Shown in pieces: positions 1 to 64,000 of a DNA stretch of 64,000 bases (its first letter is position 1; every line of letters starts with the position of its first letter). The stretch is from assembly GCA_001782235.1 (NCBI GenBank), contig MFOC01000007.1, positions 315,909-379,908 of the forward strand. The letters run 5' to 3'. The notes under the pieces were generated by a model. That model saw nothing but the letters and a program-made list of their open reading frames with translations, did no database searches and had not been told where the DNA came from. The DNA is from Candidatus Levybacteria bacterium RIFCSPHIGHO2_02_FULL_40_18. GTDB taxonomy: Bacteria > Patescibacteriota > Microgenomatia > Levybacterales > GWA1-39-11. The translations under genes and the position numbers were made by a program.

Positions 1-107
1 GTCACGCGGTATCAGGCATGCTCCCAAAAAACAAATTAAGGGCATCGATGCTAAGAAGACTTTATGTATTTTCGGGAGAACAACATCCATATGAAAACAA
101 GTTCTAA
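1..107 (+). CDS. rplM: 50S ribosomal protein L13, C-terminal fragment (5' partial at window edge)
   Basis: Frame-3 translation ends ...[20 protein letters not shown], matching the conserved L13 C-terminus (KLKVYAGxxHPHxAQ). It lies immediately upstream of rpsI, the canonical L13-S9 operon order. Confidence 0.5.
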
Positions 108-531
108 AAATTTTATTTTTGCCAAAGGTGGAAGAAAAGAAGCAGTTGCCCGCATACGGCTTTATAATATGGGCAAAGCATCAATTGATGGAGTCGAACT
201 CAAAAAAGGAGACATATTTGTAAATAGTAAACCGATTCAAGAATATTTTAGATTTAGCGCTTATGCTCCAATCTATAATAAATTTATACTTGATACCGGT
301 ATAAGCGGAAAGTACCCTTTTAGTATAAAAGTTGAGGGTGGGGGATTGGCAGGGCAATTAGACGCGGTAATTCTTGGAATGGCGAGAGCTCTTGACAAAT
401 TAGATCGCGAGCAATATCACAAAGTTCTTAGAAACCACGGATATCTGACTCGCGACGCTCGGGAGCGTGAGCGCCGAAAAGTCGGAATGGGCGGCAAAGC
501 TCGTCGCAAAAAACAATCGCCTAAACGTTAG
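91..531 (+). CDS. rpsI: 30S ribosomal protein S9
   Basis: ATG at 91 within ORF 64-531. [12 protein letters not shown] and the [10 protein letters not shown] motifs are present, with the basic C-terminal tail ...[11 protein letters not shown] typical of S9. Confidence 0.9.
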
Positions 532-1045
532 CCTTACGCAAAAGTTTTGTTATTACCTCGAAGGAGAAGCCTTTTCTTTGTAAAAATCCTCCCATTTTCT
601 TTTTAAATTGGTCTGGCGGAAGTTTGCCCAGGGTTTTTTTCTTTTTGTCGAACAAAATTCGGGCTGTTTCAAAATCGTCTTGTGCTTCTTTTAACAATGA
701 TTCGATTATATCTCCGTTTAACCCTTTTAGGCGAAGTTCATTTTTGAGAATAAATTTACTTCTTCCTTTGTGTTTTTGGCGGGATTCAATCCACTGGCGG
801 GCGAACTCTTCATCGTTTAAAAACTTTAAATCAATAAGTTTTTTTAAAACTGAATTTATTGTATCTTCGATAAAGTTTTTCCGAAGTAAATAATCATAAA
901 CTTCTTTAACACTGCGATCTCGATACGAGAGGTATTTTAACGAATAATTAAAGGCCCGTTCGACGGGCTCAGGGTAAACCTGCGAGCGATTTTCTTCAGA
1001 GTTATTTTTAGGCGGCAAGTTCTTCTTCCTCATTCTCTTCAACAC
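521..1045 (-). CDS. recX: recombination regulator RecX
   Basis: RecX-like helical repeats ([22 protein letters not shown]..., [11 protein letters not shown]). Sits immediately downstream of recA on the same strand. Start uncertain because it overlaps the recA 3' end. Confidence 0.75.
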
Positions 1046-2099
1046 CTACCGCAATAAGAGGTTTTTGGGTTTTTGATTTTTCCATTACTTCTGCGGTTAT
1101 TTTCTTTTGAATTTCAGGATTCTCGCGAATATAAGCTACGGCCGCAAGTTTTCCTTGACCAAGCATTAGATCTCCGAAACGTAAGAATGCACCTGTTTTT
1201 GAAATTACCCCTGTCTCAATCCCAACGTCTAAAATATTTCCTTCCTTTGAAATTCCTTCATGTGCCAAGACATCAAACTCGGCAACTCGGAATGGCGGGG
1301 CCACCTTATTTTTAACAATCTTGACACGGACGCGGCTGCCAATTGGTTTGTCTCCGTCCTTTAGGACCTCAATTTTTCTAGTATCAAGACGTACAGATGC
1401 ATAGAATTTTAAAGCCATGCCTCCGGTTGTCGTCTCAGGATTACCAAACATTATTCCAATTTTTTGTCTAAGTTGGTTTGTAAATATGACAATTGTTTTA
1501 CTTTTTGATATTGCTGCGGTAAGTTTTCGTAAGGCTTGTGACATAAGACGGGCCTGCATTCCCATCATGGCATCTCCCATTTCTCCTTCAATTTCGGCGC
1601 GTGGGACAAGAGCTGCAACAGAATCGATAACGATAACATCTAGCCCACCGCTTCTAATAAGCTGCTCTGTTATCTCAAGAGCTTGTTCCCCCGTGTCCGG
1701 TTGAGAAATTAATAGATCGTCAAGTTTCACTCCAATAGTTTGGGCCCAAAGAGGATCCAGTGCGTGTTCTGCGTCTATGAATGCTGCTACTCCGCCTCTT
1801 TTTTGTGCCTCTGCAATAACCGAGAGCGCCAAAGTGGTCTTGCCAGATGCCTCAGGTCCATAAATCTCAACAATTCTTCCGCGCGGAAGGCCTCCAACAC
1901 CAAGCGCTAAATCTAATGCCAATGAGCCGGTTGAAATTACATCAACTACCATACGTTCTGCAGCGTCTCCAAATTTCATGATCGAACCCTTGCCGTATTG
2001 TCTCTGGATTTGTTCCATTGCCATTGAGATTGCGGTGAGCTTTTCCGATTGAGGAGATTTTGAAGGGCCGTTTCCAACTTGAGTTTTGGAGTGTCTCGC
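1008..2099 (-). CDS. recA: recombinase RecA
   Basis: [31 protein letters not shown] (Walker A), [13 protein letters not shown]-terminal motif, and the L2 loop GNPETTTGG. Start chosen at MARHSK; the ORF track extends to 2141. Confidence 0.92.
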
Positions 2100-2170
2100 C
2101 ATAAGTGAGCCCATTTTAGGAAACTTTATTATAAATTGCAATAGATCAAAACCTATGTAACAATGTTATT

Positions 2171-2701
2171 ATGGCTAAGGATCCTGTTGAAAAATTTATT
2201 TCTGAGAATGTTCATTATTCAAAGAATAAGGATGATCTTTTAGATGTTCACATAGGAAATCCTCTTCGTCGAATTACGGAACTACTCGAAGAAATCAAAA
2301 GACAAAAAGCTTTCTCGTTTACTCTCAAGGGAAGTCTTGGTATTGCGGGGGTAATTCTCACTCTTTCGATTCTTGGGATTCTTGGGGCGGGGAATTTGCT
2401 TTGCGCCAAAGGTGTCCAGAAACAAATCGGGGTAGTCAAAGTATTAAACATAAAAGAAAAAGAGCCTCCGGCAATTCCCTTATTTTCCGACGTGATAGAT
2501 CTTTTTTTCGCAAGGCCAAAGCACAATAGCGTTGTTCTTGTTAAATCGGACGATACGGTTATCACGCTTCCATATTCAAGGAGTGTCAGCCTCAATCAAT
2601 ATGCCAGCCTTCCTGTAATTGCAACGGGAGATTATGACTCCTGCGGGCAGACGCTGACAATAAAAGACCCCACCGCAATCGAGATTTATACTTCACGATA
2701 A
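2171..2701 (+). CDS. hypothetical membrane-anchored protein
   Basis: 176-aa ORF with one predicted TM helix (LGIAGVILTLSILGILGAG). No recognisable motif. Confidence 0.4.
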   Translation: MAKDPVEKFISENVHYSKNKDDLLDVHIGNPLRRITELLEEIKRQKAFSFTLKGSLGIAGVILTLSILGILGAGNLLCAKGVQKQIGVVKVLNIKEKEPPAIPLFSDVIDLFFARPKHNSVVLVKSDDTVITLPYSRSVSLNQYASLPVIATGDYDSCGQTLTIKDPTAIEIYTSR

Positions 2702-2916
2702 TGGCTTGGATTAGAATCTTTAGGACAAGAAAGGAAGCGCTCTGGGCACAAAAAATTTTAGAGAAAGGCGGATTCAAAACTACTATCTCAGAAGATAAGC
2801 TTTTTGGAATTCCCATTCAGCGATTCGGTGTTCCGGCTCGATTTAGATTGTTAATCGAACGAGCGGATTTAGAAAAAGCTGCCGAATTCCTCGCCAAAAA
2901 AATCAAAAAGAAATAG
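2701..2916 (+). CDS. small DUF2007-like (putative signal-transducing) protein
   Basis: 71 aa, start overlaps the upstream stop (TAATGG). The beta-alpha-beta pattern with hydrophobic periodicity resembles DUF2007. Weak call. Confidence 0.35.
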   Translation: MAWIRIFRTRKEALWAQKILEKGGFKTTISEDKLFGIPIQRFGVPARFRLLIERADLEKAAEFLAKKIKKK

Positions 2917-3135
2917 ATTTGTCGAGTTGCTAAGACGAACCTTGAACTTTTTATACCACTTCGCGAGTCGATAAACAAATACTGGGATAGAAGTAAATAT
3001 GACTACGCCGTTTTTAGCCAAATAATCCTAGAATCTAGCAACGAATTTCAGTATAATGGAATGTACCGATATTAAGGAATATATCGAATAAATGCGCCAT
3101 GTGTCGCAATAAATTGCCCACCATGATAAATCACT

Positions 3136-4479
3136 ATGTCAATAATTCGAAAAGAAAAAATTACAAAACCTCGGATACTGTTTTTAGACTTCGACCCAAA
3201 GGTTGTTAAAGCGATTGCAGAAAAGGGCTACTTCACGATTCAAGGTGATTCTGGCCTAAGTGGGAAACCGACGAAAATCCCACAACACCCCAGTGAAGTG
3301 GAATTGATTTTTTGGGATTGCTCTAAATTGACCGTACGACCTTCTGGTATGGGCTTCTCACCCGATTATGACGCTATTCAAAAAATCCAGCCATATTTTA
3401 CATACGTAAGAAGTAAAAATGGGACAACTACTGTGTTGTTATCACGCGACACAATCGTCCCGAAGCATATTTCTGGTGCTACTGGTTACACTTTTGGTCT
3501 TACCCCACGCTCTACAACGAATATAATTCCGCCCACTTATGAGGAAGAAGGTATAGAACACTTAAAACCGCTTTTAGAACGCTTCGTACAAGACGAGAAC
3601 ATAAAGTTTTCAATCGGTTGGCTAGACAACAAAGTTGGGTACACTGATTTTTATACAGACGAGGACAATAATCGGTTTGTTGGGTTTTCTGACCCTGACT
3701 TGCTTATTTTCCCTTACGTAAATAGCCAGGTCGACTTTATTTTGTGCGCTCTGCAAGACTGTTTCCCTTATATGACAAACGAGGATATATTTCCTGACAT
3801 TCACAACGTAGTGTGGCTAAATTCAGACGAATTTATTTATCCAGAAGTGAAAACGCTTGAAGGCGAAATTGTCGACATACAGATAAAAGCACAAGAACAA
3901 ATAGGTAATGTCGAGAAGAAAATTCAGATTGTTCGTGACAAAACATCATTTTTGAACCAGGCGTTAATAGCCGACGACAGCGACGCATTTAACGAGGAAG
4001 GTAAGCTTAAACCACAGGTTGTAAAAATGTTTAAAGTATTAGGTTTTAAAGTAACTGACCTGGACGAAGAAAATAAAAAGTTAGGTCAGGCTCTAAAAGA
4101 AGATATACAAATATCAGATAGCGGATATTTCGCCTTAGTAGAGGTAAAAGGTACAGAACGAGGGGCGAAGGCTTCTTGGATTCGAGTCGACCTGAACGCG
4201 CACATCACAGAATATGCAAGAATAAAAAAAGTAGAAACTGTAAACCTCTGTTCTATGTTGGTTTTTAACCACGAACGACGAATAAACCCGCTAGACAGGA
4301 CGCCGCCGTTTGCTTCCGACCCAAATCTGATTACCTACTGTACGGATAGTAACATCACGCTTATACCGATTTACGAGCTATACAAACTCTGTGTAGCGGT
4401 ATTAACTGATAAAGTTAGTGTGGAAGACGCCCGAACTAAGCTAAAAAATCCAGGTTTATATAAATTTACAGAGAAATAA
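3136..4479 (+). CDS. uncharacterised protein with C-terminal PD-(D/E)xK nuclease-like domain
   Basis: 447 aa. The C-terminal motif ...QISDSGYFALVEVKGTERG... (D ... E-V-K) followed by ...NHERR... is a textbook restriction-endonuclease-fold signature. The middle is a predicted coiled coil (EVKTLEGEIVDIQIKAQEQIGNVEKKIQIV). The N-terminal alpha/beta domain is unrecognised. Local GC is higher than in neighbouring genes. Confidence 0.6.
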   Translation: MSIIRKEKITKPRILFLDFDPKVVKAIAEKGYFTIQGDSGLSGKPTKIPQHPSEVELIFWDCSKLTVRPSGMGFSPDYDAIQKIQPYFTYVRSKNGTTTVLLSRDTIVPKHISGATGYTFGLTPRSTTNIIPPTYEEEGIEHLKPLLERFVQDENIKFSIGWLDNKVGYTDFYTDEDNNRFVGFSDPDLLIFPYVNSQVDFILCALQDCFPYMTNEDIFPDIHNVVWLNSDEFIYPEVKTLEGEIVDIQIKAQEQIGNVEKKIQIVRDKTSFLNQALIADDSDAFNEEGKLKPQVVKMFKVLGFKVTDLDEENKKLGQALKEDIQISDSGYFALVEVKGTERGAKASWIRVDLNAHITEYARIKKVETVNLCSMLVFNHERRINPLDRTPPFASDPNLITYCTDSNITLIPIYELYKLCVAVLTDKVSVEDARTKLKNPGLYKFTEK

Positions 4480-4480
4480 T

Positions 4481-4723
4481 ATGACTAATCAGAACGATAC
4501 AAAGCAAAACACACCAGCAAAAGCTAACCCTGTTAAGCAAGTGGTAGAAGTAATGAGAAAAATTGACACAAAGTCGCCAGACGCCGCCCAAGAAAGGACA
4601 AAAAGACTAGCTTCGGTTGTGGGTCCACAACCGTTTTGTGGTACTAATTTTGAAATCCACAACTGCCCACAACTTAGCCTCGGCTGTCCACAAACTTGTG
4701 GAGTCCACAAGTTGTGGGATTAA
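4481..4723 (+). CDS. hypothetical small protein (uncertain; 3' half overlaps the CCACAA repeat array)
   Basis: Start ATG overlaps the upstream stop (TAATATG), suggesting translational coupling. The N-terminal 45 aa is polar and basic; the C-terminal Cys/His-rich part is encoded by the DNA repeats and may not be genuine coding sequence. Confidence 0.3.
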   Translation: MTNQNDTKQNTPAKANPVKQVVEVMRKIDTKSPDAAQERTKRLASVVGPQPFCGTNFEIHNCPQLSLGCPQTCGVHKLWD

Positions 4724-4737
4724 GATACCCACAAACA
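4613..4737. repeat. array of ~10 CCACAA/TTGTGG hexamers incl. three palindromic pairs (TTGTGGgtCCACAA; CCACAAacTTGTGG; CCACAAgTTGTGG)
   Basis: Read directly: ggttgtgggtccacaacc, ttttgtgg, atccacaa, cccacaac, gtccacaaacttgtgga, gtccacaagttgtggga, acccacaaac, all within 125 bp. Confidence 0.85.
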
Positions 4738-4780
4738 GACTTTTGTTGAAAGAATGTTTTCCAAATGCTAAGATTGATTC

Positions 4781-6595
4781 ATGTTTGATGATGATCCTAA
4801 AACCCCTACTAGAGACTTCTTTACTTCATTCACAAATTCAAAAGCAATAGGCGTAATAGTTGTTATTGGATTGATAGTTTTTTTTAACAGTTTATCAAAT
4901 CCATTTATCCTTGATGATAATGTTCAGATTCTTAATAATGCATCTATAAATAGCTTAAGCAATATCCCTTTATATTTTTTAAGAGGTGAAATATTTTCGG
5001 ATATTCCTTCAGTAAATATATTACAAATGCACTATAAGCCACTTTTTTATTCTGCTTATTCACTGATATATTTTTTTTCAGGTGACAATCCTGCGCTATT
5101 CCATTTAGTTCAATTAACGATATACATAGCAAATTCAATTTTGATTTTCTTTATTTTCTCACGCTTTCTGAACAAAGCGTTGTCACTTATTCTATCACTT
5201 ATACTGTTGGTTCACCCCATTAATAGTGAAGTTGCAATTTATATTGCTGACTTGCAAGATGTAATTTTTGTATTGTTTGGCTTATTAGCTTTTTATATCA
5301 CCATAAAAATTAAACATCCTATTACCTATAGATATATATTTTTATTATCATTTTTGTTACTTAGTTCACTTCTGTCAAAAGAGACAGGAATCCTCTTTTT
5401 AATTATTTGTCTATTCTATAGTTGGTTATTTAGTCGAAAAAGCCTCAAGCTAGTCACTGTCGGTGTTTCGATTTCATTAATTTCCTACATATCCCTCAGG
5501 TATTTAGCTTCATTGTCACCCTTATCGACTATAATACTACCCTCTGTTATTCAGTCAGCTCCTATTTTTAATGTTCTTTTAACTGTCCCTAAAATACTTC
5601 TTTATTATCTATCCAATTTCTTATACCCAGTTAATTTAGCAGTAGGACAAGAGTGGATAGTCAGACAGATTAGTTTTCAAGACTTTTATTTCCCAATTCT
5701 TCTTGATACGCTAGCCATCTTCGCTTTTGTTATCTGTGGAACCTTTCTCTATAGAAATAAAAGAAACTTACTTAAACAATTCATATTTTTTTCCTTATGG
5801 TTTTGGCTAGGCATGATAATTCATCTACAAATAATACAACTAGATTTTACTGTCGCAGATAGATGGTTTTATTTTCCGATAATAGGTCTTGCGGGAGCTA
5901 TGGGAACAGTGATAACAAGTTTTAAGTATGAAGGTAACAAGCGAAACTTAAAGAGCATCTTGGTCGCTATATTTATCTTTTTAATACTAATACTTTCAAT
6001 ATTAACTATTATAAGAAATTCACAGTGGCAAACTCCGTTAAAACTTTATGCACACGATGCAAAGTATGCGGAGAGCCCAGAGATTTACACTTATTACGGA
6101 GGACTTCTTATTCATGAGGGAAGGCACGATGAGGCCAAACTATATTTAGAAAAATCCATATCTCTAGATCCTTATCTTGGAAGCAACATAAATAACTTAG
6201 CTAAGCTTTATGTGTATAAAAAGGATTTTGCAAAAGCAAAAGAATTATATAGGCGTAATATAAGATCTAATAAAAGAAAATTAAGCCATAAGGACATTTC
6301 TTATATTGGATTAGCTCAAATTGAACTATTTATTGATAAGGATGCGCAAGAGGCAAAAAAATTTTCTCTACTCGCAACAAAAGAAAATAATTTTAATCTA
6401 AATGCTTTATTATATTTAGCGTTATCTGAATATCAACTTGGGGAGAGAGAAAAATCACTTCAAACAGCTCAAAAACTTTATACATCTGACCCCAGTCAGA
6501 AAAATCAGAGACTGTATTTACTAATTAAAGAAAATAAACTTTTATCAATAAGTGATCCTGCTTATGGACAAATATTTTTCGATTCAGAACGCTAA
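4781..6595 (+). CDS. polytopic membrane protein, GT39/ArnT/PMT_2-like glycosyltransferase fold with C-terminal TPR repeats
   Basis: More than 10 predicted TM helices. The HP-x-SE-V loop motif (LLVHPINSEVAIYIAD) is typical of ArnT/PMT-type glycosyltransferases. The C-terminus has TPR-like repeats (EAKLYLEKSISLDPYLGSNINNLAKLYVYKKDFAKAKELY). Confidence 0.6.
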   Translation: MFDDDPKTPTRDFFTSFTNSKAIGVIVVIGLIVFFNSLSNPFILDDNVQILNNASINSLSNIPLYFLRGEIFSDIPSVNILQMHYKPLFYSAYSLIYFFSGDNPALFHLVQLTIYIANSILIFFIFSRFLNKALSLILSLILLVHPINSEVAIYIADLQDVIFVLFGLLAFYITIKIKHPITYRYIFLLSFLLLSSLLSKETGILFLIICLFYSWLFSRKSLKLVTVGVSISLISYISLRYLASLSPLSTIILPSVIQSAPIFNVLLTVPKILLYYLSNFLYPVNLAVGQEWIVRQISFQDFYFPILLDTLAIFAFVICGTFLYRNKRNLLKQFIFFSLWFWLGMIIHLQIIQLDFTVADRWFYFPIIGLAGAMGTVITSFKYEGNKRNLKSILVAIFIFLILILSILTIIRNSQWQTPLKLYAHDAKYAESPEIYTYYGGLLIHEGRHDEAKLYLEKSISLDPYLGSNINNLAKLYVYKKDFAKAKELYRRNIRSNKRKLSHKDISYIGLAQIELFIDKDAQEAKKFSLLATKENNFNLNALLYLALSEYQLGEREKSLQTAQKLYTSDPSQKNQRLYLLIKENKLLSISDPAYGQIFFDSER

Positions 6596-6837
6596 TATTA
6601 ACGTAGCGCATCATAACAATTCTAGGATAAGCCAAACCTGTGCGAATTATATAGTTGAATCGATAATTTACCAGTTAATTAGTTATGTGTATTTTTCTAA
6701 TTAATATTTGTCAGAATTCAAATATCTTTAAATCATTGATTTTTTAAATATGCTTCTTCCGGACTTCCCAGACTGTTATGATCTATTTTACTCCAGTTGA
6801 CTTATTGATTTTAAGGTGATATGTTTATTTAATTAGA

Positions 6838-8559
6838 ATGAATAGCTTAATTAAAAAGCTAGGTATATTACTAACAACTTTCACGTTTCTTCTTTTTGGA
6901 TTTTTTATTACCGCTCATGCAAATCAAGCACTTGCACACACACTCTCGGGGAATGTTTCAGAAGCATCTGGTACAGATATAGTTGGAGCTGTTGTTGATG
7001 TAATTGATACAACTACTAGTAATAATATAGGAAGTGACACTACAGACAGTTCCGGAAATTATAGCGTAGAAGTAAATAGCGGGACATATGATATAGAAGT
7101 TACACCACCGGGAGGAAGTGGATTTGGCTCCGCAATTGCCCCGAGCAGAACTATTTCGGGTGATACTGTTGTAAATTTTATTTTAGTTCCTGCTGGGCCT
7201 GTTATTCTTAGCGGTCATGTATACGATCGATCTGGAAATGCTGTTCCTAATCAAACGGTAAGATTAGGGGATTCAGCTGGTAATACAACAAGTACGACTA
7301 CAAACAGCAATGGCGAATATTCTTTGCAAGTGTCGCCAGGTACTTTCCGTCTTGATGTAACTGGAGACAATAACCCTGTAACCCTAGAGATTCCAAGAAG
7401 GTACGAGATTACAAAGAATGGTTATTCTCTTACTCAGAGTACGACTTTAGATATTACAATTCCTGCAAAACAAGTAATTACTCATGTCCAAGATGCATCA
7501 GGAAACTCTATAAGTGGAATAGAGATTACCGTTGTACCTCCAACTGGTGTATCAGGAGGAGGTTATTCTATTGGTGGAGGTATTACAAATGCATTTGGCT
7601 CTTCCAGATATGTTAGTCCTGGATTAGTCACGAATCAGAACGGAGACGTAACATTTTGGCTTCTCCCGAATGAAGGGGGCGGCAATACCTATACCTTTAC
7701 AGCAACGCCACCAAGCGGAAGCATTTATTCACCTTTCAATTTAAATAATGTAGTTGTGGTATCGGATCAGACAGAAATAGTTTCACTGCAATTTATTCAT
7801 GATGCGCCGGTTACGACAGCAAACTTGGCAACCCAAAATGCAGACGGAACATACTCTGATCCGACAACAGTCACGCTTTCCGCAACGGCAGCGGAAGGAT
7901 TTACCATTGCCAATACTTATTACACGATTGATGGCGGTGCTCAACAGACTTATTCATCCCCTTTTCAAGTTTCAGGTGATGGACAGCACGCAATCACATT
8001 TTGGTCTATAGATAATGTTGGAGTTTTTGAAAATCCAAATGAACAAATCTTCACGATTAACGCAGTAGATCAGCTTACCTCCCTCTCCCCTGCCAACATC
8101 TGGATAGGTCTTAAGAACAGTGATGATGTTGGAACAAGATTTGATTTGAAAGCCGAAGTGTATAAAAATAGTACTGAACTTGTTAGTTCTGGACAGTTGG
8201 ACAATGTCTGGGGAGGGAGCAGCGGTTTTAATAATGCCAACCTACAAACCATTCCATTTAACACTTTTTCACCTGTAGATTTTCCAGAAGGATCAACTTT
8301 AAGCATTAAGCTATACGTTAGAAATGCTTGTCAAGGGCCTACGCATAATTCAGGAACTGCTCGTCTATGGTATGATGATGCGGCGGCTAATAGTAGATTC
8401 GATGCAACAATAGAAGGAAGCAATAGCAATTACTATCTTAGAAACAATTTTGTTCTTTCAACAGCAGTCGGTATCGGTCCAAAACAAAAGATTGATGTTC
8501 AGGCAGGATCTAAGTGCAGTCCTTTCAAGACCTTTGGAACATGGAGTATCACTCCGTAA
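6838..8559 (+). CDS. secreted cell-surface protein with CarboxypepD_reg-like (Cna-B/prealbumin-fold) repeats
   Basis: N-terminal signal peptide (MNSLIKKLGILLTTFTFLLFGFFITAHANQALA). Repeated SGxV-D-xG-xxGA-V-...-TD-xGxY-...-GTY-...-V units, plus a beta-sandwich-like C-terminal domain. Confidence 0.6.
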   Translation: MNSLIKKLGILLTTFTFLLFGFFITAHANQALAHTLSGNVSEASGTDIVGAVVDVIDTTTSNNIGSDTTDSSGNYSVEVNSGTYDIEVTPPGGSGFGSAIAPSRTISGDTVVNFILVPAGPVILSGHVYDRSGNAVPNQTVRLGDSAGNTTSTTTNSNGEYSLQVSPGTFRLDVTGDNNPVTLEIPRRYEITKNGYSLTQSTTLDITIPAKQVITHVQDASGNSISGIEITVVPPTGVSGGGYSIGGGITNAFGSSRYVSPGLVTNQNGDVTFWLLPNEGGGNTYTFTATPPSGSIYSPFNLNNVVVVSDQTEIVSLQFIHDAPVTTANLATQNADGTYSDPTTVTLSATAAEGFTIANTYYTIDGGAQQTYSSPFQVSGDGQHAITFWSIDNVGVFENPNEQIFTINAVDQLTSLSPANIWIGLKNSDDVGTRFDLKAEVYKNSTELVSSGQLDNVWGGSSGFNNANLQTIPFNTFSPVDFPEGSTLSIKLYVRNACQGPTHNSGTARLWYDDAAANSRFDATIEGSNSNYYLRNNFVLSTAVGIGPKQKIDVQAGSKCSPFKTFGTWSITP

Positions 8560-8845
8560 TTATCCTCTTGCAAAATAAGTTTTCACATAATATATTAAAA
8601 ACGGACTCAGCTTTTCGTAGATCATCTTTTTTTGTGGCGCACTTGTTCAGCAAGGAGATGATCTGAGCTGAGTCCAACAGGTGCGCCATCTTAGATTTAG
8701 GAATACATTAAAAAAATTTTCGCGTTTTCTTTCACTTCTTTTTGTTCTCAAGTTTCCGCCGTTTTCAAAAAGGGCTTTGAAACAATCCGCGCGACCCCCC
8801 ACGCGCGGAAGATTTTTGAGCTTCCTGCAACAGACTCTCTCTGTG

Positions 8846-8916
8846 TCGGGATGTGGGGAATTGAACCCCATCCACACGCACCCCATGCGCGCATTCTACC
8901 GTTAAACTACACCCCG
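8846..8916 (-). tRNA. tRNA-Pro (anticodon GGG)
   Basis: Manual fold of the reverse complement: acceptor CGGGGTG/CATCCCG (one G-U pair), D arm GTTT-AACGGTA-GAAT, anticodon stem CGCGC/GCGTG with loop AUGGGGU (U33, anticodon GGG, G37), T arm GGGG-TTCAATT-CCCC, discriminator A. No CCA is encoded. Confidence 0.8.
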
Positions 8917-8986
8917 TTCGACTCGCTTCGCTCGCTCAGGGCGAGTCCGTCGATATGTTCGTATTATATCGAATCCAGTATCGAAT

Positions 8987-9592
8987 TTGTACAATTGCTA
9001 TACTATGCATGTGGAAGGTTTGATTTTTTTTGCCCAAAATTATAACCCCGTTATTGTCGGGGCTCATCTGTTTGGGGTGGTTTTGGGTTTTGGCGCGGCT
9101 TTAATAGGCGACATTTTATTTTTTAAATTCTTAAAAGACTCTAAAATCGAAGAAAAAGAGGTGGATGTCTTAAAAACAATGTCAAAAATTGTCTGGACAG
9201 GACTTTTTATAATTGTTATTTCGGGCGTTTTTTTGTTTTTGTCAGACGTCGAACGTTATTCTCAATCTTCAAAATTTCTTGTAAAGATGATTGTCGTTGG
9301 GATAATTATTCTTAATGGTGGAGTGCTCAATTTGGCTGTCGCGCCGAAACTTACGTCTATCAATTTTAGTGAACCTAGGGGTTCGGGAATTCGGAGCCTT
9401 GCGTTTGCCTGCGGCGCGATTTCAGTAACCTCCTGGTGGACGGCATTTATTTTGGGCTTAATGCACATGTCTCCTGCCCCGTTTCATGTTTTACTTTCAA
9501 TCTATCTATTTATCCTTGCCGGCGCAATACTTATAAGCCAAATTTTAGAGCGGCTTATTTCTACTCATAAAATCAACCCTCCGGTTGTATAA
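8987..9592 (+). CDS. hypothetical integral membrane protein (4 TM)
   Basis: Hydrophobic helices (VIVGAHLFGVVLGFGAALIGDILFF, VWTGLFIIVISGVFLFL, MIVVGIIILNGGVLNL, and others). Start uncertain (ATG at 8987 or 9005). Confidence 0.45.
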   Translation: MYNCYTMHVEGLIFFAQNYNPVIVGAHLFGVVLGFGAALIGDILFFKFLKDSKIEEKEVDVLKTMSKIVWTGLFIIVISGVFLFLSDVERYSQSSKFLVKMIVVGIIILNGGVLNLAVAPKLTSINFSEPRGSGIRSLAFACGAISVTSWWTAFILGLMHMSPAPFHVLLSIYLFILAGAILISQILERLISTHKINPPVV

Positions 9593-9688
9593 TAGACCTA
9601 TGGATTTGACTAAGAAAAAGTGTAAGCCCTGTGAGGGCGGGCTTTCAATCAACGACTTTATCCTGGCCTCAAAAATCGAGCAACTTGA

Positions 9689-10258
9689 TTAATGTCGAAG
9701 CGTTCTAAAGAGTCCAAGCAAAGAGTCAAAAATTTTTCTTTTCTCACTCTCGCCAAGACTTGAACATCTATTGTTATTACTTACCAAATCTAGAATATCT
9801 GTCCCCATTTCTTCTATCTGTTCGACTGGAACAATGGGGGGGTGATGTTTTTCAATTATTGTTATGATGTCCTGATCGATTTCTCTTCCAAAATTCAAAA
9901 TTTTTTCAGAGCTTAAAATTGGTGTTCCAACTGCTAAGGCATAAGCAATCTCCGTACCCGTGCTATGACCGACATAGCCATTGGTAGCAACAACATACAT
10001 AAACCTTGCTCTTTTTATCGCCTCAAGAAAAAGACGTTCAAGCCGTTTTTTCTCGACAAGACCCCCCCCACCCCCTAAAAAAACAAAATTTACATCCAGA
10101 TAAATGGGTTCTGAATCTGGAAGAGGATAAACAGCAAATCCACTATCTGAAAATAAAGCCGAAACGCGTTGCGTCTCCCTAAAATGATCTTCCCGTCGAT
10201 AACTTGAGGCAATAACTATGTCTTTGTCTCTGATGAAAGGGGGAATCTCGACGCTCAT
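9689..10258 (-). CDS. LOG/TIGR00730-like Rossmann-fold protein (putative nucleotide-binding)
   Basis: Motifs in LOG-family order: FVFLGGGGGLVEK (compare GGGxxGLMG) then YVGHSTGTEIAYALAVGTPI (compare PGGxGTxEE). The track ORF (to 10468) overlaps the upstream gene, so the start is set at MSVEIP (10258). Confidence 0.4.
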   Translation of the reverse strand: MSVEIPPFIRDKDIVIASSYRREDHFRETQRVSALFSDSGFAVYPLPDSEPIYLDVNFVFLGGGGGLVEKKRLERLFLEAIKRARFMYVVATNGYVGHSTGTEIAYALAVGTPILSSEKILNFGREIDQDIITIIEKHHPPIVPVEQIEEMGTDILDLVSNNNRCSSLGESEKRKIFDSLLGLFRTLRH

Positions 10259-10361
10259 CCCGATTATTATAACACGATTTTTTACCAGTGGGTTCGGAGG
10301 TGGTTCCCTTCGACTTACTTCGTGGATCGGTAAACTCGCCGCTCGTTCGCTCAGGGCAAGC

Positions 10362-12017
10362 TTACCAGTTTTCCCTGAGGTGATGCATTGCGTATTCGAG
10401 GGAGCCATTGACTTTTTTGCCGCGATTGAAAATATTCTCCGGGTCAAATATTTTTTTGGTTTCTTCAAAAAGTTTGACGATTTTTTCTCCGTACATTTGT
10501 TTAAGATAGGGAGTTCTGATTAATCCGTCGTTATGTTCTCCCGTTGTCGAACCCCTGTATTCTGTAACTATTTTATACACTTTATTTGAAATCTCAGGAA
10601 TTGCGGTTCTAACTCTTGGATTTTTAATATCAACCAATGGAATTATGTGAAAATTGCCGTTTCCAACGTGTCCTGCAACCGTATAAATAAACTCAGGATA
10701 TTGTTTGAGGATGTCCGTAACCCGCGGCAAAACCTCCGAAATATATTCCGGCTTTATTACAAAATCATCTATAAAAGGAGCTGTGTGCTTATCTCGTATT
10801 TTTTTACGAAGCAAATTAAAACTTTCACGGCGGACCAGCCAATATTTTTTTTCCTGCCCTTCCTCGGCAGTTTGGGTGGTAGGGTGAAGCGGCTTTAATT
10901 TCTCGCGTAGCGCTTGAAGTTTGTCTTCAACCTCGCGTCTTTCATTGCTAGTAAAATCAACCTGAAGAACGAGTTTAGGTAGTTTTCTCCCGGTGAATAA
11001 TTCGAAGAATGCCGGCAAAAAAGCAAGTCCTGCCTCAATCATTCCAAAAAGCCCAAGCTGTTTTGCGAATTCGGGGAAATACTTGAGCGCCAATTTTAAT
11101 GTATTGTCATCATATGACTCAAAACTTTCAGGATTAAGTTCGAGAACCGCGTTAATTATTTGCCCAAGATGAGACATGTCATGAAGGTAAATGATTAACA
11201 TTCCACGGTGTTCGTGAACCGGAACAAGTTCAAGATCCCCCTCAAGCATTAGCCCTAATGTTCCTTGTGCGCCAACCCAAAGTTGAGTTAAGTCGAATGC
11301 TTTTTGTTCGCGATCATATACGTTCCAAAGAAAATATCCCGCCGAATTTTTTGACACATCCGGTTTTGCGTTCATAATCTCATCATAGTTATCATTTATT
11401 AGCTTATACATTTTTTGGTAAATTTCTCCTTCAAAATCGTTTTGCGACATTTTTTCTTTTAGTTCTTGTTCGCCAAGTTTTTTAAATTCATAAGTTTTCC
11501 CGTCTGATAGAACCACTTTTACGCGCCTTACATAATTTTCCGTTTTTCCATATTGGAGCGATTTTTCCCCTCCGGAATTATTATTAAATATTCCTCCCAT
11601 TGCACAGATTCCTTTCGATGCCGGATAAGAAGGGAAAATTAAATTGCGTTTTAATGTTTCTGTCTCGAAATCTCGATAAAAAACGCCCGGCTCTGTTGTC
11701 GAAATATTTCCATTTAGAACAGGTGTATGGTTAAAGTATTTACCAAAAGCTACAATAATCGATTCTGAAAGCGCTCCGCCGCTCATGTCAGTCCCCGCGG
11801 CACGCCCTGTGAGTGAAAGGCCGGGATTTTCTTTTTTATGTTTATTAACAAAATTAACTAGAGACTCAACGTCTTCTTGATCGCGAGGAAAAACCACAAC
11901 CTGGGGTTTCACTTCGAACAATGAAGCATCATGACTATATTCTGTAAGTGTCGTTTCGTCAGTTGAAATATCACCTTTTAAAGATTGTTTAAGCTCCTTT
12001 ATAAGATCATTGTTCAT
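10362..12017 (-). CDS. FAD-binding oxidoreductase (FAD-linked oxidase, GlcD/D-lactate dehydrogenase family)
   Basis: N-terminal FAD-binding PCMH-type region (VVFPRDQEDVESLVNFVNK...LTGRAAGTDMSGGAL) and a C-terminal FAD-oxidase domain. Confidence 0.75.
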   Translation of the reverse strand: MNNDLIKELKQSLKGDISTDETTLTEYSHDASLFEVKPQVVVFPRDQEDVESLVNFVNKHKKENPGLSLTGRAAGTDMSGGALSESIIVAFGKYFNHTPVLNGNISTTEPGVFYRDFETETLKRNLIFPSYPASKGICAMGGIFNNNSGGEKSLQYGKTENYVRRVKVVLSDGKTYEFKKLGEQELKEKMSQNDFEGEIYQKMYKLINDNYDEIMNAKPDVSKNSAGYFLWNVYDREQKAFDLTQLWVGAQGTLGLMLEGDLELVPVHEHRGMLIIYLHDMSHLGQIINAVLELNPESFESYDDNTLKLALKYFPEFAKQLGLFGMIEAGLAFLPAFFELFTGRKLPKLVLQVDFTSNERREVEDKLQALREKLKPLHPTTQTAEEGQEKKYWLVRRESFNLLRKKIRDKHTAPFIDDFVIKPEYISEVLPRVTDILKQYPEFIYTVAGHVGNGNFHIIPLVDIKNPRVRTAIPEISNKVYKIVTEYRGSTTGEHNDGLIRTPYLKQMYGEKIVKLFEETKKIFDPENIFNRGKKVNGSLEYAMHHLRENW

Positions 12018-12139
12018 ACAGAAAAAGGAAAGTGGTTATTTGAGATTAGAGAATAGTAATAGAAATTGGAAATTGGAGAATAGCTATTTTTCTATTCCCT
12101 ATTATCTATTTTCCATTACTAATTTTCATTTTCCAATAA

Positions 12140-13129
12140 CTATTTTCTAGATATAGCTTTTTTAACTGCTGCAATTACGGCGTCTTTGTCCATTTTGTAT
12201 TTTTTAATTAATTCGGCAGGTTTTCCCGATTCTCCAAAAGTATTTTGAAGACCAACGAATTCCATCGGGACAGATTTGTTTCGAACAAGAACTTCTGCAA
12301 TTGCACCTCCCAAGCCTCCTGTGATTTGATGGTCTTCTACTGAAACTGCGGTTCCTGCCTTTTGGGTGAGTTCGAGTATTGATTTTTCATCAATTGGTTT
12401 TATTGTTGAAACATTAGCAACAATCACTTCGATTCCTTGGATTGCGAGTTCTTTTGCGGCGAGGAGCGCCTGGTACAAGAGCCAGCCCATGCTAAAGATT
12501 ACTACCTGAGGTTTATTCGAAGTCCAAAAGACTTGAATTCTCCCGGGCTCAAAAGGAGTTTTTTCGGTGGTCATCACAGGGCTTTTGTCTCGAGTAAATC
12601 TTAGATAAACAGGCCCCTTTATTTTTCCTGCTTCAACAGTTGCTTTTTTGGCTTCAATTGCGTCACAGGGTACGAAAATCTTGATATTTGGCCATGCTCG
12701 GACTGACGCAATATCTTCTGTTGCTTGGTGAGTTGCACCATCAGGGCCTGTCATAATCCCCGAATGATGCCCTGCGATTTTAACATTTGAATCGTTATAT
12801 ATAATAGTTGTACGAATTGTTTCCCAATTCTTTCCGGGAGAAAAAGTTGCGTAAGATGAAATAAAGGCGGTTTTTCCTGAAATTCCAAGGCCGGCAGCGA
12901 TAGCGGCCATGTTTTGTTCGGCAACTCCCACTTCAAAAAAGCGGTCTGGGAATTTTTTAGCAAAGTCTTCAGATTTGGTCGACTCTGTTAAATCAGCACA
13001 AAGAACTACAACATTTGGATCTTGTTCGCCCAATTCTACAAGACCCGCGCCGTAGCCGGATCTCGTTGCATCCATCTCAACATCCTTATCAAAAAGTTTA
13101 GGGTTCAGTTTTAAATCAGGATTTAACAT
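12140..13129 (-). CDS. transketolase, C-terminal (pyrimidine-binding) subunit
   Basis: Transketolase Pyr and C-terminal domain motifs (FFEVGVAEQNMAAIAAGL..., GPDGATHQATEDIA). Pairs with the adjacent N-terminal subunit. Confidence 0.85.
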   Translation of the reverse strand: MLNPDLKLNPKLFDKDVEMDATRSGYGAGLVELGEQDPNVVVLCADLTESTKSEDFAKKFPDRFFEVGVAEQNMAAIAAGLGISGKTAFISSYATFSPGKNWETIRTTIIYNDSNVKIAGHHSGIMTGPDGATHQATEDIASVRAWPNIKIFVPCDAIEAKKATVEAGKIKGPVYLRFTRDKSPVMTTEKTPFEPGRIQVFWTSNKPQVVIFSMGWLLYQALLAAKELAIQGIEVIVANVSTIKPIDEKSILELTQKAGTAVSVEDHQITGGLGGAIAEVLVRNKSVPMEFVGLQNTFGESGKPAELIKKYKMDKDAVIAAVKKAISRK

Positions 13130-13133
13130 AATA

Positions 13134-13236
13134 AGAACTCAAAACTTAAAACTCAAAACTCAAATCTACAACTTTAAATCTTAAAACTTTTTAGATTTGA
13201 GATGTAGTTTTGACATTTGACATTTGAGATTTGACA
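13134..13236. repeat. family-B imperfect palindromic heptamer repeat (aaactca/aaactta ... agatttga/catttga) filling the gap between the two transketolase cistrons
   Basis: The left arm (aactcaaaacttaaaactcaaaactcaaatctacaactt) and right arm (agatttgagatgtagttttgacatttgacatttgagatttgac) are roughly reverse complements. Related fragments occur inside tsaE (54603-54650) and the SpoU gene (24781-24817). Confidence 0.75.
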
Positions 13237-13240
13237 TGAA

Positions 13241-14104
13241 TTATTGGTGTTCGCTTATAATCTTACCTTCAAGAGTCCTTAATTCTTTCAGTGCCTTTTT
13301 AGCTTCCTCCTCATTTGGCGGCTTTCCATGCCACTCAAATTTATTTTCCATAAAATCAACACCTTTTCCCGGAATTGTATGGGCAATTATCACAGATGGT
13401 TTTTGGTGAACAGCTTGCGCCTGATTTACTGCCTCGGTAAAGGCTCGGATATTATGTCCATCGACATCCTGCACGAACCAATTAAATGCTTCATATTTTG
13501 AACGTAAAAATTCAAGCGGCATTACGTTTTCCGTATATCCGTCTATTTGAATATTATTCCGGTCAATTATTACTGTTAAATTGTCAAGTTTATTTTTGGC
13601 TGCAAACATGGCTGCTTCCCAAGTATTTCCTTCTTGGTGTTCGCCATCTGACGCAATGCAGTAGACATGATAGTCTTTCTTGTCCAAACGTCCTGCAAGG
13701 GCCATTCCGATTGATTGAGATATTCCTTCACCAAGTGGGCCGGAAGTTGTTTCTACGCCCGGGAGGGCGGATCTATGAGGATGCCCTTGTAAACGCGAAT
13801 TAATTTTTCGCAGAGTTTTAAGTTCGGCGGCAGGGAAATATCCTGCCATTGCCATGGCAACGTAGCGAATAGGACAGATGTGTCCGTTTGATAAGACCAG
13901 ACGGTCACGGTCTGTCCAGAAAGGGTTCTTTGGATCGTGATTTAAAATATGAAAGTAAAAGGCGATAAAAATATCCGCCATTCCCAAAGGCCCTGCAGAG
14001 TGTCCTGATCCTGCCTCAAGTAAAGTTTCGATCACAAGTTCCCGCGCGCGAGTTGCTTTAAGCTCGAGATCTTTTAATTTTTCGTCATGTATTTCTTCTA
14101 ACAT
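13241..14104 (-). CDS. transketolase, N-terminal (thiamine-diphosphate-binding) subunit
   Basis: TPP-binding motifs (GSGHSAGPLGMADIF, GDGEHQEGNTWEAAMFAAK, GHPHR). Confidence 0.85.
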   Translation of the reverse strand: MLEEIHDEKLKDLELKATRARELVIETLLEAGSGHSAGPLGMADIFIAFYFHILNHDPKNPFWTDRDRLVLSNGHICPIRYVAMAMAGYFPAAELKTLRKINSRLQGHPHRSALPGVETTSGPLGEGISQSIGMALAGRLDKKDYHVYCIASDGEHQEGNTWEAAMFAAKNKLDNLTVIIDRNNIQIDGYTENVMPLEFLRSKYEAFNWFVQDVDGHNIRAFTEAVNQAQAVHQKPSVIIAHTIPGKGVDFMENKFEWHGKPPNEEEAKKALKELRTLEGKIISEHQ

Positions 14105-14105
14105 G

Positions 14106-15440
14106 CTATTTTCTTAGTACTATTATTAAATCAGATACATTGGAAGGAAGTCTACCCGTAGTAAGATTATCCCGAGTTTTCTTGAAGAACTCAAAACTAT
14201 TGTTGGTTTCCAAATATTTTAGGGGTTCAATCTCTAATTTTTTTGCTCTCTCGATAGTTTTATAGTCGCCAATTGCGCCTGCATGTTCGGTATTGTCCCA
14301 TCCGTCTGAAGCGAACGAACAAATTGTAATATCGCGGCCGACATGCTCAAGTGCTCCTAAAACTAGTTCTTGGTTTCGCCCGCCGCGACCCTCCCTCTGG
14401 GCCAGAGACTCTCTGGGCCGGAGACTCTTTTTTGCTACGTGAACGGTTGTTTCTCCCCCGCAAAGCAAGATCGAATTAAGATGAGTCTCAGAAATCAATT
14501 TTTTGCCTGCATCTCGTGCCTCTGATTCAAATCGATCGGAGAAAATCTCTGCATGGTAGCCTAGGTCTTTGGCCCCTTTTTGCATTGCAGAAAGTGCCGT
14601 ATCGTTACTTAAAACGATTATATTACGAACATTCTCAAAATATTTTTTATCATGAGGATTTTCAATAAAAGCGTCACGCGTCAAATTTAATTCTTGTTCG
14701 AGGTTATATTTTTTAATGATCCCAATTGCATCTTCAATTGTTGTTGGATCGTAGGCTGTTGGGCCTGAGGCAATGGTTGATAGATCATTTCCGGGAACAT
14801 CTGAATAAATCAAAGCTGCCACTTTTGCGGGGTACAAAATTTGAGCTAATCCTCCGCCTTTAACGTCCGATAAGTGCTTTCTGACTATATTCATTTCGGT
14901 AATATTTGCTCCGGATTTCAAAAGCGCTTTGCCGACCTCTATTTTTTGTTCGAGTGATATTGTATGCGGATGAACAAACATGGCAGACCCGCCGCCGCAA
15001 ATAACAACCAAAACAAGATCTTTTTCGGAAAGATTCGAAAGCCTTTCGAGAACCTTTTGGGTGAATTTAAAATTCGTTTCGGACGGAAGAGGATGAGTTC
15101 CCTTAGTAAATTCAAGTTTTTCAAGGCGAGGCCTTGCATGAGCTTGCCTTTCAGGGATGCTAGTATCGATCACGTAACCCTCCGTTAATTTGTCGGAAAT
15201 TAGATTTTCGAGTATCTTAGCATTCTCGGCCGAACCTTTTCCAAAGCCCAAGATAAAGACTCGTTCGAAATCATCCAGATCGAATTCCTGATCGCCGATC
15301 GTCAAAATATTCCCGTGTCTGTGAACGCTTGTTCTGAAAACCTCCTCCGGCTGAATCGAAGCAAGTGCAGCCTCAACAAGCTCTAAAATAATTTTTCTTT
15401 CAGGCGTCTTTGCAATCTCGGAGAAATTCTTAATAAACAT
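14106..15440 (-). CDS. glycerate 2-kinase (MOFRL family)
   Basis: MOFRL-family motifs (VFILGFGKGSAENAK; LVLVVICGGGSAMF; LLCGGETTVHV). Confidence 0.75.
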   Translation of the reverse strand: MFIKNFSEIAKTPERKIILELVEAALASIQPEEVFRTSVHRHGNILTIGDQEFDLDDFERVFILGFGKGSAENAKILENLISDKLTEGYVIDTSIPERQAHARPRLEKLEFTKGTHPLPSETNFKFTQKVLERLSNLSEKDLVLVVICGGGSAMFVHPHTISLEQKIEVGKALLKSGANITEMNIVRKHLSDVKGGGLAQILYPAKVAALIYSDVPGNDLSTIASGPTAYDPTTIEDAIGIIKKYNLEQELNLTRDAFIENPHDKKYFENVRNIIVLSNDTALSAMQKGAKDLGYHAEIFSDRFESEARDAGKKLISETHLNSILLCGGETTVHVAKKSLRPRESLAQREGRGGRNQELVLGALEHVGRDITICSFASDGWDNTEHAGAIGDYKTIERAKKLEIEPLKYLETNNSFEFFKKTRDNLTTGRLPSNVSDLIIVLRK

Positions 15441-15669
15441 AGGCAGTTACAGTTTATCGAGATTGAGTTTTGTTGTCCAATTTGAATGTGATATAATACT
15501 TTTGGTTGAGCCAATGGAAATGTGGATTCAAACGATTCGAATTCTTCGAATAGCCTAATTTTAGGCAGGTCTTCTTTTGGCCACAACACATTGTCATCCC
15601 CGACTTGATTGGGGAACCAGAAATAAAATAAAACTAGATTCCCGCTTTCGCGGGAATGACAAATCAACT

Positions 15670-16827
15670 ATGGACGATAAAGCTAAATATAGAAAAAAGC
15701 TTGAGGAGGTCTCAAGGATTTCTCTTGAAGAAGCAAAGAGGCAAATTTTAGAAGAAGCAAGAGACGAGGCAAAAGAGGATATTGCCAAAATAATCCGTGA
15801 GGCAGAAGAGGAGGCAAAGGCCACAGCTAATATCAAATCCCGGGAAATTCTTGCAGATGCGCTTCGCCACGGAGCATTAGATATCATTCCCGAATATACT
15901 GTTTCAGTTATAAAAATTCCCGATGAAGACATCAAGGGAAGAATTATTGGTAAGGAAGGTCGCAATATCCGCGCTTTTGAGACCGCAACCGGCGTTGATG
16001 TAGGACTTGATGAGGAAGGGATGATTCGTTTATCTTCCTTTGATTCGGTCCGCCGCGAAATAGCAAGACGTGCCCTCGAACTACTAATTAAAGATACTCG
16101 AATTCAACCAATTCGCATAGAAGAAGTCGTCGAACAACAAAAAAAGGAAGTCTCAAGAATTCTCTTTGAAGAAGGTCAAAAAATTGCAGAAGAAATTGGG
16201 GTATTAAATATTCATCCTGATCTTCTGTCAATGTTAGGACGCTTTAAGTTCAGAACTTCTTTTGGGCAAAATTTGGTAGTCCATTCTCTTGAAGTAGCAA
16301 AAATTGCAAGTCACCTGGCAGTAGAAATTGGTGCGAATGTTGAAATTGCAAAACTCGGGGCACTTTTTCATGATATAGGTAAAGTTGTATCGGACAAAGA
16401 AGGAAGTCACGTGCAATTAGGAGTCGAATTATTACAAAAATACAAAATGCCTCGGGAGGTAATCAATGCGGTGGCAGAGCATCATGAAGATAAGCCATTC
16501 TCGTCAATCGAGTCAGTTCTTGTATATATTGCGGATGCGGCGTCCGGCGGCCGCCCCGGCGCGCGTCATGAAGACGTTGAGGGATACGTTAAGAGAATCC
16601 GCGACATGGAGGAGATTGCAAAAGGGTTCAACGGAGTAACAGATGCATTTGCTTTTGAAGCAGGGAGAGAACTACGTGTAGTCATGGATCCCGGGAAAAT
16701 GGATGACATTGAAACTACAATTGCCGCCAAAAGAATAAAAGAAGAAATCGATAAAAAACTGATTGTCCCGGGCGTTGTTCGAGTAACAGCGATCCGCGAA
16801 TTTCGAGTTTCCGAACCAAAAGAGTAA
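15670..16827 (+). CDS. rny: ribonuclease Y
   Basis: KH domain (IIGKEGRNIRAFETATGVDV) and HD domain (HSLEVAKIASHLAVEIGANVEIAKLGALFHDIGK), with the conserved RPGARHE. Start taken at MDDKAKY; the N-terminal TM helix seen in many RNase Y proteins is missing. Confidence 0.85.
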   Translation: MDDKAKYRKKLEEVSRISLEEAKRQILEEARDEAKEDIAKIIREAEEEAKATANIKSREILADALRHGALDIIPEYTVSVIKIPDEDIKGRIIGKEGRNIRAFETATGVDVGLDEEGMIRLSSFDSVRREIARRALELLIKDTRIQPIRIEEVVEQQKKEVSRILFEEGQKIAEEIGVLNIHPDLLSMLGRFKFRTSFGQNLVVHSLEVAKIASHLAVEIGANVEIAKLGALFHDIGKVVSDKEGSHVQLGVELLQKYKMPREVINAVAEHHEDKPFSSIESVLVYIADAASGGRPGARHEDVEGYVKRIRDMEEIAKGFNGVTDAFAFEAGRELRVVMDPGKMDDIETTIAAKRIKEEIDKKLIVPGVVRVTAIREFRVSEPKE

Positions 16828-17122
16828 CAATGTTCAGGTAATGCCACTTGCTTAGTCGCTCGTGTCTTCAAAAAAGTACACTTCGCGCCTTTGGATTACT
16901 AAATCAGTCTATTGACAAATGCCTTTTTAAGAGTTATTGTTATATCAATATAAACTCATTATGACTCACCCGCCTATTCTTACTTCAAGCCTTTTCATCC
17001 CGATTTAATCGGGATTCGGTACCATTCGTACACGGCTTGAAGAGCGAATTATGGCGGGCATAAGAAATTGTAAGACTCACTTCGCTCGTCAACAATTTCT
17101 AATGAGGGGTGGTGATAAATAA

Positions 17123-17407
17123 ATGGCAAAATCTGTAACTAAAAAAGAGCTGATTGAGCTCGTAGCAAAAAAAGCAAACCTCACAAATAAGGCATCAAAA
17201 GAAGCAACTAAAGTCTTTCTTAATGGTATTCGAGACTCGTTAAAACGTGGAGAGAAGGTGGTTTTGACAGGATTTGGTACATTTTCGCTCCGAGCGAGAA
17301 AGCAAAGAAAAGGAAGAAATCCAAAGACAGGCGAAACAATTACTATCCCGGCAAGAAATGCCCCCGGATTTACACCCGGAAAAAGTCTCAAGAAAGCTGT
17401 AAGATAG
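17123..17407 (+). CDS. hup: DNA-binding protein HU
   Basis: ELIELVAKKANLTNKASKEATKVFL...VVLTGFGTFSLRARKQRKGRNPKTGETITIPARNAPGFTPGK matches the HU/IHF beta-arm signature. Confidence 0.9.
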   Translation: MAKSVTKKELIELVAKKANLTNKASKEATKVFLNGIRDSLKRGEKVVLTGFGTFSLRARKQRKGRNPKTGETITIPARNAPGFTPGKSLKKAVR

Positions 17408-17412
17408 CCCAC

Positions 17413-18315
17413 GTGAAGGCAATATTTATAGTAGGTCCAACAGCCGTTGGTAAAACGGATCTAGCATTCGGTATTTCTAAGGTTATTCCATCCATTTTAA
17501 TTTCTGCCGATTCTGTACAGGCTTACCGGGGCGCTGACATAATTTCGGGAAAAGATAAATCGGTTAAGACATATCTTCTTGATGTGGCACCCGCAACTCA
17601 GCCTTTTTCGGTCCGGGATTTTGTTGAAAATGTTCGACACATTGTTAAAAAAGCAAGGCTAGAAGGCAGAATCCCTATAGTTGTTGGGGGTACTGGTTTT
17701 TATATTGATGCGCTTTTTAGGAAAATCGATACTCTTTCTATTCCGCCTAATCAGGTTCTTCGAGAAAAACTTGAAAAATTGACTGTCAAAAAACTTCAGG
17801 AAAAATTAAAAAAACTATCCCTTGATCGCTTTCTTAAAATGAATAAGTCCGATGTTAGTAATAAAAGAAGGTTAATTCGTGCAATTGAGATAGCCCAGTC
17901 TAAGAAGCGAAACATAAAGAGCGATGAGTCAATTTTTAACCCCTCTGAAGTATTAATTATTGGGCTTAAAGCCTCGATGGACAATTTGAGAAAGCGAATT
18001 GCTGATCGCGTAGAGAAGAGGCTCGCGATAGGAGCAGTTGATGAAGCTAAAGAGTTATTTAAAGAGTACGAACATTTATCTCCCCAGCTAAAAACGGCCA
18101 ACGGATATAGGCAATTATTTGAATATCTAAAAGGAAAATTGACGTATAATGTGGCAAAAGAAGCATGGATAAATTCTGAAGTAAAAACTGCCAGGAATCA
18201 AATGACATGGCTTAAGAAGAACAAAAATATTAAATGGTTCGATATTGGCAAGAGAGATCTTGAGAGTAGAATTTCAAAGCTTATTGAAGAAGAGTTTGTG
18301 CTAGGAAGAGAGTAA
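17413..18315 (+). CDS. miaA: tRNA dimethylallyltransferase
   Basis: P-loop IVGPTAVGKTDLA followed by ISADSVQAYRGADIISGK. Confidence 0.85.
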   Translation: MKAIFIVGPTAVGKTDLAFGISKVIPSILISADSVQAYRGADIISGKDKSVKTYLLDVAPATQPFSVRDFVENVRHIVKKARLEGRIPIVVGGTGFYIDALFRKIDTLSIPPNQVLREKLEKLTVKKLQEKLKKLSLDRFLKMNKSDVSNKRRLIRAIEIAQSKKRNIKSDESIFNPSEVLIIGLKASMDNLRKRIADRVEKRLAIGAVDEAKELFKEYEHLSPQLKTANGYRQLFEYLKGKLTYNVAKEAWINSEVKTARNQMTWLKKNKNIKWFDIGKRDLESRISKLIEEEFVLGRE

Positions 18316-18684
18316 GCCAGATTCTGTTTTCTCGCCTCGATTCGAGTCGAAGCGGGTCGATTGCCATCTATCTCTGTTTCGATAAAGTGTCGAATCAGCC
18401 CCGATTTTACGGGATGCCCTAAACCTTGATGCTCCTGTAATGTAAGTAATAACGCATCAATTCGTAGGTTGCAGCGGGTAGGATTTCCCGTTTCACTTCT
18501 GCTCGTCTCTGTTGATCTCAAATCCTGTTGATTCAGAATCTGTTTCGAACCCCGTTTAGCAGAGTAAGGATCCGAAAACTAGCCATTTCTGATCGGAACT
18601 TACGTTCCATCCCCGACATTACGCCTGTCTGGACTTTCCTAGAGGTACCGTCTGGTACCCCTCGACAATCCTTCTTCCTAGCAT
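18298..18684 (-). ncRNA. rnpB: RNase P RNA (bacterial type, reduced)
   Basis: On the reverse complement: a 10-bp P1 helix (5' GCUAGGAAGA / 3' UCUUCCUAGC), a P3 hairpin (AGGGGUACC-AGAC-GGUACCUCU) directly followed by the P4 5' strand AGGAAAGUCCAGAC, and near the 3' end ACAGAAUCUGGCUUA (compare E. coli ACAGAACCCGGCUUA). The P4 strands carry compensatory changes. Roughly 390 nt are free of credible ORFs and have elevated GC. Confidence 0.75.
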
Positions 18685-18737
18685 AGTTAATTATACAACA
18701 ATGGGGGATCCGATGCAAACTATAAGCTCAATTGGTC

Positions 18738-18962
18738 TCACATTAATTCCCGAACAATGTAGTGGGTTATGTAGAGAATTACGAAACCTATTATAAAAGA
18801 AGCAGAAAATGATAATGTAGGATTTTCAGGGAAAAGATAAATATCCATTAGTCCCCACGCTCCTCTCCAAAAAGATACAACAGCAATCCCAATCCCAATA
18901 GCCATTATTAGCTTATGGTGAATTTTATATTTTATTTTATAGCGATGTGGAGACTTGGGCAT
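18738..18962 (-). CDS. small hypothetical membrane protein (2 TM)
   Basis: 74 aa with two hydrophobic helices (LIMAIGIGIAVVSFW; FIIGFVILYITHYIV). Confidence 0.4.
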   Translation of the reverse strand: MPKSPHRYKIKYKIHHKLIMAIGIGIAVVSFWRGAWGLMDIYLFPENPTLSFSASFIIGFVILYITHYIVRELM

Positions 18963-18980
18963 ATTTTAAGCATAGCAAAA

Positions 18981-21938
18981 TTAGTTGGCGGAACACAACA
19001 TTTTATATTCGCAGTTTTTGCAGATAATGCTCCTTGAGCACTTAAAGTCGCTTGATTCGATTTGTTCAATTTTCTTAAGAATTAGTTCACGAATTTCATC
19101 TATTCTTTCTTGCGTCATATCTTCCGATTTCTTTTTTCCCTCCTCTAGATATAAAAGAGAAACTCTTATATCTTCCGGTTTTCTTTTTAAAATCTTCTCT
19201 TCAACTTCTGTTGCGGCTAGAGCATAGACTCCTAGCTGTAAAGTATAGTTAAACTGCGACATTCCAGCAGACTTTCCTGTTTTGTAGTCGACAATCTCGA
19301 TCTTTCCATTTGAAAGCTTATTTATCCTATCAATTTTCCCGACAATTTTAACTGGATTTTTATGTTCGCGTTTAAGAAAAAAAGCAAAAGGCAATTCAAG
19401 AGAAACCGGTAAATTTTTGGGGTCAAACATTTTTTTATAATAATCCTTGACTATCTTCTCGCCAAGCGCAAACATCTTCCTCTCATAAGACTTATCGGAA
19501 TATCCTTCCGAAATCCATTTTGCCTGCAGTAAATTCAAAAAATCTGATAACGTTTGTTTCTTTCCATGTCGAAGAGCCTCGTAAAAATAATAGAAAGCGT
19601 CATGGATCGAACTTCCAAAAGAAAGAGGAGCGGTTTGAGGTGTTGGTAAATTCAATAAATGTCTTGCCCTGAAATGCAAAGGACAAATGTCAAAACTTTG
19701 TAATTGAGAATAGGAGATTCGTTCGATAGCTATTTGGGCCAAAGGCTCATCAGCCTCTGGCTGAAGCTTTTGAGGAGATTCTTGATAATCCCTTATTGTT
19801 TCGACTAATGATAATTGTTTTTCTTTTTTTTCACTTTCAATTTTCCTTATTAGATCTGGGAGCGCTTCAAAAACGAAAGGAGAAATTTTCCTCTCTCTTT
19901 TTCCGTCCGCATAAAATCTTGAGGCAGTGAAAAACAATAAGTCGCGAGTTCTGGTCATGCCTACATAAAAAAGTCGCCTTTCTTCCTGAAGATGATGATC
20001 CCCGAGAGGCACTATCTCTTTAATTAGTTGTTCGTTCAAAGGAATTTTTTCTCTTCTTTCTCTTGTCGGAAAGCGATCAACAACAAGATTCACCATAAAA
20101 ACAACCGAAAACTCAAGGCCCTTACTTCCATGCACTGTTAAAATATTGACAGCGTTCACTTCCTTAAAATCTATGTCTGAGACAAGAGGACTATCGCCTA
20201 TCTCCATTTGAAGGTCAAGCCAATCAACTATAGAATATACGTTTGCTTCAGGGTTTAGAGTTTCAAAAGTTTTGATTCTGTCAAAAAACTTTGCAATATT
20301 ATTTGCTTCTTTTTCGTCTTTTTCAGTTTTTATGTCTAGAAACGAATTTAAAAGCCCTGAATCAAGTAAGAAATAATAAAGAATTTGTCCAGGCGAATCT
20401 TTCTTAACTCTTTCTAAATGTCTTAAAATCATTTTTACTATTTTTTGGGCCTTTGCTTTTGTCTGATTCGGCAAGTCTGTTTCGTTCGCATGCTCGAGTG
20501 TTTCAAATAAAGTCCAATTTTTCTTTCGATTCCACGCTAAGAATTGATTAATTTCGCGCGATGTAAAGCTAAATATATCCATGTTTAAAACACGATATAG
20601 CGAAACTGAATCGTCAAGATTATATAAAACTTTAAAATAAGCAATTAGATTTTTGATCTCCTCCCGCTGGAAAAGATACCCCAGGCCTAGGAATTGGTAG
20701 GGAATTTTATTTCTTTGTAAGGAGACCATTATGGGTTGGGCGTGATTGTTTGCGCGGACAAGAATTGCGATATCTGAATACTTGTAATTTGACCCCGATT
20801 TAATCGGGGTTGAATTTCTCATAATCGATTTAATTTTTTGGGCGATTTTTTCTGCTTCTTCATCAACTCTGTCTGTTAAAATAATTTCAATAGGTTTCCC
20901 CCGAATTTTTCTTTCGGATACTAATTTTTTGTTTATGTTCTCAACAACCTCCAAACGATTTGGATTATTATTTTGAATCATAGCATAAGCGCGATCTAGA
21001 ATTTCTTGAGTAGATCGATAATTTTTAATCAAGGTTATAATTTTTGCTTTTGGGAAGTTATTCCTGAATTGTATTACGTTTGATAAAGCCGCTCCTCGCC
21101 AGCGATAGATCGCCTGGTCATCATCCGCAACAACGGTAATATTTTGCTGTGCTCCGGAAAGGAGCATCGCTAGCTCATTCTGCGCATAGTTAGTATCCTG
21201 AAATTCATCAACCAGAATATACTTGAATTGATTTTGATATCGCTTAAGAATATTTTTTCTGATTCGAAGTAAAAACAGTGCTTGAGAAATTAAATCTGCA
21301 AAATCCAACATCCCTTCTTTTAATTTAAGCTGCGAATATTGTTTATAAGCATTTGCTAATTCGAGGGTTTTCTCGACCTCAAGAATCTCCTCATCTTCTT
21401 TTGACTTTTTCCGCCCGAGGCGGATCAGCCTTTGGCTAAGGCTTTGGGCGAAGCTAACATATTCATCGGGTGTTATGTCTTCATCCGCAAGCCTTGAGAA
21501 GTGTGTTAGTAATGCTTCTAAAAACTTGTTCGGACTTCCAAGCGGGCGAAAATATTCAAGATCAAGTTTAAATAGGTGTTTTTTGAGGAACAAGATACTT
21601 TCTGATTCTGTAATTAACTTAAAATTTGGGTTTAATCCTATTGAAATTCCTTCTTGGCGAAGTATATTGTCGCAGAAAGTGTGGAATGTTGAGATCCACA
21701 TTTGGGTGTATCCATAGGGCATTATCCGGTCAACCCTGTCCTCCATCTCCTTTGCAGCCTTATCAGTAAACGTTAAGGCAAGAATTTCGTCCGGTTTTGC
21801 CAATTTTTGCTTGATTAGATATTTGATTCGCTCGGTAATCACGGTGGTCTTGCCAGTTCCTGCTCCTGCAATAATTAAAAGAGGTCCGATTCTATGTTCA
21901 ATTGCCTTCTTCTGTTCGGAGTTTAGTTTGAGAGCCAT
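18981..21938 (-). CDS. UvrD/PcrA-family ATP-dependent DNA helicase fused to C-terminal RecB/Cas4-like PD-(D/E)xK nuclease domain
   Basis: N-terminal GAGTGKTT Walker A and UvrD helicase motifs (DEFQDTN, VGMTRTRD...). The C-terminal ~250 aa carry a RecB-nuclease-like region (IEIVDYKTGK) ending in a Cys cluster (CSRSIICKNCEYKMLC), as in AddB/Cas4 Fe-S nucleases. Confidence 0.8.
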   Translation of the reverse strand: MALKLNSEQKKAIEHRIGPLLIIAGAGTGKTTVITERIKYLIKQKLAKPDEILALTFTDKAAKEMEDRVDRIMPYGYTQMWISTFHTFCDNILRQEGISIGLNPNFKLITESESILFLKKHLFKLDLEYFRPLGSPNKFLEALLTHFSRLADEDITPDEYVSFAQSLSQRLIRLGRKKSKEDEEILEVEKTLELANAYKQYSQLKLKEGMLDFADLISQALFLLRIRKNILKRYQNQFKYILVDEFQDTNYAQNELAMLLSGAQQNITVVADDDQAIYRWRGAALSNVIQFRNNFPKAKIITLIKNYRSTQEILDRAYAMIQNNNPNRLEVVENINKKLVSERKIRGKPIEIILTDRVDEEAEKIAQKIKSIMRNSTPIKSGSNYKYSDIAILVRANNHAQPIMVSLQRNKIPYQFLGLGYLFQREEIKNLIAYFKVLYNLDDSVSLYRVLNMDIFSFTSREINQFLAWNRKKNWTLFETLEHANETDLPNQTKAKAQKIVKMILRHLERVKKDSPGQILYYFLLDSGLLNSFLDIKTEKDEKEANNIAKFFDRIKTFETLNPEANVYSIVDWLDLQMEIGDSPLVSDIDFKEVNAVNILTVHGSKGLEFSVVFMVNLVVDRFPTRERREKIPLNEQLIKEIVPLGDHHLQEERRLFYVGMTRTRDLLFFTASRFYADGKRERKISPFVFEALPDLIRKIESEKKEKQLSLVETIRDYQESPQKLQPEADEPLAQIAIERISYSQLQSFDICPLHFRARHLLNLPTPQTAPLSFGSSIHDAFYYFYEALRHGKKQTLSDFLNLLQAKWISEGYSDKSYERKMFALGEKIVKDYYKKMFDPKNLPVSLELPFAFFLKREHKNPVKIVGKIDRINKLSNGKIEIVDYKTGKSAGMSQFNYTLQLGVYALAATEVEEKILKRKPEDIRVSLLYLEEGKKKSEDMTQERIDEIRELILKKIEQIESSDFKCSRSIICKNCEYKMLCSAN

Positions 21939-21956
21939 AAGGTGGGCTCTATTTTA

Positions 21957-22169
21957 TCACTTTTCGCCGAGTTGTTTTTTGAGGAGGGCTAGTGTGTTTC
22001 TTTTTGCCTCCTCCACTGTTTGCCCTTCGGCTTTTGCAGCTTCTTCAAACGTTTTTTCTGTTATATTTTCAGGATGCCCCATGTCGTCATCGGGCATCTC
22101 ACATCCGCAGTTATAACACATAGTCTTTTTCCCCAATTGGGTCTTGCCAATTAGGGGTCCCGATTTCAC
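21957..22169 (-). CDS. small Cys-rich hypothetical protein (possible metal-binding)
   Basis: MCYNCGCEMPDDDMGHPENI... The real start may be the internal Met (~54 aa). No confident family assignment. Confidence 0.3.
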   Translation of the reverse strand: MKSGPLIGKTQLGKKTMCYNCGCEMPDDDMGHPENITEKTFEEAAKAEGQTVEEAKRNTLALLKKQLGEK

Positions 22170-22179
22170 TTAGGTCTAT

Positions 22180-22560
22180 CTATTCTACAATAATAGTGCC
22201 CGTTTGTGAAGGCTTGAGATGGTTATGGTAGCCGTATATTCCTGTTTGCTCGAATGTCACTTGAACTGAGGAGCTGGAAGGAAATTCCCCACGATTCAGA
22301 AATCTATATAAGTTGTGGGTGGGATGAGGATCTGAATTTACAGTAACAGTATCTCCGCTTTGATTAATCCAAATCACAGTCTCACCCCTTTTAATCGTTA
22401 GTGACTGCGGGGAGAATCCGTCTTTGTTCACTATAACTTCACTCCTTGAAATAGGTGGCGGTCCCGGCTCGGTTTTCTTAAGAGTTTTAGAAACAAAAAA
22501 AAGTAGAAGTCCAATTCCAATGATAACTATCAAAACAATTGGAACAATAGGTTTTCGCAT
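22180..22560 (-). CDS. membrane-anchored cupredoxin-like (plastocyanin-fold) domain protein
   Basis: N-terminal TM helix followed by a ~90-aa beta-rich domain with His-rich segments (DPHPTHNLY ... GYHNH) reminiscent of cupredoxin and EfeO-like metal sites. No Cys ligand is present. Confidence 0.4.
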   Translation of the reverse strand: MRKPIVPIVLIVIIGIGLLLFFVSKTLKKTEPGPPPISRSEVIVNKDGFSPQSLTIKRGETVIWINQSGDTVTVNSDPHPTHNLYRFLNRGEFPSSSSVQVTFEQTGIYGYHNHLKPSQTGTIIVE

Positions 22561-22596
22561 GATATTGAACTGAGATCCTTCGCTTGCGCTCAGGAT

Positions 22597-22620
22597 GATA
22601 GTGGGATATATCCCACTATC
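22597..22620. promoter_or_regulatory. perfect 24-bp palindrome GATAGTGGGATA|TATCCCACTATC in divergent promoter region
   Basis: Sits between the start of the minus-strand cupredoxin-like gene (22560) and the plus-strand FAD/NAD oxidoreductase (22675). Confidence 0.7.
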
Positions 22621-22674
22621 AATAAGTTAGCATAAAGTATTGTATAAAATCAAGAAATAATTTATATTATTTCC

Positions 22675-23373
22675 ATGTCAAATCCCCCGCAAAGTTTTAT
22701 TTCTCGCTTAATAAGAAAAGAACAGCTCACGCAAGATACATATTCTTTATACTTTGGAAGGCCGCAAGCTTTCGAATTTATTCCCGGACAATACATAAAG
22801 ATGATATTAAATATCGATAATCCTGACGAGCGCGGTACATCGCGTTTCTTTACAATCGCTGCCTCACCAACAGAGCGCGATCATTTAATGATTGTAACAA
22901 GAATTCTTCAAAGTTCTTTCAAGAAAACACTTGGGAATTTGTCCATTGGCGCAGAGATTCAGATGAGGGGTCCGCATGGAGCATTCGTACTTGATGAAAA
23001 GGATATAAGAAAGAGGGTGTACTTAGCTGGAGGGATTGGAATAACACCTGCAAGATCAATGCTTGTGTATTTGCGAGATAAAAACCTTCCTATTCCTTTC
23101 ACTTTAATGGCGTCTTTTAGCAATAAAGATGAGATTATTTTTCAAGATGAATTAACTTCACTTTCTAATGATGCTCGAAGAATAATATATGTAATAACTT
23201 CTGAGGAAGGGCGAATTGATGAGGAGAAAATTAAGAAAAATATTCCAGACATTTTAAATTCGCTTTTTAATATATCAGGGCCTCCCGGATTTGTCAGCGC
23301 AATGGAGCAATTAGTCAAAAGTATTGGGGTTGCGGAAGAAAATATCAAAACTGAAGACTTCCCCGGTTACTGA
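22675..23373 (+). CDS. FAD/NAD(P)-binding oxidoreductase (ferredoxin-NADP reductase-like fold)
   Basis: The RFFTIAS motif (compare the RxYS FAD site) and YLAGGIGITP (NAD(P)-binding glycine motif). Confidence 0.7.
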   Translation: MSNPPQSFISRLIRKEQLTQDTYSLYFGRPQAFEFIPGQYIKMILNIDNPDERGTSRFFTIAASPTERDHLMIVTRILQSSFKKTLGNLSIGAEIQMRGPHGAFVLDEKDIRKRVYLAGGIGITPARSMLVYLRDKNLPIPFTLMASFSNKDEIIFQDELTSLSNDARRIIYVITSEEGRIDEEKIKKNIPDILNSLFNISGPPGFVSAMEQLVKSIGVAEENIKTEDFPGY

Positions 23374-23426
23374 CAAAATGTCTAGGAAATTAAATATCTT
23401 GCCTTAGAGTGGTATAATATACCTCC

Positions 23427-24554
23427 ATGATTCTCTATCTTGCTTTGGGATTTTTGTTAGGCACTATTATTGCCGCCTCGGTAGTCTTCTTACTCCTTAA
23501 AAGTAAGAATTCCAAAATTTCAGAAGAAATCGAAGACAAAATAAAAAGTAGTTTACCGGATTTATTCAAACCGATAACCGAGCAAGTTATAATGCTGGCG
23601 GAAGAGAAACTAAAGGCACAAAAGGACGATATAAAAACGGATTTAAATAATAAAAAAGATGCCATAGAAAAAATGGTTAAGCAAATAGGTGAAGATATGG
23701 CAAAAAATAACAAGAGATTGGAAGACAGTGATAAAGACAGAATAGGCTCATTTAGCGTATTAACTCAAGAGTTGAAAAATCAAAAAATACTTACCGAACA
23801 ACTTAAAATTACTACCGAAGGCTTAAAGAACGTACTTTCAAACAATCAACTTCGAGGACAGTTTGGTGAGCAAATAGCTGAGGATTTACTGAAAATGAGT
23901 GGATTTGTAGGTGGTGTTGATTATGTTAAGAATCAGAATCAATCAACAAATACTCGTCCAGACTTTACTATTCTACTTCCTGATGGAGTAAAAATAAATG
24001 TTGACTCAAAATTTCCATATGCAAATCTTCAAAAGGTAGCTGAGTCGGAAGGCAAGGTTGCTAAAGCTCAGCATATGAAAGCATTCGAAACAGATGTCAA
24101 AAATAAAATAAGAGATATAACGTCTAAAGATTACATAAATCCAGAAGAAAACACAGTAGATTTTGTAATACTTTTTGTTCCTAATGAAATGATATTTTCA
24201 TACATTTACGATAAAATGAATAATATTTGGACAGAAGGCATGAGGCGAAAGGTTATTTTCGCTGGACCGTTTAGCTTCACAGCAATATTAAGGCTAGTTA
24301 GACAATCTTACAGTAATTTTAAGTATCAAAAGGAACTCCATAATATTATTATGAATATTAAAGTTTTCGAAAACGAATTCAAGAAATATAATGAAGAATT
24401 CGAAAAAATAGGAGATAGAATTACTTCTTTAACAAAACAATACGATGAAGTCAATAATACTAGAACTAAGCAACTAAATCGGTCAATTGATAAAATCAAC
24501 TTAGAGTCAGCAGTTGAAGAACTTGCTCCACTTGAAGAACAGATAAAGAATTAA
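23427..24554 (+). CDS. rmuC: DNA recombination protein RmuC
   Basis: N-terminal TM helix, a long coiled coil, and the RmuC core (RPDFTILLPDGVKINVDSKFPYANL ... FVILFVPNEMIFS). Confidence 0.75.
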   Translation: MILYLALGFLLGTIIAASVVFLLLKSKNSKISEEIEDKIKSSLPDLFKPITEQVIMLAEEKLKAQKDDIKTDLNNKKDAIEKMVKQIGEDMAKNNKRLEDSDKDRIGSFSVLTQELKNQKILTEQLKITTEGLKNVLSNNQLRGQFGEQIAEDLLKMSGFVGGVDYVKNQNQSTNTRPDFTILLPDGVKINVDSKFPYANLQKVAESEGKVAKAQHMKAFETDVKNKIRDITSKDYINPEENTVDFVILFVPNEMIFSYIYDKMNNIWTEGMRRKVIFAGPFSFTAILRLVRQSYSNFKYQKELHNIIMNIKVFENEFKKYNEEFEKIGDRITSLTKQYDEVNNTRTKQLNRSIDKINLESAVEELAPLEEQIKN

Positions 24555-24555
24555 T

Positions 24556-25086
24556 TTATTTATTTCTCTCGAGGGATTTGTAAAGGACTATTGCCAGACT
24601 GACTATTACATTGAGGCTGACATTTACGCCAAACAGGGGGAGTTCGACAATTTGATCTGAGATTTCAAGAGTCTCTTTTGAGACGCCGCGGGTCTCATTT
24701 CCAACTACTAGCGCGATAGGGAATTCGTAATCTGCCTCCGTATATGGAATACTTTTCGAAGATTGCTCAATCGCAATCACTTTTAGATTTAAGATGTAAG
24801 ATTTAAGATGTAAGATGGCGGATTTGGTGTCAACGACATGCTCCCAGTCGACCCATTCGGTTGTGTTAATCGAAGCCTTCTTGATTCGGGAATTTGGCGG
24901 GGTTTCAGTGTATCCGCAAAGCAAAAGTTTTTTTGCAGCAACTGCATCAGCCAATCGAAAAATTGCACCGACATTATATGTATCCAAGACGTTATCAAGA
25001 ACTATATAAATATCGTTTTTTTTGATTTTACCTTTTTCTTTTTCAGAGGATGAGCTCCGCCTCAATTTATATGCGTTTAACTTCAT
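24556..25086 (-). CDS. SpoU/TrmH-family RNA 2'-O-methyltransferase
   Basis: SPOUT motifs (IYIVLDNVLDTYNVGAIFRLADA ... ALVVGNETRGVS ... LNVIVSLAIVLY). Confidence 0.75.
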   Translation of the reverse strand: MKLNAYKLRRSSSSEKEKGKIKKNDIYIVLDNVLDTYNVGAIFRLADAVAAKKLLLCGYTETPPNSRIKKASINTTEWVDWEHVVDTKSAILHLKSYILNLKVIAIEQSSKSIPYTEADYEFPIALVVGNETRGVSKETLEISDQIVELPLFGVNVSLNVIVSLAIVLYKSLERNK

Positions 25087-27152
25087 TGTTCACTTGGGGC
25101 AGGGGTAGATGGCACAGCTTGTTTCACAAGTTGGGCTTTAGTCCACACCGCAAAATCACACTTTGGATAGTTGCCGCATCCGTAAAATGTTCGGCCGCGG
25201 CGCGTCCTTTTCAGTACCATCTTACCTTGGTCGCGAGGGCATAAGTAACCCGATTCCTCAGCAAAAGATTCACGGAATTTGCAGTTCGGAAAATTAGAGC
25301 ATGCCTTAAACTTACCGAATCTACCGATTCTAATAACAACGTCACCGCCGTCGAGCGGACATTTTTCGCCTGTTTTTTCAAGCTCAATCTTAATTTTTTT
25401 CTCCTCTTGCGCATCTTTTAAGTGCTTCTCGAATGGTCCGTAAAATTCTTTTATAACCGGAACCCAGTCCGTTTTACCGTCTGCTACCTCATCAAGTTTG
25501 TCTTCCATAGACGCTGTAAAAGGAATATCATCTATTGTTGAGAAGTTTTTAACCAAAAAATCATTCACCAGAGTCCCTATCTCAGTTGGCTTAAAGCGAT
25601 TTTCTTCTTTTTCAACATAAAATCTTGCTTCTATTGTTGAAATAATCGGCGCATAAGTTGAGGGACGTCCGATTCCGTGTTCCTCAAGCGCACTAATCAA
25701 AGATGCTTCACTATATCTTGGAGGCGGATTGGTATTGTGAGAGGTGATATTAATTTTGCGAAGATCCAATTTTTCATCTTTTTGAAGTTCCGGTATCAAC
25801 TGCTCTTCATCCTCGTAAAACCAGATTTTAAGAAATCCATCGAATTTTATCACGCGACCATTTGCTACAAAATCATAAGCTTTGCTATCTTTCACCTGGG
25901 CCTCGACTCGGGTAGAAAGGAATACTGCATCTGCCATTTGAGTTGATAGAGCTCTTTTATATATAAGACTGTAAAGCTTTGCAAAATCTCTTCCGAGTTT
26001 TGCAGTGACCGTCTCTTCATCTTCGAATAAATTAGTGGGGCGTATTGCTTCGTGTGCTTCTTGAGCAAGCTTTGATTTCGTATGGTAAATTCGGGGTGTT
26101 TGAGGTAGGTATTTTCCCCCAAAATTTTTCTCAATATAATTTCTTGCAGCGGATATAAATTCATTCGAAAGATTGTAGGAATCGGTTCTGTGATAGCTTA
26201 TAAAGCCTTCTTCATATAATCTCTGTGCTAAGCCCATGGTTCGTTTACTTGTGTAACCGAAACGGCGAGAAGCCTCAATCTGAAGAAGCGATGTGGTAAA
26301 GGGAGGATAAGGCGCACGTTTTGTTTCTTTTTGAATTACGTCTGTAACAACAAAATCTTTATTTGCAAGATCGTTCTGGATTGATTCGGCATCCGTGTTC
26401 GACAATCGGGTTTCGGCATATTTGTATTCCCCATCATAAAGAGGTAGGGTAGTTGTTTTTTCAATCGGCTCATCGTTTATCTTAACCAACTCAAAAGTTA
26501 TCGGCTGGTTTTCTCCCCTCCAGGCCGGAGGCCCTCCAGGGCCGGAGGCCTGTTTATTAACGACGACAAAAACTCTATAAAATTCTGTGCTTTTGAATTT
26601 TTCAATTTCGCGCTCACGCTCAACAATTAATCGAAGCGCTATAGACTGAACGCGACCGGCTGACAATCCCTTTTTGATTTTCATCCAAAGAATTGGCGAA
26701 AGCTTGTATCCTACAACTCGATCTAAAACACGTCTTCCGGTTTGCGCGGCAACAAGATTCATGTCTATCTCCTTTGGATGTTCCAAGGCTTCGTTAATTG
26801 CGGTAGGCGTGATTTCATGGAAGACAATTCGATCGAACTTAGTTTTCTTATTTTCCTCCGATAAAACCGTTTTGAGATGATATGAGATTGCTTCTCCTTC
26901 GCGGTCCGGATCTGTTGCCAAAATTATTCGATCGACATCTTTTACTTCCTCAATTAAACCCTCAACAATTTTCCTCTTATCTTTTGGGATTACATACGAG
27001 GGTGTGAAGTCATGATCAATATCCACCCCCAAAGCCCCCTTTGGCAAATCTCGAATATGCCCCATCGATGCCTCTATTTTGTACTTTTCTCCAAGAAACC
27101 TCGATAATGTTTTCGCCTTAGTGGGAGACTCGACAAGTATTAAAGATTTCAT
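25083..27152 (-). CDS. topA: DNA topoisomerase I
   Basis: Toprim N-terminus (LILVESPTKAKTLSRFLG...GHIRDLP), the Topo IA core, and C-terminal Zn-ribbon repeats (CPLDGG..., CPRDQGKM..., CGNYPKC). Confidence 0.9.
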   Translation of the reverse strand: MKSLILVESPTKAKTLSRFLGEKYKIEASMGHIRDLPKGALGVDIDHDFTPSYVIPKDKRKIVEGLIEEVKDVDRIILATDPDREGEAISYHLKTVLSEENKKTKFDRIVFHEITPTAINEALEHPKEIDMNLVAAQTGRRVLDRVVGYKLSPILWMKIKKGLSAGRVQSIALRLIVEREREIEKFKSTEFYRVFVVVNKQASGPGGPPAWRGENQPITFELVKINDEPIEKTTTLPLYDGEYKYAETRLSNTDAESIQNDLANKDFVVTDVIQKETKRAPYPPFTTSLLQIEASRRFGYTSKRTMGLAQRLYEEGFISYHRTDSYNLSNEFISAARNYIEKNFGGKYLPQTPRIYHTKSKLAQEAHEAIRPTNLFEDEETVTAKLGRDFAKLYSLIYKRALSTQMADAVFLSTRVEAQVKDSKAYDFVANGRVIKFDGFLKIWFYEDEEQLIPELQKDEKLDLRKINITSHNTNPPPRYSEASLISALEEHGIGRPSTYAPIISTIEARFYVEKEENRFKPTEIGTLVNDFLVKNFSTIDDIPFTASMEDKLDEVADGKTDWVPVIKEFYGPFEKHLKDAQEEKKIKIELEKTGEKCPLDGGDVVIRIGRFGKFKACSNFPNCKFRESFAEESGYLCPRDQGKMVLKRTRRGRTFYGCGNYPKCDFAVWTKAQLVKQAVPSTPAPSEQ

Positions 27153-27282
27153 ATTTTTCAGTTCTCTGTTCTCAGTTTTCGGTTTTCGGATCCCGGTTTA
27201 CCGGTCGTCAGTTTATCAGTTAAATTAGTATAACAAAGAGAAGTCATGTATTGTAAAGGGCAGAAACCAGTTTTGCAAGGGG

Positions 27283-28377
27283 TCAGTCGAAGTAGAGGTC
27301 GGGAAGGGCGGTGATTTTGTGCCAGTCGACTGGTTTGTAATTTAGGAGGGCATAGGCGCCGATCATGGCGGCATTGTCTGTAGCGTAAGTTTTTGCAGGA
27401 GCGGAAATCTTAGCCGTTGGCAGTTGGCTTTTGGCTGTTAGCTCGAACTGTTGGCGGAGGGTTTGGTTTGCGGATACGCCGCCACCAAGAAGAATATTGT
27501 TAATTTTGTACAATTTTGCTGCTCGAATAGTTTTTTTGATCAACACAGCAAAAATTGCCTCTTGTAAAGCATGGCAAACCTCATTAATTAACCTTTCGGT
27601 TAAATGTTTTTTAACAATAAATCTTGATATTTCAGTCTTTAGTCCTGAAAACGAAAAATCAAAATCCTCGGTATTAATTAATGGACTATGAAATTTGGCT
27701 GTTGGTTGTTGGTTGTTAGCTCGGCGCTCGATTTCGGGACCGGCCGGATAAGATAGGCCAAGAATTCGGCCGACTTTGTCGAGTGCTTCTCCTGCCGCGT
27801 CGTCTCGAGTCCCGCCAAGCCATTTGAATTTAGATGCTGATTCGAACAACAACAAATCAGTATGGCCTCCGGAGACAATAAGGCCGATGAAGGGGAACAT
27901 TTTTCCAGTATTCAGTATTGAGTATTCAGTATTGAGTATAAAATTAGCAAAGAGGTGTGCGAGGAGATGATGAACGGGAATTATTGGCTTGTCGAATGCA
28001 AAAGATAGGGTTTTTGCTGTTTCGACTCCAACGAGAAGTGAACCTATTAAACCGGGGCCACTGGTGACGGCAATGGCGTCGATAGACTTTTTAAGTATTT
28101 CATTTGCTCGTTCGAACTGTTTCGAATTGTTCAATTGTTTGATTGCTTCATTGTTGATCCCTTCGGAATTAAGAAGTGCGCGGACAATAACCGGAATTAT
28201 TGCTTTGATTTGTTCGCGGGCTGCGAATTCCGGAATTATTCCGCCAGTTTTGGCATGGAGACTTGAAGAGGTGGCGGTAACATTTGATAAAACCCTTACG
28301 AATTGTTCGTTGTCTTTTTTTTCAACTACAGCCGCCCCCGTTTCATCACAGCTAGTCTCAAGACTTAGTATTATCAT
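27283..28377 (-). CDS. tsaD: tRNA N6-adenosine threonylcarbamoyltransferase
   Basis: MIILSLETSCDETGAAVV, HHLLAH, SGGHT and DFSFSGLKT, all Kae1/TsaD hallmarks. The start is taken at MIILSL; the track ORF extends further upstream. Confidence 0.88.
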   Translation of the reverse strand: MIILSLETSCDETGAAVVEKKDNEQFVRVLSNVTATSSSLHAKTGGIIPEFAAREQIKAIIPVIVRALLNSEGINNEAIKQLNNSKQFERANEILKKSIDAIAVTSGPGLIGSLLVGVETAKTLSFAFDKPIIPVHHLLAHLFANFILNTEYSILNTGKMFPFIGLIVSGGHTDLLLFESASKFKWLGGTRDDAAGEALDKVGRILGLSYPAGPEIERRANNQQPTAKFHSPLINTEDFDFSFSGLKTEISRFIVKKHLTERLINEVCHALQEAIFAVLIKKTIRAAKLYKINNILLGGGVSANQTLRQQFELTAKSQLPTAKISAPAKTYATDNAAMIGAYALLNYKPVDWHKITALPDLYFD

Positions 28378-28610
28378 AAATTGTTTCGCCTGCCCCGTAT
28401 AAGCGTCCTCGCGACGCGAGGACGAAGACCTCGGGAGTAAGTAAGCTTTGTGCGGGGTCACAAGAGGTCTCAATAGCCAAAACTCTCATTGAAATAAAGA
28501 AATTGGTTGTAAGAAATTGGAAAATGGTTATGGAAACTAGATATTGGAAATTGGTTTGTTTTAAAAAACTATTTTCTATTTTCCTATAACTATTTTCTAT
28601 CTTCTCTTTG

Positions 28611-29081
28611 CTATATTCCCTTGAAAGTAATCTTGATGCCTTTTTTAATTCCCAATTTCTTAACCTGTCCGGCGTTTAATTCCAAAACTCGATTTACGGG
28701 TACGTCAGGAATGTAAATAGTTAAATTTGGAGTCTGGGCGCCTGGCGAGGCATTTTCGACGATATAAACGACCATATCGTCATCAATAAATATAATATCT
28801 ATGGGAAACTTCATGTCTCTCATCCAAAAGCCGTATGTCCCCTTTTTTTCAAAAATAAATAACATTCCCTGGTCTTCCGGTAAATTATTCCTTCCCGAGA
28901 GCCCCTTCGTTCTATCTTTGTCAGATTTTGCAAGAATCAGGCTTATCTTTTTGTTATTGACTTGCGCCTCGGCGCCCCCTTTAAACGGAATTAAAGATGG
29001 CAGATTTCCTCCGGCTTTAAAAACTGCAAGGAGAATAACTGCAATTATAAGTGCCACATAAACTATAATTAATTTCTTCAT
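28611..29081 (-). CDS. DUF192 domain protein
   Basis: Signal/TM N-terminus plus the DUF192 core (GMLFIF...GFWMRDMKFPIDIIFID). Confidence 0.65.
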   Translation of the reverse strand: MKKLIIVYVALIIAVILLAVFKAGGNLPSLIPFKGGAEAQVNNKKISLILAKSDKDRTKGLSGRNNLPEDQGMLFIFEKKGTYGFWMRDMKFPIDIIFIDDDMVVYIVENASPGAQTPNLTIYIPDVPVNRVLELNAGQVKKLGIKKGIKITFKGI

Positions 29082-29551
29082 ATTTTTTCTTCCAGTCTTG
29101 TTGTAGAGTAATTTTTAATCCTTGAAATTACTTCAACAAGGTTGCCGCCGACCATCTTAGCGTATCTTTTTTTAAGATTCGAAAGCGCATCGGTTTTTGT
29201 GACTGCAATTATATCAGGTTGGAGCGTTTTTACAAGTTCTTCATAGTCTTGATCGCGTCTAAAGTAGGGAAGAAGAATAACATAATCAACCATAATAAAT
29301 CTTGATAGCACAAAAGCTCTGTCTTCCTGTGTGTTGACCGGTCTATTTTTGCCTTTAATTTCCCTTGTCTTTAAATCACTCTCCAAGAGCGCAATTAAAA
29401 TATCTCCCTCTTTTTTTGCTGCTTCAAGAAACTCAACATGGCCTTTATGGATTAAATCAAATATTCCACCAACCAACACAATCCTTTGTCCCTGGTGTTT
29501 TATTTTTTTTATTGTCCTCGCTGCTTGTTCGACCGTAATTATTTTCCCCAT
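29078..29551 (-). CDS. cytidylyl/adenylyl-transferase-like nucleotidyltransferase (HldE domain II/RfaE-like)
   Basis: HxGH motif in GGIFDLIHKGHVEFL and the overall ~150-aa size of cytidylyltransferase-family enzymes. Confidence 0.6.
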   Translation of the reverse strand: MGKIITVEQAARTIKKIKHQGQRIVLVGGIFDLIHKGHVEFLEAAKKEGDILIALLESDLKTREIKGKNRPVNTQEDRAFVLSRFIMVDYVILLPYFRRDQDYEELVKTLQPDIIAVTKTDALSNLKKRYAKMVGGNLVEVISRIKNYSTTRLEEKI

Positions 29552-29584
29552 ATTCTTAAAGTCCTAAATTCTAATATCTAAATC

Positions 29585-29735
29585 ATAGTTAATAAGAAAT
29601 TGGTTGTTGGAAATAAGAAAATGGTAATAGAAATTAGATATTAGAAATTGGTTTTTATTTATTTTTATTTAACTATTGTCTATTTTCTACTTTCCATTAC
29701 TAATTTCCATTTTCCTATAACTATTTTCTAATATA
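29585..29735. repeat. family-A palindromic heptamer-periodic intergenic repeat (~150 bp), copy A3; near-identical inverted copy at 46495-46650, shorter variants at 12030-12150 and 28487-28612
   Basis: The reverse complement of 46502-46648 aligns almost base for base with 29592-29733. Shared blocks are tagaaattgg, aaaatggtaatagaaa, ccattactaatttccattttcc and ataactattttcta. Confidence 0.85.
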
Positions 29736-29739
29736 TTAA

Positions 29740-31161
29740 TTATTCTTTGGTTCCTCGCAAGAAAATCGCCTGCCATGGTCTGTATGAAGAAACGAAAACA
29801 TCGTTAATGACTACTTGTCCGTCTTTTGTGACGGTTCTTGAGAATACGGATTTTCCTCCCGGTGCCGCAAAATCCACTTGTTTCTCAACCCCTTTTGGCA
29901 AATTGGGATCGTCTTGATAAAGAGGGGGCGGAGCAGGTACAACATTTGTTACAACCGGTTGCGTTACCACGACTTTTCTTCCATCAGACTTCCCATAGAT
30001 AGTAAATGTGAGACTCATATTAATAGGGTCAATTAATCCCTGAATTAGTACGTGATTTCCGGTGTCATTTTTAAATTTGAAGTCAACGCTTGGAGCATAC
30101 ACCGTTGCGTCAAATCCGGGCAGAGAGTCTTGTTCGTAGTATCCTACCCGGTACGCATGTGCACGTCTTTCCGTAATTGGCAGGCCCGAGTTTAAAATTG
30201 CCCGAAATAAAGTTGTGGAAACCTGGCAAACTCCGCCTCCGTCTCCAAGCACGGTTCTCCCGTTCTGGATAACATATGCCTCCTTATACCCCGTGAATTT
30301 TGAGACATCGCCAAGAGCTTTATTAAATGAGAATTCTTCACCCGGAGCAATAAGTACTCCATTGATTCGTGATGTTGCTAAGTTTATGTTATAAAATCTA
30401 TTTGCAATTGACCCCACAAAAATAGATTTACCGGCACCAATATCCTCAACTATCCCTAAATTATTTGCCTCCTCTGTTGTCACATCAGGTTTTAAGATTT
30501 TAATTGGGACTTCAATCGCTATGGTTTTTATGTCTCTTTCTCTTATAATTTCTTTGATCCTTTTTCTTAGCTCTTTCTTCACAGCATCAATGTCAATAGT
30601 TTTTCCTTCACTTGATTCCTGGAATGCTACGACCCTGTTATTCTCCACTTTAAATTGAGCATCTTGGGGATCCACGTGAATTACTTTTCGGATTGGTTCA
30701 AGTTCCGCGGTAAGTTTTTCCTCATCAAGTGTATAAGTTGAGGAGAGAAAAGTGCCATTAATATAGGAAGAAAGCGTTATGTAGGTATCGCTGAAAAGAT
30801 TTTTTGTTTTTCCAAGGCTAAGCGCCTGTTCTGTTATTAGGTTGATGTCATATCCGATGTCAAGTTTTTTGGCCGAGACTGTCGCGACATATGAATCTTG
30901 AGAAAAAATAAAAGTGTTCTCCCCAATTTTCTGATTCTTCGCAAGAAAGATTTTCTCAATGTCGGCGCGGGATTTTTCTCCGATATAAACATTATCGATA
31001 AAGATGCCCGGAATGACCCTGTTTTTAAAGGTATGTTGAAAATAAAAAAGAATAAGAGAAGAAAGCACCATGCTCGCCAAAATAAATCCTATCAAAAACC
31101 AATAAGACGATTTTGCGACATGGTAAATCGTTTGTTTTTTACGGGGTGAAAGTCTTAGCAT
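29740..31161 (-). CDS. VanW-family protein
   Basis: N-terminal TM helix and the VanW core motif (GGGVCQVSTTLFRAILNSGLPITERRAHAY). Confidence 0.75.
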   Translation of the reverse strand: MLRLSPRKKQTIYHVAKSSYWFLIGFILASMVLSSLILFYFQHTFKNRVIPGIFIDNVYIGEKSRADIEKIFLAKNQKIGENTFIFSQDSYVATVSAKKLDIGYDINLITEQALSLGKTKNLFSDTYITLSSYINGTFLSSTYTLDEEKLTAELEPIRKVIHVDPQDAQFKVENNRVVAFQESSEGKTIDIDAVKKELRKRIKEIIRERDIKTIAIEVPIKILKPDVTTEEANNLGIVEDIGAGKSIFVGSIANRFYNINLATSRINGVLIAPGEEFSFNKALGDVSKFTGYKEAYVIQNGRTVLGDGGGVCQVSTTLFRAILNSGLPITERRAHAYRVGYYEQDSLPGFDATVYAPSVDFKFKNDTGNHVLIQGLIDPINMSLTFTIYGKSDGRKVVVTQPVVTNVVPAPPPLYQDDPNLPKGVEKQVDFAAPGGKSVFSRTVTKDGQVVINDVFVSSYRPWQAIFLRGTKE

Positions 31162-31204
31162 TGTTGGCTTTTTGAAATCAACATATTATACTATATGAGA
31201 GTTT

Positions 31205-32590
31205 ATGGATGACAGTCAAAACCCGCAATCCCAGGTTTTAGAACCCACTCCCGAATTGGATAGTCAAAATACGGGGTCAGGTATAAAAAAGATAATCAGC
31301 TTAATAATTGGGCTCGTTTTAATTGTCGCTCTCGTAATTGTAGCTATCATTTTTATACTCCCTCGTTTTAAAGGCGGCGAGCCACGCGAAGCAGAACTTG
31401 TTTACTGGGGTGTCTGGGAGGATTCTCAGGCATTCCGAGAGATAGCGGATGAGTTTATGAAAGCACATCCCAATATTAAAATAAAATATGAAAAACAAGA
31501 TATTAAAGGTTTGGGAAAGTATGTTGACCGACTTTCAACAAGAATAGCAAATGGAACTGGCCCTGATATTTTTCGCTTTCACAACAGTTGGGCGACTCAA
31601 GTTAGGTCTCTTCTCTTACCATTCCCAAGTGACGTAGTAAATTCTCTTGAAATGGATAAGTTTTATAAGGTTATTCAAGAGGATCTTAAAATTAGCGGTG
31701 CATATTATGGCGTTCCTATTCAATTTGACACTCTTGCCCTCTTTGTAAATGTTCAAAGTTTTGCTGCGGCGGGCATTAACGAATATCCGTCAACATGGGA
31801 TGATCTTCTAGATGCCGCTCGCAAACTTACCGTCAAAGACGCTTCCGGCAGACTAGTTTCTTCAGGAGTTGCTCTTGGTACATACGATAATATTGCCCAT
31901 GCATCTGATATTATTTCTTTGCTTCTAATTCAGAATGGAGCAAACCTTAAGGATCTTAACGGCGAATCAAAACTGAATGCATTTGACACATTGGATTTCT
32001 ATACATCTTTTGCTCGGGGAGACGCAAAAGTTTGGGATGACACACTTGAGAATTCAAAGCTTGCCTTCGCAAAAGGAAAGTTGGCTATGTATTTTGGATA
32101 TTCATGGGACATATTAGACATCAAGGCATTAAATCCAAACCTTGAGTTTGCGGTTGTGCCGGTTCCTCATCTTCCATCACGTAATGCTACGATAGCAAGC
32201 TATTGGGTGGAGGGGGTGTCAAATAAAACGGAATTCGCAAGGGAAGCATTTGAATTTATAAAATTCTTGGCAAGTCGGCAGACCATGGAGAAACTTTACA
32301 GTAAAGAATCAAAAGTTAGATTATTTGGGGAGCTTTATCCAAGAACCGATATGGCAGATCTTCTAAAAGCAAATACGTTAATTTATCCCTTCGTGGAACA
32401 AGGTAAAATTGCGACCTCAACCATTTTTTCTTCCGATACCTATGATGATGCTATGGTTGATTCGCTAAATTCTTATTTTGGCAATGCTATAAGGTCTATG
32501 ATTAACCAAAACGCTTCCCCTCAAAGCGCCGTTGAGACGTTGGCAAGCGGCGTGGCTCAGGTTTTGGGCAGATATGAAGAACAACAGTAG
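31205..32590 (+). CDS. ABC transporter extracellular solute-binding protein (family 1, sugar-type)
   Basis: N-terminal TM/signal helix and SBP_bac_1-like sequence (LVYWGVWED..., GTGPDIFRFHNSWAT). Confidence 0.7.
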   Translation: MDDSQNPQSQVLEPTPELDSQNTGSGIKKIISLIIGLVLIVALVIVAIIFILPRFKGGEPREAELVYWGVWEDSQAFREIADEFMKAHPNIKIKYEKQDIKGLGKYVDRLSTRIANGTGPDIFRFHNSWATQVRSLLLPFPSDVVNSLEMDKFYKVIQEDLKISGAYYGVPIQFDTLALFVNVQSFAAAGINEYPSTWDDLLDAARKLTVKDASGRLVSSGVALGTYDNIAHASDIISLLLIQNGANLKDLNGESKLNAFDTLDFYTSFARGDAKVWDDTLENSKLAFAKGKLAMYFGYSWDILDIKALNPNLEFAVVPVPHLPSRNATIASYWVEGVSNKTEFAREAFEFIKFLASRQTMEKLYSKESKVRLFGELYPRTDMADLLKANTLIYPFVEQGKIATSTIFSSDTYDDAMVDSLNSYFGNAIRSMINQNASPQSAVETLASGVAQVLGRYEEQQ

Positions 32591-33488
32591 AATTTATCGT
32601 TCAATAATTAAAACGCTTTTATATTCGGATGTTTTTGATTATCCGTTGCGAAAAAGAGAGCTTTGGAAGTTTCTAAATATTCGCGGCCGAGTTAATAAAG
32701 ATTTGTTCAATAAAAATCTTGATGAAATGGTGCAATCAAGGCAGATTAAAATGAAAGACGGATATTATTTTTTAACGGGTAGAGGAAATGTAATATTTAC
32801 AAGGCTAGAAAGAACAAGAATAAGTAGAGACAAGATGGAAATAGCAAACAAAGCCGCAAGAATCCTGTCCTATATACCTACAATAAAATTAATTGGCATC
32901 TCGGGCAGTCTTTCTCTAAAAAACGCTTCGCTACAAGATGATATAGATTTTTTTATTATTGCAAAGCCTGATACTCTCTGGATCACAAGATTTTTAGTAA
33001 ATGTTCTATTGATTATAACTTCCCATAAGAGATCAATTCGAGATTCGCAAGGAATGAACTTGATTTGTCCAAACCTATTTCTTTCAGAATCCGAACTTTC
33101 AATGTCCATAGTGCGCCGCAATTTATTTTCTGCCCGAGAAATCGCCCAGCTATATGTTTTGTTTGAGCGGGACAGAACATATAAAAAATTTCTATCAGCT
33201 AATTTTTGGATAAAGAACTTTTTGCCAAATATTAAGATCCCAAAGAAAAAATATATTCATAAAAATGACAGAAGCATTTTGGGCTTTCTGGATAAGATTT
33301 TTTATGCTCTTCAGTTTTTGTATATGAGTAATAGAATAACGGCTGAGGAGATAAGGCGGAACGCAGCGTATTTTCATCCTAAAAATAAAGGAGAAATTAT
33401 TCTTAAGATCTATAAGCTGAGATATGAAAAGTATTTGAAAAATATACTCCAGGATATTGACAATAAATCACCTTTCCTGTATATATAA
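32574..33488 (+). CDS. predicted nucleotidyltransferase (Pol-beta superfamily NTase motif)
   Basis: GISGSLSLKNASLQDDIDFFI matches the G[GS]x9-13 D-x-D NTase motif. Start set at MKNNS (32574) just before the upstream stop. Confidence 0.45.
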   Translation: MKNNSRIYRSIIKTLLYSDVFDYPLRKRELWKFLNIRGRVNKDLFNKNLDEMVQSRQIKMKDGYYFLTGRGNVIFTRLERTRISRDKMEIANKAARILSYIPTIKLIGISGSLSLKNASLQDDIDFFIIAKPDTLWITRFLVNVLLIITSHKRSIRDSQGMNLICPNLFLSESELSMSIVRRNLFSAREIAQLYVLFERDRTYKKFLSANFWIKNFLPNIKIPKKKYIHKNDRSILGFLDKIFYALQFLYMSNRITAEEIRRNAAYFHPKNKGEIILKIYKLRYEKYLKNILQDIDNKSPFLYI

Positions 33489-33560
33489 GCTGGTAAATTA
33501 AATTACAAATTCCCCAAGAAACTGCGTCTTGGGGTTACTTGTAAAAAGGGTCAAAAAATT

Positions 33561-34034
33561 ATGGATGCAAAAAGTGTTTACGTGACACGCGACGGTCTTC
33601 ACGAGTTGAAAACTGAACTCGAAGAATTGAACCGGGTTAAACGCCCTGAGGTTCTTGAGAGAGTATCTCAGGCAAGATCCATGGGAGATTTGGCGGAGAA
33701 TTCGGAGTACACGGCGGCCCGGGAAGAACTATCTCTTATCGATGGCAGAATTGAAGAGCTAAGCGAGATAATTAAACGTGCAAGCTTAATTGAAGGAAGC
33801 CATAAAGGAGGCAAAAAAGCAATGGTTCAGCTAGGATCGGTAGTTACTCTCTCGGTAAATGGAAAGAAGGAAGAATTCAATTTGGTTGGCGAATGGGAGG
33901 CGGATCCTAAGGCCAAAAAAATCTCCCATGAATCTCCTCTTGGCAAGGCATTGATAGGTAAGTCAATCGGTGAAAAAGTTGAAGTAGAAGCCCCAGCAGG
34001 AAAAGTAGTCTATACAGTCGTCTCCATTCATTAA
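33561..34034 (+). CDS. greA: transcription elongation factor GreA
   Basis: Coiled-coil N-terminus with the acidic tip (ARSMGDLAENSEYTAAREE) and an FKBP-like C-terminal domain. Confidence 0.88.
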   Translation: MDAKSVYVTRDGLHELKTELEELNRVKRPEVLERVSQARSMGDLAENSEYTAAREELSLIDGRIEELSEIIKRASLIEGSHKGGKKAMVQLGSVVTLSVNGKKEEFNLVGEWEADPKAKKISHESPLGKALIGKSIGEKVEVEAPAGKVVYTVVSIH

Positions 34035-34121
34035 TCTTTGTTAAAATCTTAACAAAACCCCCAAAAAATCTAAAATCTTCTTAAAAATTGACACGCTCTT
34101 TAGGGCTGCTACAATATATAA

Positions 34122-34742
34122 ATGATCGATTACAGCATCGAGCTTGCCCATGTCTACGCAGATGAATCAATAAGGGATGAACAGATTAGGTCGCTTGTGG
34201 AAGGGGCAAGAATAATAAAGGAATTAAGCACAAGCTCTAAAAGCTTTTCAGTTTCTATTTTAATAGATGATTATAGCGTTCCCACTTTTACAGTTGATAC
34301 GAATAGATTAATTGATTTGGCAAAAAGTCATGGCATCTTAATTGACTTCATTGTAAAAGAAGCAAGGTTGAGCGCGGTAGCAGACCTTTTTTTGAAAGAA
34401 ATAAACCCTGGTGTATTGAGCACAGAAGAATTTCCCAAAGCAGGAAAACACAGCCTTGTTCTAACAAACAAAGGAGAGAAAATCGGCATCAGGGATTATT
34501 TCAGTGGTCATCAAAAAAACACATGCGCATCTCTTATTGCCGTATGGCAGCTTGCAAGACTTGGAGTTTATGAATTGGAAAAGGAGACCTTCATTAAACG
34601 TTCTGAAAAGCCTTTCTCGGCAGCAAGAACAATAACTGTATTACCTGAAAAGTACAGAGAAAGCGAAAATAAAGCAACTATTATCCTAAAGAACAGTAAT
34701 TTTGCTCATTTAGTTGACAAAATTGAACATGTTTTCTTTTAA
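34122..34742 (+). CDS. hypothetical protein
   Basis: 206-aa ORF with no recognisable motif. Confidence 0.4.
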   Translation: MIDYSIELAHVYADESIRDEQIRSLVEGARIIKELSTSSKSFSVSILIDDYSVPTFTVDTNRLIDLAKSHGILIDFIVKEARLSAVADLFLKEINPGVLSTEEFPKAGKHSLVLTNKGEKIGIRDYFSGHQKNTCASLIAVWQLARLGVYELEKETFIKRSEKPFSAARTITVLPEKYRESENKATIILKNSNFAHLVDKIEHVFF

Positions 34743-34777
34743 GGAAACGTTGCTTTTGCCAATGCTGCTATGCTACC

Positions 34778-35461
34778 ATGACAATAGAAATGGAATCTAT
34801 GGCTGGAGAGGGCGGAATGACAAATATATCAGTTGTTTCAGGTGCATCAATTTCGCCAAATGAAAGAACAAAATTTATGGATGGAGTTATGGAGGTCGAA
34901 CATAATTCTTGGCCACCAGAACTCGTGGGGCCAAGATGGAAATATGAGTCTAGACTAGAAATATTTCCAGATGGGTTTTTTTCCGCAGTGGAAGATGGTA
35001 AAACGAGGGGTTTTACTATCTCAGAGATTATGAATTACGACCCTGATTCCAAAAAAAGCTGGAATGAATTAACTGACAATGGTACTTTTAAGACTACCCA
35101 TAATCCCGAAGGCGATTCCTTATACGTTTCAACGGTTGTAGTTGCAAAAGATGCACAGGGTAAAGGAATAGGGGGGGAACTTGTTGATGTTCAAAAAGAA
35201 CTTGTAAAAAGGTTGCGTCTCAAGCGTCTATTTTTAGGTGCAAGAGCGCCAGGGTACGATAAATATTGCAGAGAAAACGGAGAAGTAACTGTAGAGGATT
35301 ATATAAAATTGAAAAATGAAAAAGATGAGCCTTTTGATCCTGAAATTAGATTTTATTCAAGACAAGGTTTACGACCAACAAAAGCGATTCCGGATTTTGA
35401 ACCCGACGATGCGAGCAGAAATTACGGCGTTGTAATGGTTTGGGATAATGCTTCGATGTAA
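34778..35461 (+). CDS. GNAT-family N-acetyltransferase
   Basis: Acetyl-CoA-binding motif (VSTVVVAKDAQGKGIGGELV). Confidence 0.65.
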   Translation: MTIEMESMAGEGGMTNISVVSGASISPNERTKFMDGVMEVEHNSWPPELVGPRWKYESRLEIFPDGFFSAVEDGKTRGFTISEIMNYDPDSKKSWNELTDNGTFKTTHNPEGDSLYVSTVVVAKDAQGKGIGGELVDVQKELVKRLRLKRLFLGARAPGYDKYCRENGEVTVEDYIKLKNEKDEPFDPEIRFYSRQGLRPTKAIPDFEPDDASRNYGVVMVWDNASM

Positions 35462-35518
35462 ACTCCCTAGCACTCATCTTCCGGTGTAATTTTCCTCAAA
35501 TTAAGCTATAATTACCTC

Positions 35519-37000
35519 ATGTTTTGGGCGGATAAAATACTTGAAGATCAAAAGGGAAAGCAATTAATTAATGACTCATGGACTCCGTCTGGAATAGTGC
35601 ATATGGGCTCCTTAAAAGGCCCTGTAATTCACGATACTTTGTTTCGAATCCTCAAGGAAAAAGGCACAGATGTAAAGTTCATGTATGGATTCGATGATTT
35701 TGATCCTATCGATGGATTACCGGCAGATCTTGCTGAATTCCACAGTAAATATCTCGGCGTTCCAATATCAATTGCTCCTTCGCCAGATGGCAATGGATCT
35801 TTTGGGGATTATTTTGGAAACAAAATGAAAAAGTTGCTTGATAAACTTGGCATTGAAGCTGAGATGTATAAAACAAGCGAGCTTTACAGTGGGGGGAAAT
35901 TCAATGATGCAATAATTTATGTTCTTGACCACGCCCAGGAAATAAGAGATGTCTACGGGAAAATCTATAAAAAAGAAATTGGGAAAGACTGGCATCCTCT
36001 TCAGGTCATTTGCCCAAATTGTGGGAAATTAGGAACAACTCGCGTCACTTCTTGGGATGGAAAAGAAGTATCTTTTTCATGCGAGGAAGATCTAGTCGAA
36101 TGGGCAAAAGGTTGTAGAATAAAAGGCAAACTTGATCCATTGAATGGAAATAGCAAGATGCTATGGAAAGTTGAATGGGCTGCAAAATGGTGGACCTTTG
36201 GTGTAACTATTGAGGGCGCGGGTAAAGATCATGCGTCAGCAGGCGGTTCATATGATGTAGCATTGCAGCTTGCTTCTGATGTGTTTAAAATTAAAAGACC
36301 ATTACAGTTTGGCTATGAGTTTTTCCTAGTAGGCGGAAAGAAAATGTCCTCATCAAAAGGAATTGGATTGACAGGGGAAGAATTACTAGAAGTTTTAACA
36401 CCTCAGGTCGCGCGTTTTTTGATGATTAAAACAAGGCCGGAACAAGCAGTCGAATTTGATCCAAGAAGTCCTGACATAATTCCAAGACTTTACGATGACT
36501 ACCAAATAGCTGCTAACAGTAAGGATGACTTTCATAGAGCATTTATGTTGTCGCAAACAGGGGGAGCTGAGAAAGTTCCCGAATTAAGATTCTGGTCATT
36601 GTCTCAATGGATCCAGTTCCCAGACATGGAGAGTGAGATTAAGAGTGAAGGATTGGAAAATTGGTCCTCTTATGCCAAAACCTGGGTAGAAAAGTATGCA
36701 CCAGGCGACATTAAATTTTCTATCCAGGAGAGCATTCCAGAGCAAGCCAGGAGTTTAACACAAAAACAAAAGGAGTTTTTAGGTAAAAAGTTGTTGCCGG
36801 AAATTGACAACGCAAAAGATCCAGAGGTATATCAAAGAAATATCTATGAATGGGCAAAGGAGTATGGTTTATCATCAGCTGAAGCATTTGAAGCAATATA
36901 TAAATCACTAATAGGAAAAGATCATGGTCCCAAAGCTGCTTGGTTAATATTTAAGTATAAGGATATAGCTAAAAAGAGATTCCAGGAAATTGCTTCTTGA
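35519..37000 (+). CDS. lysK: lysine--tRNA ligase, class I
   Basis: Class I HIGH-type motif (TPSGIVHMGSLKG) and KMSKS (GGKKMSSSKG), with the LysK-type Zn-binding CxxC (CPNCGK). Confidence 0.75.
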   Translation: MFWADKILEDQKGKQLINDSWTPSGIVHMGSLKGPVIHDTLFRILKEKGTDVKFMYGFDDFDPIDGLPADLAEFHSKYLGVPISIAPSPDGNGSFGDYFGNKMKKLLDKLGIEAEMYKTSELYSGGKFNDAIIYVLDHAQEIRDVYGKIYKKEIGKDWHPLQVICPNCGKLGTTRVTSWDGKEVSFSCEEDLVEWAKGCRIKGKLDPLNGNSKMLWKVEWAAKWWTFGVTIEGAGKDHASAGGSYDVALQLASDVFKIKRPLQFGYEFFLVGGKKMSSSKGIGLTGEELLEVLTPQVARFLMIKTRPEQAVEFDPRSPDIIPRLYDDYQIAANSKDDFHRAFMLSQTGGAEKVPELRFWSLSQWIQFPDMESEIKSEGLENWSSYAKTWVEKYAPGDIKFSIQESIPEQARSLTQKQKEFLGKKLLPEIDNAKDPEVYQRNIYEWAKEYGLSSAEAFEAIYKSLIGKDHGPKAAWLIFKYKDIAKKRFQEIAS

Positions 37001-37554
37001 TGAAAAAGCTTTGCTTTGTAACCAGCAATAAGGACAAGGTAGATGAAGCGAGAGAAATCCTTGGAATACCAATTGAAATAGTTGATATAGATATTGATGA
37101 GATCCAGAGCATGGATCTTAGGAAAATCGTAAAGCATAAGGCTCTTGCGGCATATAAAAGAGTTAAAAGACCCGTGATTGTTGATGATGTAAGTTTTGAG
37201 GTTCGCGCATGGAATGGTTTTCCCGGTCCGTTTATTAAGTATATTTGTCAGGTGAGCAATAATACATGCGACCTTATGCTTAGAATGCTATCGGCAGAAA
37301 AAGATAGAACCGTCAAAGTTATCGCAGGAATCGGTTATCATGATGGCAAGAGAGTACATGTAATTGAAGGATCATTTATTGGGACAATAGTCGAACGAAG
37401 AGGAGATAGGGGATGGGGGTTTGATCCGTATGTTATTCCACGAGGTTATACAAAGACATTTGGTGAACTTTCGGAAAGTGTAAAAAATAAGATCTCACAT
37501 AGAGCACGGGCATTGCGGAAGTTCAAAAAATTACTTAATAGCCAAAAGAAATAA
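36997..37554 (+). CDS. rdgB: non-canonical purine NTP pyrophosphatase (RdgB/Ham1)
   Basis: Ham1 motifs (CFVTSNKDKVDEA ... FGELSESVKNKISHRARAL). Confidence 0.8.
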   Translation: MMKKLCFVTSNKDKVDEAREILGIPIEIVDIDIDEIQSMDLRKIVKHKALAAYKRVKRPVIVDDVSFEVRAWNGFPGPFIKYICQVSNNTCDLMLRMLSAEKDRTVKVIAGIGYHDGKRVHVIEGSFIGTIVERRGDRGWGFDPYVIPRGYTKTFGELSESVKNKISHRARALRKFKKLLNSQKK

Positions 37555-37593
37555 AACGAGATATAATTTAGTGATTAGGATTAAAGGATTAAA

Positions 37594-37878
37594 GTGATTA
37601 GTAATTATAAGGAGTTACTCTTTTGGCAAAGGGCTCATCAGGTCATATTGTTAGTGATAAAATTATGTAAAAATCTACCTAAGGATGGGATTTCGGTAAT
37701 TTTAATTAATCAAGTAATAAGAGCAGCGGGTTCAGTGGGGGCAAATATTGCTGAAGGCTTCGGAAGATATAAGGGGAAAGAGTATAAACGTTTTATTCAA
37801 ATCGCTTTAGGATCGGCGAACGAGACAGAATACTGGCTACTAGTAATTTCCGAAAGAAAATTAAACAACAAGCAATAA
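37594..37878 (+). CDS. four-helix-bundle protein (TIGR02436 / 23S rRNA IVS-protein family)
   Basis: ELLFWQRAHQVILLVIKL...VIRAAGSVGANIAEGFGRYKGKEYKRFIQIALGSANETEYWL. Confidence 0.7.
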   Translation: MISNYKELLFWQRAHQVILLVIKLCKNLPKDGISVILINQVIRAAGSVGANIAEGFGRYKGKEYKRFIQIALGSANETEYWLLVISERKLNNKQ

Positions 37879-37919
37879 CTAATCATTTTAGTCTTTTAGT
37901 CTTTTAATCTTAAACAATT

Positions 37920-39182
37920 ATGCTTGATATTAAGTTTATTCGGGAGAATCCGGATAAAGTTCGTGAAGGGGCAAAAAATAAAAATATCAATGTTCCGATT
38001 GATGAAATACTTCGTCTAGACCAAGAACATCGCGAATTGTCTCGGATACTCCAAGAATTGTATACCCAAAGAAACCGCGCCGCAAAAGAAAGAGATATTG
38101 AAGGCGGTCGGGAGGTTAAAGCAGAGGTTGATTCTAGCGAAGATAAACTTGGGAAAATCAAAGAAAGATTGGATGAACTTCTTTATGCCGTACCAAATTT
38201 GCCGGCCCTTGATGTAAAAATAGGAAAAGACGAATCGGAAAATGAGATTATTCGAAAAGTTGGTTCGCCGAAAAAGTTTTCATTCAAAGTTCGTGACCAT
38301 GTTGAGTTGGGAGAATTGCTTGAAATTATCGACCTTGAACGAGCAGCAAAAGTTTCCGGTACCCGATTCGCATATTTAAAAAATGAAGGAGTTCTTCTTG
38401 AATTCGCACTCGCCCAATTTGCCTTAGACAGCTTAATAAAGGAAGGATTTATTCCGATAATTCCGCCCGTGCTTATTAAGACGGAAACAATGAAAAAGGT
38501 CGGTTATATGGAACACGGTGGGGATGAGGACATGTTTCATATCGAAAAAGATGGTTTGACCCTCGTGGGAACTGCCGAGCATTCAATCGTCGCAATGCAT
38601 CAAGACGAAACATTTTTGGAACGTGATCTACCTGTAAGATATGTCGGGTTTTCATCTGCCTTCAGGCGTGAAGCGGGATCTTACGGCAAAGACACTCGGG
38701 GAATTCTTCGCGTCCACCAATTTGATAAAGTAGAAATGGTTTCATATACGACTCCTGAAAAGAGCGATAGTGAACAAGACTATCTTTTGAATATTGAAGA
38801 GAAGTTTTTTCAGGCGCTCAAGATCCCTTATCAAGTTGTCAAAATGTGTACAGCCGATTTAGGATTTGTTCAGGCCAAAAAATATGATATTGAAGCATGG
38901 ATTCCGTCTCAAGAGAAATATCGAGAGATGACCTCCGCATCGCATCTTACAGATTTTCAAGCAAGACGGTTGAATATTAAATTCCTGCCTGCCGGCAGGC
39001 AAGGCCAAAAAGGTTTGGAAAAAGAATTCATACACACTCTCAACGCCACAGGTTTTGCAATTGGCCGAACTTTAATTGCAATTCTTGAAAATTATCAAGA
39101 AAAGGATGGTTCAGTTGTTGTACCAGAAATTTTGCGAAATTACGTAAATATAGATAAGATTTCACCAAAGAAATTAAAATAG
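37920..39182 (+). CDS. serS: serine--tRNA ligase
   Basis: N-terminal coiled-coil arm and the class II core (FRREAGSYGKDTRGILRVHQFDKVE). Confidence 0.9.
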   Translation: MLDIKFIRENPDKVREGAKNKNINVPIDEILRLDQEHRELSRILQELYTQRNRAAKERDIEGGREVKAEVDSSEDKLGKIKERLDELLYAVPNLPALDVKIGKDESENEIIRKVGSPKKFSFKVRDHVELGELLEIIDLERAAKVSGTRFAYLKNEGVLLEFALAQFALDSLIKEGFIPIIPPVLIKTETMKKVGYMEHGGDEDMFHIEKDGLTLVGTAEHSIVAMHQDETFLERDLPVRYVGFSSAFRREAGSYGKDTRGILRVHQFDKVEMVSYTTPEKSDSEQDYLLNIEEKFFQALKIPYQVVKMCTADLGFVQAKKYDIEAWIPSQEKYREMTSASHLTDFQARRLNIKFLPAGRQGQKGLEKEFIHTLNATGFAIGRTLIAILENYQEKDGSVVVPEILRNYVNIDKISPKKLK

Positions 39183-39579
39183 TTAAAATGGTTGGAATAG
39201 TTGAATGGTTTTGATAGCCATGTAACCATGTAGCTATTTTAGCCATTGGCTCTTTTGATTTTTGTTGATTTATCAGTCTAAACCTTAATTTTCGAAGCAG
39301 GCAATTTTCTTGACAAAATTTTTTATTTTTTTCACGATTAAATTGGAGCATAATAAGTTCTAGTTTGAGATACTGTTTGGTCCGCCAGACCTTACTTTAG
39401 GGCTTTTCAGTATTATTCATACACGCCCTAAAGAGCGGTCTTCGGCGGACGTAAGAAACTGTAAACTCACTTTACAGTTCGTTAACAGTTTCTAACGGAG
39501 GTGATATTTTCATGGCAAGAAAAAAAGCAAAGAGAAGGAAGAGGAGATAAAATAAATTCCAAAGAATGATCATCTTTTG

Positions 39580-39610
39580 GATAAAAGAGTCCCGCACCAG
39601 AATTGGTGCG
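39580..39610 (+). terminator. Rho-independent terminator-like hairpin
   Basis: tcccgcacca-gaat-tggtgcggga followed by a ttttta T-run. Confidence 0.6.
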
Positions 39611-39737
39611 GGATTTTTATACTCCTCCATTCGTATTTTAGCCTCATTTATGGTAAAATTGAAAGTCAACCGAATTTTAGGATAGTAATCTTGTTGACTT
39701 TCATCCCGAACTTGATTCGGGATCTCATATTCTAATT

Positions 39738-42512
39738 ATGCTTGGTGTTTTGTCTAAGTTTTTTGACTCAAACGAGCGAGAGATTAAAAAATTTTTACCC
39801 ATTGTTGATGAGATCAATGCTCTTTCGGAGAAAACTAAAAAACTTCGCGATTCTGATTTTCCAAAAAAAACAGAAGAACTAAAAAAAAGAATAGAAAAAG
39901 GCGAAAGTATTTTCATGGTTTTACCTGAAGCTTTCGCTCTTGTACGTGAAGCTTCTCTAAGAACCACGGGTTTACGGCCATATGATGTTCAACTAATCGC
40001 GGCCACTGTTCTTTCTCAAGGCAAAGTCGCAGAGCAAAAAACAGGAGAAGGAAAAACTCTTTCGGCAGTCCCCGCCCTATACTTGAACGCCCTTACAGGC
40101 AATACGGTTCATCTTGTTACCGTAAATGACTATCTTGCTCGTCGTGACGCAGGATGGATGGGGGCAATTTTTGACTTTTTAGGAATGAACGTTTCCTCAA
40201 TAATTTCCGATGCTTCTTTTATTTACGATACCAAATACACAGATGAATCGGCACAGGACTTCAGGCTCCTTCATCTCAGGCCTATATCTCGAAAAGAAGC
40301 ATATCAAGCCAATATAGTTTACGGAATCAATTCTGAATTTGGATTCGATTATCTTCGCGACAACATGGTCTTTAATAGCGAACAATTGGCTCAAACAGGA
40401 CACACATATGCAATTATTGATGAGGTAGACTCGGTTTTAATCGATGAAGCAAGAACGCCCCATATAATCTCAATGCCGGACGCTACGCCTTCCCAAAAAT
40501 ATTATGAATATGCAAAAATTGTCGATAAACTCAACAAGGAAATAGACTATAAAGTAGATGAGAAGACAAGAACTGCACACTTAACAGATCACGGGATTGA
40601 AAAGGTTGAAAAGCTTTACGGCGTCAAAGATATATATGAAAAGGATTTTGATACGGTTTATCATATAGAAGCCGCTCTTAAGGCAAATACCCTGTTTCAT
40701 AAAGACCGCGATTACATTGTCCGCGACAACCAAGTTATTCTAGTTGATGAGTTTACCGGAAGACTTCTTGAAGGAAGGCGTTTGTCAGAAGGTCTCCATC
40801 AGGCAATTGAGGCAAAGGAAGGCGTCGCGATCCAGCAAGAGTCAAAAACTCTTGCAACTGTTTCTCTTCAAAACTACTTCAGAATGTATGAAAAGATTGC
40901 GGGAATGACGGGAACAGCCGTAACTGAGGCTGAGGAGTTTCAAAAGATCTACAAACTTGATGTAGTTTCGATCCCTACTCATAAAGAGATGATTCGCGAA
41001 GATCTTGGCGATCAGATCTATAAGACTACGCGCGCAAAAGTGGCTGCAGTAGTTAGGGAGATTGAGGAAGCACATAAAAAAGGACAGCCGGTGTTAGTTG
41101 GCACTACATCAATTGATAAGAACGAAATAATTTCAGAATATCTAAAAAGAAAAGGGATCCTGCACGAGGTTTTAAATGCTAAAAATCACATTCGGGAGGC
41201 AATGATTATTCAGAATGCGGGTAAAAAAGGCGCGGTTACAGTTGCGACAAATATGGCTGGTCGAGGGGTAGATATTATTTTAGGAGGCCAGCCTCCATCA
41301 CAATTTGATATTGCCCACAAGGGAAAAAGCGGTCAGAAAAAACTTCGTGAAGATATGGAGAGATGGCAGAAGGAGCATGATGAGGTGGTCTCGCTTGGCG
41401 GGCTTTATTTAATTGGTACCGAAAAACACGAATCAAGAAGAATTGATAATCAGCTAAGGGGAAGATCTGGCCGCCAAGGAGATCCCGGAAAATCTATGTT
41501 CATTGTTTCTTTGGAGGATGATCTTATGAGAGTCTTTGGGGGAGAGCAGATTTCAAACCTAATGACTCGGTTTAATTTTCCGGAGGATCAACCACTCGCC
41601 CATGGTTTAGTTTCGCGTGTTATAGAACAAGCGCAAGTCAAGGTAGAAGGGTTTAATTTTGAAGCAAGAAAACACCTTCTTGATTATGACGATGTTTTAA
41701 ACAAGCAAAGAGAAATTATCTATAAAATGAGACAAGGAGTAGTAGGGAATGAAGCCGCCGGCCCAGAGGCCTCTGGCCAGAGGGATGATATAGTTGAAAT
41801 AGTTTTAGGGAAAGTCGCGAGCGTAATTGCAAATAATGTTCAATTTAATCTTTCAACAGAAACCCAAGAAGACGGGCGCAAAACCATAATTTCGGAATTC
41901 GCAAGCATTGTCCCCTTTGATGAACATTCGCAAGAACATCTCTATAAACAAATTCAGCAATATCAAACCGCAGAACAAATTTCGGACTTTTTAATCGGAA
42001 TAGCAAAGCAAATTTCTAAGAAATGGGAAGAGCAATTTGGCCGCGATCATTTGGCTCACGCATATAAAATCGTATTTCTATCAACAATCGATAATCTCTG
42101 GATGGACCATTTAACCTCGATGGAAGATCTTAGAACAGGAATCGGGCTACGGGGCTACGGACAGAGAGATCCTCTTATCGAATACAAAAACGAGGCATTT
42201 ACCATGTTTGAGCGTTTAATTTCGCAAATTGACGACGGTATAGCTCACCGCGCTTTTCGAATTAACATCGGAGAAATTCCTCCTCCGGCAGTCAGAGTAA
42301 ATATACAAGCAAACGTTCCGGAGTCAGAAGTGGGAGAAAAAGCTGAGAAGGTTAGCCGAGCTCCGCAAATCGCGAATCGAACAGAAATAGCTTCGAATAA
42401 TAATTTGAATGGTACTACAGGTGTCGAAAAAAAGAAAATCGGCCGCAACGACCCCTGCCCTTGCGGTTCGGGAAAGAAGTGGAAAAAGTGCCACTATCCC
42501 AACCTCCCATAA
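39738..42512 (+). CDS. secA: preprotein translocase ATPase SecA
   Basis: SecA DEAD motor motifs and the C-terminal Zn finger CPCGSGKKWKKCH. Confidence 0.92.
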   Translation: MLGVLSKFFDSNEREIKKFLPIVDEINALSEKTKKLRDSDFPKKTEELKKRIEKGESIFMVLPEAFALVREASLRTTGLRPYDVQLIAATVLSQGKVAEQKTGEGKTLSAVPALYLNALTGNTVHLVTVNDYLARRDAGWMGAIFDFLGMNVSSIISDASFIYDTKYTDESAQDFRLLHLRPISRKEAYQANIVYGINSEFGFDYLRDNMVFNSEQLAQTGHTYAIIDEVDSVLIDEARTPHIISMPDATPSQKYYEYAKIVDKLNKEIDYKVDEKTRTAHLTDHGIEKVEKLYGVKDIYEKDFDTVYHIEAALKANTLFHKDRDYIVRDNQVILVDEFTGRLLEGRRLSEGLHQAIEAKEGVAIQQESKTLATVSLQNYFRMYEKIAGMTGTAVTEAEEFQKIYKLDVVSIPTHKEMIREDLGDQIYKTTRAKVAAVVREIEEAHKKGQPVLVGTTSIDKNEIISEYLKRKGILHEVLNAKNHIREAMIIQNAGKKGAVTVATNMAGRGVDIILGGQPPSQFDIAHKGKSGQKKLREDMERWQKEHDEVVSLGGLYLIGTEKHESRRIDNQLRGRSGRQGDPGKSMFIVSLEDDLMRVFGGEQISNLMTRFNFPEDQPLAHGLVSRVIEQAQVKVEGFNFEARKHLLDYDDVLNKQREIIYKMRQGVVGNEAAGPEASGQRDDIVEIVLGKVASVIANNVQFNLSTETQEDGRKTIISEFASIVPFDEHSQEHLYKQIQQYQTAEQISDFLIGIAKQISKKWEEQFGRDHLAHAYKIVFLSTIDNLWMDHLTSMEDLRTGIGLRGYGQRDPLIEYKNEAFTMFERLISQIDDGIAHRAFRINIGEIPPPAVRVNIQANVPESEVGEKAEKVSRAPQIANRTEIASNNNLNGTTGVEKKKIGRNDPCPCGSGKKWKKCHYPNLP

Positions 42513-42624
42513 TTATATTAAAATCCTAAGAAACTTTTAAAATTTATGACTTTATGTTAAAATTACAACACTTCGACTCGTTTCACTCGCTCAGTGCGAG
42601 TAGTTCGTTTCGGATAATTATACA

Positions 42625-43269
42625 ATGGTTACAGTGCCTGAAGCTACTAAAAAGATTGTCGAACGTTCAAGATATCTTTCAGAGGCTATCTCGAAAGGTC
42701 TTATAAACTATTCGTCTCTTGCACGCTATATAAAGCCTGAACTTGAGGAAATGCTTTTAAAAAAAGTAAGCATCGCATCTATAATTATGGCTTTAAACCG
42801 CCTCGAATCTGATTTTCAACCAAAGTTTACGCAAAGCAATATTTTTAAAACTCCTCCGGAAATCACAGTTCGCTCAAATCTGATCTTAGCAGGGCTGTCG
42901 AATATTGATGTTCAAGGGCTATCGATACTTATCTCGCGTGACACTAATTCTCGTTCGCTTTTTTTAAAAAATCAGGGGATACACGAGGCCTCGTTTATTA
43001 TGAGTCAAGATTTATTCGAGAAATACAAAAATACTATAGAAAGCAAGAATCCTTTGGTGTTTCAGGATAAAGTTTCGACCATTACAATTTACCTACCCAA
43101 GGAAGCGCAGGAAACCTCTGGAATCTATTATTTTTTTCTAAAATCCCTTGCCTGGGAGGGTATAAACATACTCGAATTAGTTTCAACACCACAAGAACTT
43201 ACCATTGTTGTTTCCGACCATGATGTCGAGAGAGCGTTTGGTATTATTAAGTCCCTGTTCGCTTCCTAA
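42625..43269 (+). CDS. hypothetical protein (possible ACT-like regulatory domains)
   Basis: 214 aa with two beta-alpha-beta-beta-alpha-beta-like segments. Weak call. Confidence 0.35.
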   Translation: MVTVPEATKKIVERSRYLSEAISKGLINYSSLARYIKPELEEMLLKKVSIASIIMALNRLESDFQPKFTQSNIFKTPPEITVRSNLILAGLSNIDVQGLSILISRDTNSRSLFLKNQGIHEASFIMSQDLFEKYKNTIESKNPLVFQDKVSTITIYLPKEAQETSGIYYFFLKSLAWEGINILELVSTPQELTIVVSDHDVERAFGIIKSLFAS

Positions 43270-44750
43270 TCTTTCGAATCATAATTGACTTTGTACAAAT
43301 AAGCAGTTCCGATTTGCTTCTCAAGTCTTATTTTCCCAACCTTTTCCATATTTTTTACTCCCTCGCGAAAGTTCCGGGGGCTTTCGAGAAGCTGAATGAG
43401 AGTTTGTTGCTCGCTTAAGTTAACCATTATATATTCGGCTTCTTTTGGGAAATCAAGCCACCAGCAGAGCTTTCTTCCGCAGGGATTATTCTCAATTTCA
43501 TGTTCGCGAGGATATATTAGATAGATTTGGTTTCTGTGAGAAATGTGGGGGACTATGTTTTGCGTCGAGGCAATACTCGCATCTTTCGGGATAGACGTGA
43601 TTAGCTTTCCCGTGTCTTTCATCCATTGTTCGCTCTTATAATATATTGGCTTTGACAATTTATTTAGAGCAAAGTGGAATTTGTATTGCAGGAGGAGAGC
43701 TACGGATACCATTACAATAGCAATAATCTCGGGCTTTCCCGCGAAGCGGGATCCCGCCCTGCGGGAAAATTTTCGCTTCAAAATATTAATTGCGTCCAGA
43801 GTCCCCAATAGTAAAAATGGTGCAAGGATTGCCCTGTGATGCATAAATGGGCTCCACATTCGTGCAAAGGCTTCGCCCGTTACAAAATATTGCGAAAGAT
43901 CAAGCGTAACCGCAAGAATTGCTCCGGGCGAGAGAAGAGGAAGAGCGGAGAACCAGGAAAATGAATAAAGCCACACCTGTTGTTTTTCTTGGCTATTGAA
44001 GAAATTGCTGATTAGATTTGCTGGCTGTAAGTCGATTTGAGGTGTATATTCGAACCCAATCGGCGAGAAATATCGAGTTAGAGTGATAGCGATAAGCGTT
44101 GCTAAAAAACCTCCAAAGATGAATCCTAGCGCAGCTTTACGATATTGTTTTTGAAACAAATAAATAAGTCCCAGAGAAGCAAGGGCGATGCCCATGTTTT
44201 CCTGTGTTAGAAGTAGTAAAATTATTGATCCGGATAACAGTTTCCAGTTTTTTGTTTCCAAAAAATAAGCGATCCAAGGAATTAAACCCACCCCTATTGC
44301 AACGGGATGAAAATCAAAAAATACCAAAAATTGTATTCCGTAGAAAAGGCTATAGACAAAGCTTAAACATAGGGCTACTAATGAAAAATAGCCTCTATTT
44401 CGCACCAAAAGAAATATGGGAAGCGCAGAAAGACTTACCCAAAACGCCTGAAAAAGCAATAAGATTCTTACATCATCCCAAATCCAAAAAAGGGGCGAAA
44501 GAAGCGGGAGAGTTAACGCAAGATGATCACCTAAGATAAACCTATTTTTAATTGTGTTGTATGGAGCCTGAAATTGAGAATATTGCCAGATGGATTGATC
44601 GTAAAGACCAAGATCAAAGGCGCCCGATTGGAAATTGTTATGTCGCACAATAGAAAGTGTCGAATAGAGCATAGTCAAAGTAACAATCCATACAAACAGA
44701 AGCTTTACGGAAGATCGTTCGATTAATGGAATAAATCCCTTAAGATTCAT
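43266..44750 (-). CDS. DUF2079-family integral membrane protein
   Basis: Polytopic protein with the DUF2079 N-terminal motif (RHNNFQSGAFDLGLYDQSIWQ). Confidence 0.7.
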   Translation of the reverse strand: MNLKGFIPLIERSSVKLLFVWIVTLTMLYSTLSIVRHNNFQSGAFDLGLYDQSIWQYSQFQAPYNTIKNRFILGDHLALTLPLLSPLFWIWDDVRILLLFQAFWVSLSALPIFLLVRNRGYFSLVALCLSFVYSLFYGIQFLVFFDFHPVAIGVGLIPWIAYFLETKNWKLLSGSIILLLLTQENMGIALASLGLIYLFQKQYRKAALGFIFGGFLATLIAITLTRYFSPIGFEYTPQIDLQPANLISNFFNSQEKQQVWLYSFSWFSALPLLSPGAILAVTLDLSQYFVTGEAFARMWSPFMHHRAILAPFLLLGTLDAINILKRKFSRRAGSRFAGKPEIIAIVMVSVALLLQYKFHFALNKLSKPIYYKSEQWMKDTGKLITSIPKDASIASTQNIVPHISHRNQIYLIYPREHEIENNPCGRKLCWWLDFPKEAEYIMVNLSEQQTLIQLLESPRNFREGVKNMEKVGKIRLEKQIGTAYLYKVNYDSKD

Positions 44751-44804
44751 TAACTTGATACTAAAATTCTAATCCAAATTTCTTCTTTTTGCTATTATTA
44801 AAGT

Positions 44805-45677
44805 ATGGATTCTTCAGGACACTATAGAAAGCTTGCGGATAAGTGGATCAAGCGGCACCGTGATTTTCAGGAACAGTTGTGGGCTTCGCACGGAGATGCA
44901 ATAAATGACTTTATAAACAGCACAAAAAATTTTGCCATTGGGTCAATCTCGGGGCTAATGCTTTTATCAAGTCCAGCCGCAAATTTAATTGGGCCAGTCA
45001 GTGCGCTGACGGTCGAAGAACAAAAATTACCCGTAGATAAAAGCGCTTTTTTGGCCTCAGATGTTCTTTCTGTTTTGCCAAAGGAGGTTCGTCCATTAAC
45101 GCCGGAAGAAGAAAATTCCATTTCTCAGATTTTTACTCGGGATTTTGGGTTTAAAGTCGCACATGAACTTTCAGGTATTCGATTGAATCGATCATATGGT
45201 TATATAGGGGCCGAGCAGCATCTGGCGCGATATCCCGGTGACACAATGACTACTCATTTCGAGGATAGTTCGGATAGTTCAAAATTCTATTCGTCCGGAA
45301 TGGCACCGGGACTGGGTGCCTGGGGTTATTTTGCAAATTCTCGTTCGGAATTAACCCAAAAAGACATAGATCGTGAGAAATATTATATTGCCGTTCAAAC
45401 ATTTCTTGCTCCGGGATTCGCGGAGCACACGGGAAAATACATTACTTTTTTTAAATTTCGGAAAATGCTTGTAGTGAATCCTCATACCGGGCGTGCTATA
45501 GTAGTGGTGATAGGTGATGCCGGACCCGCTGAATGGACTGGAAAGAGTTTGGGCGGGTCGCCCGAGGTTATGAAGTATCTTGAGCGTGTTGACGGTAGCG
45601 GGAGAGGGCCGGTTCTGTATTTTTTTATAGACGATCCAGAAGACAAGGTTCCACTGGGACCAATCGAAATTAAATAG
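44805..45677 (+). CDS. hypothetical protein with possible RlpA-like double-psi beta-barrel domain
   Basis: The C-terminal segment LVVNPHTGRAIVVVIGDAGPAEWTGKSLGGSPEVMKYL resembles the DPBB pattern V.V.N..NGR.V.V.V.DRGP. Confidence 0.35.
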   Translation: MDSSGHYRKLADKWIKRHRDFQEQLWASHGDAINDFINSTKNFAIGSISGLMLLSSPAANLIGPVSALTVEEQKLPVDKSAFLASDVLSVLPKEVRPLTPEEENSISQIFTRDFGFKVAHELSGIRLNRSYGYIGAEQHLARYPGDTMTTHFEDSSDSSKFYSSGMAPGLGAWGYFANSRSELTQKDIDREKYYIAVQTFLAPGFAEHTGKYITFFKFRKMLVVNPHTGRAIVVVIGDAGPAEWTGKSLGGSPEVMKYLERVDGSGRGPVLYFFIDDPEDKVPLGPIEIK

Positions 45678-45740
45678 TTAAAATGGTTAAAATAGTTAGA
45701 ATAGTTCAAAACCATGTAGCCATTTAACTATTTAGCTATT
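45672..45740. repeat. family-C repeat (aaatagttaaaatggtt ... aaccatgtagccat ... aactatttagctatt), copy C2; other copies 39178-39250, 50536-50625, 52268-52312, 59403-59478
   Basis: Five copies, each starting at or overlapping the stop codon of a + strand gene. Some contain an in-frame ATGGCTAAATGG. Confidence 0.8.
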
Positions 45741-45749
45741 GATTACTCT

Positions 45750-46079
45750 ATGATTAAACACTTTTATTCATATCATGTTGAGATTGACTCGCTAATTATT
45801 GAAATCGAGTCCCTTCCAATCGAGGAACACGAAAAGAGACATCTAGTTGAACTTGCAGAATCTCAAGTTCACAATGCCATTTTGGATTCGATTCTTTCAG
45901 AATTAATTACGGAAGATAAGAGATTATTTCTTAAGCATTTAAATTCTAAAAATCATGAAATAATTTGGAAATTTTTAAGATCAAAAGTAAAAGATATTGA
46001 AGAAAAAATTGAAGGCGTCGCGCTTTCCGTTAAAAAAGAATTATATAGAGACATAAGAGAAATTAAGGGACAATCTTAA
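45750..46079 (+). CDS. hypothetical protein
   Basis: 109-aa ORF, helical and charged. Confidence 0.35.
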   Translation: MIKHFYSYHVEIDSLIIEIESLPIEEHEKRHLVELAESQVHNAILDSILSELITEDKRLFLKHLNSKNHEIIWKFLRSKVKDIEEKIEGVALSVKKELYRDIREIKGQS

Positions 46080-46080
46080 A

Positions 46081-46464
46081 ATGGCATACAAAAAAATAGA
46101 TAAACCCAGATTGCTTGAAGGGGAGACTGTCGAAGCCCGATGGGATCCAAAGAAAATAATAATAGGAGTTGTAATCCTTGCAGCATTGGGCCTTTTGGGA
46201 GCAATAATGTTGACCGGAATCGGAAGACAAGGTTCGGTAAGTGGTCGAGAGACTTTGGGTACAACAAACGAAGCGCCATCCCTCCCATCATCTGAGAATA
46301 TTGAAAGGATTATCCGTGAAACCCGTGAAACAATGTCCAATATAACTGCCGATAATCTTACCTCCTCACAGGCGGCAATCCAGAAGATGATTTCAGATCT
46401 TGAAATTCTTCAAGGGAAAAAAGATGTAAAAGACGTAATTTGCGAGTTAATCTGTAAGAAATAA
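46081..46464 (+). CDS. hypothetical membrane-anchored protein
   Basis: 127 aa with a single TM helix (IIIGVVILAALGLLGAIMLTGI). Its start overlaps the upstream stop (TAAAATGG). Confidence 0.4.
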   Translation: MAYKKIDKPRLLEGETVEARWDPKKIIIGVVILAALGLLGAIMLTGIGRQGSVSGRETLGTTNEAPSLPSSENIERIIRETRETMSNITADNLTSSQAAIQKMISDLEILQGKKDVKDVICELICKK

Positions 46465-46684
46465 ATTCAAATTCCTAAATTCTAAAAAATATATCAATAT
46501 ATTATTAGAAAATAGTTACAGGAAAATGGAAATTAGTAATAGAAAGTAGAAAATAGAAAGTAGTTAAATAAAAATAAATAAAAACCAATTTCTAATATCT
46601 AATTTCTATTACCATTTTCTTATTTCCAACAACCAATTTCTTATTGACAGAATTTTGATATTCGAATTTAGGATTTAAAATAGT

Positions 46685-47950
46685 ATGCTGAAGAAACTTA
46701 AAAAACTTCTATCGTTGCTGGGGCCGGGATTCATTACCGGCGCATCGGATGATGACCCATCGGGAATTGCAACATATGCCCAAACTGGCGCACAATTCGG
46801 ATATTCCCAGCTTTGGACCGCACCTTTCTCTTTTCCCTTCATGACGGCAATTCAAGAGATGTGTGGAAGAATAGGGCTCGTAACAGGAAAGGGGCTTTCG
46901 GGCGTTATCAAAAAATATTATTCAAGGCCCGTTCTCTACATTGCTGTTTTAATTCTTTTTACCGCGAACACTGTGAATATAGGGGCAAATCTTGGGGCAA
47001 TGGCAAGCGCGGCTGGTTTATTATTCGACATACCTTTTATTTTCTGGCTTGTGGGAATGACCGTTTTAACTTTAATTCTTGAAGTTTTTGTATCATATAA
47101 ACTTTATTCAAAATACCTAAAGTATCTTGCGTTCTCACTTTTTGCATATGTGCTGGTGGTGTTTGTAGTAAGACAGAATTGGGAGCAAATAATAGCTTCA
47201 ACAATTGTCCCAAGTTTCGCTCTAAGTGGTAGTTATCTACTTAATATTGTTGCAATTTTGGGAACTACAATTTCTCCATATCTTTTTTTCTGGCAAGAGA
47301 CAGAGGAGGTTGAGGAGGAAGTCGAAAAAGGTAAGATCATGGGGATTGGGCGAGGTATACCAAAAGTATTAAAAAGAGACATTAGAATCATGAGAATAGA
47401 CACGGTTATCGGAATGTTTTTCTCGAATCTTGTAATGTTCTTTATTATCGCGACTGTCGCATCAACCCTTTATGCTTCAGGGATCCATAATATAAACACG
47501 GCCGATCAAGTGGCCGAAGCACTCAGACCATTAGCAGGAGATTTTGCCTATCTGCTTTTTGCGGCAGGAATAATTGGGACCGGTCTTCTTTCTGTTCCAA
47601 TCCTGGCAGGTTCGGCGTCATATGCGCTAGCCGAAGCTCTTGGGTGGCGCGAAGGATTGTATCGAAAGTTAAAACAGGCTCATGGATTTTATGGTGCAAT
47701 AACTATTGCAACGCTGATTGGCTTACTTGTGAATTTTTTGCATATACCGCCATTTCAAATGCTTTATTACACAGCCGTACTCAACGGGATCGCCGCTCCG
47801 CCGCTTATTATTCTTATTTTATTAATCTCAAACAACAAAAAAATCATGGGCGGACGCACCAATTCGACACTTTCGAATGCATTGGGAATAACAATAACTG
47901 CAGTTATGTCTTTCGCCGCATTAGCCCTCCTCTTTGATCTCATTTTTTGA
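46685..47950 (+). CDS. mntH: NRAMP-family divalent metal (Mn2+/Fe2+) transporter
   Basis: NRAMP signature LGPGFITGASDDDPSGIATY and 11-12 predicted TM helices. Confidence 0.82.
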   Translation: MLKKLKKLLSLLGPGFITGASDDDPSGIATYAQTGAQFGYSQLWTAPFSFPFMTAIQEMCGRIGLVTGKGLSGVIKKYYSRPVLYIAVLILFTANTVNIGANLGAMASAAGLLFDIPFIFWLVGMTVLTLILEVFVSYKLYSKYLKYLAFSLFAYVLVVFVVRQNWEQIIASTIVPSFALSGSYLLNIVAILGTTISPYLFFWQETEEVEEEVEKGKIMGIGRGIPKVLKRDIRIMRIDTVIGMFFSNLVMFFIIATVASTLYASGIHNINTADQVAEALRPLAGDFAYLLFAAGIIGTGLLSVPILAGSASYALAEALGWREGLYRKLKQAHGFYGAITIATLIGLLVNFLHIPPFQMLYYTAVLNGIAAPPLIILILLISNNKKIMGGRTNSTLSNALGITITAVMSFAALALLFDLIF

Positions 47951-48049
47951 TAGACTCCGTTAGAGACTTGAGAAAAATAATTTTTATAAATTATTTTTCT
48001 ACTTAGTAGTTGCGCTATGCGTCTCTAACGGGGTAAAATTAGCTTTGCT

Positions 48050-49051
48050 ATGAATGATTTCATTAAACGGGCAAAAATTTTGCTTGAAAAAATGGATGTT
48101 AAACAAAATAAGGTTCGCATTCAGGAAATTGAGACTGAATCCACATCGCCGGATTTTTGGAAGGATACTAAGTTAGCCACTCAAAAAATGAAGGAGATGG
48201 CGGCTCTTCAAAAAGAAGTCGAGAGCGCTGAGAAGCTTTCGAAATATATAGAATCGAACAACACGACAGGTTTAAGTTCATTACTTTCTGATATGGAGGT
48301 CTATTTTTATCTGTCAGGTCCATATGATAAGAATAATGCTATTCTGTCAATTCATGCAGGACAGGGAGGCGCAGATGCTATGGACTTCTCAGAGATGCTT
48401 AAGCGAATGTATGTTCGTTATTTTGAAAAAAAGGATTGGAAGTATGACATTTTAGATGAAACGCCGGGCGAAGAAGCAGGAATTAAAAGTGTTTCTTTAT
48501 CAATCGAAGGGCAGTTTGCTTATGGATATTTGAAAGGCGAGCAAGGGGTCCATCGTTTGGTTCGTCTATCTCCGTTTAGCGCGAGCAAACTAAGGCACAC
48601 TTCCTTTGCGCTTGTGGAAGTTTTGCCTCAGGTTGAAACCTTCGAATTTGAAATAAAAGAGGATGATCTTGAGTGGGAGTTTTATCGAGCATCAGCGCAT
48701 GGTGGTCAAAATGTCCAAAAAGTCTCATCAGCTGTTCGCTTAAAACATACACCAACAGGAATTACAGTTTCATGTCAGACCGAAAGATATCAAGCGCAAA
48801 ATAGAGAGAATGCATTGAAACTTTTAAAAGCAAAATTATGGGCGCGCGAGCAGGAGGAACGTTCGGAGGAAGAAAAAAAACTAAAAGGCGAATATAAACC
48901 TGCTTCTTGGGGAAATCAGATCCGTTCCTATGTTTTACACCCTTATCAAATGGTAAAAGACCTGCGGACACAAACGGAAACCAGCAACACACAGGGAGTA
49001 TTAGACGGCGATATTGACATATTTATAGACGCAGAACTTAAGGCCGATTAA
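48050..49051 (+). CDS. prfB: peptide chain release factor 2
   Basis: GGQ motif (HGGQNVQKVSSAVRLKHTPTGI) and the SPF tripeptide (RLSPFSAS), which specifies RF2. The ORF is uninterrupted from the N-terminus, so no +1 frameshift site. Confidence 0.88.
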   Translation: MNDFIKRAKILLEKMDVKQNKVRIQEIETESTSPDFWKDTKLATQKMKEMAALQKEVESAEKLSKYIESNNTTGLSSLLSDMEVYFYLSGPYDKNNAILSIHAGQGGADAMDFSEMLKRMYVRYFEKKDWKYDILDETPGEEAGIKSVSLSIEGQFAYGYLKGEQGVHRLVRLSPFSASKLRHTSFALVEVLPQVETFEFEIKEDDLEWEFYRASAHGGQNVQKVSSAVRLKHTPTGITVSCQTERYQAQNRENALKLLKAKLWAREQEERSEEEKKLKGEYKPASWGNQIRSYVLHPYQMVKDLRTQTETSNTQGVLDGDIDIFIDAELKAD

Positions 49052-49053
49052 GT

Positions 49054-49461
49054 ATGGAGAAAATAGTTAGGTCCGGAGTATCGGTAATAATTATAAAAAA
49101 CGGCAAAGTACTGCTCGCCAAAAGATTGAGTCGTCACGGATATAGAACGTGGGGATTTCCTGGCGGTCACTTGGAGCATCTTGAGAGCTTTGAGGATTGT
49201 GCTATTCGTGAGGTTTTTGAAGAAACATCGCTTAAGGTAAAAAATATAAGATTCGGGTCGATTACAAATGACATTTTTGAAAGTGGTAAACACTACATAA
49301 CGATTTTTATGGTGTGTGGCTGGAAGTCTGGTGAGGCGCGTTCGATGGAACCTGAAAAGGCGGGTGAATGGGATTGGTTCGAGTGGGAAAATTTGCCAAA
49401 ACCTCTGTTTTTACCAATCGTTAATTTACTCAAGCAAAACTTCCACCCCCTAGAGCAATAG
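49054..49461 (+). CDS. NUDIX hydrolase
   Basis: Nudix box GFPGGHLEHLESFEDCAIREVFEETSL. Confidence 0.8.
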   Translation: MEKIVRSGVSVIIIKNGKVLLAKRLSRHGYRTWGFPGGHLEHLESFEDCAIREVFEETSLKVKNIRFGSITNDIFESGKHYITIFMVCGWKSGEARSMEPEKAGEWDWFEWENLPKPLFLPIVNLLKQNFHPLEQ

Positions 49462-49540
49462 TTTCCTCATTCATAGACTCTTAACGATTGATTATTGACA
49501 ACCTAATAGATTTATAAGTAATATTATTCCGTTCATCTGA

Positions 49541-50002
49541 ATGACCGGTATTTTACTATATGATATGATGCAGGTTTCAAAGAATTATTTGTCTAAGAAT
49601 TTAGAAAATAAATTGTTCGAACTGTTTTTTGATTCTTTAGCTCATATTTCGAATCGTTCTGACATTGAAAAATTCCTATTCAGTTTAATTAGTCCATTCG
49701 AGAAAACGATGTTGGCAAAAAGATTAGGAATTGCCATCCTTTTAACAAAAGGATATCGACAAGAAGAGATAAGGAAGATTTTGAGAGTCTCTAATGAAAC
49801 AGTTTCGCGAGTAAGTATGGCTTTAAATTATAGAGGCGAAGGATACAAAATAGTTATAAAGAGAGCGTTGGACAAAGAGCGATTCAATGAAATCTTCGGA
49901 ACGATTTTGAAAGAAACATTATCCGCATTTTCATATTCTAATTATCGAAAATGGCCAGGATTGGAACCTCATAAGGGTGACAAGAAAACTCCTCTTGGCT
50001 AG
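49541..50002 (+). CDS. TrpR/YerC-YecD-like DNA-binding protein
   Basis: MLAKRLGIAILLTKGYRQEEIRKILRVSNETVSRV matches the TrpR-like HTH of the YerC/YecD family. Confidence 0.55.
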   Translation: MTGILLYDMMQVSKNYLSKNLENKLFELFFDSLAHISNRSDIEKFLFSLISPFEKTMLAKRLGIAILLTKGYRQEEIRKILRVSNETVSRVSMALNYRGEGYKIVIKRALDKERFNEIFGTILKETLSAFSYSNYRKWPGLEPHKGDKKTPLG

Positions 50003-50123
50003 CTCACTTATTATTGCCTTGCCAAAATTGTTGAAATGTGGTTTACTAGTGGTTATGGAAAAGGATCAGCCCCGATCTGATCGGGGTGAATTGGTTCATA
50101 ATTTTAGTGGATCAGACGCAAAA

Positions 50124-50540
50124 ATGACTGCTTCCAAAAGCACACCTTCTAAAGTCCCGATAATTTTGTTTTTAATCCTTGCGGTTTTAGGTATAGGAAC
50201 GGGTTTTTTACTTTCCCAAACTCAGAATGCCTCCTTGGTTGGCGGGCCTTCTTCACCGCTGTCAAAAGTCGCAGGTCCGCAAAAAGGTCAGACTTTTGGA
50301 TCAAAAGATGAAAAAACTTTCAAAGACAGTGCGGAAGGAACTCTTCGTGAAGGAGGCATAGATGGCGAGGGCGCATACCATCTTGAAAGACCGGGCGGAG
50401 AATCTCAAAATGTATATCTTACGTCATCGGTGCTCGATTTGTCCCAGTTTATAAGTAAAAAAGTGAAAGTCTGGGGGGAGACACATGCAGCCGAGAAGGC
50501 TGGTTGGCTGATGGACGTAGGCCGACTCCAGGTTTTATAG
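50124..50540 (+). CDS. hypothetical secreted/membrane-anchored protein
   Basis: Start chosen at MTASK, giving an N-terminal anchor (VPIILFLILAVLGIGTGFLL). The track ORF begins at 49977. Confidence 0.4.
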   Translation: MTASKSTPSKVPIILFLILAVLGIGTGFLLSQTQNASLVGGPSSPLSKVAGPQKGQTFGSKDEKTFKDSAEGTLREGGIDGEGAYHLERPGGESQNVYLTSSVLDLSQFISKKVKVWGETHAAEKAGWLMDVGRLQVL

Positions 50541-50629
50541 CTAAATAGTTAGAATAGCTAAATGGCTACATGGTTTTATTTTTATGTTCAGCTATTTAAC
50601 CATTCAACTATTTTAGCTATTTTTATTCG

Positions 50630-51418
50630 ATGATTGAATTTAAAGATGTTACAAAAAAATTCGCCAGCGAGCCTGTCCTTGACAAAATAAATTTCCTTAT
50701 TGATAAAGGCAGCTTCGTATATCTTGTGGGGCCTACAGGATCCGGTAAAACGACAATTTTCAGGCTTATTATAAGAGATATTTTGCCCTCAGAAGGTACT
50801 ATAGCCCTTGGGGACTGGGACTTATTAACTCTTCCTCGTTCAAAAGTTCCACATCTTCGTCGCCGCGTTGGAGTTGTTTTTCAAGACCTCAGATTATTGA
50901 TGGACAGAACTGTTTCGGAGAACGTAATGCTGCCGCTTGAGTTCTCGGGGATGAGTGAGACTGAGGCACGCGAGAAAGCGGAAAAAGTACTTTCAGAAGT
51001 TGGACTTGCGGGAAAATTTGACCAATTCCCTTTGCAGCTGTCAGGAGGAGAGAGACAAAGAGTGGCTATTGCCCGGGCGCTCGTTTTTGAACCGGAGATA
51101 ATACTTGCGGATGAACCAACCGGAAACCTTGATATTGAAACTTCTTTTCAGATTCTTGATTTACTTCAGACCATAAATAAAAAAGGAACCACCGTGTTTA
51201 TGGCAACACATAATGAAAAGCTCATCTCAGGCCATGATCGAGTAATTGTTCTTGAGAAAGGACGCATTGTAGAAGATAGGTCCTCAGAAAAGTCAAAGAA
51301 AAAATCCTCCTCAAAAGAAGACTCGCAAGAAAAAGTAGAGACGTCCAAAGAGACTGAGAAAAAATCCCACCCTGCGGAAGATAAAATAAAACTTGAAATA
51401 CTAGCAAAAAATGATTAG
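50630..51418 (+). CDS. ftsE: cell division ATP-binding protein FtsE (with K/E/S-rich C-terminal tail)
   Basis: Walker A GPTGSGKTT, ABC signature LSGGERQRVAIARAL and Walker B ILADEPTGNLD. About 45 extra charged residues at the C-terminus. Confidence 0.88.
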   Translation: MIEFKDVTKKFASEPVLDKINFLIDKGSFVYLVGPTGSGKTTIFRLIIRDILPSEGTIALGDWDLLTLPRSKVPHLRRRVGVVFQDLRLLMDRTVSENVMLPLEFSGMSETEAREKAEKVLSEVGLAGKFDQFPLQLSGGERQRVAIARALVFEPEIILADEPTGNLDIETSFQILDLLQTINKKGTTVFMATHNEKLISGHDRVIVLEKGRIVEDRSSEKSKKKSSSKEDSQEKVETSKETEKKSHPAEDKIKLEILAKND

Positions 51419-52271
51419 TACTGTTTCAAAATATGTTAGAAGGTCGCCGTATCAGGCACTTTCTGCAGCTCTTATCATGAGCCTGACTTTCTTTGCGATT
51501 ACTATCTTTTCTATTCTTACAATTCTTTCAATTCGTTTTATCTCCTATTTTGAAACACGACCTCAGCTCACCGTCTTTTTTAAAGATTCGGCAAGTCGGG
51601 ATGAGATCCGAGGGCTTGAAAATAAACTTTCAGATACCGGTAGAACTTCTTCCATTACGTATGTTTCAAAAGAAGAGGCCCTTGCCATATACAAAGAGCA
51701 AAATAAAAAAGATCCGATTCTACTTGACTTGGTTACCGCAGATATTCTCCCGGCCTCAATAGAGGTTCAGGCAACACAAGCAGAATACCTTGCAGACCTT
51801 GCGGGAATCGTGCGTGGTTCCCCATTAGTTGAAGAAGTTGTCTTTCAGAAAGATATTGTCGACACGCTGATCTCTTGGACAAATGCCGCAAGAAGACTTG
51901 GAATAGCCATTATTGCTATTCTTGTCACTGTTTCAGTGTTAGTCATAATTACAATAATTGGAATAAAGATTACCGTAAGGCGTGAAGAGATAGAGACAAT
52001 GAAGCTTTTGGGCGCGACAAATTGGTTTATTAGGGCACCATTTCTTTTGGAAGGGGCATTTTACGGATTTGTAGGTTCTCTTGCCGGTGGGGGTCTGGCA
52101 ATAGCCTTATTTTATTACTTCTCGCCGTCTTTTGAAGCGTTCCTGCGAGGAGTTGCCATTTTTCCGATCTCGCCGGTCATGATGCTTGAGCTTCTTGCAA
52201 TTGAGACGATTGTTGCCTGCCTCTTAGGAATGTTCGCAAGTTACATGGCAGTACTACGATACTTAAAATAA
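51411..52271 (+). CDS. ftsX: cell division permease FtsX
   Basis: Four-TM FtsX topology with a large periplasmic loop. Overlaps ftsE by 8 nt. Confidence 0.82.
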   Translation: MISTVSKYVRRSPYQALSAALIMSLTFFAITIFSILTILSIRFISYFETRPQLTVFFKDSASRDEIRGLENKLSDTGRTSSITYVSKEEALAIYKEQNKKDPILLDLVTADILPASIEVQATQAEYLADLAGIVRGSPLVEEVVFQKDIVDTLISWTNAARRLGIAIIAILVTVSVLVIITIIGIKITVRREEIETMKLLGATNWFIRAPFLLEGAFYGFVGSLAGGGLAIALFYYFSPSFEAFLRGVAIFPISPVMMLELLAIETIVACLLGMFASYMAVLRYLK

Positions 52272-52278
52272 ATACTCA

Positions 52279-53544
52279 ATGGCTAAATGGTTACATGGTT
52301 ACATAGTTAGATCATCTTTCGCAATTCTCGTTCTGTTTCTTTCTTTATTCTTAGGCAGGATTGTTTTTGCACAAACGGTAACGCCATCCCCAACGCTTTC
52401 ACCTACGCCAACTCCGGAATCGAATTCTTCGTCAAATGTCTGTACTGGCGTTCAGGAATGTGCCGATCAAAAATTAGATTGCTCAAAGTGTATAGAATAT
52501 TTAACAAACAAGAAGAATGAGGCTTCGGGCAAAGCAAAAACTCTCTCGTCGGAAATCGCCGTAACAAATAACCAAATTAAATTAACTGAGGCAAGAATAA
52601 GAGCAACCGAACAGAAAATAAAAGAGCTTCAGAAAGACATAGGCATTGCAAAAGGAAAGATAGAGGAGCTTGAAAGCACGATAGATAGGGCAACAAGACT
52701 CTTGATTGAAAGAATTGCCGCCGTATATCAGGTGGGAAGAATTGAGCCTTGGCAAATATTCTTGACCGCAAGGAATATTGATGATGTTTTTTCAAGACTT
52801 AAGTATCTTCGTTTAGTTCAAATTTATGATAAGAGACAAGTTTATGCAGCGGAACAGGCAAAAACTGACTATGCAAACCAAAAAGAAATTTTTGAGGACA
52901 AAGAAGGCGAGGCAAAAAGCCTAAGTGCAAAACTCGAAGGTTATAATCAACAACTTGAAACAGAAAAAGCCGGAAAGCAAGAATTGCTGAATATAACCCG
53001 GAATGATGAGGCAAGATATCAAAGATTCTTAGCCCAAGCAAGAGCTGAGCGAGCAATAATCCAGGGTGGGGGGACGGAGGTATTTTTGCGGAATGTTAAT
53101 GTAGGCGATTCGGTCGGAACAATAATTTCAGGTAGATCCGGTTGTTCCACGGGTACACATGTTCACTTCAGTGTTTATCAAGGAACTTCTCCGCGCGATC
53201 CAAGCGATTTCCTCTCATCAAAGGGGGTTTCCTACTCGTATCCCGAGTCGCAGTATGGATATTATGGCACTGTAAATCCGCATGGAAGTTATCCATGGCC
53301 TCTTGACGACCCAATTCAAGTTAATCAGGGATATGGTTCGCATGGGTTTGCTCAGCAGTTTTATCCAAGTGGGTTTCATGACGGGATTGATATGGAGGGC
53401 GGAAGTCTTAATGTTAAGGCAGTCCGCGCTGGCAAGCTTTATGAAGGAAGTTACGGCGGCTGTAGTTATGGTCCCCTGACTTACGCAAAAGTTGAGCACG
53501 ATGATGGATTGATAACTTGGTATCTTCACATAACTCCCCACTAG
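52279..53544 (+). CDS. M23-family peptidoglycan metalloendopeptidase with N-terminal coiled coil (EnvC-like)
   Basis: Signal/TM segment, ~200 aa of coiled coil, then an M23 (LytM) domain (GCSTGTHVHFSVYQG ... HDGIDMEGG ... YLHIT). Sits directly after ftsEX. Confidence 0.8.
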   Translation: MAKWLHGYIVRSSFAILVLFLSLFLGRIVFAQTVTPSPTLSPTPTPESNSSSNVCTGVQECADQKLDCSKCIEYLTNKKNEASGKAKTLSSEIAVTNNQIKLTEARIRATEQKIKELQKDIGIAKGKIEELESTIDRATRLLIERIAAVYQVGRIEPWQIFLTARNIDDVFSRLKYLRLVQIYDKRQVYAAEQAKTDYANQKEIFEDKEGEAKSLSAKLEGYNQQLETEKAGKQELLNITRNDEARYQRFLAQARAERAIIQGGGTEVFLRNVNVGDSVGTIISGRSGCSTGTHVHFSVYQGTSPRDPSDFLSSKGVSYSYPESQYGYYGTVNPHGSYPWPLDDPIQVNQGYGSHGFAQQFYPSGFHDGIDMEGGSLNVKAVRAGKLYEGSYGGCSYGPLTYAKVEHDDGLITWYLHITPH

Positions 53545-53592
53545 AAATAGTATCTAGATATTAGATACTAGATATTAGATAATAGGTGCGAA

Positions 53593-54411
53593 ATGATGAG
53601 ACGATTCTTGTTGGTTTTATTCTTGATTTCGGTGACCTTTTTTATTTTACCCAGCGAAATATATGCTTCTATTACAATTAACGAATTCAGTTCTAGTACG
53701 TCTAGCGATGACTGGGTAGAAATATATTTTGAGAGCGAAGACACTGCATTATATCAGCTAGTAGATGCTTCGGATAATACAAAAAACTTATCAGATGGAA
53801 GTTGTTCTGGTAATTTTTGTACAGTTGATTGGTCGAACAGATTAAATAATAATGGCGACACAATAAAACTTCGGCTGATATCCTCTAGTTCAGTCGTGGA
53901 TGAAATAACTTACGGGAATGATTCACTATCGGCTCCATCTGATGGGCAAACGGTCGGTCGACTTCCGGATGGAACAGGTTCGTTTGTGATGTTGTCTTCT
54001 TCATCGAAAGGGAGTTCGAATAATTCTTCGAATGCTGTAGTCTCGCCGACGGCGACGCCAACTAATACACCCACGCCTACGGATTCGCCGGATCCAACAA
54101 ACACGCCTACACCTACAAAAACTCCCACCCCAAAAAAGACGCCAACCCCGACTAAAAGACCAACCCCAACCCCTACAAAACTACAAGAGAAAGAGGCGGG
54201 GACGGATGATTTATTTGTTGCTGGCGAGACCAAAATTGCGCTTGATAAGTCTCCTACGCCTTCTGGAGTCACTGAGATTTTGGGAGAAAGCACATCAAAA
54301 CAGCCCCTTATTTTTATCGGCCTTGGGGCAATAGTTCTTGCAGTGTGCGGAATTCTTGCATATTTCCAGTTTGGAAACAAAATCCTTGTATGGAAGAAAC
54401 AGAATTTATAA
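53593..54411 (+). CDS. secreted lamin-tail-domain (LTD) protein with Pro/Thr-rich linker and C-terminal membrane anchor
   Basis: Signal peptide; LTD motif (SITINEFSSSTSSDDWVEIYFESED ... NNGDTIKLR); a (TPTP)n linker; a C-terminal hydrophobic helix. Confidence 0.7.
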   Translation: MMRRFLLVLFLISVTFFILPSEIYASITINEFSSSTSSDDWVEIYFESEDTALYQLVDASDNTKNLSDGSCSGNFCTVDWSNRLNNNGDTIKLRLISSSSVVDEITYGNDSLSAPSDGQTVGRLPDGTGSFVMLSSSSKGSSNNSSNAVVSPTATPTNTPTPTDSPDPTNTPTPTKTPTPKKTPTPTKRPTPTPTKLQEKEAGTDDLFVAGETKIALDKSPTPSGVTEILGESTSKQPLIFIGLGAIVLAVCGILAYFQFGNKILVWKKQNL

Positions 54412-54878
54412 CTCGCTCGGCGAGAGAAACAGAAGATTTAGGTTCAAAACTTGCTCATAACTTTCGAATCGGTAATATTATTGTGTTGACGGGCGAACTA
54501 GGGGCAGGAAAAACTACCTTTGTTCAGGGGGTAGGCAAAGCATTTAATATTAAAAGCCGAATCATTTCGCCTACATTTATTTTGGTTAGAAGACACAAAG
54601 TGAAACTCAAAACTCAAAACTCAAAACTCAAAACTACAACTCCCCTCGATGAAACTCGGGGCAAGCAAAACTTAAAAACTCTCTATCATATTGATTTATA
54701 TCGGCTGGAGGATTCGGAGGAAATTAAAAATTTGGGGCTCGAGGAGATTTTTGAAGATCCGAACGCCATTTTTTTCGTCGAGTGGGGAGAAAAACACGAG
54801 GAGTTGAAAGCCTCTTGGGAAATAAACTTCGAGATCCTTGAGAAAGACAAGAGACGTATAACGCTCAAACATGAATAA
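54390..54878 (+). CDS. tsaE: tRNA threonylcarbamoyladenosine biosynthesis ATPase TsaE
   Basis: P-loop LTGELGAGKTTFVQG and the conserved SPTF..V..H...LYHIDLYRL. Carries a ~20-aa insertion encoded by a heptamer tandem repeat. Confidence 0.85.
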   Translation: MEETEFITRSARETEDLGSKLAHNFRIGNIIVLTGELGAGKTTFVQGVGKAFNIKSRIISPTFILVRRHKVKLKTQNSKLKTTTPLDETRGKQNLKTLYHIDLYRLEDSEEIKNLGLEEIFEDPNAIFFVEWGEKHEELKASWEINFEILEKDKRRITLKHE

Positions 54879-55449
54879 AAATTTATTAAAAGCGCTCGAA
54901 ACTGTTAAGAAAGGAGGAATCATTATTTTTCCAACGGATACGGCATTCGGGATTGGATGTCGAGTTGATGATGAAAAAACCGTTGAACGATTATTTCAAA
55001 TTCGAAAACGACCAAAAGAAAAGGCTGTTCCTGTTCTTGCAAGTTCAATCAATATGGTTGAAGACTATGTCGAATATATCAAACCTGATGTTCGAAAGCT
55101 TATGGGGAAATATTGGCCGGGCGCTTTAACTTTGGTCTTGCCAGCGAAAGTAGAAAGAGTGTCGAATTTGATTCGCGGTGGTGGGAAAACAATAGGGATT
55201 CGGATTCCGGATCATGATTCAATTCTTAGGGTTATTAGGGCGGTTGGGGTGCCGATTTTGGGGCCATCCGCGAACCTTGCGGGAGAGAAAACGCCTTTTA
55301 AAATGTCTGATTTAGATCCGAATTTGGTACGATTGGTTGATTTTGTTTTGCACGGCCGTTGTAAAATTAAGAAGCCCTCCACAGTTCTTGACGTTTCGAA
55401 AAAGCCATGGAAGGTGATTCGGCAGGGAGCCGTCCGTCTAACAAAGTAA
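54871..55449 (+). CDS. tsaC: L-threonylcarbamoyladenylate synthase (YrdC/Sua5 family)
   Basis: YrdC motifs (GGIIIFPTDTAFGIGC ... AVPVLASS ... WPGALTLVLPA ... IGIRIPDH). Confidence 0.85.
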   Translation: MNKNLLKALETVKKGGIIIFPTDTAFGIGCRVDDEKTVERLFQIRKRPKEKAVPVLASSINMVEDYVEYIKPDVRKLMGKYWPGALTLVLPAKVERVSNLIRGGGKTIGIRIPDHDSILRVIRAVGVPILGPSANLAGEKTPFKMSDLDPNLVRLVDFVLHGRCKIKKPSTVLDVSKKPWKVIRQGAVRLTK

Positions 55450-55475
55450 CAAATTGACCAATTAACAAATTAACC

Positions 55476-55787
55476 GTGAATAAATTATATATTGATACAA
55501 GAGATAATAACCGGATTGTCGTTCGGTTAAATAAAAATGGAGAGGTATTCCAAGAAATATCGGTAGCAAGCAAAAATAAAGCTCAGATAACACTTCCTTT
55601 GATCGAGGAAGTTTTAAACAAGGCGAAACTTACGATTAGCGATATTGACAAAATTGATGTGGAAACAGGGCCGGGGTCTTTTACCGGGCTGCGGGTAGGA
55701 ATCTCGATTGCCAACGCACTGTCCTTCACAGGATTAGTCCGAATCAACGGCAAAAAACTCGGCGAGGTTGAAATACCCCAATACTAA
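55476..55787 (+). CDS. tsaB: TsaB-like protein, short form (N-terminal YeaZ domain only)
   Basis: LYIDTRDNNRIVVRL ... VETGPGSFTGLRVGISIANALSF matches the TsaB/YeaZ N-terminal half. Only 103 aa, against ~230 aa in E. coli. Confidence 0.7.
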   Translation: MNKLYIDTRDNNRIVVRLNKNGEVFQEISVASKNKAQITLPLIEEVLNKAKLTISDIDKIDVETGPGSFTGLRVGISIANALSFTGLVRINGKKLGEVEIPQY

Positions 55788-55929
55788 AAGTTTGGGTTTT
55801 GGTTTGTGTTTGGGCTGCTAGTATAGTCATGGTTTGGGTCTTGGGTTAAATTACCAAAAACCAAACCCTCTTACCATACGAGCTGCTCCACCCATACCCT
55901 TAAACTATAACTTTTGATATGATAAAACT

Positions 55930-56817
55930 ATGTTCGGATTTCTAAAACATCTATTAATTCCTCATGAGAAAAATAATCACAGAGCAAAGCTCCTTCATAA
56001 TTCAAGCCTCGCTACAATTCTTTCGCTGTTTCTTATCTTAAATTTTGCTTGGTACTTAATCAGCGCATTAAGGCCGGATGTTTTAGGTGTTTCCTACTCA
56101 ATTTCGGAGAGCGAACTGCTTGAATTAGTAAATAAGGAGAGAGGCCAAAATGGGCGTGCCCCGCTGACATTAAACCCTCAGTTGTCGGATGCCGCAAGAA
56201 GAAAAGCAGCAGATATGCTTGAGAAAAATTATTGGGCCCATTTTTCTCCGGACGGATCAACTTCTCCCTGGGGATTCATACGTGCGGCAGGATACAATTA
56301 TGTTCATGCCGGAGAGAATTTGGCACGCGGCTTTACGGATTCGTCAGCAGTAGTCACTGCCTGGATGGCCTCCCAATCTCACCGCGACAACATCTTGGCA
56401 GACAAATATCGCGATGTTGGATTTGCTATAGTGCCGGGGACATTAAACGGGGAAGAAACGGTCTTGATTGTGGAGATGTTTGGATCATCCGTGTCGCCAT
56501 TTATAGCTACTGTTTCATCAAATGAAGAAGTAAAGCAAGTATCCACCGAATCCGCTCCTCTATCTTCTTCCCCATCGGGCACTGCCATTGAAAACCCCAC
56601 AAAACTTCTCGCAGCGCCCAAGATAGACTCAAGAATTACATCAAGAGCTATCTCAACAGTTGGCTTGACATTCCTGGCTTTTGCGTTTATTACGGATCTT
56701 GTTATTGTTGAAAGAAAAAAGATTCCAAGAATTGTAGGTCATAATCTTGATCATATAATATTAATAGTTGGGTTTCTATTATTTGTTATATTACAGAGAA
56801 GTGGAAGCATTTTATGA
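55930..56817 (+). CDS. CAP/SCP/PR-1 domain protein, membrane-anchored
   Basis: CAP-domain motifs (YWAHFSPDGS ... HAGENLARG ... AWMASQSHRDNIL) with TM helices at both ends. Confidence 0.7.
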   Translation: MFGFLKHLLIPHEKNNHRAKLLHNSSLATILSLFLILNFAWYLISALRPDVLGVSYSISESELLELVNKERGQNGRAPLTLNPQLSDAARRKAADMLEKNYWAHFSPDGSTSPWGFIRAAGYNYVHAGENLARGFTDSSAVVTAWMASQSHRDNILADKYRDVGFAIVPGTLNGEETVLIVEMFGSSVSPFIATVSSNEEVKQVSTESAPLSSSPSGTAIENPTKLLAAPKIDSRITSRAISTVGLTFLAFAFITDLVIVERKKIPRIVGHNLDHIILIVGFLLFVILQRSGSIL

Positions 56818-57080
56818 TTTTGGAAAGAATCCCACACCAATTATACTATTTACTCGAGCTTTTAGCCTTAACTTTAGGTTTTTTCTTAGTTTTTTTACTT
56901 TCTACAAACTTTATACTTCAATTATTGACAATTGGCATAATGTTGTCTTTGTACACACTTATTGGAATAGTGCACCATAAGATTCATCACACTCTCAAAC
57001 TTAAAGTTGTGGTAGAATATATACTTGTAAGTGCAGTCCTATTTGCTGCATTTTTGTTTCTAAACATAAGCAAATTCTAA
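56814..57080 (+). CDS. small hypothetical membrane protein (3 TM)
   Basis: 88 aa, almost entirely hydrophobic helices. Overlaps the upstream stop. Confidence 0.4.
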   Translation: MILERIPHQLYYLLELLALTLGFFLVFLLSTNFILQLLTIGIMLSLYTLIGIVHHKIHHTLKLKVVVEYILVSAVLFAAFLFLNISKF

Positions 57081-57184
57081 TAAGTTAGTTTGTCATCCTG
57101 AGCCTACAGGCGAAGGATCTTTGTATTAAAAGCGCTCTAGGGCAAGATTCTTCACTACGTTCAGAATGACATTATAATGAAAAT

Positions 57185-57922
57185 ATGAAGGGAGTGATAC
57201 TTGCAGGAGGACTTGCTACACGCTTAAGACCACTTACTTGGGTTACTAACAAACATCTTCTGCCCGTATACAACAAGCCGATGATCTATTATCCGCTTGA
57301 GGCGATGGCCCGCGCAGAAGTAAAAGAGGTTCTGCTCACAAGTTCGTCAGATCATTCGGGAGATTTTGAAACACTTCTTAAAAGCGGTGAAGAATTCGGA
57401 CTCCAATTATTTTATGCAGTCCAGGAAAATCCCAAAGGTGGAATTGCGGAGGCTATAATGCTTGCTGAGGAGTTTGCCCAAGGTGAGAGAATCGTTGTAA
57501 TCCTTGGGGATAATATTTTTAACTTTGACCTTAGAAGCGCAAGAGAAAAGTTCGAGAAAAGAGGCGAAGGGGCAATGGTATTTGGAGTTCGCATGCCAAC
57601 AGAGTCAAAGCAATATGGAGTAATTGAAATTGATTCTAGTGGAAAGGTTATTTCAATAGAAGAGAAACCTGAAAAGCCAAAATCTGACATTGCGCAAACT
57701 GGAATATATATGTATGACGAGACTGTTTTTGACAAGATTAAAAACCTCTCTCCCTCTGCACGTGGAGAGATTGAAGTTACGGATCTAAATAACATTTTTG
57801 TTAAAGAGGGAACAGCCATATGTGAATTAATAGACTGGTGGATTGACGCAGGAACATCTCATGATGAGCTGCTTAGGGCAAATAACCTGGTTTACGAGAA
57901 GGTAAAGGCAGGCGAGCTATGA
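57185..57922 (+). CDS. sugar-1-phosphate nucleotidyltransferase (short RmlA-like glucose-1-phosphate thymidylyltransferase)
   Basis: GVILAGGLATRLRPLT...KHLLPVYNKPMIYY N-terminal signature of RmlA/GlmU-type NTP transferases. Confidence 0.75.
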   Translation: MKGVILAGGLATRLRPLTWVTNKHLLPVYNKPMIYYPLEAMARAEVKEVLLTSSSDHSGDFETLLKSGEEFGLQLFYAVQENPKGGIAEAIMLAEEFAQGERIVVILGDNIFNFDLRSAREKFEKRGEGAMVFGVRMPTESKQYGVIEIDSSGKVISIEEKPEKPKSDIAQTGIYMYDETVFDKIKNLSPSARGEIEVTDLNNIFVKEGTAICELIDWWIDAGTSHDELLRANNLVYEKVKAGEL

Positions 57923-58392
57923 TCGAATGTGAGTTTGAAAATGGCAACAAAGCAAATCTTCGACATGTTACAGTAAAGGCACTGACAATTAATGATAGAC
58001 ACGAAGTTCTTCTAACCAAGAGGGCTCCACATTTGTTGAGAGGCGGAAAATACGATATTCCCGGAGGCTTTATGGATCGTGATGAAGATACAAGGGAATG
58101 TGCGCTAAGAGAGTTGTTTGAAGAAACAGGTATTAAAGGGGAGGTCGAATTTCTTTTGAGGATAAATGACAATCCAGAAAGACCAAAAGAAGATAGGCAA
58201 AATGTGGATTTTATATATGTTGTGAAAGCAGTGGAGGGAGAGCTAAGGCTTGATCATGAGGGTATAGAGGTCGGGTGGTTTTCCGAAAAGGATTTACCCT
58301 CAGAAGATAAATTTGCTTTTGATCATCGTGATTCCATCCTCAAATACTTTCAATATTTGAAAGCGCCGTTTGAACTCCCTATAATTGGATAG
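57919..58392 (+). CDS. NUDIX hydrolase
   Basis: Nudix box GGKYDIPGGFMDRDEDTRECALRELFEETGI. Confidence 0.75.
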   Translation: MIECEFENGNKANLRHVTVKALTINDRHEVLLTKRAPHLLRGGKYDIPGGFMDRDEDTRECALRELFEETGIKGEVEFLLRINDNPERPKEDRQNVDFIYVVKAVEGELRLDHEGIEVGWFSEKDLPSEDKFAFDHRDSILKYFQYLKAPFELPIIG

Positions 58393-58394
58393 GT

Positions 58395-59408
58395 ATGAGA
58401 TTGTTAGTCACCGGTGGAGCTGGATTTATCGGTTCGAATTTTATTCTTTATTGGTTAAAAAACCATCCAGAAGATGAAATTGTAAACTTTGATAAGCTAA
58501 CTTATGCAGGAAACCTTGAGAACTTAAAAAGTATCGAGGGCACTCCGAATTATAAGTTTGTAAAAGGTGATATTGCAAATGCGGATGATGTCGCGGCAGT
58601 AATTCTCGGGATTGATATTGTTGTTCATTTTGCCGCAGAAAGTCATGTTGACCGTTCAATTCATGATTCTGCCCCATTCATCATGACAAACGTCGCCGGG
58701 ACTCAAATTCTCCTTGACGCTGCGCTTAAAAATAATGTTAAAAGGTTCCACCATGTCAGTACGGATGAGGTTTTTGGATCACTAGAATTGAACGATCCGA
58801 ACAAATTTAATGAACGAACAAATTATAACCCCAGAAGTCCTTATTCGGCAAGTAAAGCCGGTTCGGATCATTTGGTTAGTGCTTATTATTATACATACAA
58901 TCTTCCGATTACAATTACAAACTGCTCAAACAATTTCGGTCCGTATCAGTTCCCTGAAAAAATTATTCCTCTTGCAATCACTAATCTTCTTGAAGGAAAA
59001 AAAGTTCCAATATACGGAGATGGTTTGTATGTTCGCGATTGGCTTTATGTGGAGGATCATGTAAAGGCAATCGAAGCGGTTCTTGACAAAGGAAAAATCG
59101 GCGAAACTTATCTTATAGGTGGCATGACAGAAGATATTCCTAACATTGAAGTTGCCAAAAAAATTGTTCGCATTTTAGGAAAATCGGAAGGTGATATTGA
59201 ATTTGTTAAGGATCGTCCCGGACATGACAGGCGTTATGCTATTGATTGGTCAAAAATTAAAAACGAGTTAGGCTGGAAGCCACTCCATGATTTTGACACG
59301 TGGCTTAAGAAAACAGTAGAGTGGTATAAAGAGAATGAAGATTGGTGGAGAGAGGTAAAGAGCGGTGAATATCAGAAGTACTATGAAAAACAGTACAATA
59401 ATAAATAG
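58395..59408 (+). CDS. rfbB: dTDP-glucose 4,6-dehydratase
   Basis: LVTGGAGFIGSNF Rossmann motif, YSASKAGSDHL catalytic YxxxK and HVSTDEVFG. Confidence 0.88.
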   Translation: MRLLVTGGAGFIGSNFILYWLKNHPEDEIVNFDKLTYAGNLENLKSIEGTPNYKFVKGDIANADDVAAVILGIDIVVHFAAESHVDRSIHDSAPFIMTNVAGTQILLDAALKNNVKRFHHVSTDEVFGSLELNDPNKFNERTNYNPRSPYSASKAGSDHLVSAYYYTYNLPITITNCSNNFGPYQFPEKIIPLAITNLLEGKKVPIYGDGLYVRDWLYVEDHVKAIEAVLDKGKIGETYLIGGMTEDIPNIEVAKKIVRILGKSEGDIEFVKDRPGHDRRYAIDWSKIKNELGWKPLHDFDTWLKKTVEWYKENEDWWREVKSGEYQKYYEKQYNNK

Positions 59409-59479
59409 CTATATAGCTTAAATGGTTAAAATAGTTTTAAAACTATTTAGCTATTCAACTATTTAGCTATTTTTATATT

Positions 59480-60418
59480 ATGAAGATAGCATTGACTGGG
59501 GCGAGTGGACTTATTGGCTCGCGTTTTTTTGACTTACTCAAAAGTAAATATGAAATTATACCCCTCTCTTCCTCGTATGGCGTGGATATAACCGATAAGA
59601 CTAAGCTAGAGAGATTTTTATCTAACAAAAATCCGGCACTTATTGCTCACATGGCAGCAAAGACAGGCGTTGATAGCTGTGAGCAAGATCGGGAAACCGA
59701 TATCAAAAAGCTAAAAAAAGCTCGAGTCTATATAGAAGATAAAAAATTAGACGTTTTAGCAATAGATCCAACCGAATGGAAGAATGAAGTTTCCGCCTTT
59801 GCAATCAACGTAGTTGGAACCAAAAACCTCTCGGATTATGCTCAAAAAAATGAAATTCCACTAATTTACATCTCTACAGATTTTGTTTTTGACGGAGAAA
59901 AAAACGGCGAGTATACGGAAGAAGACGAGACGAATCCTATTAATTGGTATGGACAAACTAAACTTTGGGGAGAGAAGGTTCTGCCCCAAGAACATTTAAT
60001 AACGAGAACGTCTTACCCTTATGGATATAAATCACAGATAAAGAAAGATTTTATATGGAGCCTTGTGGATCTTATTCAAAGTCAAGATATTGCAAGACTT
60101 GTTTCAGACCAGATTATTACACCGACTTTTATTGACAACATAGTTTACGCACTTGATTTTTTGATAGAGAAAAAAGCGCGAGGTTTATTAAATGTCGTGG
60201 GCAATAACTTTCTCTCGCCATACGAAATAGGCATTGCGATTTCTCGTGAATTTGGCATTCCCGAGATAAAAATTGAGACTGTAACGCGAGAAAAACTATA
60301 TAAAGGTCGAGCGCACCGACCCTTTAAAGTAATGCTTAAAAATGATAAACTTAGGGATCTCGGTTTTGAAATGACCGATTTTTTTGAAACTCTAAAGTTA
60401 ATTAAGAAAGGAATATAG
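59480..60418 (+). CDS. rfbD: dTDP-4-dehydrorhamnose reductase-like NAD(P)-dependent reductase (with ~50-aa insertion)
   Basis: IALTGASGLIGSRF N-terminus and RmlD-like C-terminal region (YISTDFVFDGEK...YGQTK). Confidence 0.7.
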   Translation: MKIALTGASGLIGSRFFDLLKSKYEIIPLSSSYGVDITDKTKLERFLSNKNPALIAHMAAKTGVDSCEQDRETDIKKLKKARVYIEDKKLDVLAIDPTEWKNEVSAFAINVVGTKNLSDYAQKNEIPLIYISTDFVFDGEKNGEYTEEDETNPINWYGQTKLWGEKVLPQEHLITRTSYPYGYKSQIKKDFIWSLVDLIQSQDIARLVSDQIITPTFIDNIVYALDFLIEKKARGLLNVVGNNFLSPYEIGIAISREFGIPEIKIETVTREKLYKGRAHRPFKVMLKNDKLRDLGFEMTDFFETLKLIKKGI

Positions 60419-60489
60419 GCTTGTAGGCCCTCTCCTAAAATCCTCTCCCTTGAGGGAAAGGAAAGAAGAAGAAAGGCGGAATGCATATT

Positions 60490-61779
60490 ATGAAAATCGC
60501 TTTTGTTGGTCACGGATATGTCGGACTTGTCACGGCCGCTGTTTTTGCCGATTTTGGAAATGAAGTTTTTGTCATCGGGCATACAAAAAAGAAGGTTGAA
60601 GACTTAAAACGGGGAATAATTCCTTTTTATGAGCCGGGACTTTCAGAATTAGTTAAAAAAAACATAGAGGCAAAAAGATTGAATTTTACACTTGATTACA
60701 CGCCTTCTGTGCCAGAGTCTGATGCCGTATTCATAGCTGTTGGGACTCCTGCAACTCTGACAGGGGACGCAGATTTATCAACGGTTCTTGAGGTTGCGCA
60801 AGAGATAGGAAAAAATCTTGAAGGCTATACTGTGGTTGCAACAAAGAGTACGGTTCCAACGGGGACAAATAAAAAAGTTCAGAAGATTCTTGAGGAGGCA
60901 AAGCCTCGCGGAGCAGAAGTTGACTACGCATCAGTTCCTGAGTTTTTACGCGAGGGAAGCGCGATTTCGGACACCATGAACCCAGATAGAGTTGTCATAG
61001 GGACTGAGTCTGCCCGCGCTCAAGAAGTTTTAATTAAATTACATGAACCAATTGGCGCGCCAATTCTTTTAACCAATTTCGAAACGGCAGAACTTATAAA
61101 ATATGCCTCTAACTCTTTTTTGGCGCTAAAGATTTCCTATGCCAATGCTATAGCAAAACTCTCAGAACTCGTGGGAGCAGATGCTTTAAAAGTTCTCGAG
61201 GGATTAGGTATGGATAAAAGAATTGGTAACATGTTTTTAGCTCCAGGACCGGGGTACGGAGGAAGTTGTTTCCCAAAAGATGTAAAAGCACTTATATCAA
61301 TTGCAAAGGATAATGATTATGCCTTTTCATTACTCGAAGAGGTGGAAAACATAAATCATCAGGCAAGGCGCGACATCGTTCGAAAAGCTCGAAAAATTTT
61401 AGGGGATGTTAGGGGCAAAAAGATTGGGATTTTTGGACTTGCTTTTAAGCCGAACACTGATGATATGAGATATGCTCCAAGCATAGATATAATCACAATG
61501 CTTACGAATGATGGAGCAAAGATAACCGCGTTTGACCCAAAAGCCCACAATAACGCAAAAGACGTTCTATCTAATATAGCTTATGCAGATGATATGTATT
61601 CTGTTTCAGACGATGCGGATCTATTAATCTTGTTAACCGAGTGGAATGAATTTCGCGAGATAAATTTTAATGAAATAAAGAAGCGTATGAAAGCACTTAA
61701 CATTATTGATGGCCGCAATATTTATGACCCTGAGCAACTTCGCGCGCTTGGTTTCAATTATGTGGGAGTTGGTAGATGA
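60490..61779 (+). CDS. ugd: UDP-glucose 6-dehydrogenase (nucleotide-sugar dehydrogenase family)
   Basis: IAFVGHGYVGLVTAAVFA Rossmann motif and the catalytic GGSCFPKD. Confidence 0.85.
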   Translation: MKIAFVGHGYVGLVTAAVFADFGNEVFVIGHTKKKVEDLKRGIIPFYEPGLSELVKKNIEAKRLNFTLDYTPSVPESDAVFIAVGTPATLTGDADLSTVLEVAQEIGKNLEGYTVVATKSTVPTGTNKKVQKILEEAKPRGAEVDYASVPEFLREGSAISDTMNPDRVVIGTESARAQEVLIKLHEPIGAPILLTNFETAELIKYASNSFLALKISYANAIAKLSELVGADALKVLEGLGMDKRIGNMFLAPGPGYGGSCFPKDVKALISIAKDNDYAFSLLEEVENINHQARRDIVRKARKILGDVRGKKIGIFGLAFKPNTDDMRYAPSIDIITMLTNDGAKITAFDPKAHNNAKDVLSNIAYADDMYSVSDDADLLILLTEWNEFREINFNEIKKRMKALNIIDGRNIYDPEQLRALGFNYVGVGR

Positions 61780-62732
61780 AAAAGGCATTTATTACAGGGA
61801 TTACTGGCTTTGCGGGAAGTTTTTTGGCCGAACACCTTGTTGGGGAAGGGGAGTATGAAATTTCAGGTACTTACTTGACAGATGGGAGCCTTAAAAATGT
61901 ATCAAACATTCAGTCCAAGGTTAAATTAAATAAAGTAGATCTTCAGGACGCAAGCGCTGTCAAAGCAATAATCACAGAAGTAAAACCAGATTTAATATTT
62001 CATCTGGCTGCTCTAACGGCTCCCGGAGAAAGTTTTGAAAATCCGGGCGAATTCATCACTAATAATATTTTAGCTCAGGTTAACGTGTTTGAGGCAGTAA
62101 GAAGTTCCAAGCTTAAATCAAAAATTCTTATTGTTTCTTCCGCAGAGGTGTATGGAAATGTTAGTCCGCAAGATCTCCCGGTTGATGAGGAGACACGCCT
62201 TTTGCCTGTCAACCCATACGCAGTATCAAAAGTTGCCTGCGATTTTTTGGGCCTGCAATATTTCCTGGCATATAAAATACCGATAATTCGTGTTCGGCCA
62301 TTTAATCACATTGGACCAAGGCAATCTCCGTCTTTTGTTGTTGCTTCTTTTGCCAAGAAAATCGCTGAGATTGAGACAGAAAAGATCGAACCGGTTTTAA
62401 AGGTTGGAAATCTCTTGGCAAAACGCGATTTAACCGATGTTCGTGATACTGTTCGTTCTTATCAACTATTGATTGAGAAAGGAGAGCCAGGCGAGGTTTA
62501 CAATATAGGATCGGGTCGATCTTATGAAATTAAATACCTGTTAGATACGCTTTTATCATTCTCGAGTAAAAAAATAAATGTGGAATCTGATCCGGCGCTT
62601 ATGCGGCCGGTTGATGTTCCGGAACTTGTTTGCGACAACTCAAAGATCAGAAAGCAAACAGGTTGGGAGCCAAAAATTCCAATAGAACAGACAATTCGTG
62701 AGACTCTAGACTATTGGAGAAGCATAGTTTAA
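61776..62732 (+). CDS. rmd: GDP-6-deoxy-D-mannose reductase-like NAD-dependent epimerase/dehydratase
   Basis: FITGITGFAGSFLAEHL and the YAVSKVACD YxxxK motif. Sits immediately upstream of gmd. Confidence 0.7.
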   Translation: MKKAFITGITGFAGSFLAEHLVGEGEYEISGTYLTDGSLKNVSNIQSKVKLNKVDLQDASAVKAIITEVKPDLIFHLAALTAPGESFENPGEFITNNILAQVNVFEAVRSSKLKSKILIVSSAEVYGNVSPQDLPVDEETRLLPVNPYAVSKVACDFLGLQYFLAYKIPIIRVRPFNHIGPRQSPSFVVASFAKKIAEIETEKIEPVLKVGNLLAKRDLTDVRDTVRSYQLLIEKGEPGEVYNIGSGRSYEIKYLLDTLLSFSSKKINVESDPALMRPVDVPELVCDNSKIRKQTGWEPKIPIEQTIRETLDYWRSIV

Positions 62733-62741
62733 AATAATTGC

Positions 62742-63719
62742 ATGGCAAAAAAGGCTTTAATTACGGGAATTACTGGGCAAGATGGTTCATATCTTGCAGA
62801 ATTTCTGCTTAAAAAGGGGTATAAAGTTTATGGTTTAACTCGTCGTACGAGTACGGTAAATTTTGAAAGAATAAAGCATATTGAGGATCAAATAGAACTT
62901 ATCCAAGGTGACCTTTTAGATCAAGGCTCATTGCACGATGCTTTATATACCACACAACCTGAGGAGGTATATAATCTTGGCGCGCAGTCTTTTGTTAAGA
63001 CTTCCTGGAATCAACCAGTCTTAACAGGCGAGGTAACTGCAATAGGTGTTACTAGAATGCTTGAGGCAATACGGGCGGTTAATCTTAAGATTAAATTTTA
63101 TCAAGCTTCATCCTCTGAAATGTTTGGAAAAGTTACCGAAACCCCACAAAAGGAAACAACCCGTTTCCATCCAAGAAGCCCTTATGGCGTTGCAAAAGTC
63201 TACGGGCATTATATAACCGTAAATTACAGAGAAAGTTATGGTATCTTTGCTTGTTCCGGTATTTGTTTCAATCATGAATCTCCCCGCCGCGGACTTGAAT
63301 TTGTTACGAGGAAAATTAGTCACGGAGTTGCTCGTATTAGTCTTGGTAAGCAAAAGAAAATTGAACTAGGAGATTTAAAACCAAAACGAGATTGGGGATT
63401 TGCAGGCGATTATGTTGAAGCAATGTGGCATATGCTGCAGCAAGACGAGCCCGATGACTATGTGATCGCAACCGGTGAGAATCACAGTGTCGAAGAGTTT
63501 GTAAAACTTGCTTTTGATGTGATTGGAATTAAAAATTGGCAGGATCATGTTGAGCCAAATAAAGAAGCACATATGAGACCGGCAGAAGTAGATTATCTTG
63601 TTGGTGATTATTCAAAGGCAAAAAAGGTATTAGGATGGGAGCCAAAAACGAGCTTCAAAGAACTTGTTCGAATGATGGTTGAGGCAGATATTGAGATGGA
63701 GAAAAAGAACCATTCATAA
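62742..63719 (+). CDS. gmd: GDP-mannose 4,6-dehydratase
   Basis: [39 protein letters not shown] and the Gmd-specific NHESPRRG. Confidence 0.9.
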
Positions 63720-63786
63720 TTTTCCCCAATTTAAACTACTAGTTGCTCAAATGCTTCAAAAGACGATAGAATAGTTATAAAGCTTT

Positions 63787-64000
63787 ATGAAGGCTGTTGT
63801 TATAATTCCCACTTACAACGAGAGGGGCAATATAGAAAGAATTGTTCCTATTACCGAAGAGGTATTTAAGAAAATAAAGAATTACGAGATGGCAATTCTT
63901 GTTGCAGATGACAACTCGCCTGATGGAACCGCAGAGTTAGTCAAAGATCTCTCCAAAAAATACAACAATATAGAATTATCGCAGGGTGAACGGCAAGGTT
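63787..64000 (+). CDS. GT2 glycosyltransferase (polyprenol-phosphate mannose synthase-like), 3' partial at window edge
   Basis: MKAVVIIPTYNERGNIERIV...AILVADDNSPDGTAELV matches the GT2 / Dpm1-like N-terminus. Truncated by the window end. Confidence 0.75.
   Translation, partial: MKAVVIIPTYNERGNIERIVPITEEVFKKIKNYEMAILVADDNSPDGTAELVKDLSKKYNNIELSQGERQG

What the first reader, a model, noticed from the sequence alone, without database searches (positions are those of the whole stretch)
3136..4479. Orphan PD-(D/E)xK nuclease-fold protein with unrecognised N-terminal domain: candidate novel nuclease or defence effector
The C-terminal ~130 aa carry a restriction-endonuclease-fold signature: ISDSGYFALVEVKG (Asp ... 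Glu-Val-Lys on consecutive beta-strands) followed by NHERR and a helical tail. The central region is a predicted coiled coil. The N-terminal ~230 aa (RILFLDFDPKVVKAIAEKGYF ... ELIFWDCSKL) fit no family I recognise. This architecture of sensor or oligomerisation domain, coiled coil and PD-(D/E)xK nuclease resembles single-gene defence nucleases such as the Shedu DUF4263 type. The gene has higher GC than the surrounding housekeeping genes and follows a ~220-bp AT-rich promoter-like gap. It is translationally coupled (TAATATG) to a small downstream ORF, and then comes a dense palindromic hexamer array. Together these read as a self-contained, possibly horizontally acquired module.
Basis: partly seen in the sequence, partly recalled or inferred. 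Interest (0 to 1): 0.8.

Follow-up and report, generated by a model that had tools for sequence, protein, structure and literature searches.

The report
Orphan FokI-like nuclease on mobile element
The gene encodes an uncharacterised DNA-cutting enzyme, a FokI-type nuclease fused to a catalytically dead amidotransferase-like domain, that was left behind by a small integrating mobile element; because its relatives sit among anti-phage genes on plasmids, it is probably a new stand-alone defence nuclease.

Summary
The 447-aa ORF (3136-4479, +) is a real gene under strong purifying selection (dN/dS 0.06-0.09). No Pfam, NCBIfam, PADLOC, PHROGs or PDB sequence search recognises it. A confident AlphaFold model (pLDDT 85) splits it into three parts:
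- an N-terminal class-I glutamine-amidotransferase-like domain with no conserved Cys/His triad;
- a 43-residue central helix;

D323, E336 and K338 align with FokI D450, D467 and K469 and are 99%, 95% and 82% conserved in 100 diverse members of a family of 587 representative clusters.

The catalytic Asp was misassigned, the GC claim is wrong (0.397 against a window mean of 0.391), and the module is not self-contained. It is the left ~1.7 kb of a decayed ~5.9-kb serine-recombinase integrative element at tRNA-Pro. Most of the "promoter gap" is the orphaned 3' coding tail of the recombinase gene. The small downstream ORF is truncated, and the hexamer array is an unrelated recurrent element.

Distant relatives are stand-alone genes on plasmids, phage-plasmids and defence islands (next to PifA, PD-T4-5, GmrSD and RM genes). 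The most likely function is a mobile-element-borne defence endonuclease. This is untested.

The parts
2921..2924 (.). Left junction of the transplantable block. It is a GTCG core, the putative att crossover.
   Evidence: BLAST homology with L001, L002, L004 and L006 starts at window 2918-2921. All five contexts share GTCG(A/G) onward and have unrelated DNA before it. The same GTCG is the 3' acceptor end of tRNA-Pro inside the recombinase ORF in L001 and L006.
2923..3075 (+). Orphaned 3' coding tail of a large serine recombinase gene: 50 codons (RVAKTNLELF...QYNGMYRY) plus a TAA stop at 3073-3075, with no start codon.
   Evidence: The frame is open and conserved at protein level in the window, L001, L002 and L006; L004 has one in-frame stop. 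pN/pS is 0.07-0.18 in this frame and 0.9-4.4 in the other two, and variable sites fall 9/4/25 across codon positions 1/2/3. The frame has the same codon phase as the recombinase ORF at the GTCG core in L001 and L006, and joining them gives a 576/577-aa protein.
3052..3057 (+). TATAAT hexamer, invariant in all five loci; the likely -10 element for the nuclease gene in the integrated state.
   Evidence: Alignment A6. The consensus promoter scan of the region is not above chance, so promoter function is inferred.
3094..3107 (.). Near-palindrome GCGCCA-tg-TGtCGC between the -10 element and the start codon. It is a perfect palindrome, GCGCCAtgTGGCGC, in L001 and L002.
   Evidence: Alignment A6. An operator role is only a guess.
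3136..4479 (+). Gene for the 447-aa protein.
   Evidence: ORF; homologues; dN/dS 0.057-0.09; AlphaFold model with pLDDT 85.1.
3160..3780 (+). N-terminal domain (about residues 9-215): class-I glutamine-amidotransferase-like fold, a pseudo-enzyme.
3841..3969 (+). Central 43-residue helix (residues 236-278), the putative coiled-coil or oligomerisation element.
   Evidence: DSSP on the model. Hydrophobic residues occupy 8 of 14 a/d positions in two registers. Oligomerisation is inferred.
3988..4476 (+). C-terminal FokI-type PD-(D/E)xK nuclease domain (about residues 285-447).
4099..4149 (+). Catalytic motif E322-D323 ... E336-V-K338.
   Evidence: Invariant in the close family. Conservation in 100 diverse members is 96%, 99%, 95% and 82% respectively. 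hhalign register: D323 = FokI D450, E336 = D467, K338 = K469 (FokI sequence verified).
4267..4299 (+). Second conserved motif N378-H379-x-R381 ... R388.
   Evidence: N378 is 99% conserved and R388 100% across 100 members. The motif aligns with the FokI strand FLFVSGH.
4481..4591 (+). Conserved first 37 codons of the small companion gene, separated from the nuclease stop by one base.
   Evidence: tblastn: residues 1-37 of the L001 80-aa protein are 86% identical. pN is 0.057 and pS 0.857. The full-length gene is conserved only in L001 and L006.
4592..4723 (+). Non-homologous tail of the 80-aa ORF, read out of the hexamer array. The small gene is truncated or chimeric in this window.
   Evidence: Homology to L001 and L002 ends at 4594. 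Protein alignment A4.
4580..4594 (.). Recombination junction. The 15 nt GACGCCGCCCAAGAA is shared by the nuclease block (as in L001) and by the array-bearing DNA (as in L019, L021 and L022).
   Evidence: BLAST ranges overlap: L001 homology ends at 4594, and L021/L022 homology starts at 4580.
8845..8916 (-). tRNA-Pro(GGG), the gene next to which the intact element ends in related contigs. It is the putative integration target.
   Evidence: ARAGORN. This tRNA is 86% identical to the L006 tRNA-Pro, which overlaps the recombinase 3' end.

Best explanation
The gene encodes a stand-alone DNA endonuclease carried as cargo by mobile elements, most likely as a defence or exclusion function.

Shown:
- The protein has three parts: an N-terminal class-I glutamine-amidotransferase-like domain that lacks the catalytic Cys-His-Glu triad, a 43-residue helix, and a C-terminal FokI-type PD-(D/E)xK cleavage domain.
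- Its D323/E336/K338 site is conserved across a family of 587 representative clusters.
- The gene lies 60 nt downstream of the orphaned 3' tail of a serine-recombinase gene. That is the attL end of a ~5.9-kb integrative element that inserts next to tRNA-Pro. In this window the element has lost everything beyond codon 37 of the small companion gene.

Inferred mechanism:
- The long helix dimerises or oligomerises the protein, bringing together two single-active-site cleavage domains. FokI needs such a pairing to make a double-strand break (established knowledge of FokI).
- The dead amidotransferase domain serves as the sensing or regulatory module. Its conserved residues (D18, G37, G40, E54, G96) lie at the C-terminal ends of the beta-strands, where flavodoxin-like folds bind ligands.
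- It would license cleavage in response to an infection- or invader-derived cue: a ligand, a protein or modified DNA.
- No methyltransferase is needed because activity is gated, not sequence-restricted.
For: Fold and active site:
- AlphaFold model with pLDDT 85.
- Foldseek agrees.
- The catalytic register matches FokI D450/D467/K469.
- Conservation: D323 99%, E336 95%, K338 82%, N378 99%, R388 100%.
- The N-domain has no conserved Cys or His.

Selection: dN/dS is 0.057-0.09.

Mobility:
- The left junction is base-precise in five unrelated flanks.
- Intact relatives carry an HTH_17 excisionase-like gene and a large serine recombinase (phrog_95, E 2e-54) ending at tRNA-Pro.
- The recombinase tail is reconstructed across GTCG in frame in two loci and carries a coding substitution signature.

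Stand-alone nature: the companion genes are not found near distant relatives, and no methyltransferase is consistently adjacent.

Defence and mobile-element association of relatives:
- P0018 lies between a 1323-aa ResIII/Eco57I enzyme and GmrSD.
- On a K. michiganensis conjugative plasmid, one intact copy follows pifC and a 728-aa P-loop NTPase at the PifA position and is followed by PD-T4-5, E 4e-114. A second, split copy follows split pifA genes that match PADLOC PifA at E 1e-155.
- P0033 is 4.6 kb from a methyltransferase/restriction-enzyme pair.
- P0021 lies between two tyrosine integrases.
- A Klebsiella copy lies between two IS1 elements.
- A Pantoea copy lies in a P1-like phage-plasmid.
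- Another copy lies next to RelE/ParE on a linear plasmid.
Against: - There is no experimental evidence for any member.
- No PADLOC model matches the protein or 13 relatives tested.
- A recognised defence gene lies within about 10 kb in only about 3 of about 10 independent distant contexts. Several contexts are ordinary metabolic neighbourhoods.
- There is no identifiable DNA-binding domain, and nothing is known about what the N-domain binds.
- K338 is replaced by Thr or Ser in about 13% of relatives.
- Sequence-level similarity to FokI is not significant on its own (hhalign E 0.097).
- The inter-domain geometry of the model is uncertain (pTM 0.51), so autoinhibition and dimerisation are guesses.
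- In this window the element is decayed, so the gene could be an unexpressed survivor.
- The close family was not found on IMG/VR viral contigs.
Confidence: 0.5

Rival explanations
1. Modification-dependent (Type IV-like) restriction enzyme. The dead amidotransferase domain directly reads a DNA hypermodification, for example a glutamyl-, amino-acid- or sugar-type adduct, and targets the FokI-type domain to modified phage DNA. This is a specific sub-case of the defence reading.
For: - There is no methyltransferase partner.
- There is a precedent for a methyltransferase-less nuclease fused to an inactivated enzyme domain that senses modified bases: the END nucleases (PMC12191111).
- One relative lies next to GmrSD, a Type IV enzyme.
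- Amidotransferase-like folds without a triad (ThuA, the IFT52 N-domain, the GH42 M-domain) are among the structural hits.
Against: No evidence links this fold to DNA binding. There is no conserved basic surface or DNA-binding motif that I could test. The idea rests on analogy only.
Confidence: 0.12
2. Element-maintenance factor. The protein serves the integrative element itself, for example as an accessory or directionality factor for the serine recombinase (like XisH for XisF), or as a nuclease for replication or transfer of the excised circle.
For: - In the reconstructed circular form the gene lies 60 nt downstream of the recombinase stop, on the same strand.
- It is retained in all versions of the Woesebacterial element, while the cargo between the ~206-aa gene and the HTH gene varies.
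Against: - The XisH similarity is much weaker than that to FokI and is generic for the fold.
- The element already has an HTH_17 excisionase-like gene.
- Distant relatives occur without any serine recombinase: with tyrosine integrases, with IS1, on plasmids, or alone.
- The gene survives intact in the window and in L004, where the recombinase is gone.
Confidence: 0.13
3. Toxin-antitoxin or addiction module. The nuclease is a toxin and the translationally coupled small protein is its antitoxin, stabilising the element.
For: - The one-base stop-start spacing is conserved.
- The small gene is under purifying selection where intact (L001 against L006, omega 0.175; first 37 codons pN 0.057 against pS 0.857).
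- A relative lies next to a RelE/ParE gene.
Against: - The small gene is truncated after codon 37 in the window and after about codon 24 in L004, while the nuclease remains intact with all catalytic residues. An essential antitoxin should not be dispensable.
- The small gene is absent next to all distant relatives.
Confidence: 0.1
4. Non-functional relic. In this window the gene is merely a not-yet-degraded fragment of a dead element and does nothing.
For: The recombinase, the excisionase-like gene and the other element genes are missing from the whole window. The companion ORF is truncated. The recombinase tail is orphaned.
Against: The ORF is full length with every conserved residue intact. 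A 99%-identical copy and 89-91%-identical copies exist in other samples. L004 independently keeps the gene after losing the rest of the element.
Confidence: 0.08
5. Housekeeping repair nuclease functionally linked to the neighbouring recA-recX genes.
For: recX and recA lie 1-2.6 kb upstream in the window and in the P0004 contig.
Against: - The flank changes at a base-precise junction. In L001 the upstream genes are AhpC and SNase, in L002 PIG-L and in L004 transaldolase.
- In L006 recA is on the other side of the tRNA.
- Only 4 loci were found among 185,579 species-representative genomes.
Confidence: 0.02

Closest known systems
FokI cleavage domain (Type IIS restriction endonucleases; also N.BspD6I and R.BspD6I)
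   Same: - It has the same alpha-beta-beta-beta-alpha-beta core.
- The register D323/E336/K338 equals D450/D467/K469.
- The beta4 strand and the C-terminal helix also align.
- There is a single active site per domain, implying a need for pairing.
   Different: - There is no winged-helix DNA-recognition domain.
- There is no cognate methyltransferase.
- No sequence-profile match exists.
- The FokI dimer-interface pair D483/R487 is not conserved in the (low-confidence) alignment.
- The N-terminus is an amidotransferase-like pseudo-enzyme joined by a long helix.
Shedu (SduA, DUF4263)
   Same: It is a single-gene PD-(D/E)xK nuclease whose N-terminal domain is thought to control activity, and it occurs on mobile elements and in defence islands.
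   Different: No DUF4263 or SduA model matches. The nuclease subfamily is FokI-like, and the N-domain fold is unrelated.
END nucleases (PMC12191111)
   Same: The logic is the same: a methyltransferase-less, stand-alone nuclease fused to a catalytically inactivated enzyme domain that serves as the sensor, with no conserved partner gene.
   Different: END nucleases use a PLD-type (HxK) nuclease and an inactive Endonuclease III/Ogg1 domain. Here the nuclease is PD-(D/E)xK FokI-type and the dead domain is amidotransferase-like. They are not homologous.
Class-I glutamine amidotransferase-like domains without a triad (ThuA-like, the IFT52 N-domain, GATase1_like)
   Different: I found no described fusion of this fold to a nuclease. 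There is no sequence-level match to any of these families.
Small integrative elements driven by a large serine recombinase (phage-type serine integrases; Tn4451-like elements, from my own knowledge), and integration that splits a gene at attP (integration-dependent immunity in mycobacteriophages, from my own knowledge)
   Same: The intact relatives are about 5.9 kb. They have a Resolvase+Recombinase+Zn-ribbon integrase and an HTH_17 excisionase-like gene and end at a tRNA gene. The recombinase ORF changes its C-terminus on integration.
   Different: The excised form was not observed. No mobilisation or structural genes were recognised. In the window only the attL-proximal 1.7 kb survives.

Membership tests
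PD-(D/E)xK nuclease superfamily | alpha-beta-beta-beta-alpha-beta core fold | tested here: met
   [not shown]
PD-(D/E)xK nuclease superfamily | Conserved Asp at the start of beta2 and (D/E)-x-K in beta3 | tested here: met
   D323 is 99% conserved, E336 95% and K338 82% in 100 diverse members. All three are invariant in the close family.
Type IIS restriction-modification system, FokI type | FokI-type non-specific cleavage domain | tested here: met
   [not shown]
Type IIS restriction-modification system, FokI type | Sequence-specific DNA-recognition domain fused to the cleavage domain | tested here: not met
   The N-terminal domain matches glutamine amidotransferase-like folds and no DNA-binding fold.
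Type IIS restriction-modification system, FokI type | Cognate DNA methyltransferase encoded alongside | tested here: not met
   There is none in the window's neighbourhood and none consistently near relatives. The RrnaAD gene on some elements is an rRNA-type methyltransferase and is absent from the window, L004 and the P0004 contig.
Type IIS restriction-modification system, FokI type | Sequence-profile membership | tested here: not met
   There is no Pfam or NCBIfam match at E<=1 and no PDB sequence match with family profiles. hhalign to FokI gives E 0.097.
Shedu (SduA / DUF4263) | DUF4263 nuclease domain recognised by Pfam or PADLOC models | tested here: not met
   No hit in Pfam or PADLOC.
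Shedu (SduA / DUF4263) | Single-gene system with a variable N-terminal regulatory domain | tested here: met
   There is no conserved partner across the broad family. The N-terminal region varies, and most relatives share only residues ~189-445.
Shedu (SduA / DUF4263) | Tetrameric assembly that senses DNA ends | not testable with these tools
   Only monomer prediction is available.
Class-I glutamine amidotransferase | GATase1 (flavodoxin-like) fold | tested here: met
   [not shown]
Class-I glutamine amidotransferase | Catalytic Cys-His-Glu triad | tested here: not met
   No N-domain column exceeds 33% Cys or 23% His in 100 members. There is no invariant Cys or His in the close family.
Large-serine-recombinase integrative element | Resolvase + Recombinase + Zn-ribbon recombinase gene | tested here: not met
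   It is present in L001, L002, L006 and the P0004 contig. It is absent from the whole window; only its 50-codon 3' tail remains.
Large-serine-recombinase integrative element | Discrete ends, with insertion next to a specific target (tRNA-Pro) | tested here: met
   The left junction is base-precise in 5 contexts. A tRNA-Pro lies at the recombinase end in L001 and L006 and downstream in the window and L004. The partial tRNA direct repeat is significant only in L001.
Large-serine-recombinase integrative element | Excised circular form, or an intact attP-spanning recombinase | tested here: inconclusive
   The frame phase matches in two loci and the tail shows a coding signature. However, no database protein spans the junction.
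END nucleases | Inactive Endonuclease III/Ogg1 sensor domain | tested here: not met
   The non-nuclease domain is amidotransferase-like. The family definition comes from PMC12191111.
Type II toxin-antitoxin module | Toxin gene always accompanied by an intact antitoxin gene | tested here: not met
   The small ORF is truncated in the window and in L004 while the nuclease gene remains intact. It is absent near distant relatives.

The most novel reading that the evidence does not exclude
This is the founding example of a widespread (587 clusters at 50% identity), so far unnamed family of single-gene immune nucleases. In it, a catalytically dead glutamine-amidotransferase domain acts as the sensor, of a small molecule, a phage protein or hypermodified DNA. 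That sensor licenses a FokI-type cleavage domain held in pairs by a coiled coil. The family is spread by plasmids, phage-plasmids and mini integrative elements, from CPR bacteria to Enterobacteria and cyanobacteria.
Probability: 0.4. Interest if true: 0.7.

Novelty: new variant of a known kind. Interest (0 to 1): 0.55.

Why it matters
- **A new defence architecture.** If the defence reading is right, the catalogue of stand-alone nuclease defences gains a new architecture (dead amidotransferase sensor plus FokI-type cutter). No current defence-annotation model tested here detects it, although relatives sit on clinical Klebsiella plasmids between PifA and PD-T4-5.
- **A natural FokI-type domain with different gating.** FokI's cleavage domain is the workhorse of ZFN and TALEN engineering. 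A natural FokI-type domain gated by something other than a DNA-recognition module is mechanistically and practically interesting.
- **Mobile elements in CPR bacteria.** The locus documents a very small serine-recombinase integrative element in CPR bacteria (Woesebacteria). Its recombinase gene appears to span attP, so integration swaps its C-terminus. Mobile elements and defence in these reduced-genome organisms are poorly known.
- **A caution for annotators.** A conserved 'promoter gap' can be the orphaned end of a gene split by integration.

Tried and rejected
Sequence and profile searches that found nothing useful:
- Pfam, NCBIfam, PADLOC and PHROGs gave no family for the protein.
- PDB sequence searches, as a single sequence and as two family profiles, found nothing relevant. 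The ubiquitin and PsaH hits are noise.
Ten distant members gave only weak EF-Tu domain-2 hits.
- The AFDB50 fold library was unavailable.

Collection scans:
- The genome-collection scan gave only 4 loci.
- The viral-contig scan gave none.
- There was no megablast match to the Klebsiella relative's DNA among complete E. coli genomes; this detects only close (about 85% or more) copies.

Literature searches by accession numbers and by architecture vocabulary found no description of this family.

Ideas considered and rejected:
- **Replication origin or DnaA-box cluster for the hexamer array.** No dnaA or dnaN is adjacent in any of 8 copies, and the neighbours are unrelated.
- **A known RNA family in the upstream region or the array.** Rfam gave only sub-threshold noise.
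- **A conserved RNA structure upstream.** RNAalifold gave a positive (unfavourable) covariation term (+1.62 kcal/mol) and only one compensatory pair. Coding explains the conservation better.
- **A paralogue in the 447-aa ORF next to P0021.** There is no similarity.
- **Terminal inverted repeats of the element.** None were convincing.
- **An att-type partial tRNA direct repeat.** It is significant only in L001.
- **Direct evidence for the excised circle.** None was found.
Full report
**1. The observation**

An ATG-initiated ORF of 447 codons lies at 3136-4479 on the + strand. The 219-bp upstream gap is there, and so is the TAA-T-ATG junction with an 80-codon ORF at 4481-4723.

The TTGTGG/CCACAA cluster is also real. 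Ten of the window's 32 sites fall in 118 bp at 4617-4734.

The ORF is a gene, not a chance reading frame. It has 21 close homologue clusters, the only one named by a source being a Candidatus Woesebacteria protein. An exhaustive HMMER search finds 587 representative clusters at E<=1e-3. dN/dS against three orthologues is 0.057-0.09.

The GC claim fails. The gene's GC is 0.397 and the window mean is 0.391, which puts it at the 52nd percentile of same-length windows. recA is 0.436. The outlier is the downstream TPR gene at 0.306.

**2. The protein**

No sequence library recognises the protein: Pfam, NCBIfam, PADLOC, PHROGs and PDB sequences all give nothing. An AlphaFold2 model built on 18 homologues is confident, with mean pLDDT 85.1. 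Its pTM of 0.51 means the domain packing is uncertain.

Foldseek independently ranks FokI first (E 1.4e-4, probability 1.00) and amidotransferases next (E 2e-4). Between the two domains lies one 43-residue helix (236-278) with partial heptad periodicity.

**3. The active site**

In the close family E322, D323, E336, K338, G339, N378, H379, R381 and R388 are invariant. In 100 diverse members, down to about 20% identity, conservation is as follows:

| Residue | Conservation |
|---|---|
| D310 | 95% |
| E322 | 96% |
| D323 | 99% |
| E336 | 95% |
| K338 | 82% (Thr or Ser in most of the rest) |
| N378 | 99% |
| R388 | 100% |

I aligned the family profile to the FokI cleavage domain. The FokI sequence came from memory and was verified against 1fok and 2fok. 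The alignment score is not significant on its own (E 0.097). Its register nevertheless matches what the structures predict:
- D323 aligns with D450, E336 with D467 and K338 with K469.
- The beta4 strand aligns (LVFNH with FLFVSGH).
- The C-terminal helix aligns (VSVEDARTKL with LTLEEVRRKF).

The N-domain has no column with more than 33% Cys or 23% His. The amidotransferase triad is absent, so the domain is a pseudo-enzyme. Its conserved residues (P12, D18, G37, G40, P49, E54, G96, F101) lie mostly at strand ends. That is the usual ligand-binding crest of flavodoxin-like folds; this last point is inference.

**4. The locus is the stump of a mobile element**

BLAST of related contigs against the window shows one shared block. 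It runs from 2921 to 4594 for L001 and L002 (86% identity), to 4559 for L004, and to 4401 for L006.

The left boundary is base-precise. Five contexts share GTCG(A/G)... onward and have unrelated DNA before it. The upstream neighbours are:
- a DUF2007-like gene in the window;
- AhpC in L001;
- PIG-L in L002;
- transaldolase in L004;
- unknown in L006, where the contig starts only 26 bases before the junction.

In L001, L002, L003, L006 and the P0004 contig, the gene is followed by:
- the small gene;
- a ~206-aa gene;
- variable cargo, which includes an rRNA-adenine-methyltransferase-family gene (RrnaAD, 145 bits) in L001, L002, L003 and L006 (Pfam not looked up for the cut L003 copy), while the P0004 contig carries a DUF8370/DUF8371 gene instead;
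- an HTH_17 excisionase-like gene;
- a large serine recombinase (phrog_95 integrase, E 2e-54), cut off in L003, where the contig ends first.

The 3' end of the recombinase overlaps a tRNA-Pro gene. None of these other genes exists anywhere in the window. A tRNA-Pro(GGG) lies 4.3 kb downstream at 8845-8916.

**5. The 'promoter-like gap' is mostly coding sequence**

The 215 bp upstream of the gene are better conserved than the gene itself. Window against L006 is 80.7% identical upstream and 66.4% in the CDS.

The reason is a start-less + strand frame: RVAKTNLELFIPLRESINKYWDRSKYDY...QYNGMYRY, with its stop at 3073-3075. It begins at the junction and is conserved at protein level. Its substitution pattern is that of coding DNA:
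- pN/pS is 0.07-0.18 in this frame and 0.9-4.4 in the other two.
- Variable sites fall 9/4/25 across codon positions 1/2/3.

In both L001 and L006 the GTCG core at the tRNA end lies in the recombinase ORF (...SFRNGR|GDRT...) at the same codon phase as the GTCG at the left junction. Joining the two gives a 576/577-aa recombinase that ends in this tail.

The best reading is that attP lies inside the recombinase gene. Integration into the 3' end of tRNA-Pro then splits the gene. In the excised form, the nuclease gene follows the recombinase stop by 60 nt.

This reading is not directly confirmed. A search with a junction-spanning query found only integrated-form C-termini ending ...GRG(K/D)RT. The partial-tRNA direct repeat expected at the far end is significant only in L001.

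An invariant TATAAT at 3052-3057 sits within the tail and is the likely -10 element in the integrated state. The generic promoter scan of the region is not above chance.

**6. The small ORF and the hexamer array**

The small gene is real where it is intact. L001 against L006 gives omega 0.175, and the first 37 codons have pN 0.057 against pS 0.857.

In the window, homology stops after codon 37, at nucleotide 4594. In L004 it stops after about codon 24. The remainder of the window's 80-codon frame is read out of the hexamer array.

That array is a separate, recurrent cis-element. Seven other metagenome contigs carry the same arrangement, with conserved hexamers and variable spacers. The array sits upstream of unrelated genes:
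- a TPR membrane protein in the window and L021;
- a homologue of the window's 176-aa gene in L019 and L022;
- a ParB-HTH-like gene in L023;
- between a Fic gene and a trehalose-phosphate synthase gene in L018.

No dnaA or dnaN lies beside any copy. Homology to the array-bearing contigs begins at 4572-4580 and overlaps the nuclease block by only 15 nt, GACGCCGCCCAAGAA. So 4580-4594 is a recombination junction. The array is not part of the nuclease module.

**7. What the wider family shows**

Most of the 587 relatives are 450-620 aa long and share only residues ~189-445. The ~600-aa forms add a C-terminal translation-factor-type beta-barrel (eIF5B domain II, E 4e-4).

Neither the small gene nor the ~206-aa gene accompanies distant relatives. 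No methyltransferase is consistently adjacent either. The nuclease is therefore a stand-alone gene.

Contexts that point to conflict or mobility:
- One relative lies between a 1323-aa ResIII/Eco57I enzyme and GmrSD.
- One lies between two tyrosine integrases with an HTH_17 gene.
- One is 4.6 kb from a methyltransferase/restriction-enzyme pair.
- One is next to a transposase.
- One lies between two IS1 copies on a Klebsiella IncFIA plasmid.
- On a K. michiganensis conjugative plasmid, an intact copy follows pifC and a 728-aa P-loop NTPase at the PifA position and is followed by PD-T4-5, E 4e-114. A second, split copy follows split pifA genes that match PADLOC PifA at E 1e-155.
- One lies among accessory genes of a Pantoea record that looks like a P1-like phage-plasmid.
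- One is next to RelE/ParE on a 42-kb linear plasmid.

Other contexts are unremarkable. All annotated copies are labelled 'hypothetical protein'. None matches a PADLOC model. I found no paper describing the family.

**8. Most likely mechanism**

Shown: the protein has a FokI-type nuclease domain with a conserved active site, a dead amidotransferase-like domain and a long helix. It is carried by mobile elements. It has no partner methyltransferase.

Inferred: the helix pairs two single-site cleavage domains, which FokI requires for double-strand cleavage. The pseudo-enzyme domain gates or targets the nuclease in response to an invader-derived cue. The outcome is either degradation of invading DNA or abortive infection.

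The END nucleases offer a precedent for the logic, although they are not homologous. They fuse a methyltransferase-less nuclease to an inactivated repair-enzyme domain that senses modified DNA (PMC12191111).

I give the defence or exclusion reading about 0.5. Of that, about 0.12 is for the specific modification-dependent variant. The rivals are:
- an element-maintenance or recombination accessory role, about 0.13;
- a toxin-antitoxin pair with the small gene, about 0.10, weakened because the small gene is truncated twice while the nuclease stays intact;
- a silent relic, about 0.08;
- a recA-linked housekeeping nuclease, about 0.02, effectively refuted by the variable synteny.

**9. Verdict**

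The family is undescribed, and the domain combination appears to be new. It is a new variant of a known kind, the gated stand-alone defence-type nuclease. Interest is moderate to good (0.55). What limits it is the complete absence of functional evidence.

Noticed in passing
window 4617-4734; also L017-L023: A ~120-bp array of TTGTGG/CCACAA hexamers in a fixed arrangement recurs in at least 7 other metagenome contigs. The hexamers are conserved and the spacers vary. It lies upstream of unrelated genes: a TPR membrane protein, a homologue of the 176-aa gene, a ParB-HTH-like gene, and between Fic and trehalose-P synthase genes. In the window a promoter-like site (4746-4774) follows it. No dnaA or dnaN is adjacent and there is no Rfam match. 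It looks like an operator array or a small repeated intergenic element of these CPR genomes, and its binding factor is unknown.
   Followed up: partly
window 4580-4594; L019, L021 and L022 at the corresponding place: In the array-bearing contigs this 15-nt stretch is the right arm of a GC-rich hairpin, GGGCGGCG-tc-CGCCGCCC, with a T-run on the opposite strand (terminator-like). In the window the left arm is replaced by small-ORF sequence, which marks a recombination junction at a short shared sequence.
   Followed up: partly
window 4781-6700: The 604-aa TPR/membrane-protein gene has markedly low GC (0.306, GC3 0.241) against a window mean of 0.391. It is the real compositional outlier of this neighbourhood. 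It occupies the place where related contigs carry the rest of the integrative element.
   Followed up: no
L001 11156-12043 (also L002, L003, L006): The intact elements carry an rRNA adenine dimethylase-family gene (RrnaAD, 145 bits). Its SQNFL...NIPFN motifs look Erm-like to me. It could be a macrolide-resistance-type methyltransferase carried on a CPR mobile element. It is replaced by a DUF8370/DUF8371 gene in the P0004 contig.
   Followed up: no
P0039, P0046, P0054, P0067 and other ~600-aa relatives (alignment A5): The long forms of the family carry an extra C-terminal beta-barrel related to translation-factor domain II (eIF5B, E 4e-4; weak Pfam GTP_EFTU_D2 hits). The window protein lacks it. 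Its role is unknown.
   Followed up: partly
P0168-P0173: Several related CPR serine-recombinase C-termini end ...GRG(K/D)RT or ...SRG. That means they read into a GGTCGGGG-type tRNA acceptor end. It suggests a wider family of small elements that target tRNA 3' ends with attP inside the recombinase gene.
   Followed up: no
L004 about 3262-3300: A second, partial tRNA-like T-arm sequence (AGGGAGAATTGAACTCCCT) lies between the truncated small ORF and the intact tRNA-Pro. It may be a scar of an earlier integration or excision event.
   Followed up: no
L026 and L029 (K. michiganensis plasmid NZ_CP024642.1): The plasmid carries the rep-pifC-pifA-[family gene] region twice. In one copy both pifA and the family gene are intact; in the other both are split into fragments.
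   Followed up: no
L015 5065-6408: A 447-aa ORF of unknown function lies immediately upstream of the distant relative P0021, in an island flanked by integrases. It has the same length as the window protein but no detectable similarity and no family match.
   Followed up: partly
window 2171-2701 and L019/L022: The 176-aa gene next to recA has 241-aa homologues elsewhere whose annotated N-termini overlap a copy of the hexamer array. No family match was found beyond a weak DUF553 hit.
   Followed up: no

Follow-up and report, generated by a model that had tools for sequence, protein, structure and literature searches.

Why does a conserved glycerate kinase gene in AT-rich DNA carry a compact GC-rich palindrome directly before one of its conserved motifs, and where did this segment come from? 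The gene (glxK, glycerate 2-kinase; positions 14106-15440, minus strand) is an intact open reading frame of 444 amino acids with DUF4147 and MOFRL domains, located in the 64-kb stretch of Levybacteria DNA that was analysed as a whole (hereafter the window). Its identity as a glycerate kinase gene is clear: both domains (PF13660 and PF05161) are found on all 120 of the best database relatives of its product, among which those that are named belong mostly to Candidatus Levybacteria; the product matches the Thermotoga maritima glycerate kinase 2b8n with E = 3.5e-60 and 1x3l with E = 1.1e-50; and the GGETTV...GxGGRNQE motif columns are invariant in the glycerate kinase alignment. The segment of interest is a net insertion of 33 nt at 14391-14423 encoding LRPRESLAQRE (residues 340-350), so that the protein reads ...HVAKKS, then LRPRESLAQRE, then GRGGRNQE, with the insert immediately preceding the conserved GxGGRNQE motif. 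These 33 bases have a GC content of 69.7%, compared to 40.9% for the remainder of glxK and about 39% for the window.

A preliminary description of this DNA had reported a GC-rich palindrome and a tandem repeat within glxK, and both are present at the place indicated. Tandem Repeats Finder returns a repeat with a period of 16 nt at 14395-14428 (2.1 copies, 94% match, score 61), a repeat search of the same stretch recovers the direct repeat CTCTGGGCCAGAGACT / CTCTGGGCCGGAGACT as well as a 14-nt inverted repeat that is 86% complementary, and a degenerate 16-mer allowing up to three mismatches has three matches (two of them exact) versus 0.37 expected from shuffles. The range originally assigned to the feature (14378-14435) does hold the insert but is too generous: approximately 13 bases at its low end (14378-14390) lie outside the insert, and are GC-rich because they encode the conserved GRGG motif.

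The proposal that this is an in-frame insertion is borne out by orthologue and structural comparisons. In a MAFFT alignment of MOFRL glycerate kinases the insert does not align to conserved residues, and 117 of 120 orthologues lack its 11 codons, which are confined to two entries from one and the same organism (P0001 and the fragment P0058) and a third from another lineage (P0012). Mapped onto the solved structure 2b8n, the insert corresponds to a 12-column gap. An AlphaFold2 model of the glxK product, built with a 72-sequence alignment, has a mean pLDDT of 91, with values under 50 confined to residues 99-104 and 338-349, which are the two lineage-specific insertions of this glycerate kinase; the second of these segments lies between a strand (323-332) and a helix (355-367), and LRPRESLAQRE is predicted to form a disordered loop joining the GGETTV strand to the GxGGRNQE helix. 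The insert is probably of little consequence for glycerate kinase itself. The nucleotide sequence at this site is AAA AAA AGC / GGT CGA in L003, the nearest relative without the insert (80% amino-acid identity), and AAA AAG AGT (33 nt) GGT CGC in the window.

The same insert is found in an independent ENA assembly (L002) that is 99.86% identical to the window over 15.3 kb. In L001, an NCBI MAG belonging to another lineage, this glxK site holds a copy that has diverged. Both observations bear on whether the segment could be an assembly or sequencing artefact, stemming for example from a technical sequence or a chimeric read. Chimeras do occur in MAG assemblies, and the core of the element described below is suspiciously identical across projects; copies are nevertheless diverged and in-frame, they come, judging by record titles, from a large number of separate projects and assemblies, and blastn of the core against plasmid and phage collections gave nothing meaningful (one partial match to a Variovorax plasmid, 86%, E = 0.1). 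We consider the probability of an artefact to be negligible.

Two further genes in the window carry inserts of the same kind, as had been suggested from their appearance, and their stretches also turned up in a scan for GC-rich islands. In topA (25083-27152, minus strand) the copy spans 26514-26549 on the minus strand, with a net insertion at 26517-26549 (33 nt, encoding ASGPGGPPAWR, residues 202-212); in secA (39738-42512, plus strand) it spans 41754-41786 on the plus strand, with a net insertion at 41754-41783 that is shortened to 30 nt (AAGPEASGQR, residues 673-682). Orthologue alignments identify both inserts, of 11 and 10 residues respectively, as lineage-specific. The coding strands of the glxK, topA and secA copies align base for base and are translated in two reading frames, one yielding LRPRESLAQRE in glxK and the other ASGPGGPPAWR and AAGPEASGQR in topA and secA; since the frames differ, the similarity of the three copies resides in the DNA and not in the protein.

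Family membership was assessed with a covariance model (R2) constructed from 14 copies that come exclusively from other genomes, the window copies having been left out to avoid circularity. Applied to the 64 kb with filters off, R2 found exactly three places in the window, namely topA (44.9 bits, E = 6.7e-14), glxK (41.5 bits, E = 1.2e-12) and secA (34.4 bits, E = 6e-10), with the next match at E = 0.8, all of these E-values being rough as is the case for covariance models. The glxK copy (14391-14425, minus strand; coding strand GUCUCCGGCCCAGAGAGUCUCUGGCCCAGAGGGAG) matches R2 over its full length (model positions 1-35), and scores 50.8 bits with covariance model R1. The supposed kinship of the three inserts is thus real: all are copies of one DNA family. 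Each is oriented as its host gene, with the reverse orientation scoring below 14 bits; orientation with respect to replication is inseparable from gene orientation for these copies.

The canonical form of the element, GCCGCCGGCCCAGAGGGCCTCTGGCCCGGAGGG, is 33 bp long and consists of two tandem 16-mers which together make up a 31-nt imperfect palindrome that has two internal mismatches and forms 12 of the 15 pairs of the model. It amounts to 11 codons and is free of stop codons in all six frames, and for this reason a host gene would stay readable after the element lands in a permissive surface loop. The glxK copy shows five differences from the canonical sequence, all of them G/C to A/T; its positions 16 and 18 have changed jointly from G-C to A-T, it is missing the first GC of the unit, and it has an extra AG at the end.

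A tandem architecture of this kind invites the explanation that the insert arose in place, through slipped-strand or hairpin-templated duplication of a 16-mer, with independent events of the same nature in topA and secA. Palindromes promote slippage and template switching, and the insert is a 2.1-copy tandem of the 16-mer; the empty site (AAAAAAAGC/GGTCGA), however, offers no seed for that 16-mer, the same 33 nt with the same two non-identical units are found in dozens of unrelated contexts and phyla, and the window copies have E-values between 1e-10 and 1e-14 against a model derived from foreign copies. Because of this family membership a local slippage origin can be set aside for practical purposes, and we judge it exceedingly improbable. 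The earlier characterisation of the segment as a duplicated insertion accordingly needs to be divided: an insertion with a 16-nt tandem it certainly is, but the duplication did not take place within glxK, since the two-unit structure occurs in many other genomes.

Scanning species-representative genomes with a degenerate pattern, for which fewer than one chance match is expected at average composition, identified 61 loci with the element. Using the taxon labels of the records, 44 of these come from MAGs labelled Thermodesulfobacteriota, Deltaproteobacteria or Syntrophaceae-like (several of them multi-copy), 8 from Levybacteria, Woesebacteria or Patescibacteria, and 4 from low-GC MAGs labelled Gammaproteobacteria; one "Gammaproteobacteria" locus (L025) may be mislabelled, as it has a flanking gene family in common with a Levybacteria locus. 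A few high-GC loci look like chance matches, and in all but these the core GCC(G/A/T)CCGGCCC(A/G)GAGGGCCTCTGGCCCGGAGGG is shared, including at positions which the pattern had left free. The near-identity of this core across phyla, which is partly imposed by exact-pattern searching, is not accounted for by simple neutral decay. A second scan, in metagenomes and for the GCCACC variant, recovered 26 further loci, and a scan of viral contigs gave 0 matches.

The contexts in which these copies reside are varied. In the Thermodesulfobacteriota ("delta") genomes, 36 copies lie within a conserved MITE-like unit of approximately 135 nt with inverted ends; nine or more independent copies lie directly 5' of (G)AGGTGA-N4-12-ATG, ahead of mutually unrelated genes; and several copies at foreign loci are in-frame within putative open frames of 276-612 amino acids, in either orientation. 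One open frame with a copy near its N-terminus ends in ...LYTCGPTV, and is presumably cysteinyl-tRNA synthetase-like. All-against-all BLASTP of 581 ORFs from the 8-kb loci around the 61 copies revealed no recurrent neighbour gene, the only recurrences being spurious ORFs that span the repeat itself; at L009, the ORFs located between two inverted copies are ordinary metabolic genes, and none of the 10 unannotated window ORFs scanned contains a transposase domain. With Rfam 15, none of 8 element-bearing loci has a match at the gathering threshold, the whole window yields nothing except a single tRNA, and a delta unit scanned by E-value produces sub-threshold chance matches only; the element is therefore not a described RNA family. 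Several other familiar classes were considered and rejected: the element is far too rare and too long for a DNA uptake sequence, its copies are single and dispersed and do not form the arrays of a CRISPR repeat, and the genes downstream of it are too unrelated for a riboswitch.

Filled and empty sites allow individual insertions to be delimited. In GCA_016204525.1, the closest genome available (80-85% amino-acid identity), the sites in glxK, topA and secA are all empty, and a canonical copy is located elsewhere (L042); empty sites for topA and secA are seen in L069 and L070, respectively. A net gain of 33 nt is observed in four independent cases: glxK, topA, the loop of the MITE-like unit, and a nested copy at L023. 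For the MITE-like unit, core-less relatives read CCCCGCTGCA^AGCAGCGGGG and core-bearing ones hold the exact 33-mer between two A's, from which it follows that the core was added to the loop of a hairpin as an insert of exactly 33 nt; the copies at L041 and L014 are also flanked by inverted repeats. The nested case at L023 consists of a canonical copy interrupted after CCTCT and before GGCCC; the intervening 33 nt are a reverse-oriented copy of a GGCTC sub-family with an extra 5' A, and a Woesebacteria locus contains this sub-family as a perfect tandem (16 x 2). The secA site is filled in three separate lineages, in two of which (L004 and L005) the inserts are AT-richer and only weakly alignable at the DNA level, a condition that we read as probable decay. 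No empty/filled difference was found between near-identical strains, and a metagenome scan for empty and filled secA alleles using the window flanks gave 0 matches, the organism being apparently absent from that collection.

At glxK itself, the carrier in the other lineage (P0012, from L001; 73% identity) has a 33-nt copy at the identical codon, and 27 of its 33 bases are identical to the window copy. Its junctions are also identical to those in the window, and unusual (AGY/CKCCGG...GGGAG/GGT), as would be expected from a single glxK insertion that was either spread by homologous recombination or ancestral and repeatedly lost, the element itself not being currently mobile in the lineage; recombination-mediated exchange has been documented for GC clusters in yeast mitochondria (PMC4478555). 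This account is challenged by the flanks of the window copy, which are nearer to those of the insert-free L003 than to those of L001, and by the phylogeny: P0001 and P0012 belong to separate clades and each has a sister that lacks the insert, and at least five precise losses would consequently be needed. It would also leave the topA, secA, nested and hairpin-loop copies unaccounted for. We regard a single event as highly improbable overall, although, because the junctions are identical in both clades, spread by recombination is conceivable at the glxK site alone.

What is observed directly, then, is that the segments belong to one family, that they are inserts when compared with orthologues, that the same loops have been hit repeatedly, and that one copy is nested and others are placed in hairpin loops. 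Beyond this, we consider it probable (roughly 80%) that the glxK segment arose at the DNA level, by insertion of a small mobile element, GC-rich, palindromic and non-autonomous, which has been tolerated as a translated passenger and has since been decaying. Within GlxK the insert would most likely be a neutral or slightly harmful passenger.

Retention for a function would require a different reading, in which the insert serves as a selected loop beside GxGGRNQE, or as an mRNA hairpin whose internal GGAGG acts as a pause or regulatory signal. Several features are compatible with this, including the filling of the same codon position in two glxK clades, the placement of at least nine copies against (G)AGGTGA-N4-12-ATG, and the joint G-C to A-T change at positions 16 and 18 of the glxK copy. 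Yet the genes downstream of the RBS-adjacent copies are mutually unrelated, the different frames used in different genes produce unrelated peptides, the glxK loop is predicted to be disordered, 117/120 orthologues do without it, and copies in secA relatives decay. RNA folding z-scores for the three window copies (-1.6, -0.6 and +0.25) are likewise unexceptional for their composition, and given such weak values no argument can be drawn from thermodynamics. Selection for function thus appears improbable to us as a general explanation, and we leave room for occasional co-option among the RBS-adjacent copies.

In the flanks of 24 copies, a purine is found at position -1 in 23 and at position +1 in 22, within a neighbourhood that is 68% purine; these flanks contain no target-site duplication of consistent length and no fixed target word, positions -4 to -1 being purine-rich only, and AG dinucleotides on both sides characterise several RBS-adjacent copies but are not general. 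A MITE derived from a DDE transposon was rejected because there is no fixed-length target-site duplication in the flanks of these 24 copies, and a palindrome derived from IS200/IS605 was rejected because there is no conserved tetra- or pentanucleotide target word 5' of the copies.

If the element is mobile, new copies may be generated by replication-associated copy-in, with template switching primed by very short homology, a route to which we would give somewhat less than even odds. Insertions are located between purines, frequently in Shine-Dalgarno-like tracts resembling the 3' end of the element itself, GGAGGG(AG), or in hairpin loops; many targets are similar to that purine-rich end (AG^GAGG, the Shine-Dalgarno core) or are hairpin loops, at which forks might stall, and junctions are shifted by 1-2 nt where microhomology exists. 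The glxK copy begins with the third base of the unit, behind a target GC, and has an additional AG in front of a target GG; the nested copy at L023 is shifted by its extra 5' A. Microhomology fails at some sites, for example at L041, where the left flank is T. The main alternative to template switching is a putative trans-acting hairpin-handling enzyme. Whichever route applies, a stop-free unit of 11 codons could persist in genes, with selection filtering insertions down to disordered loops; confinement of this kind would account for the insertion hot spots. After insertion, copies would decay via substitutions and small indels.

The implications of a mobile passenger element lie less in glycerate kinase than in the mini-element family. 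If the reading is correct, selfish DNA within protein genes, known from Rickettsia and a few REP families, would extend to the Candidate Phyla Radiation (CPR), in the form of a unit three to four times shorter than the Rickettsia element and exactly 11 codons long. It would account for lineage-specific GC-rich loops, rich in Gly, Pro, Arg and Ala, in the glycerate kinase, topoisomerase I and SecA of CPR bacteria, loops that might otherwise be over-read as functional novelty or dismissed as annotation error. A precise 33-bp insert with neither a consistent target duplication nor a linked enzyme would, moreover, point to an insertion route not yet characterised, and the near-invariant core would raise the question of DNA transfer across phyla in anoxic groundwater and sediment communities. 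A bolder extension, which we think unlikely, is that the 33-bp unit ranks among the smallest bacterial mobile DNAs, is frame-neutral and stop-free by construction, needs no dedicated transposase in order to spread, enters DNA that is single-stranded, rich in purines or looped out in a hairpin, and is now being exchanged between CPR (Levybacteria, Woesebacteria) and co-occurring Thermodesulfobacteriota. Were such exchange to occur, the element could be used to trace DNA flow involving CPR episymbionts, and possibly their association with hosts, and it would repeatedly give rise to new loops in proteins and to hairpins in 5'-UTRs.

Known systems offer partial parallels. Rickettsia palindromic elements (RPE; Ogata et al. 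2000) are 105-146 bp long and restricted to Rickettsia, and an RPE-containing guanylate kinase is both translated and active (PMC2229807). Our element resembles them in being palindromic and non-autonomous, in occurring in intergenic regions as well as in-frame within conserved protein genes, and in probably being tolerated there as an extra peptide (PMC2229807); it is set apart by its size of 33 bp and by its hosts, which are Patescibacteria and Thermodesulfobacteriota MAGs. In yeast mitochondria, GC clusters such as GC42 (42 bp) are mostly intergenic and have a putative AG target-site duplication (PMC4478555). Like the 33-bp element, they are GC-rich hairpin units of tens of base pairs dispersed through AT-rich DNA, with purine (AG) dinucleotides at the insertion point; they are mobile, as the element probably is, their units merge and nest, and they have no dedicated transposase (PMC4478555). 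In contrast to GC clusters, AG flanks are frequent yet inconsistent around the 33-bp element, and many of its copies are in coding sequence. Cyanobacterial small dispersed repeats (SDR, 21-27 nt; Elhai et al.) are reportedly palindromic, inserted in conserved sequences and nested in other repeats; they would differ from the 33-bp element in sequence, size and taxa. A literature search of limited reach found no description of palindromic in-frame repeats or MITEs in CPR/Patescibacteria, and a 33-bp frame-neutral mini-element common to CPR and Thermodesulfobacteriota is apparently new to the literature.

The remaining parallel is with REPs, whose defining features are an imperfect palindrome of 20-40 bp with a conserved GTAG or CGTC at one end and an association with RAYTs, the REP transposases; intragenic REPs exist, many of them in replication and repair genes (PMC3733652). 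The 31-nt palindrome of the canonical unit is within this size range, and the element is likewise an imperfect GC-rich palindrome with some copies in genes (PMC3733652). However, neither GTAG nor CGTC is found on either strand of the canonical unit, no tyrosine transposase recurs in the 8-kb loci around the 61 copies, copy number in the CPR window is low with all three copies intragenic, and the element is a tandem of two 16-mers. On the best reading of these comparisons, it behaves like RPEs and intragenic REPs and appears to be a member of neither. One further resemblance concerns the reuse of sites: different REPs lie near the same recB site in related Xanthomonas species (PMC3733652), and the topA loop is similarly filled in four lineages by GC palindromes that differ among the three sequenced. 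One of these topA-loop palindromes is identical at 29 of 30 positions to a second element in the window, located at 43727-43769.

The glycerate kinase gene, glxK, carries a second lineage-specific insertion at 15135-15158, which encodes residues 95-102 (IPERQAHA), is common to one of its database relatives (P0002), and is modelled with low confidence, with pLDDT below 50 at residues 99-104. As other orthologues hold differing inserts at this spot, e.g. LPAGRQA, LPRPTSERVEAG and LPANALPEMLRNSKQAGTHEALQAG, it is another insertion hot spot. Aligning the orthologues of topA likewise reveals a second hot spot in that gene, at around residue 410, where its relatives carry FAKASEDK, RATEDKA, GRRPGGAYGS or SAGGGSASAG. 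The seryl-tRNA synthetase (SerRS) of the window has FLPAGRQGQKGLEKEF, encoded by GCCGGCAGGCAAGGCC (38990-39020), at a position where the A. aeolicus enzyme lacks 5 residues by comparison. The topA inserts near residue 410 and this SerRS segment therefore suggest that GC-rich mini-inserts are characteristic of these genomes in general.

A second GC-palindrome family is represented by TCCCGCGAAGCGGGATCCCGCCCTGCGGGA at 43727-43769, which lies in frame within a membrane-protein gene (ORF 43266..44750, minus strand; Pfam DUF2079) and is translated as FSRRAGSRFAGKPE. In another Levybacteria contig (locus L006, protein P0122), a 29/30-identical copy of this palindrome occupies the loop in topA, at the very site where the topA of the window carries its insert.

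Among the Thermodesulfobacteriota loci (within L008-L068), we identified a MITE-like consensus unit of ~135 nt, GTAAACCCCGTTAGAAAT...ATTTCTAACGGGGTAAA, which contains internal hairpins, with the 33-bp GC-rich core shared with glxK, topA and secA sitting in the loop of one of them. This unit recurs many times within a single MAG, relatives of it without the 33-bp core were also found, and it matched no family in Rfam. Copies of the 33-bp element outside the window are in some cases adjoined by heptamer arrays (e.g. TAGGATT in L042 and GGGTATT in L030). Arrays of 7-nt tandem repeats of a similar kind are contained in many intergenic spacers of the window, for example at 13136-13237, 24785-24825, 27906-27939, 28516-28622, 29610-29730, 46522-46626 and 54603-54642.

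At 31161/31205, genes on the minus strand of the window give way to genes on the plus strand, and the GC skew becomes strongly positive from ~32 kb onward; on the basis of this switch and the turn in skew, the region at ~31.2 kb could mark the replication origin, in which case all three window copies of the 33-bp element would share one common orientation with respect to fork movement.

A hairpin, TTCCCGCTTTCGCGGGAA, is located at 15636-15662, between an RNase Y-like gene, whose 5' region it occupies, and glxK; it translates in the listed ORFs as SRFRGNDK / HSRESGNL, and we take it to be of a GC-rich palindrome type occurring in many genomes. One GC-rich island of the window is explained by a tRNA gene at 8846-8916 (minus strand; Rfam RF00005, 52 bits), and close to this gene is a palindrome, TCCGCGCG-ACCCCCCA-CGCGCGGA, at 8786-8809.

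Follow-up and report, generated by a model that had tools for sequence, protein, structure and literature searches.

The minus strand of the window (the whole 64,000-nt stretch of Candidatus Levybacteria DNA analysed here) carries at 18299..18683 what is, on comparative sequence evidence, a bacterial type-A-like RNase P RNA gene (rnpB) of 385 nt. RNase P RNA is the catalytic RNA of the enzyme that trims tRNA precursors, removing the 5′ leader from pre-tRNA, and we put at about 0.9 the probability that the present gene is a functional rnpB of Candidatus Levybacteria (CPR/Patescibacteria, Microgenomatia), equipped with its own promoter and specifying the predicted catalytic subunit of RNase P. 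As a gene it is ordinary in kind and anticipated for the CPR; what is added by its analysis is the architecture of the specificity domain, which is supported by covariation. In this regard, we see about even odds that Levybacteria and their relatives possess an undescribed structural class of RNase P RNA, in which a pseudoknot takes the place of the near-universal helix P12, joining the J11/12-J12/13 linker to the loop of a hairpin that sits at the P10.1 position. The sequences themselves show the family assignment, the helices, the pseudoknot pairing (through covariation) and where the promoter motif lies and how well it is conserved.

The gene and its neighbour lie as follows, nucleotide i of the RNA being window position 18684 - i.

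18299..18683, minus strand: rnpB, matched by RF00010, with ends set by the P1 pairing and a structure 90.9% paired in 21 relatives
17413..18315, plus strand: miaA (tRNA dimethylallyltransferase), the last 17 nt of which (18299-18315) are antisense to rnpB

A scan of the whole window at the default Rfam gathering threshold reports one tRNA and no RNase P RNA. When region 18150-18850 is scanned with a permissive E-value, RF00010 (RNaseP_bact_a) matches 18297-18681 on the minus strand with 67.1 bits (E 3.4e-20) over model positions 1-367, and is the best-scoring model, the others of its clan scoring lower. The gathering score of RF00010 is 100 bits, such that the candidate is 33 bits short and falls outside family membership as set by that score (67.1 versus 100), which is why the default scan misses it. 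The region folds with a minimum free energy of -134.9 kcal/mol (z = -5.8 versus dinucleotide shuffles), and both this stability and the full-length match are far beyond chance. A previous reading of the DNA, made from the sequence only, had placed an unannotated RNase P RNA after miaA on the minus strand and had proposed a search with the RNaseP_bact_a model; the proposal is supported by a match that runs end to end and is highly significant, though under the gathering score, and by covariation in sets of 21 and 45 sequences. The elevated GC content and purely spurious short ORFs which the same reading described are likewise seen, GC being 0.45-0.47 across the region versus 0.32-0.40 in its flanks, and all ORFs being short and overlapping. 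The MiaA encoded beside the gene matches, with full identity, a protein annotated in a Candidatus Levybacteria MAG, and the contigs are of aquifer metagenome origin. A diverged rnpB below threshold is to be expected in Levybacteria from the CPR findings of Lui et al. (2021, PMC8172020), in whose text 10 of 35 closed CPR genomes seem to be without RNase P RNA until the RF00010 thresholds are lowered.

Relatives were reached by several routes. Through MiaA homologues (58-67% identity), four contigs were reached on which an RF00010 match of 63-67 bits adjoins miaA; more distant MiaA homologues, at 45-51% identity, independently gave three further relatives with the same arrangement. A pattern of two invariant motifs gave 19 loci in a collection of species-representative genomes, titled Levybacteria, Levyibacteriota or Patescibacteria, and a second pattern (short ACAGAGA-UGAAAC spacing plus AAUCCnACCCG) gave 44 metagenome loci. 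Together with the first four contigs, these loci give 49 distinct RNAs of 291-473 nt; eight relatives score 63-72 bits against RF00010. Covariation over the full length was followed in 21 relatives, and that of the specificity domain in 47 sequences (45 distinct) aligned by L-INS-i without regard to structure. Shuffle statistics are inflated by the kinship of the sequences, and one control of the pair counting, control (a), can be exceeded by related sequences without structure. Sliding the 3′ partners by 1-3 columns is a control which keeps the relatedness of the sequences. Against this control, the explicit structure has 90.9% of alignment cells paired in the 21 full-length relatives versus 34-48% when slid, with 66 pairs changed on both sides, and the specificity domain has 95.4% paired in the 45 distinct sequences versus 32-45%.

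Helices P1, P2, P3, P5 and P7-P11 follow one another in the canonical order, each with more than 85% of cells paired (21 or 45 sequences). Compensatory changes among the relatives support P1, P2, P3, P6, P8, P9, P11, P15 and P16, P5 and P10 hardly vary, and P7 does not vary at all. RNAalifold, given no structural input, predicts P7, P8, P9 and the two inserted hairpins described below, X and Y. Two other helix maps were set aside: the single-sequence minimum free energy fold, which recovers P1, P3 and P8, was not used because it misfolds the specificity domain, and the Rfam alignment, which leaves P9, X and Y unaligned in an 85-nt insertion and marks its forced P7/P8 pairing as non-canonical, was replaced by the comparative fold. 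Much of the loss of score comes from this lumping of P9, X and Y, and the standard model under-scores these genes because of their unusual specificity domain. One relative (L005), taken at one point for a 117-nt deletion variant, has in fact a scaffold gap of N.

On the comparative fold the catalytic domain is an ordinary type A one, with P1-P5, the P4 pseudoknot, the P6 pseudoknot, a P15-P17 arm (P17 putative) and the L15 GGU. Its elements are listed here.

18673..18683, minus strand: P1 5′ strand UGCUAGGAAGA, pairing with 18299-18309; 7 of 11 pairs change on both sides
18299..18309, minus strand: P1 3′ strand UCUUCCUAGCA, within the last codons of miaA on the opposite strand
18664..18670, minus strand: P2 5′ strand GAUUGUC, pairing with GGCAAUC at 18359-18365; 6 of 7 pairs change on both sides
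18641..18662, minus strand: P3 hairpin AGGGGUACC-AGAC-GGUACCUCU, 9 bp; all 7 outer pairs change on both sides
18627-18640, minus strand: P4 5′ strand region AGGAAAGUCCAGAC, from sequence inspection
18628..18636, minus strand: P4 5′ strand AAG(U)CCAGA with a bulged U, in the conserved AGGAAAGUCC (18631-18640); invariant in 21 sequences
18313..18327, minus strand: conserved ACAGAAUCUGGCUUA, including the P4 3′ strand (18314-18321), from the RF00010 alignment
18616..18622, minus strand: P6 pseudoknot 5′ strand GUAAUGU, pairing with ACAUUAC at 18437-18443 in the P16/P17 arm
18418..18468, minus strand: P15/P16/P17 arm (P17 putative), with P15 and P16 compensated
18378..18413, minus strand: P18 region, two hairpins (18400-18413 and 18378-18394), missing in about one third of relatives
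18331..18356, minus strand: 26-nt insertion forming an 8-bp hairpin at the P19 position, flanked by the 3′ strands of P2 and P4; fold of -11.9 kcal/mol

The sequence-only reading had outlined part of this domain. Its P1 helix exists, with 11 contiguous pairs rather than the 10 bp given; its P3 hairpin lies at 18662-18641 on the minus strand; and its universal P4 strand and 3′ partner can both be located, in AGGAAAGUCCAGAC and ACAGAAUCUGGCUUA. The P4 helix itself joins AAG(U)CCAGA to UCUGGCUU through 8 pairs, formed in 21 of 21 sequences. Relative to the Rfam type A consensus (GUCCGGgC / ACCCGGCUUA), two G-C pairs have become A-U (CCAGA/UCUGG), such that the compensatory change which that reading pointed to is real when set against the general bacterial consensus. 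As an argument for function it does not hold up so well, since P4 hardly varies within the lineage: CCAGA/UCUGG occurs in 46 of 49 sequences, with a single compensatory CCUGA/UCAGG and two cases of CCAGG/UCUGG, which has a G-U pair. By themselves, therefore, the P4 changes would be weak evidence of function. In the P6 pseudoknot, all seven pairs change on both sides (90.4% paired in the 21 relatives).

Within the L15 segment CAAGGUUUAGG, the GGU at 18423-18425 (minus strand), for pairing with the tRNA 3′ CCA, is absent from many relatives. The 26-nt insertion at the P19 position is an alignment gap in the closest relative (L004). The J18/2 sequence AGAUAGAUG and the conserved ACAGAAnnnGGCUUA are both kept, and with AGGAAAGUCC, ACAGAGA and GUGAAA they complete the five conserved blocks, all of which are present.

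Upstream of P1 lies a predicted promoter.

18690..18719, minus strand: sigma-70-type promoter TTGCAT, 17 nt, TATAAT; near-consensus, 10 of 12 matches

The prediction tool called the same element as TTTGCA, 18 nt, TATAAT. The -10 box stops 6 nt short of nucleotide 1 of the RNA, and the relatives repeatedly show a TAnAAT box 5-8 nt ahead of the P1 5′ end, irrespective of strand and of the adjacent gene. The minus strand would thus yield a transcript of about 385 nt from a sigma-70-type promoter belonging to rnpB itself. No intrinsic terminator was found downstream of rnpB, so the 3′ end is placed from P1 only, and presumably this end arises by processing. The RNA would be active together with an RnpA protein encoded outside the window; a crude regular-expression search for an rnpA-like RNR motif found none in the 64 kb.

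The specificity domain is, by the same comparative evidence, rebuilt. P7-P10, P11, J11/12 and J12/13 are kept, P12, P13 and P14 are gone, and two hairpins are inserted. The elements concerned are the following.

18581..18608, minus strand: P8 (GGAAC-GUAA-GUUCC, 18595-18608) and P9 (GAAA loop, 18581-18594), from covariation and RNAalifold
18543..18577, minus strand: hairpin X at the P10.1 position (between P10 and P11), 10-bp stem and 15-nt loop, from covariation and RNAalifold
18519..18542, minus strand: hairpin Y, 9-bp stem and conserved 6-nt loop AAUCAA, from covariation and RNAalifold
18482..18517, minus strand: P11 (GAUC at 18514-18517 with GA(AA)UC at 18482-18487), enclosing J11/12, a pseudoknot strand and J12/13
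18504-18513, minus strand: J11/12 AACAGAGACG, with conserved ACAGAGA
18488-18497, minus strand: J12/13 AGUGAAACGG, with conserved GUGAAAC
18558..18563, minus strand: pseudoknot 5′ strand UCUGCU in the loop of hairpin X, from covariation
18498..18503, minus strand: pseudoknot 3′ strand AGCAGA in the J11/12-J12/13 linker, the usual site of P12, from covariation

In the 45 distinct sequences P8 is 100% paired with 4 of its 5 pairs compensated, and P9 has three compensated pairs. Hairpin X changes on both sides at 10 of 10 pairs (91% paired) and hairpin Y at 8 of 9 (98.3% paired); the two together occupy the site of P10.1 in types B and C, a likeness of position alone. P11 is 98.3% paired, with double-sided changes at the two inner pairs in 10-11 sequences. 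J11/12 and J12/13 form the single-stranded module that recognises the tRNA elbow (T-loop/D-loop). The ACAGAGA and UGAAAC motifs of this module are invariant in the 47 sequences, the metagenome part of which is biased by having both motifs in the search pattern; they are also invariant in 21 sequences obtained with a pattern that does not contain them. Only 10 nt separate the two motifs, and a P12 hairpin therefore cannot form. In the RF00010 alignment the P12 site is reduced from 28+49 model positions to 7+7, and no sequence for either P13 or P14 exists between J12/13 and the P11 3′ strand.

What occupies the place of P12 is a linker of 5-6 nt, here the strand AGCAGA, and its pairing with the loop of hairpin X can be regarded as established by comparative criteria. 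In the L-INS-i alignment the pseudoknot is 98.7% paired over 45 sequences, and five of five core pairs change on both sides, in 4-11 sequences. Altogether 14 distinct, fully complementary strand combinations are found, among them CCCAC/GUGGG, CUCAC/GUGAG, CCUAC/GUAGG, CCCAU/AUGGG, UCCAC/GUGGA, CCCGC/GCGGG, CUCGC/GCGAG, UCAGCU/AGCUGA, UCUAC/GUAGA and CUCAU/AUGAG, with switches of A-U to U-A, C-G to U-A and G-C to A-U at every core position. A different fold of the linker, a 2-bp P12 stub (AC...GU) closing an 8-nt kissing loop, was considered and dropped, the closing pairs not being kept, for example in L006 and L013. As for the role of the pseudoknot, type A RNAs hold the J11/12-J12/13 module through docking of P13/P14 and type B RNAs through the contact of P10.1 with P12; by analogy, the pseudoknot helix may do the job both of the P12 base and of these buttresses, keeping the module in shape, and we infer that structurally it is a substitute for the base of P12.

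It could be argued that P12 has merely been deleted from a genuine RNase P RNA, and that the complementarity of loop and linker is an artefact of alignment or ancestry. The counting control that structureless related sequences can exceed would be in keeping with this, as would the first MAFFT alignment of the 21 relatives, in which only 51.6% of the pseudoknot was paired. That figure, however, results from a one-column register shift between two classes of loop, and when the shift is corrected, by a gapless left-justified alignment of the loops, pairing rises to 80%, versus 29-53% for slid partners, and it is the 98.7% quoted above with L-INS-i. Two relatives (L053 and L068) do manage without the pseudoknot, hairpin X ending there in a GAAA tetraloop and the linker reading AAAUG, from which it follows that the pairing is dispensable in the wider group. 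Set against these points, the 14 complementary strand pairs with their switches at every core position, and the fit of the pseudoknot to the three relatives reached separately through MiaA, leave an artefact with a small chance of being the right explanation. To an even smaller degree can we credit the notion that the gene is a decaying relic of rnpB, tRNA being processed instead by a HARP-type protein-only RNase P or by a second, canonical rnpB. CPR genomes are reduced, the score lies under the Rfam gathering score, and P12, P13 and P14 are missing, all of which a relic might display. A pseudogene, on the other hand, would not keep its helices through compensatory changes in 49 relatives, and here the conserved single-stranded segments are invariant and the promoter stands at a fixed distance from P1. 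Moreover, at lowered thresholds closed CPR genomes have, according to the text of PMC8172020, exactly one such diverged copy each. The covariation largely refutes the idea of a relic.

The overlap with miaA invites a further proposal, namely that convergent transcription couples the levels of rnpB and miaA through antisense pairing or transcriptional interference. The sequence-only reading had the P1 3′ strand overlapping the end of miaA by about 18 nt in antisense, an estimate bracketed by the 17 nt obtained with the P1-defined ends and the 19 nt obtained with the Rfam end at 18297. The overlap takes in the stop codon of miaA (TAA, 18313-18315), to which the invariant UUA in GGCUUA of the RNA is antisense, while the last five miaA codons (L G R E and part of V) are antisense to the P1 3′ strand. 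Both genes act on tRNA and they are neighbours in many relatives, the usual site of rnpB being beside a UvrD/PD-(D/E)XK helicase gene, beside miaA or between both, on either strand. Nine relatives, however, have rnpB co-directional with an adjacent miaA and no overlap, with gaps of 47-116 nt, and among relatives in which the two genes adjoin, only the window and L004 have them convergent; even in L004, 55 nt lie between the end of the called miaA and rnpB. Furthermore, the overlapped MiaA residues (VLGRE) belong to a non-conserved tail, past the conserved part of the protein. A comparison of the relatives by strand and by conservation of this tail gives no sign of a regulatory role for the shared sequence, and a functional overlap seems to us very unlikely. 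Since the relatives carry rnpB on either strand, the antisense overlap is lineage-specific and so probably incidental, having most likely come about through a local inversion and tight packing.

Compared with type A RNAs (RF00010; E. coli M1 RNA, Thermotoga maritima), the window RNA has a like order of helices, comprising P1-P5, the bulged U of P4, P6, P7-P11 and P15-P17. It differs in being without P12, P13 and P14, of which P13 and P14 are common in type A without being universal, in having two extra hairpins between P10 and P11 and the loop-linker pseudoknot, and in the two hairpins of its P18 region, which are without GNRA loops. With type B (Bacillus) and type C (Chloroflexi) it shares an inserted hairpin between P10 and P11 and the absence of P13/P14, whereas these types keep a full P12 hairpin and insert one hairpin, not two. 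In the specificity-domain structure of B. subtilis, P10.1 contacts P12 and so buttresses the module that binds the tRNA elbow; this is a loop-receptor docking, in contrast to which the loop of hairpin X forms direct Watson-Crick pairs with what remains at the P12 position. The features that define type B (P5.1, P15.1 and P15.2, with P6/P16/P17 lost) are not those of the window RNA, in which P6 and P15/P16 are present, the P5.1 and P15.1 of types B and C are absent, and no extra helix follows P5. Type C combines P10.1 with a type A catalytic domain (P6, P16, P17) (PMC7191817).

Absence of the P12 hairpin has precedents in Mycoplasma fermentans and in archaeal type T of the Thermoproteaceae (PMC7191817 and the text of PMC8172020). 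Type T, however, loses nearly the whole specificity domain, J11/12 and J12/13 included, both of which segments are invariant in the Levybacteria family, and in the literature examined no replacing pseudoknot is reported for either M. fermentans or type T. The nearest comparison is with the RNAs of Lui et al. (PMC8172020), which are alike in superphylum and class, in detection below the RF00010 thresholds and in the absence of P12, P13 and P14. In the text and legends of that paper, CPR RNase P RNAs need extensive manual refolding and many are without P13, P14, P16 and P17; two Microgenomatia RNAs ‘appear to be missing P12’ and are drawn without P12, P13, P14 and P18; and the L15 motif for CCA binding is absent in two thirds of CPR RNAs. 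The window RNA, unlike those two Microgenomatia RNAs as described there, keeps both the GGU and a P18-region element. P12 is treated in the same text and legends as simply missing, with neither a replacing pseudoknot nor extra hairpins, the comparison being one of descriptions only. More broadly, no description of a pseudoknot in place of P12 was found in the open-access literature, where some CPR RNAs are called P12-missing. The combination of no P12, P13 or P14, two extra hairpins and the pseudoknot, which is common to at least 50 related sequences, appears therefore to be undescribed.

Few helices of RNase P RNA are as well conserved as P12, in any domain of life. What is needed of it, as a covarying pseudoknot in its stead shows, is a short helix with J11/12 on one side and J12/13 on the other. 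If the proposed substitution is correct, it would be a compact solution to the task that P12 performs with P13/P14 in type A or with P10.1 in type B, and would illustrate neatly how, as a genome is reduced, a long-range helix can take over from a hairpin. With the Levybacteria RNA, RNase P researchers interested in structure and folding would then have at their disposal a naturally minimal specificity domain (about 140 nt). Little hangs on the miaA overlap, which shows tight genome packing only. There is also a practical consequence, in that rnpB is near-universal and serves as a check of genome completeness. As the standard Rfam threshold misses the gene, genomes of this lineage look as if they were without RNase P RNA; these missed rnpB calls would be put right by a covariance model specific to the lineage and derived from the present alignment.

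The slot between miaA and the UvrD/PD-(D/E)XK helicase gene holds the RNase P RNA gene in many relatives, and the strand on which the RNA is encoded differs by lineage. This is the picture obtained when window positions 18299-18683 are set beside the loci L006:3468-3852, L008:1451-1820, L009:3495-3810 and L004:3478-3833, the last being the closest relative. The difference in strand looks like the inversion, in place, of one small gene together with its promoter. The features of the window that are relevant here are as follows.

18299-18683, minus strand, RNase P RNA gene
18738-18962, minus strand, 74-aa ORF, flanked by the helicase gene and the promoter of the RNase P RNA gene
8845-8916, minus strand, tRNA-Pro(GGG), the sole tRNA in the window

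The miaA side of the slot differs in L004 (3380-3500), where the called gene stops at a TGA 55 nt ahead of the RNA gene, giving a MiaA C-terminus (...SNGV) which is unlike that of the window and is also found in the proteins P0005 and P0018. The L004 DNA past this TGA, read in another frame, still encodes FDIGKKGFESRISKLIEEEFALGRE*, in other words the window-type C-terminus, and this reading would be a remnant of an older end of the miaA gene.

On the helicase side, the 74-aa ORF has two predicted hydrophobic stretches and a precomputed Pfam match to PF15993 ('Fuseless'), and its tblastn matches are limited to the window lineage and L004. Within UvrD-like helicase genes of two other relatives (L074:5782-5880 and L075:5175-5273) there are matches to RF03531 (Rfam n00280, 'C. 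difficile sRNA included into helicase gene'), one of which exceeds the gathering score (66.7 vs 65.2); these are probably conserved helicase coding sequence rather than an sRNA. For the helicase gene of the window itself, there was no RF03531 match at the Rfam gathering threshold.

In L005 (3575-3590), a scaffold from ENA whose MiaA is identical, the RNase P RNA gene has lost ~130 nt to a run of N, and owing to this scaffolding gap the assembly in question does not allow the gene to be detected. Levybacteria-type RNase P RNA also occurs in six genome records titled 'uncultured Gammaproteobacteria bacterium' (L016, L018, L020, L021, L022 and L028), most of which additionally carry a helicase or MiaA with 47-71% identity to that of the window, and these look like mislabelled CPR genomes.

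With regard to the RNA itself, the tRNA-Pro(GGG) has CAC after its discriminator base, such that its CCA is not encoded, yet the window RNase P RNA retains the CCA-pairing GGU motif. In L020 (4397-4821) the RNA gene contains a 68-nt insertion bounded on each side by the 17-nt sequence AAAACAGAATCTGGCTT, repeated directly and without mismatch; this repeat spans most of the conserved ACAGAAUCUGGCUUA block, which leaves two copies of the P4 3' strand. A small mobile insertion may have left this footprint, or the insertion may be an artefact of assembly. Three further relatives have an added hairpin of 20-45 nt, placed in the loop of hairpin X immediately 5' of the pseudoknot strand (L034, L069) or in the P9 loop (L054), and all three keep the pseudoknot complementarity. 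Two shorter relatives of 294-299 nt (L053:2680-2973 and L068:1520-1818) cap hairpin X with a GAAA tetraloop. Together with an AAAUG linker at the P12 position, this means that the pseudoknot is absent, and the arrangement is a second solution to lacking P12.

Follow-up and report, generated by a model that had tools for sequence, protein, structure and literature searches.

A 36-nt G+C-rich hairpin repeat in frame in topA of a Levybacteria genome and in many unrelated genomic contexts

The topA segment and its relatives in the window

In the stretch of DNA analysed here (the window, 64 kb in full), the topA gene carries a short G+C-rich palindromic segment within its reading frame, and diverged relatives of this segment lie in secA and in a glycerate-kinase-like gene. 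The features concerned are listed below, R1 being the covariance model of the 36-nt GC hairpin repeat family defined in this study.

25083..27152, minus strand: topA, type IA DNA topoisomerase I (689 aa), the otherwise intact host gene and the sole long ORF over the insert
26515..26550, minus strand (the topA coding strand): 36-nt GC-rich hairpin core, an imperfect palindrome and near-consensus family member
26514..26552, minus strand: translated insert, TopA codons Q201-G213 (QASGPGGPPAWRG), in frame and flanked by ...NK and EN...
41753..41785, plus strand: diverged copy in secA, sense to the gene, encoding AAGPEASGQR (R1 30.7 bits, E=6e-5)
14392..14426, minus strand: diverged copy in the DUF4147/MOFRL glycerate-kinase-like gene, sense to the gene, encoding (S)LRPRESLAQRE (R1 28.3 bits, E=2e-4)

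The topA product shows the domains of a type IA DNA topoisomerase I, namely Toprim (residues 4-114), Topoisom_bac (129-567) and two C-terminal Zn_ribbon_Top1 domains in Pfam, and it matches bacterial topoisomerase I homologues in the PDB with E values down to 1e-138. The 33-mer to which the first-pass annotation had drawn attention is present as one exact copy (plus strand, 26520-26552; 0 expected from 100 shuffles), and the minus-strand frame is open through QASGPGGPPAWRG, as had been described. On the coding strand the region reads AAT AAA CAG GCC TCC GGC CCT GGA GGG CCT CCG GCC TGG AGG GGA GAA AAC, giving the peptide N K Q A S G P G G P P A W R G E N across the insert and its flanks; QASGPGGPPAWR is the tryptic peptide expected from the insert.

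The core has a G+C content of 0.83 and the interval 26511-26555 one of 0.71, whereas the 200-nt flanks lie at 0.40-0.41 and the window as a whole at 0.39; these values are close to the earlier estimate of about 75% against 35-40%. The self-complementarity proposed for the segment was borne out by folding. The core, which on the coding strand runs GGCCTCCGGCCC TGGA GGGCCTCCGGCC TGGAGGGG, adopts as RNA the minimum free energy fold ((((((...(((((....)))))...)))))) at -24.3 kcal/mol, that is, a 6-bp stem, a 3x3 internal loop, a 5-bp stem and a tetraloop, in agreement with the structure of R1. An exact census of the 9-mer GGCCGGAGG recovered the topA element alone; such a census is therefore too strict, and a covariance model was required. 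Against R1 the topA core scored 55.7 bits (E=2.7e-10) over model positions 1-36, the full length, so that it combines a full-length match with the two-stem, internal-loop hairpin of the family.

The secA and kinase copies came to light through short GC islands elsewhere in the window. Run without filters, R1 found exactly three copies in the 64 kb, in topA, secA and the glycerate-kinase-like gene, all within ORFs and all sense to the host gene. The topA and kinase inserts had been said to share an identical 10-mer core; their homology stands on the R1 score given above, whereas the identity does not, the kinase copy having GGGCCGGAGa (9/10 bases). A structure-only scan of the window for other two-stem GC hairpins returned the topA copy alone, which indicates that the window holds no large structural superfamily independent of sequence. 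The GC island in the RNase Y gene (16525-16583) was considered as a fourth insert and rejected, as it corresponds to the conserved ADAASGGRPGARHE motif present in orthologues. Further short palindromes, unlike this one in sequence, are inserted in frame in the UvrD-like helicase gene and the kinase gene of the window.

Lineage-specific insertion into topA, secA and the kinase gene

When the 120 best TopA homologues were aligned (the nearest named being Candidatus Levybacteria, CPR/Patescibacteria), gaps and not conserved TopA residues stood opposite the segment in 118 of them, including the nearest sisters at 85-87% identity, which upholds the first-pass reading of the segment as an insert. 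The two homologues without a gap were P0001, which is near-identical to the window protein, and P0002, which has unrelated sequence at this place. In the sister lineage L003 the empty site reads AAT AAA AAG AAT GAC AAA CAG CCG, and comparison of filled and empty sites at the DNA level gives a net gain of 33 nt, or 11 residues, over the orthologues. In a neighbour-joining tree of TopA computed with the loop masked, the window protein adjoins the insert-free P0004, and P0002 adjoins the insert-free P0003 and P0006 (91% identical), with P0010 more distant; insert-bearing TopA lineages are thus interleaved with insert-free ones. A search for a near-isogenic pair of topA genes with and without the insert found none, the insert being present in all members of the 90% cluster. 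These comparisons show the topA segment to be an insertion gained after this Levybacteria lineage diverged from its nearest sampled relatives.

The insert does not lie between the core and the zinc ribbons, where it had been placed, but at residues 201-213 within Topoisom_bac (129-567), in a domain II beta-hairpin. An AlphaFold2 model of TopA (mean pLDDT 83) puts it in the turn joining strands 190-200 and 218-225, and residues 205-212 form the sole internal stretch of the protein with pLDDT below 50. Alignments to solved TopA structures are interrupted exactly at the insert region, query residue 195 corresponding approximately to residue 225 of E. coli TopA; in the E. coli structure the region around ~225 is domain II and not the Zn-ribbon junction. 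The model and these alignments show the insert as the predicted disordered tip of a variable domain II beta-hairpin, a surface loop rich in Gly, Pro and Ala.

The secA insert is missing from SecA orthologues at 83-85% identity, and the same position holds different insertions in three other lineages. The kinase copy lies directly N-terminal of the conserved GRGGRNQE motif, forms a 12-residue gap relative to T. maritima TM1585 (2b8n) immediately ahead of GGRNQE, and is missing from orthologues at 85% and 80% identity. In L159 the empty kinase site reads ...AAA AAA AGC|GGT CGA..., the window gene being longer by exactly 33 nt. The kinase orthologue in L158 (73% identical) is also longer by 33 nt at the same junction, and its insert is a family member scoring 41 bits. 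No target-site duplication was seen at the clean kinase junction (AAAAAAAGC|33 nt|GGTCG) or at the L158 junction. Taken with their R1 matches, these comparisons of aligned orthologues show the topA, secA and glycerate-kinase-like segments to be one family and, judged against the relatives sampled, all lineage-specific in-frame insertions.

The same loops have received other insertions in other lineages. Two different GC-rich hairpin elements occupy the topA loop at the identical codon boundary, TCCCGCGAAACGGGATCCCGCCCTGCGGGA in L001 and CCGCCTTTGGCGAGTCTCGCCTCTGGCGG in L002. The former differs by one base from a segment of the window DUF2079 gene (43737-43766), and the latter has the architecture of the topA core (5-bp stem, 3x3 internal loop with UCU on the 3' side, 5-bp stem, small loop). 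Further TopA lineages contain GC-rich insertions in this loop, partly decayed. The corresponding loops of the kinase-like protein and SecA are likewise occupied in other lineages by different insertions, most of which were recognised from protein sequence.

Census, contexts and rival explanations

The motif census proposed in the first-pass annotation yielded more than 100 further copies. A degenerate pattern derived from the topA, secA and kinase GC segments matched 13 stretches in the viral contigs of IMG/VR, where the bases left free by the pattern were conserved too; one viral copy was nearly identical to the topA insert, and the topA core and viral-contig copy L012 are essentially one C>T apart. 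A stricter pattern run on GTDB representative genomes matched 16 stretches from at least 8 phyla, once in each stretch. The CPR hosts were Levybacteria (2), Curtissbacteria (2), Woesebacteria, Saccharibacteria and another Patescibacteria bacterium; the others were an archaeon, NC10, two Proteobacteria, Verrucomicrobia, Syntrophaceae and Desulfobacteria, plus two unclassified genomes. Scanning metagenomes with the 5' arm left free returned at least 119 stretches, in which the free bases came out as NGCC[G/T]. Altogether at least 147 instances in 106 distinct flank contexts (about 100) were recovered, and some viral and metagenome contigs contained multiple copies.

The family consensus is GGCC-K-CC-GGCCC-NNNN-GGGCC-TC-Y-GGCC-C-GGAGGG. 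Among the matches listed there were 63 distinct cores, every one exactly 36 nt long, falling into two subtypes, GCC...TCT and TCC...TCC, with loops mainly of the form NNRA; the unpaired positions of the internal loop (KCC/TCY) and the tail (CGGAGGG) are conserved. Rfam 15 gave no family match at gathering or permissive thresholds (best 13 bits against thresholds of 40-77). BLAST of the consensus gave no match in GenBank phages or PLSDB plasmids, a result to which low-complexity filtering possibly contributed, and literature searches, both with sequence strings and for the concept in CPR bacteria, turned up no description of the repeat. With contexts that include CPR bacteria, an archaeon and viral contigs, the topA segment is shown by these similarity searches to belong to what we describe as a dispersed, sequence-conserved 36-nt (12-codon) repeat family.

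An artefact of assembly or sequencing, or a chimeric adaptor-like sequence, might be suspected from the fact that the GTDB matches are all MAGs with no isolate among them, as well as from the blank result for GenBank phages and PLSDB plasmids. The protein identical to the window TopA (P0121), however, is encoded on 26 contigs of Rifle Levybacteria MAGs, which come from four repositories (NCBI, JGI, ENA and Logan) and from assemblies and pipelines independent of one another, so that an assembly artefact is ruled out. The GTDB matches include long-read contigs of 0.15-1.6 Mb, and none of the insertions in topA, secA, the kinase gene, metG or fpg disrupts the reading frame. We regard the chance of an artefact as negligible.

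Template switching is able to create palindromic insertions, and the same genome contains other short palindromic in-frame insertions of unrelated sequence. Both facts would suit a local origin of the segment, by replication slippage, template switching or hairpin-primed repair, with no family relationship among copies. The census effectively refutes this, since the same 36-mer recurs within 1-2 bases in about 100 unrelated contexts and organisms and the topA core matches the model with E=2.7e-10, and we consider a local origin very improbable.

Among the matches listed, 100 distinct contexts at loci with GC below 0.56 were examined. Fourteen lay inside long ORFs, six sense and eight antisense, so that no orientation bias was apparent, and the rest were intergenic. 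In-frame copies were found in MetRS (metG) and Fpg (fpg) of Curtissbacteria, in phage proteins and in a XerC/D-like recombinase encoded by a Syntrophaceae MAG; an Hsp20 fusion was a further host. In-frame copies are presumably translated, and other frames and orientations encode different peptides, such as ASGPEGPPARR, GRRPGGASGPEG and PSGPEALQGRRP. It could be argued that the palindrome is mere raw material and that the TopA, SecA and kinase loops have been lengthened repeatedly for a protein function under selection, as independent insertions in several lineages do occupy the same loop position in all three proteins. Conservation is at the nucleotide and not the peptide level, the differing frames and orientations give different peptides, the TopA loop is predicted to be disordered, and most orthologues function insert-free; an explanation of this kind is improbable. 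Selection, and not targeting, could account for the repeated use of the same loops.

Within 150 nt of a contig end were 17% of the matches listed, against 7% expected, an enrichment that indicates repeat-like behaviour. The core mostly sits at the tip of a longer hairpin in the metagenome copies, with a 5' flank that is C-rich and then TTT and a 3' flank that is AAA and then G-rich. Several composite families were seen, with nested composites and neighbouring hairpins of family B (TCCCGC..GCGGGA x2), for which viral contigs gave no matches. The M2 composite of metagenomes is ~200 nt long and has 14-bp terminal inverted repeats; its hairpin tips bear the core and, in some copies, more GC hairpins. 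Neighbouring genes were unrelated, comprising 384 families among 482 ORFs for the matches listed. Transposase, recombinase and reverse transcriptase genes were not enriched among the 148 nearest neighbour genes, and Y1_Tnp did not figure among the top families to which these 148 ORFs belong.

Several features would fit a motif that serves primarily as a structured RNA module, for instance by carrying or masking a Shine-Dalgarno-like GGAGG, by stabilising transcripts or by binding a conserved protein, the topA copy being co-opted or incidental. The unpaired bases (KCC/TCY and CGGAGGG) are conserved and the loops mostly NNRA, sequence conservation across phyla is extreme, three of the three window copies are sense to their host, and several CPR and viral copies (e.g., L009, L021, L023 and L031) end 3-15 nt upstream of a start codon. 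Gene starts just 3' of GGAGG, however, are only weakly commoner than on the opposite side and strand (10 versus 4 of 69), too weak an excess for a general function, so that Shine-Dalgarno use is occasional at best. Copies inside long ORFs lie in both orientations, the flanking genes are unrelated, there is no Rfam match, and a regulatory hairpin would not be expected to interrupt topA, secA, metG and fpg mid-gene and in differing reading frames. The absence of orientation bias in ORFs, together with the unrelated neighbours, favours selfish DNA over a strand-specific RNA function, and we consider an RNA module unlikely, if less so than the other rivals above.

Known systems and the proposed mode of spread

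Rickettsia palindromic elements (RPEs) are palindromic repeats located in frame in unrelated housekeeping genes, translated as a fold-compatible extra peptide and lacking a transposase of their own (PMC10969869). The family described here shares with them the in-frame insertion in protein-coding genes, its translation being inferred. RPEs, on the other hand, are ~100-150 bp long and form genus-restricted families, each with a conserved peptide, whereas the present element, at 36 nt, is about four times shorter, is common to several phyla and viral contigs, is read in more than one frame and in either orientation, and has an extreme G+C content for an A+T-rich genome.

REP/REPIN sequences resemble the family in several respects: they are imperfect G+C-rich palindromes of 20-40 nt, their loop varies while the unpaired bases and a single-stranded extension are conserved, and they are frequently parts of longer hairpins (PMC3733652). 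By analogy, the REP/RAYT (Y1/HUH) system would be the most plausible mechanistic counterpart, with recognition as a single-stranded DNA hairpin. REPs are extragenic and species-specific, usually number tens to hundreds of copies, bear a GTAG or CGTC tag, and flank the RAYT gene. The consensus found here, NGCC...CGGAGGG (the other strand starts CCCTCCG), has no GTAG or CGTC tag on either strand; three window copies and 14 of the 100 other contexts lie inside long ORFs, unlike the extragenic REPs; and the sequence is common to several phyla, with no Y1 transposase among the top gene families next to 148 copies.

The GC42 mitochondrial GC clusters of yeast are small GC palindromes of AT-rich genomes that have undergone interspecies transfer and 'merger and shuffling' into composites (PMC4478555). 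Mitochondrial GC clusters and related elements (GC42, the double-hairpin elements of Allomyces, sponge RHEs and Magnusiomyces byps) are 30-50-nt G+C-rich palindromes of A+T-rich genomes that are sporadic, pass between species, form composites and occasionally occur in coding regions (PMC4478555, PMC2800124). The present family is like them in its G+C content (0.83 against 0.39), its sporadic occurrence among close relatives and its merged composites, which with their neighbouring hairpins parallel those of GC42; this is a likeness in kind only, as the organellar context is absent. A putative duplication of an AG target accompanies GC42 but not the clean junction of the present family, and byps are bypassed by the ribosome, whereas the copies here are open-frame and presumably translated.

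Bacterial MITEs (Correia, ERIC, RUP, BOX and others) likewise lack autonomy, are dispersed, and can form in-frame fusions with host ORFs. They are typically at least 50 bp and often more than 100 bp long, with terminal inverted repeats and target-site duplications from the parent IS, whereas the 36-nt core is a hairpin without either; only the ~200-nt M2 composite has terminal inverted repeats. Bulge-helix-bulge introns, group II intron domain V, DGR hairpins, CRISPR repeats and T4-type translational bypass were set aside on grounds of sequence and architecture. The nearest analogues are RPEs, REPs and mitochondrial GC clusters. Since the sequence departs from RPEs, REPs, MITEs and GC clusters in defining features of each, it is best placed as a short palindromic non-autonomous repeat outside every named family, and it looks like an undescribed miniature mobile element able to reside in essential genes.

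Our overall reading, to which we give a probability of roughly 70%, is that the family is a non-autonomous mobile hairpin element whose in-frame topA copy persists in a tolerant surface loop. We infer that it has spread as a non-autonomous mobile element. The hairpin, with its lower stem, conserved 3x3 internal loop, upper stem, variable NNRA loop and 3' tail CGGAGGG, would be the recognition target, probably as single-stranded DNA and for an enzyme encoded elsewhere, and the mode would most plausibly be like that of REP/RAYT or IS200/IS605-type single-strand transposition. Insertion would proceed with no target duplication and would prefer the neighbourhood of A/T-rich runs and the tips of other hairpins. 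A length that is a multiple of three and a G+C-rich sequence mostly free of stops may allow persistence in coding DNA, and selection may retain the copies that land in tolerant surface loops. Transfer between organisms would be occasional, with viral contigs as possible carriers. The low apparent copy number, three per 64 kb here and a single strict-pattern match in each of the 16 GTDB stretches, counts against mobility, as do the clean junction free of target duplication, the presence of the insert throughout the 90% TopA cluster and the lack of an enriched transposase, recombinase or reverse transcriptase among the neighbours. The near-identity of the 36-mer across CPR, Desulfobacteria, NC10 and an archaeon is hard to account for by selfish spread alone, and constraint from a conserved binding partner could explain it instead.

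A bolder form of the mobile-element reading, which we put forward tentatively and think doubtful, is that this is an undescribed minimal mobile element crossing phyla and domains. Its stop-poor hairpin of 12 codons would suit essential genes and hairpin tips, it would be moved by a hairpin-specific enzyme or a host-universal process, and it would be carried among CPR, Desulfobacterota-like bacteria, archaea and viruses. If this were true, the recurrent matches at one codon boundary would represent a real site preference, and conserved enzymes would have a natural, repeated supply of new surface loops.

To our knowledge, invasion of housekeeping genes by in-frame palindromic repeats has until now been a curiosity of Rickettsia and mitochondria. 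The present family presents such in-frame invasion by a much smaller unit of 36 nt in streamlined candidate-phyla genomes, with the same sequence in unrelated phyla and in viral contigs. If mobile, it would be among the smallest self-propagating DNA units known and a repeated source of loop insertions for the essential enzymes TopA, SecA, MetRS and Fpg. The conserved unpaired bases make the identity of the recognising factor directly testable. In practical terms, the repeat breaks contigs in metagenome assemblies and gives rise to spurious 'lineage-specific insertions' in protein alignments.

Short palindromes within protein-coding genes

Short GC-rich or palindromic sequences also lie in these genes of the window:
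~15120-15145, second lineage-specific insertion in the glycerate-kinase-like (DUF4147/MOFRL) gene, residues ~94-101, IPERQAHA
20792-20810 and 21410-21424, short palindromes within the UvrD/PDDEXK helicase gene (18981..21938, minus strand)
43737-43766, GC-rich element TCCCGCGAAGCGGGATCCCGCCCTGCGGGA in the DUF2079 membrane protein gene (minus-strand ORF 43266..44750)
16525-16583, GC island (93% GC) in the RNase Y gene, encoding the conserved ADAASGGRPGARHE motif

The IPERQAHA insertion, which overlaps a CAAGGC-CTC-GCCTTG hairpin, is also present in the 85%-identical homologous protein P0126, and in other lineages palindrome-encoded insertions (LPANA...ALQAG) lie a few residues upstream of this site. 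In the UvrD/PDDEXK helicase, a 7-residue window-specific insertion, STPIKSG, is encoded by ACCCCGATTTAATCGGGGT and is missing from four syntenic orthologues; the palindrome TCCGCCCGAGGCGGA falls within a variable stretch. Because the helicase gene holds such short palindromes, in-frame palindromic mini-insertions seem to be common in the source genome.

The DUF2079 gene holds a second GC-rich element, made up of two tandem 15-nt hairpins, which is in frame and codes for SRRAGSRFAG. A single base separates this element from the sequence inserted in the relative L001 at the topA hot spot, a codon boundary in the domain II beta-hairpin loop. Similar hairpins adjoin the 36-nt core, a GC-rich hairpin repeat, in the metagenome composites L037, L063, L096, L130, and L132.

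The RNase Y GC island was rejected as an insert, as it encodes the conserved ADAASGGRPGARHE motif. The synonymous choices in the motif codons are almost exclusively G/C-ending in the window gene and A/T-ending in two relatives, and a GCGGC...GCCGC hairpin can form from the island.

Other palindromes and repeats in the window

Two perfect GC-rich palindromes occupy non-coding or leader positions and may be terminators or additional hairpin elements:
28404-28424, CGTCCTCGCG-A-CGCGAGGACG, upstream of the likely tsaD start
8786-8809, TCCGCGCG-ACCCCCCA-CGCGCGGA, adjoining tRNA-Pro (8845-8916)

Three further kinds of repeat were found:
29588-29733 with 46503-46648, and 12015-12149 with 28486-28599, A+T-rich repeats of considerable length that lie between genes
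39164-39254, 45659-45749, 50553-50621, and 59398-59479, a separate intergenic family of the form TAAATAGTTAAAATGGTTAAAATAGTT / AACCATGTAGCCATTTAACTATTTAGCTATT
13136-13187 and 54590-54641, short tandem AACTCAAAAC-type repeats

The A+T-rich repeats are composed of heptamer-like units (GAAATTG, GAAAATG, TTTCTAT, and similar), and every copy is in itself a large local palindrome; in one pair, two arms of 146 nt, separated by 17 kb, show 97% complementarity. The TAAATAGTTAAAATGGTTAAAATAGTT / AACCATGTAGCCATTTAACTATTTAGCTATT family occurs between genes as both direct and inverted copies, and the AACTCAAAAC-type repeats have inverted partners at 13199-13234.

A composite repeat on metagenome contigs

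A composite repeat of roughly 200 nt, for which no matching family was found in Rfam, is present on metagenome contigs at L039, L046, L050, L078, and other loci. It is bounded by terminal inverted repeats (GTAATCCCTCAGTT...AACTGAGGGATTAC) and contains several internal hairpins, one of which is capped by the 36-nt core. In some copies (L075, L082, and L094), additional GC hairpins are inserted in the tip of another hairpin.
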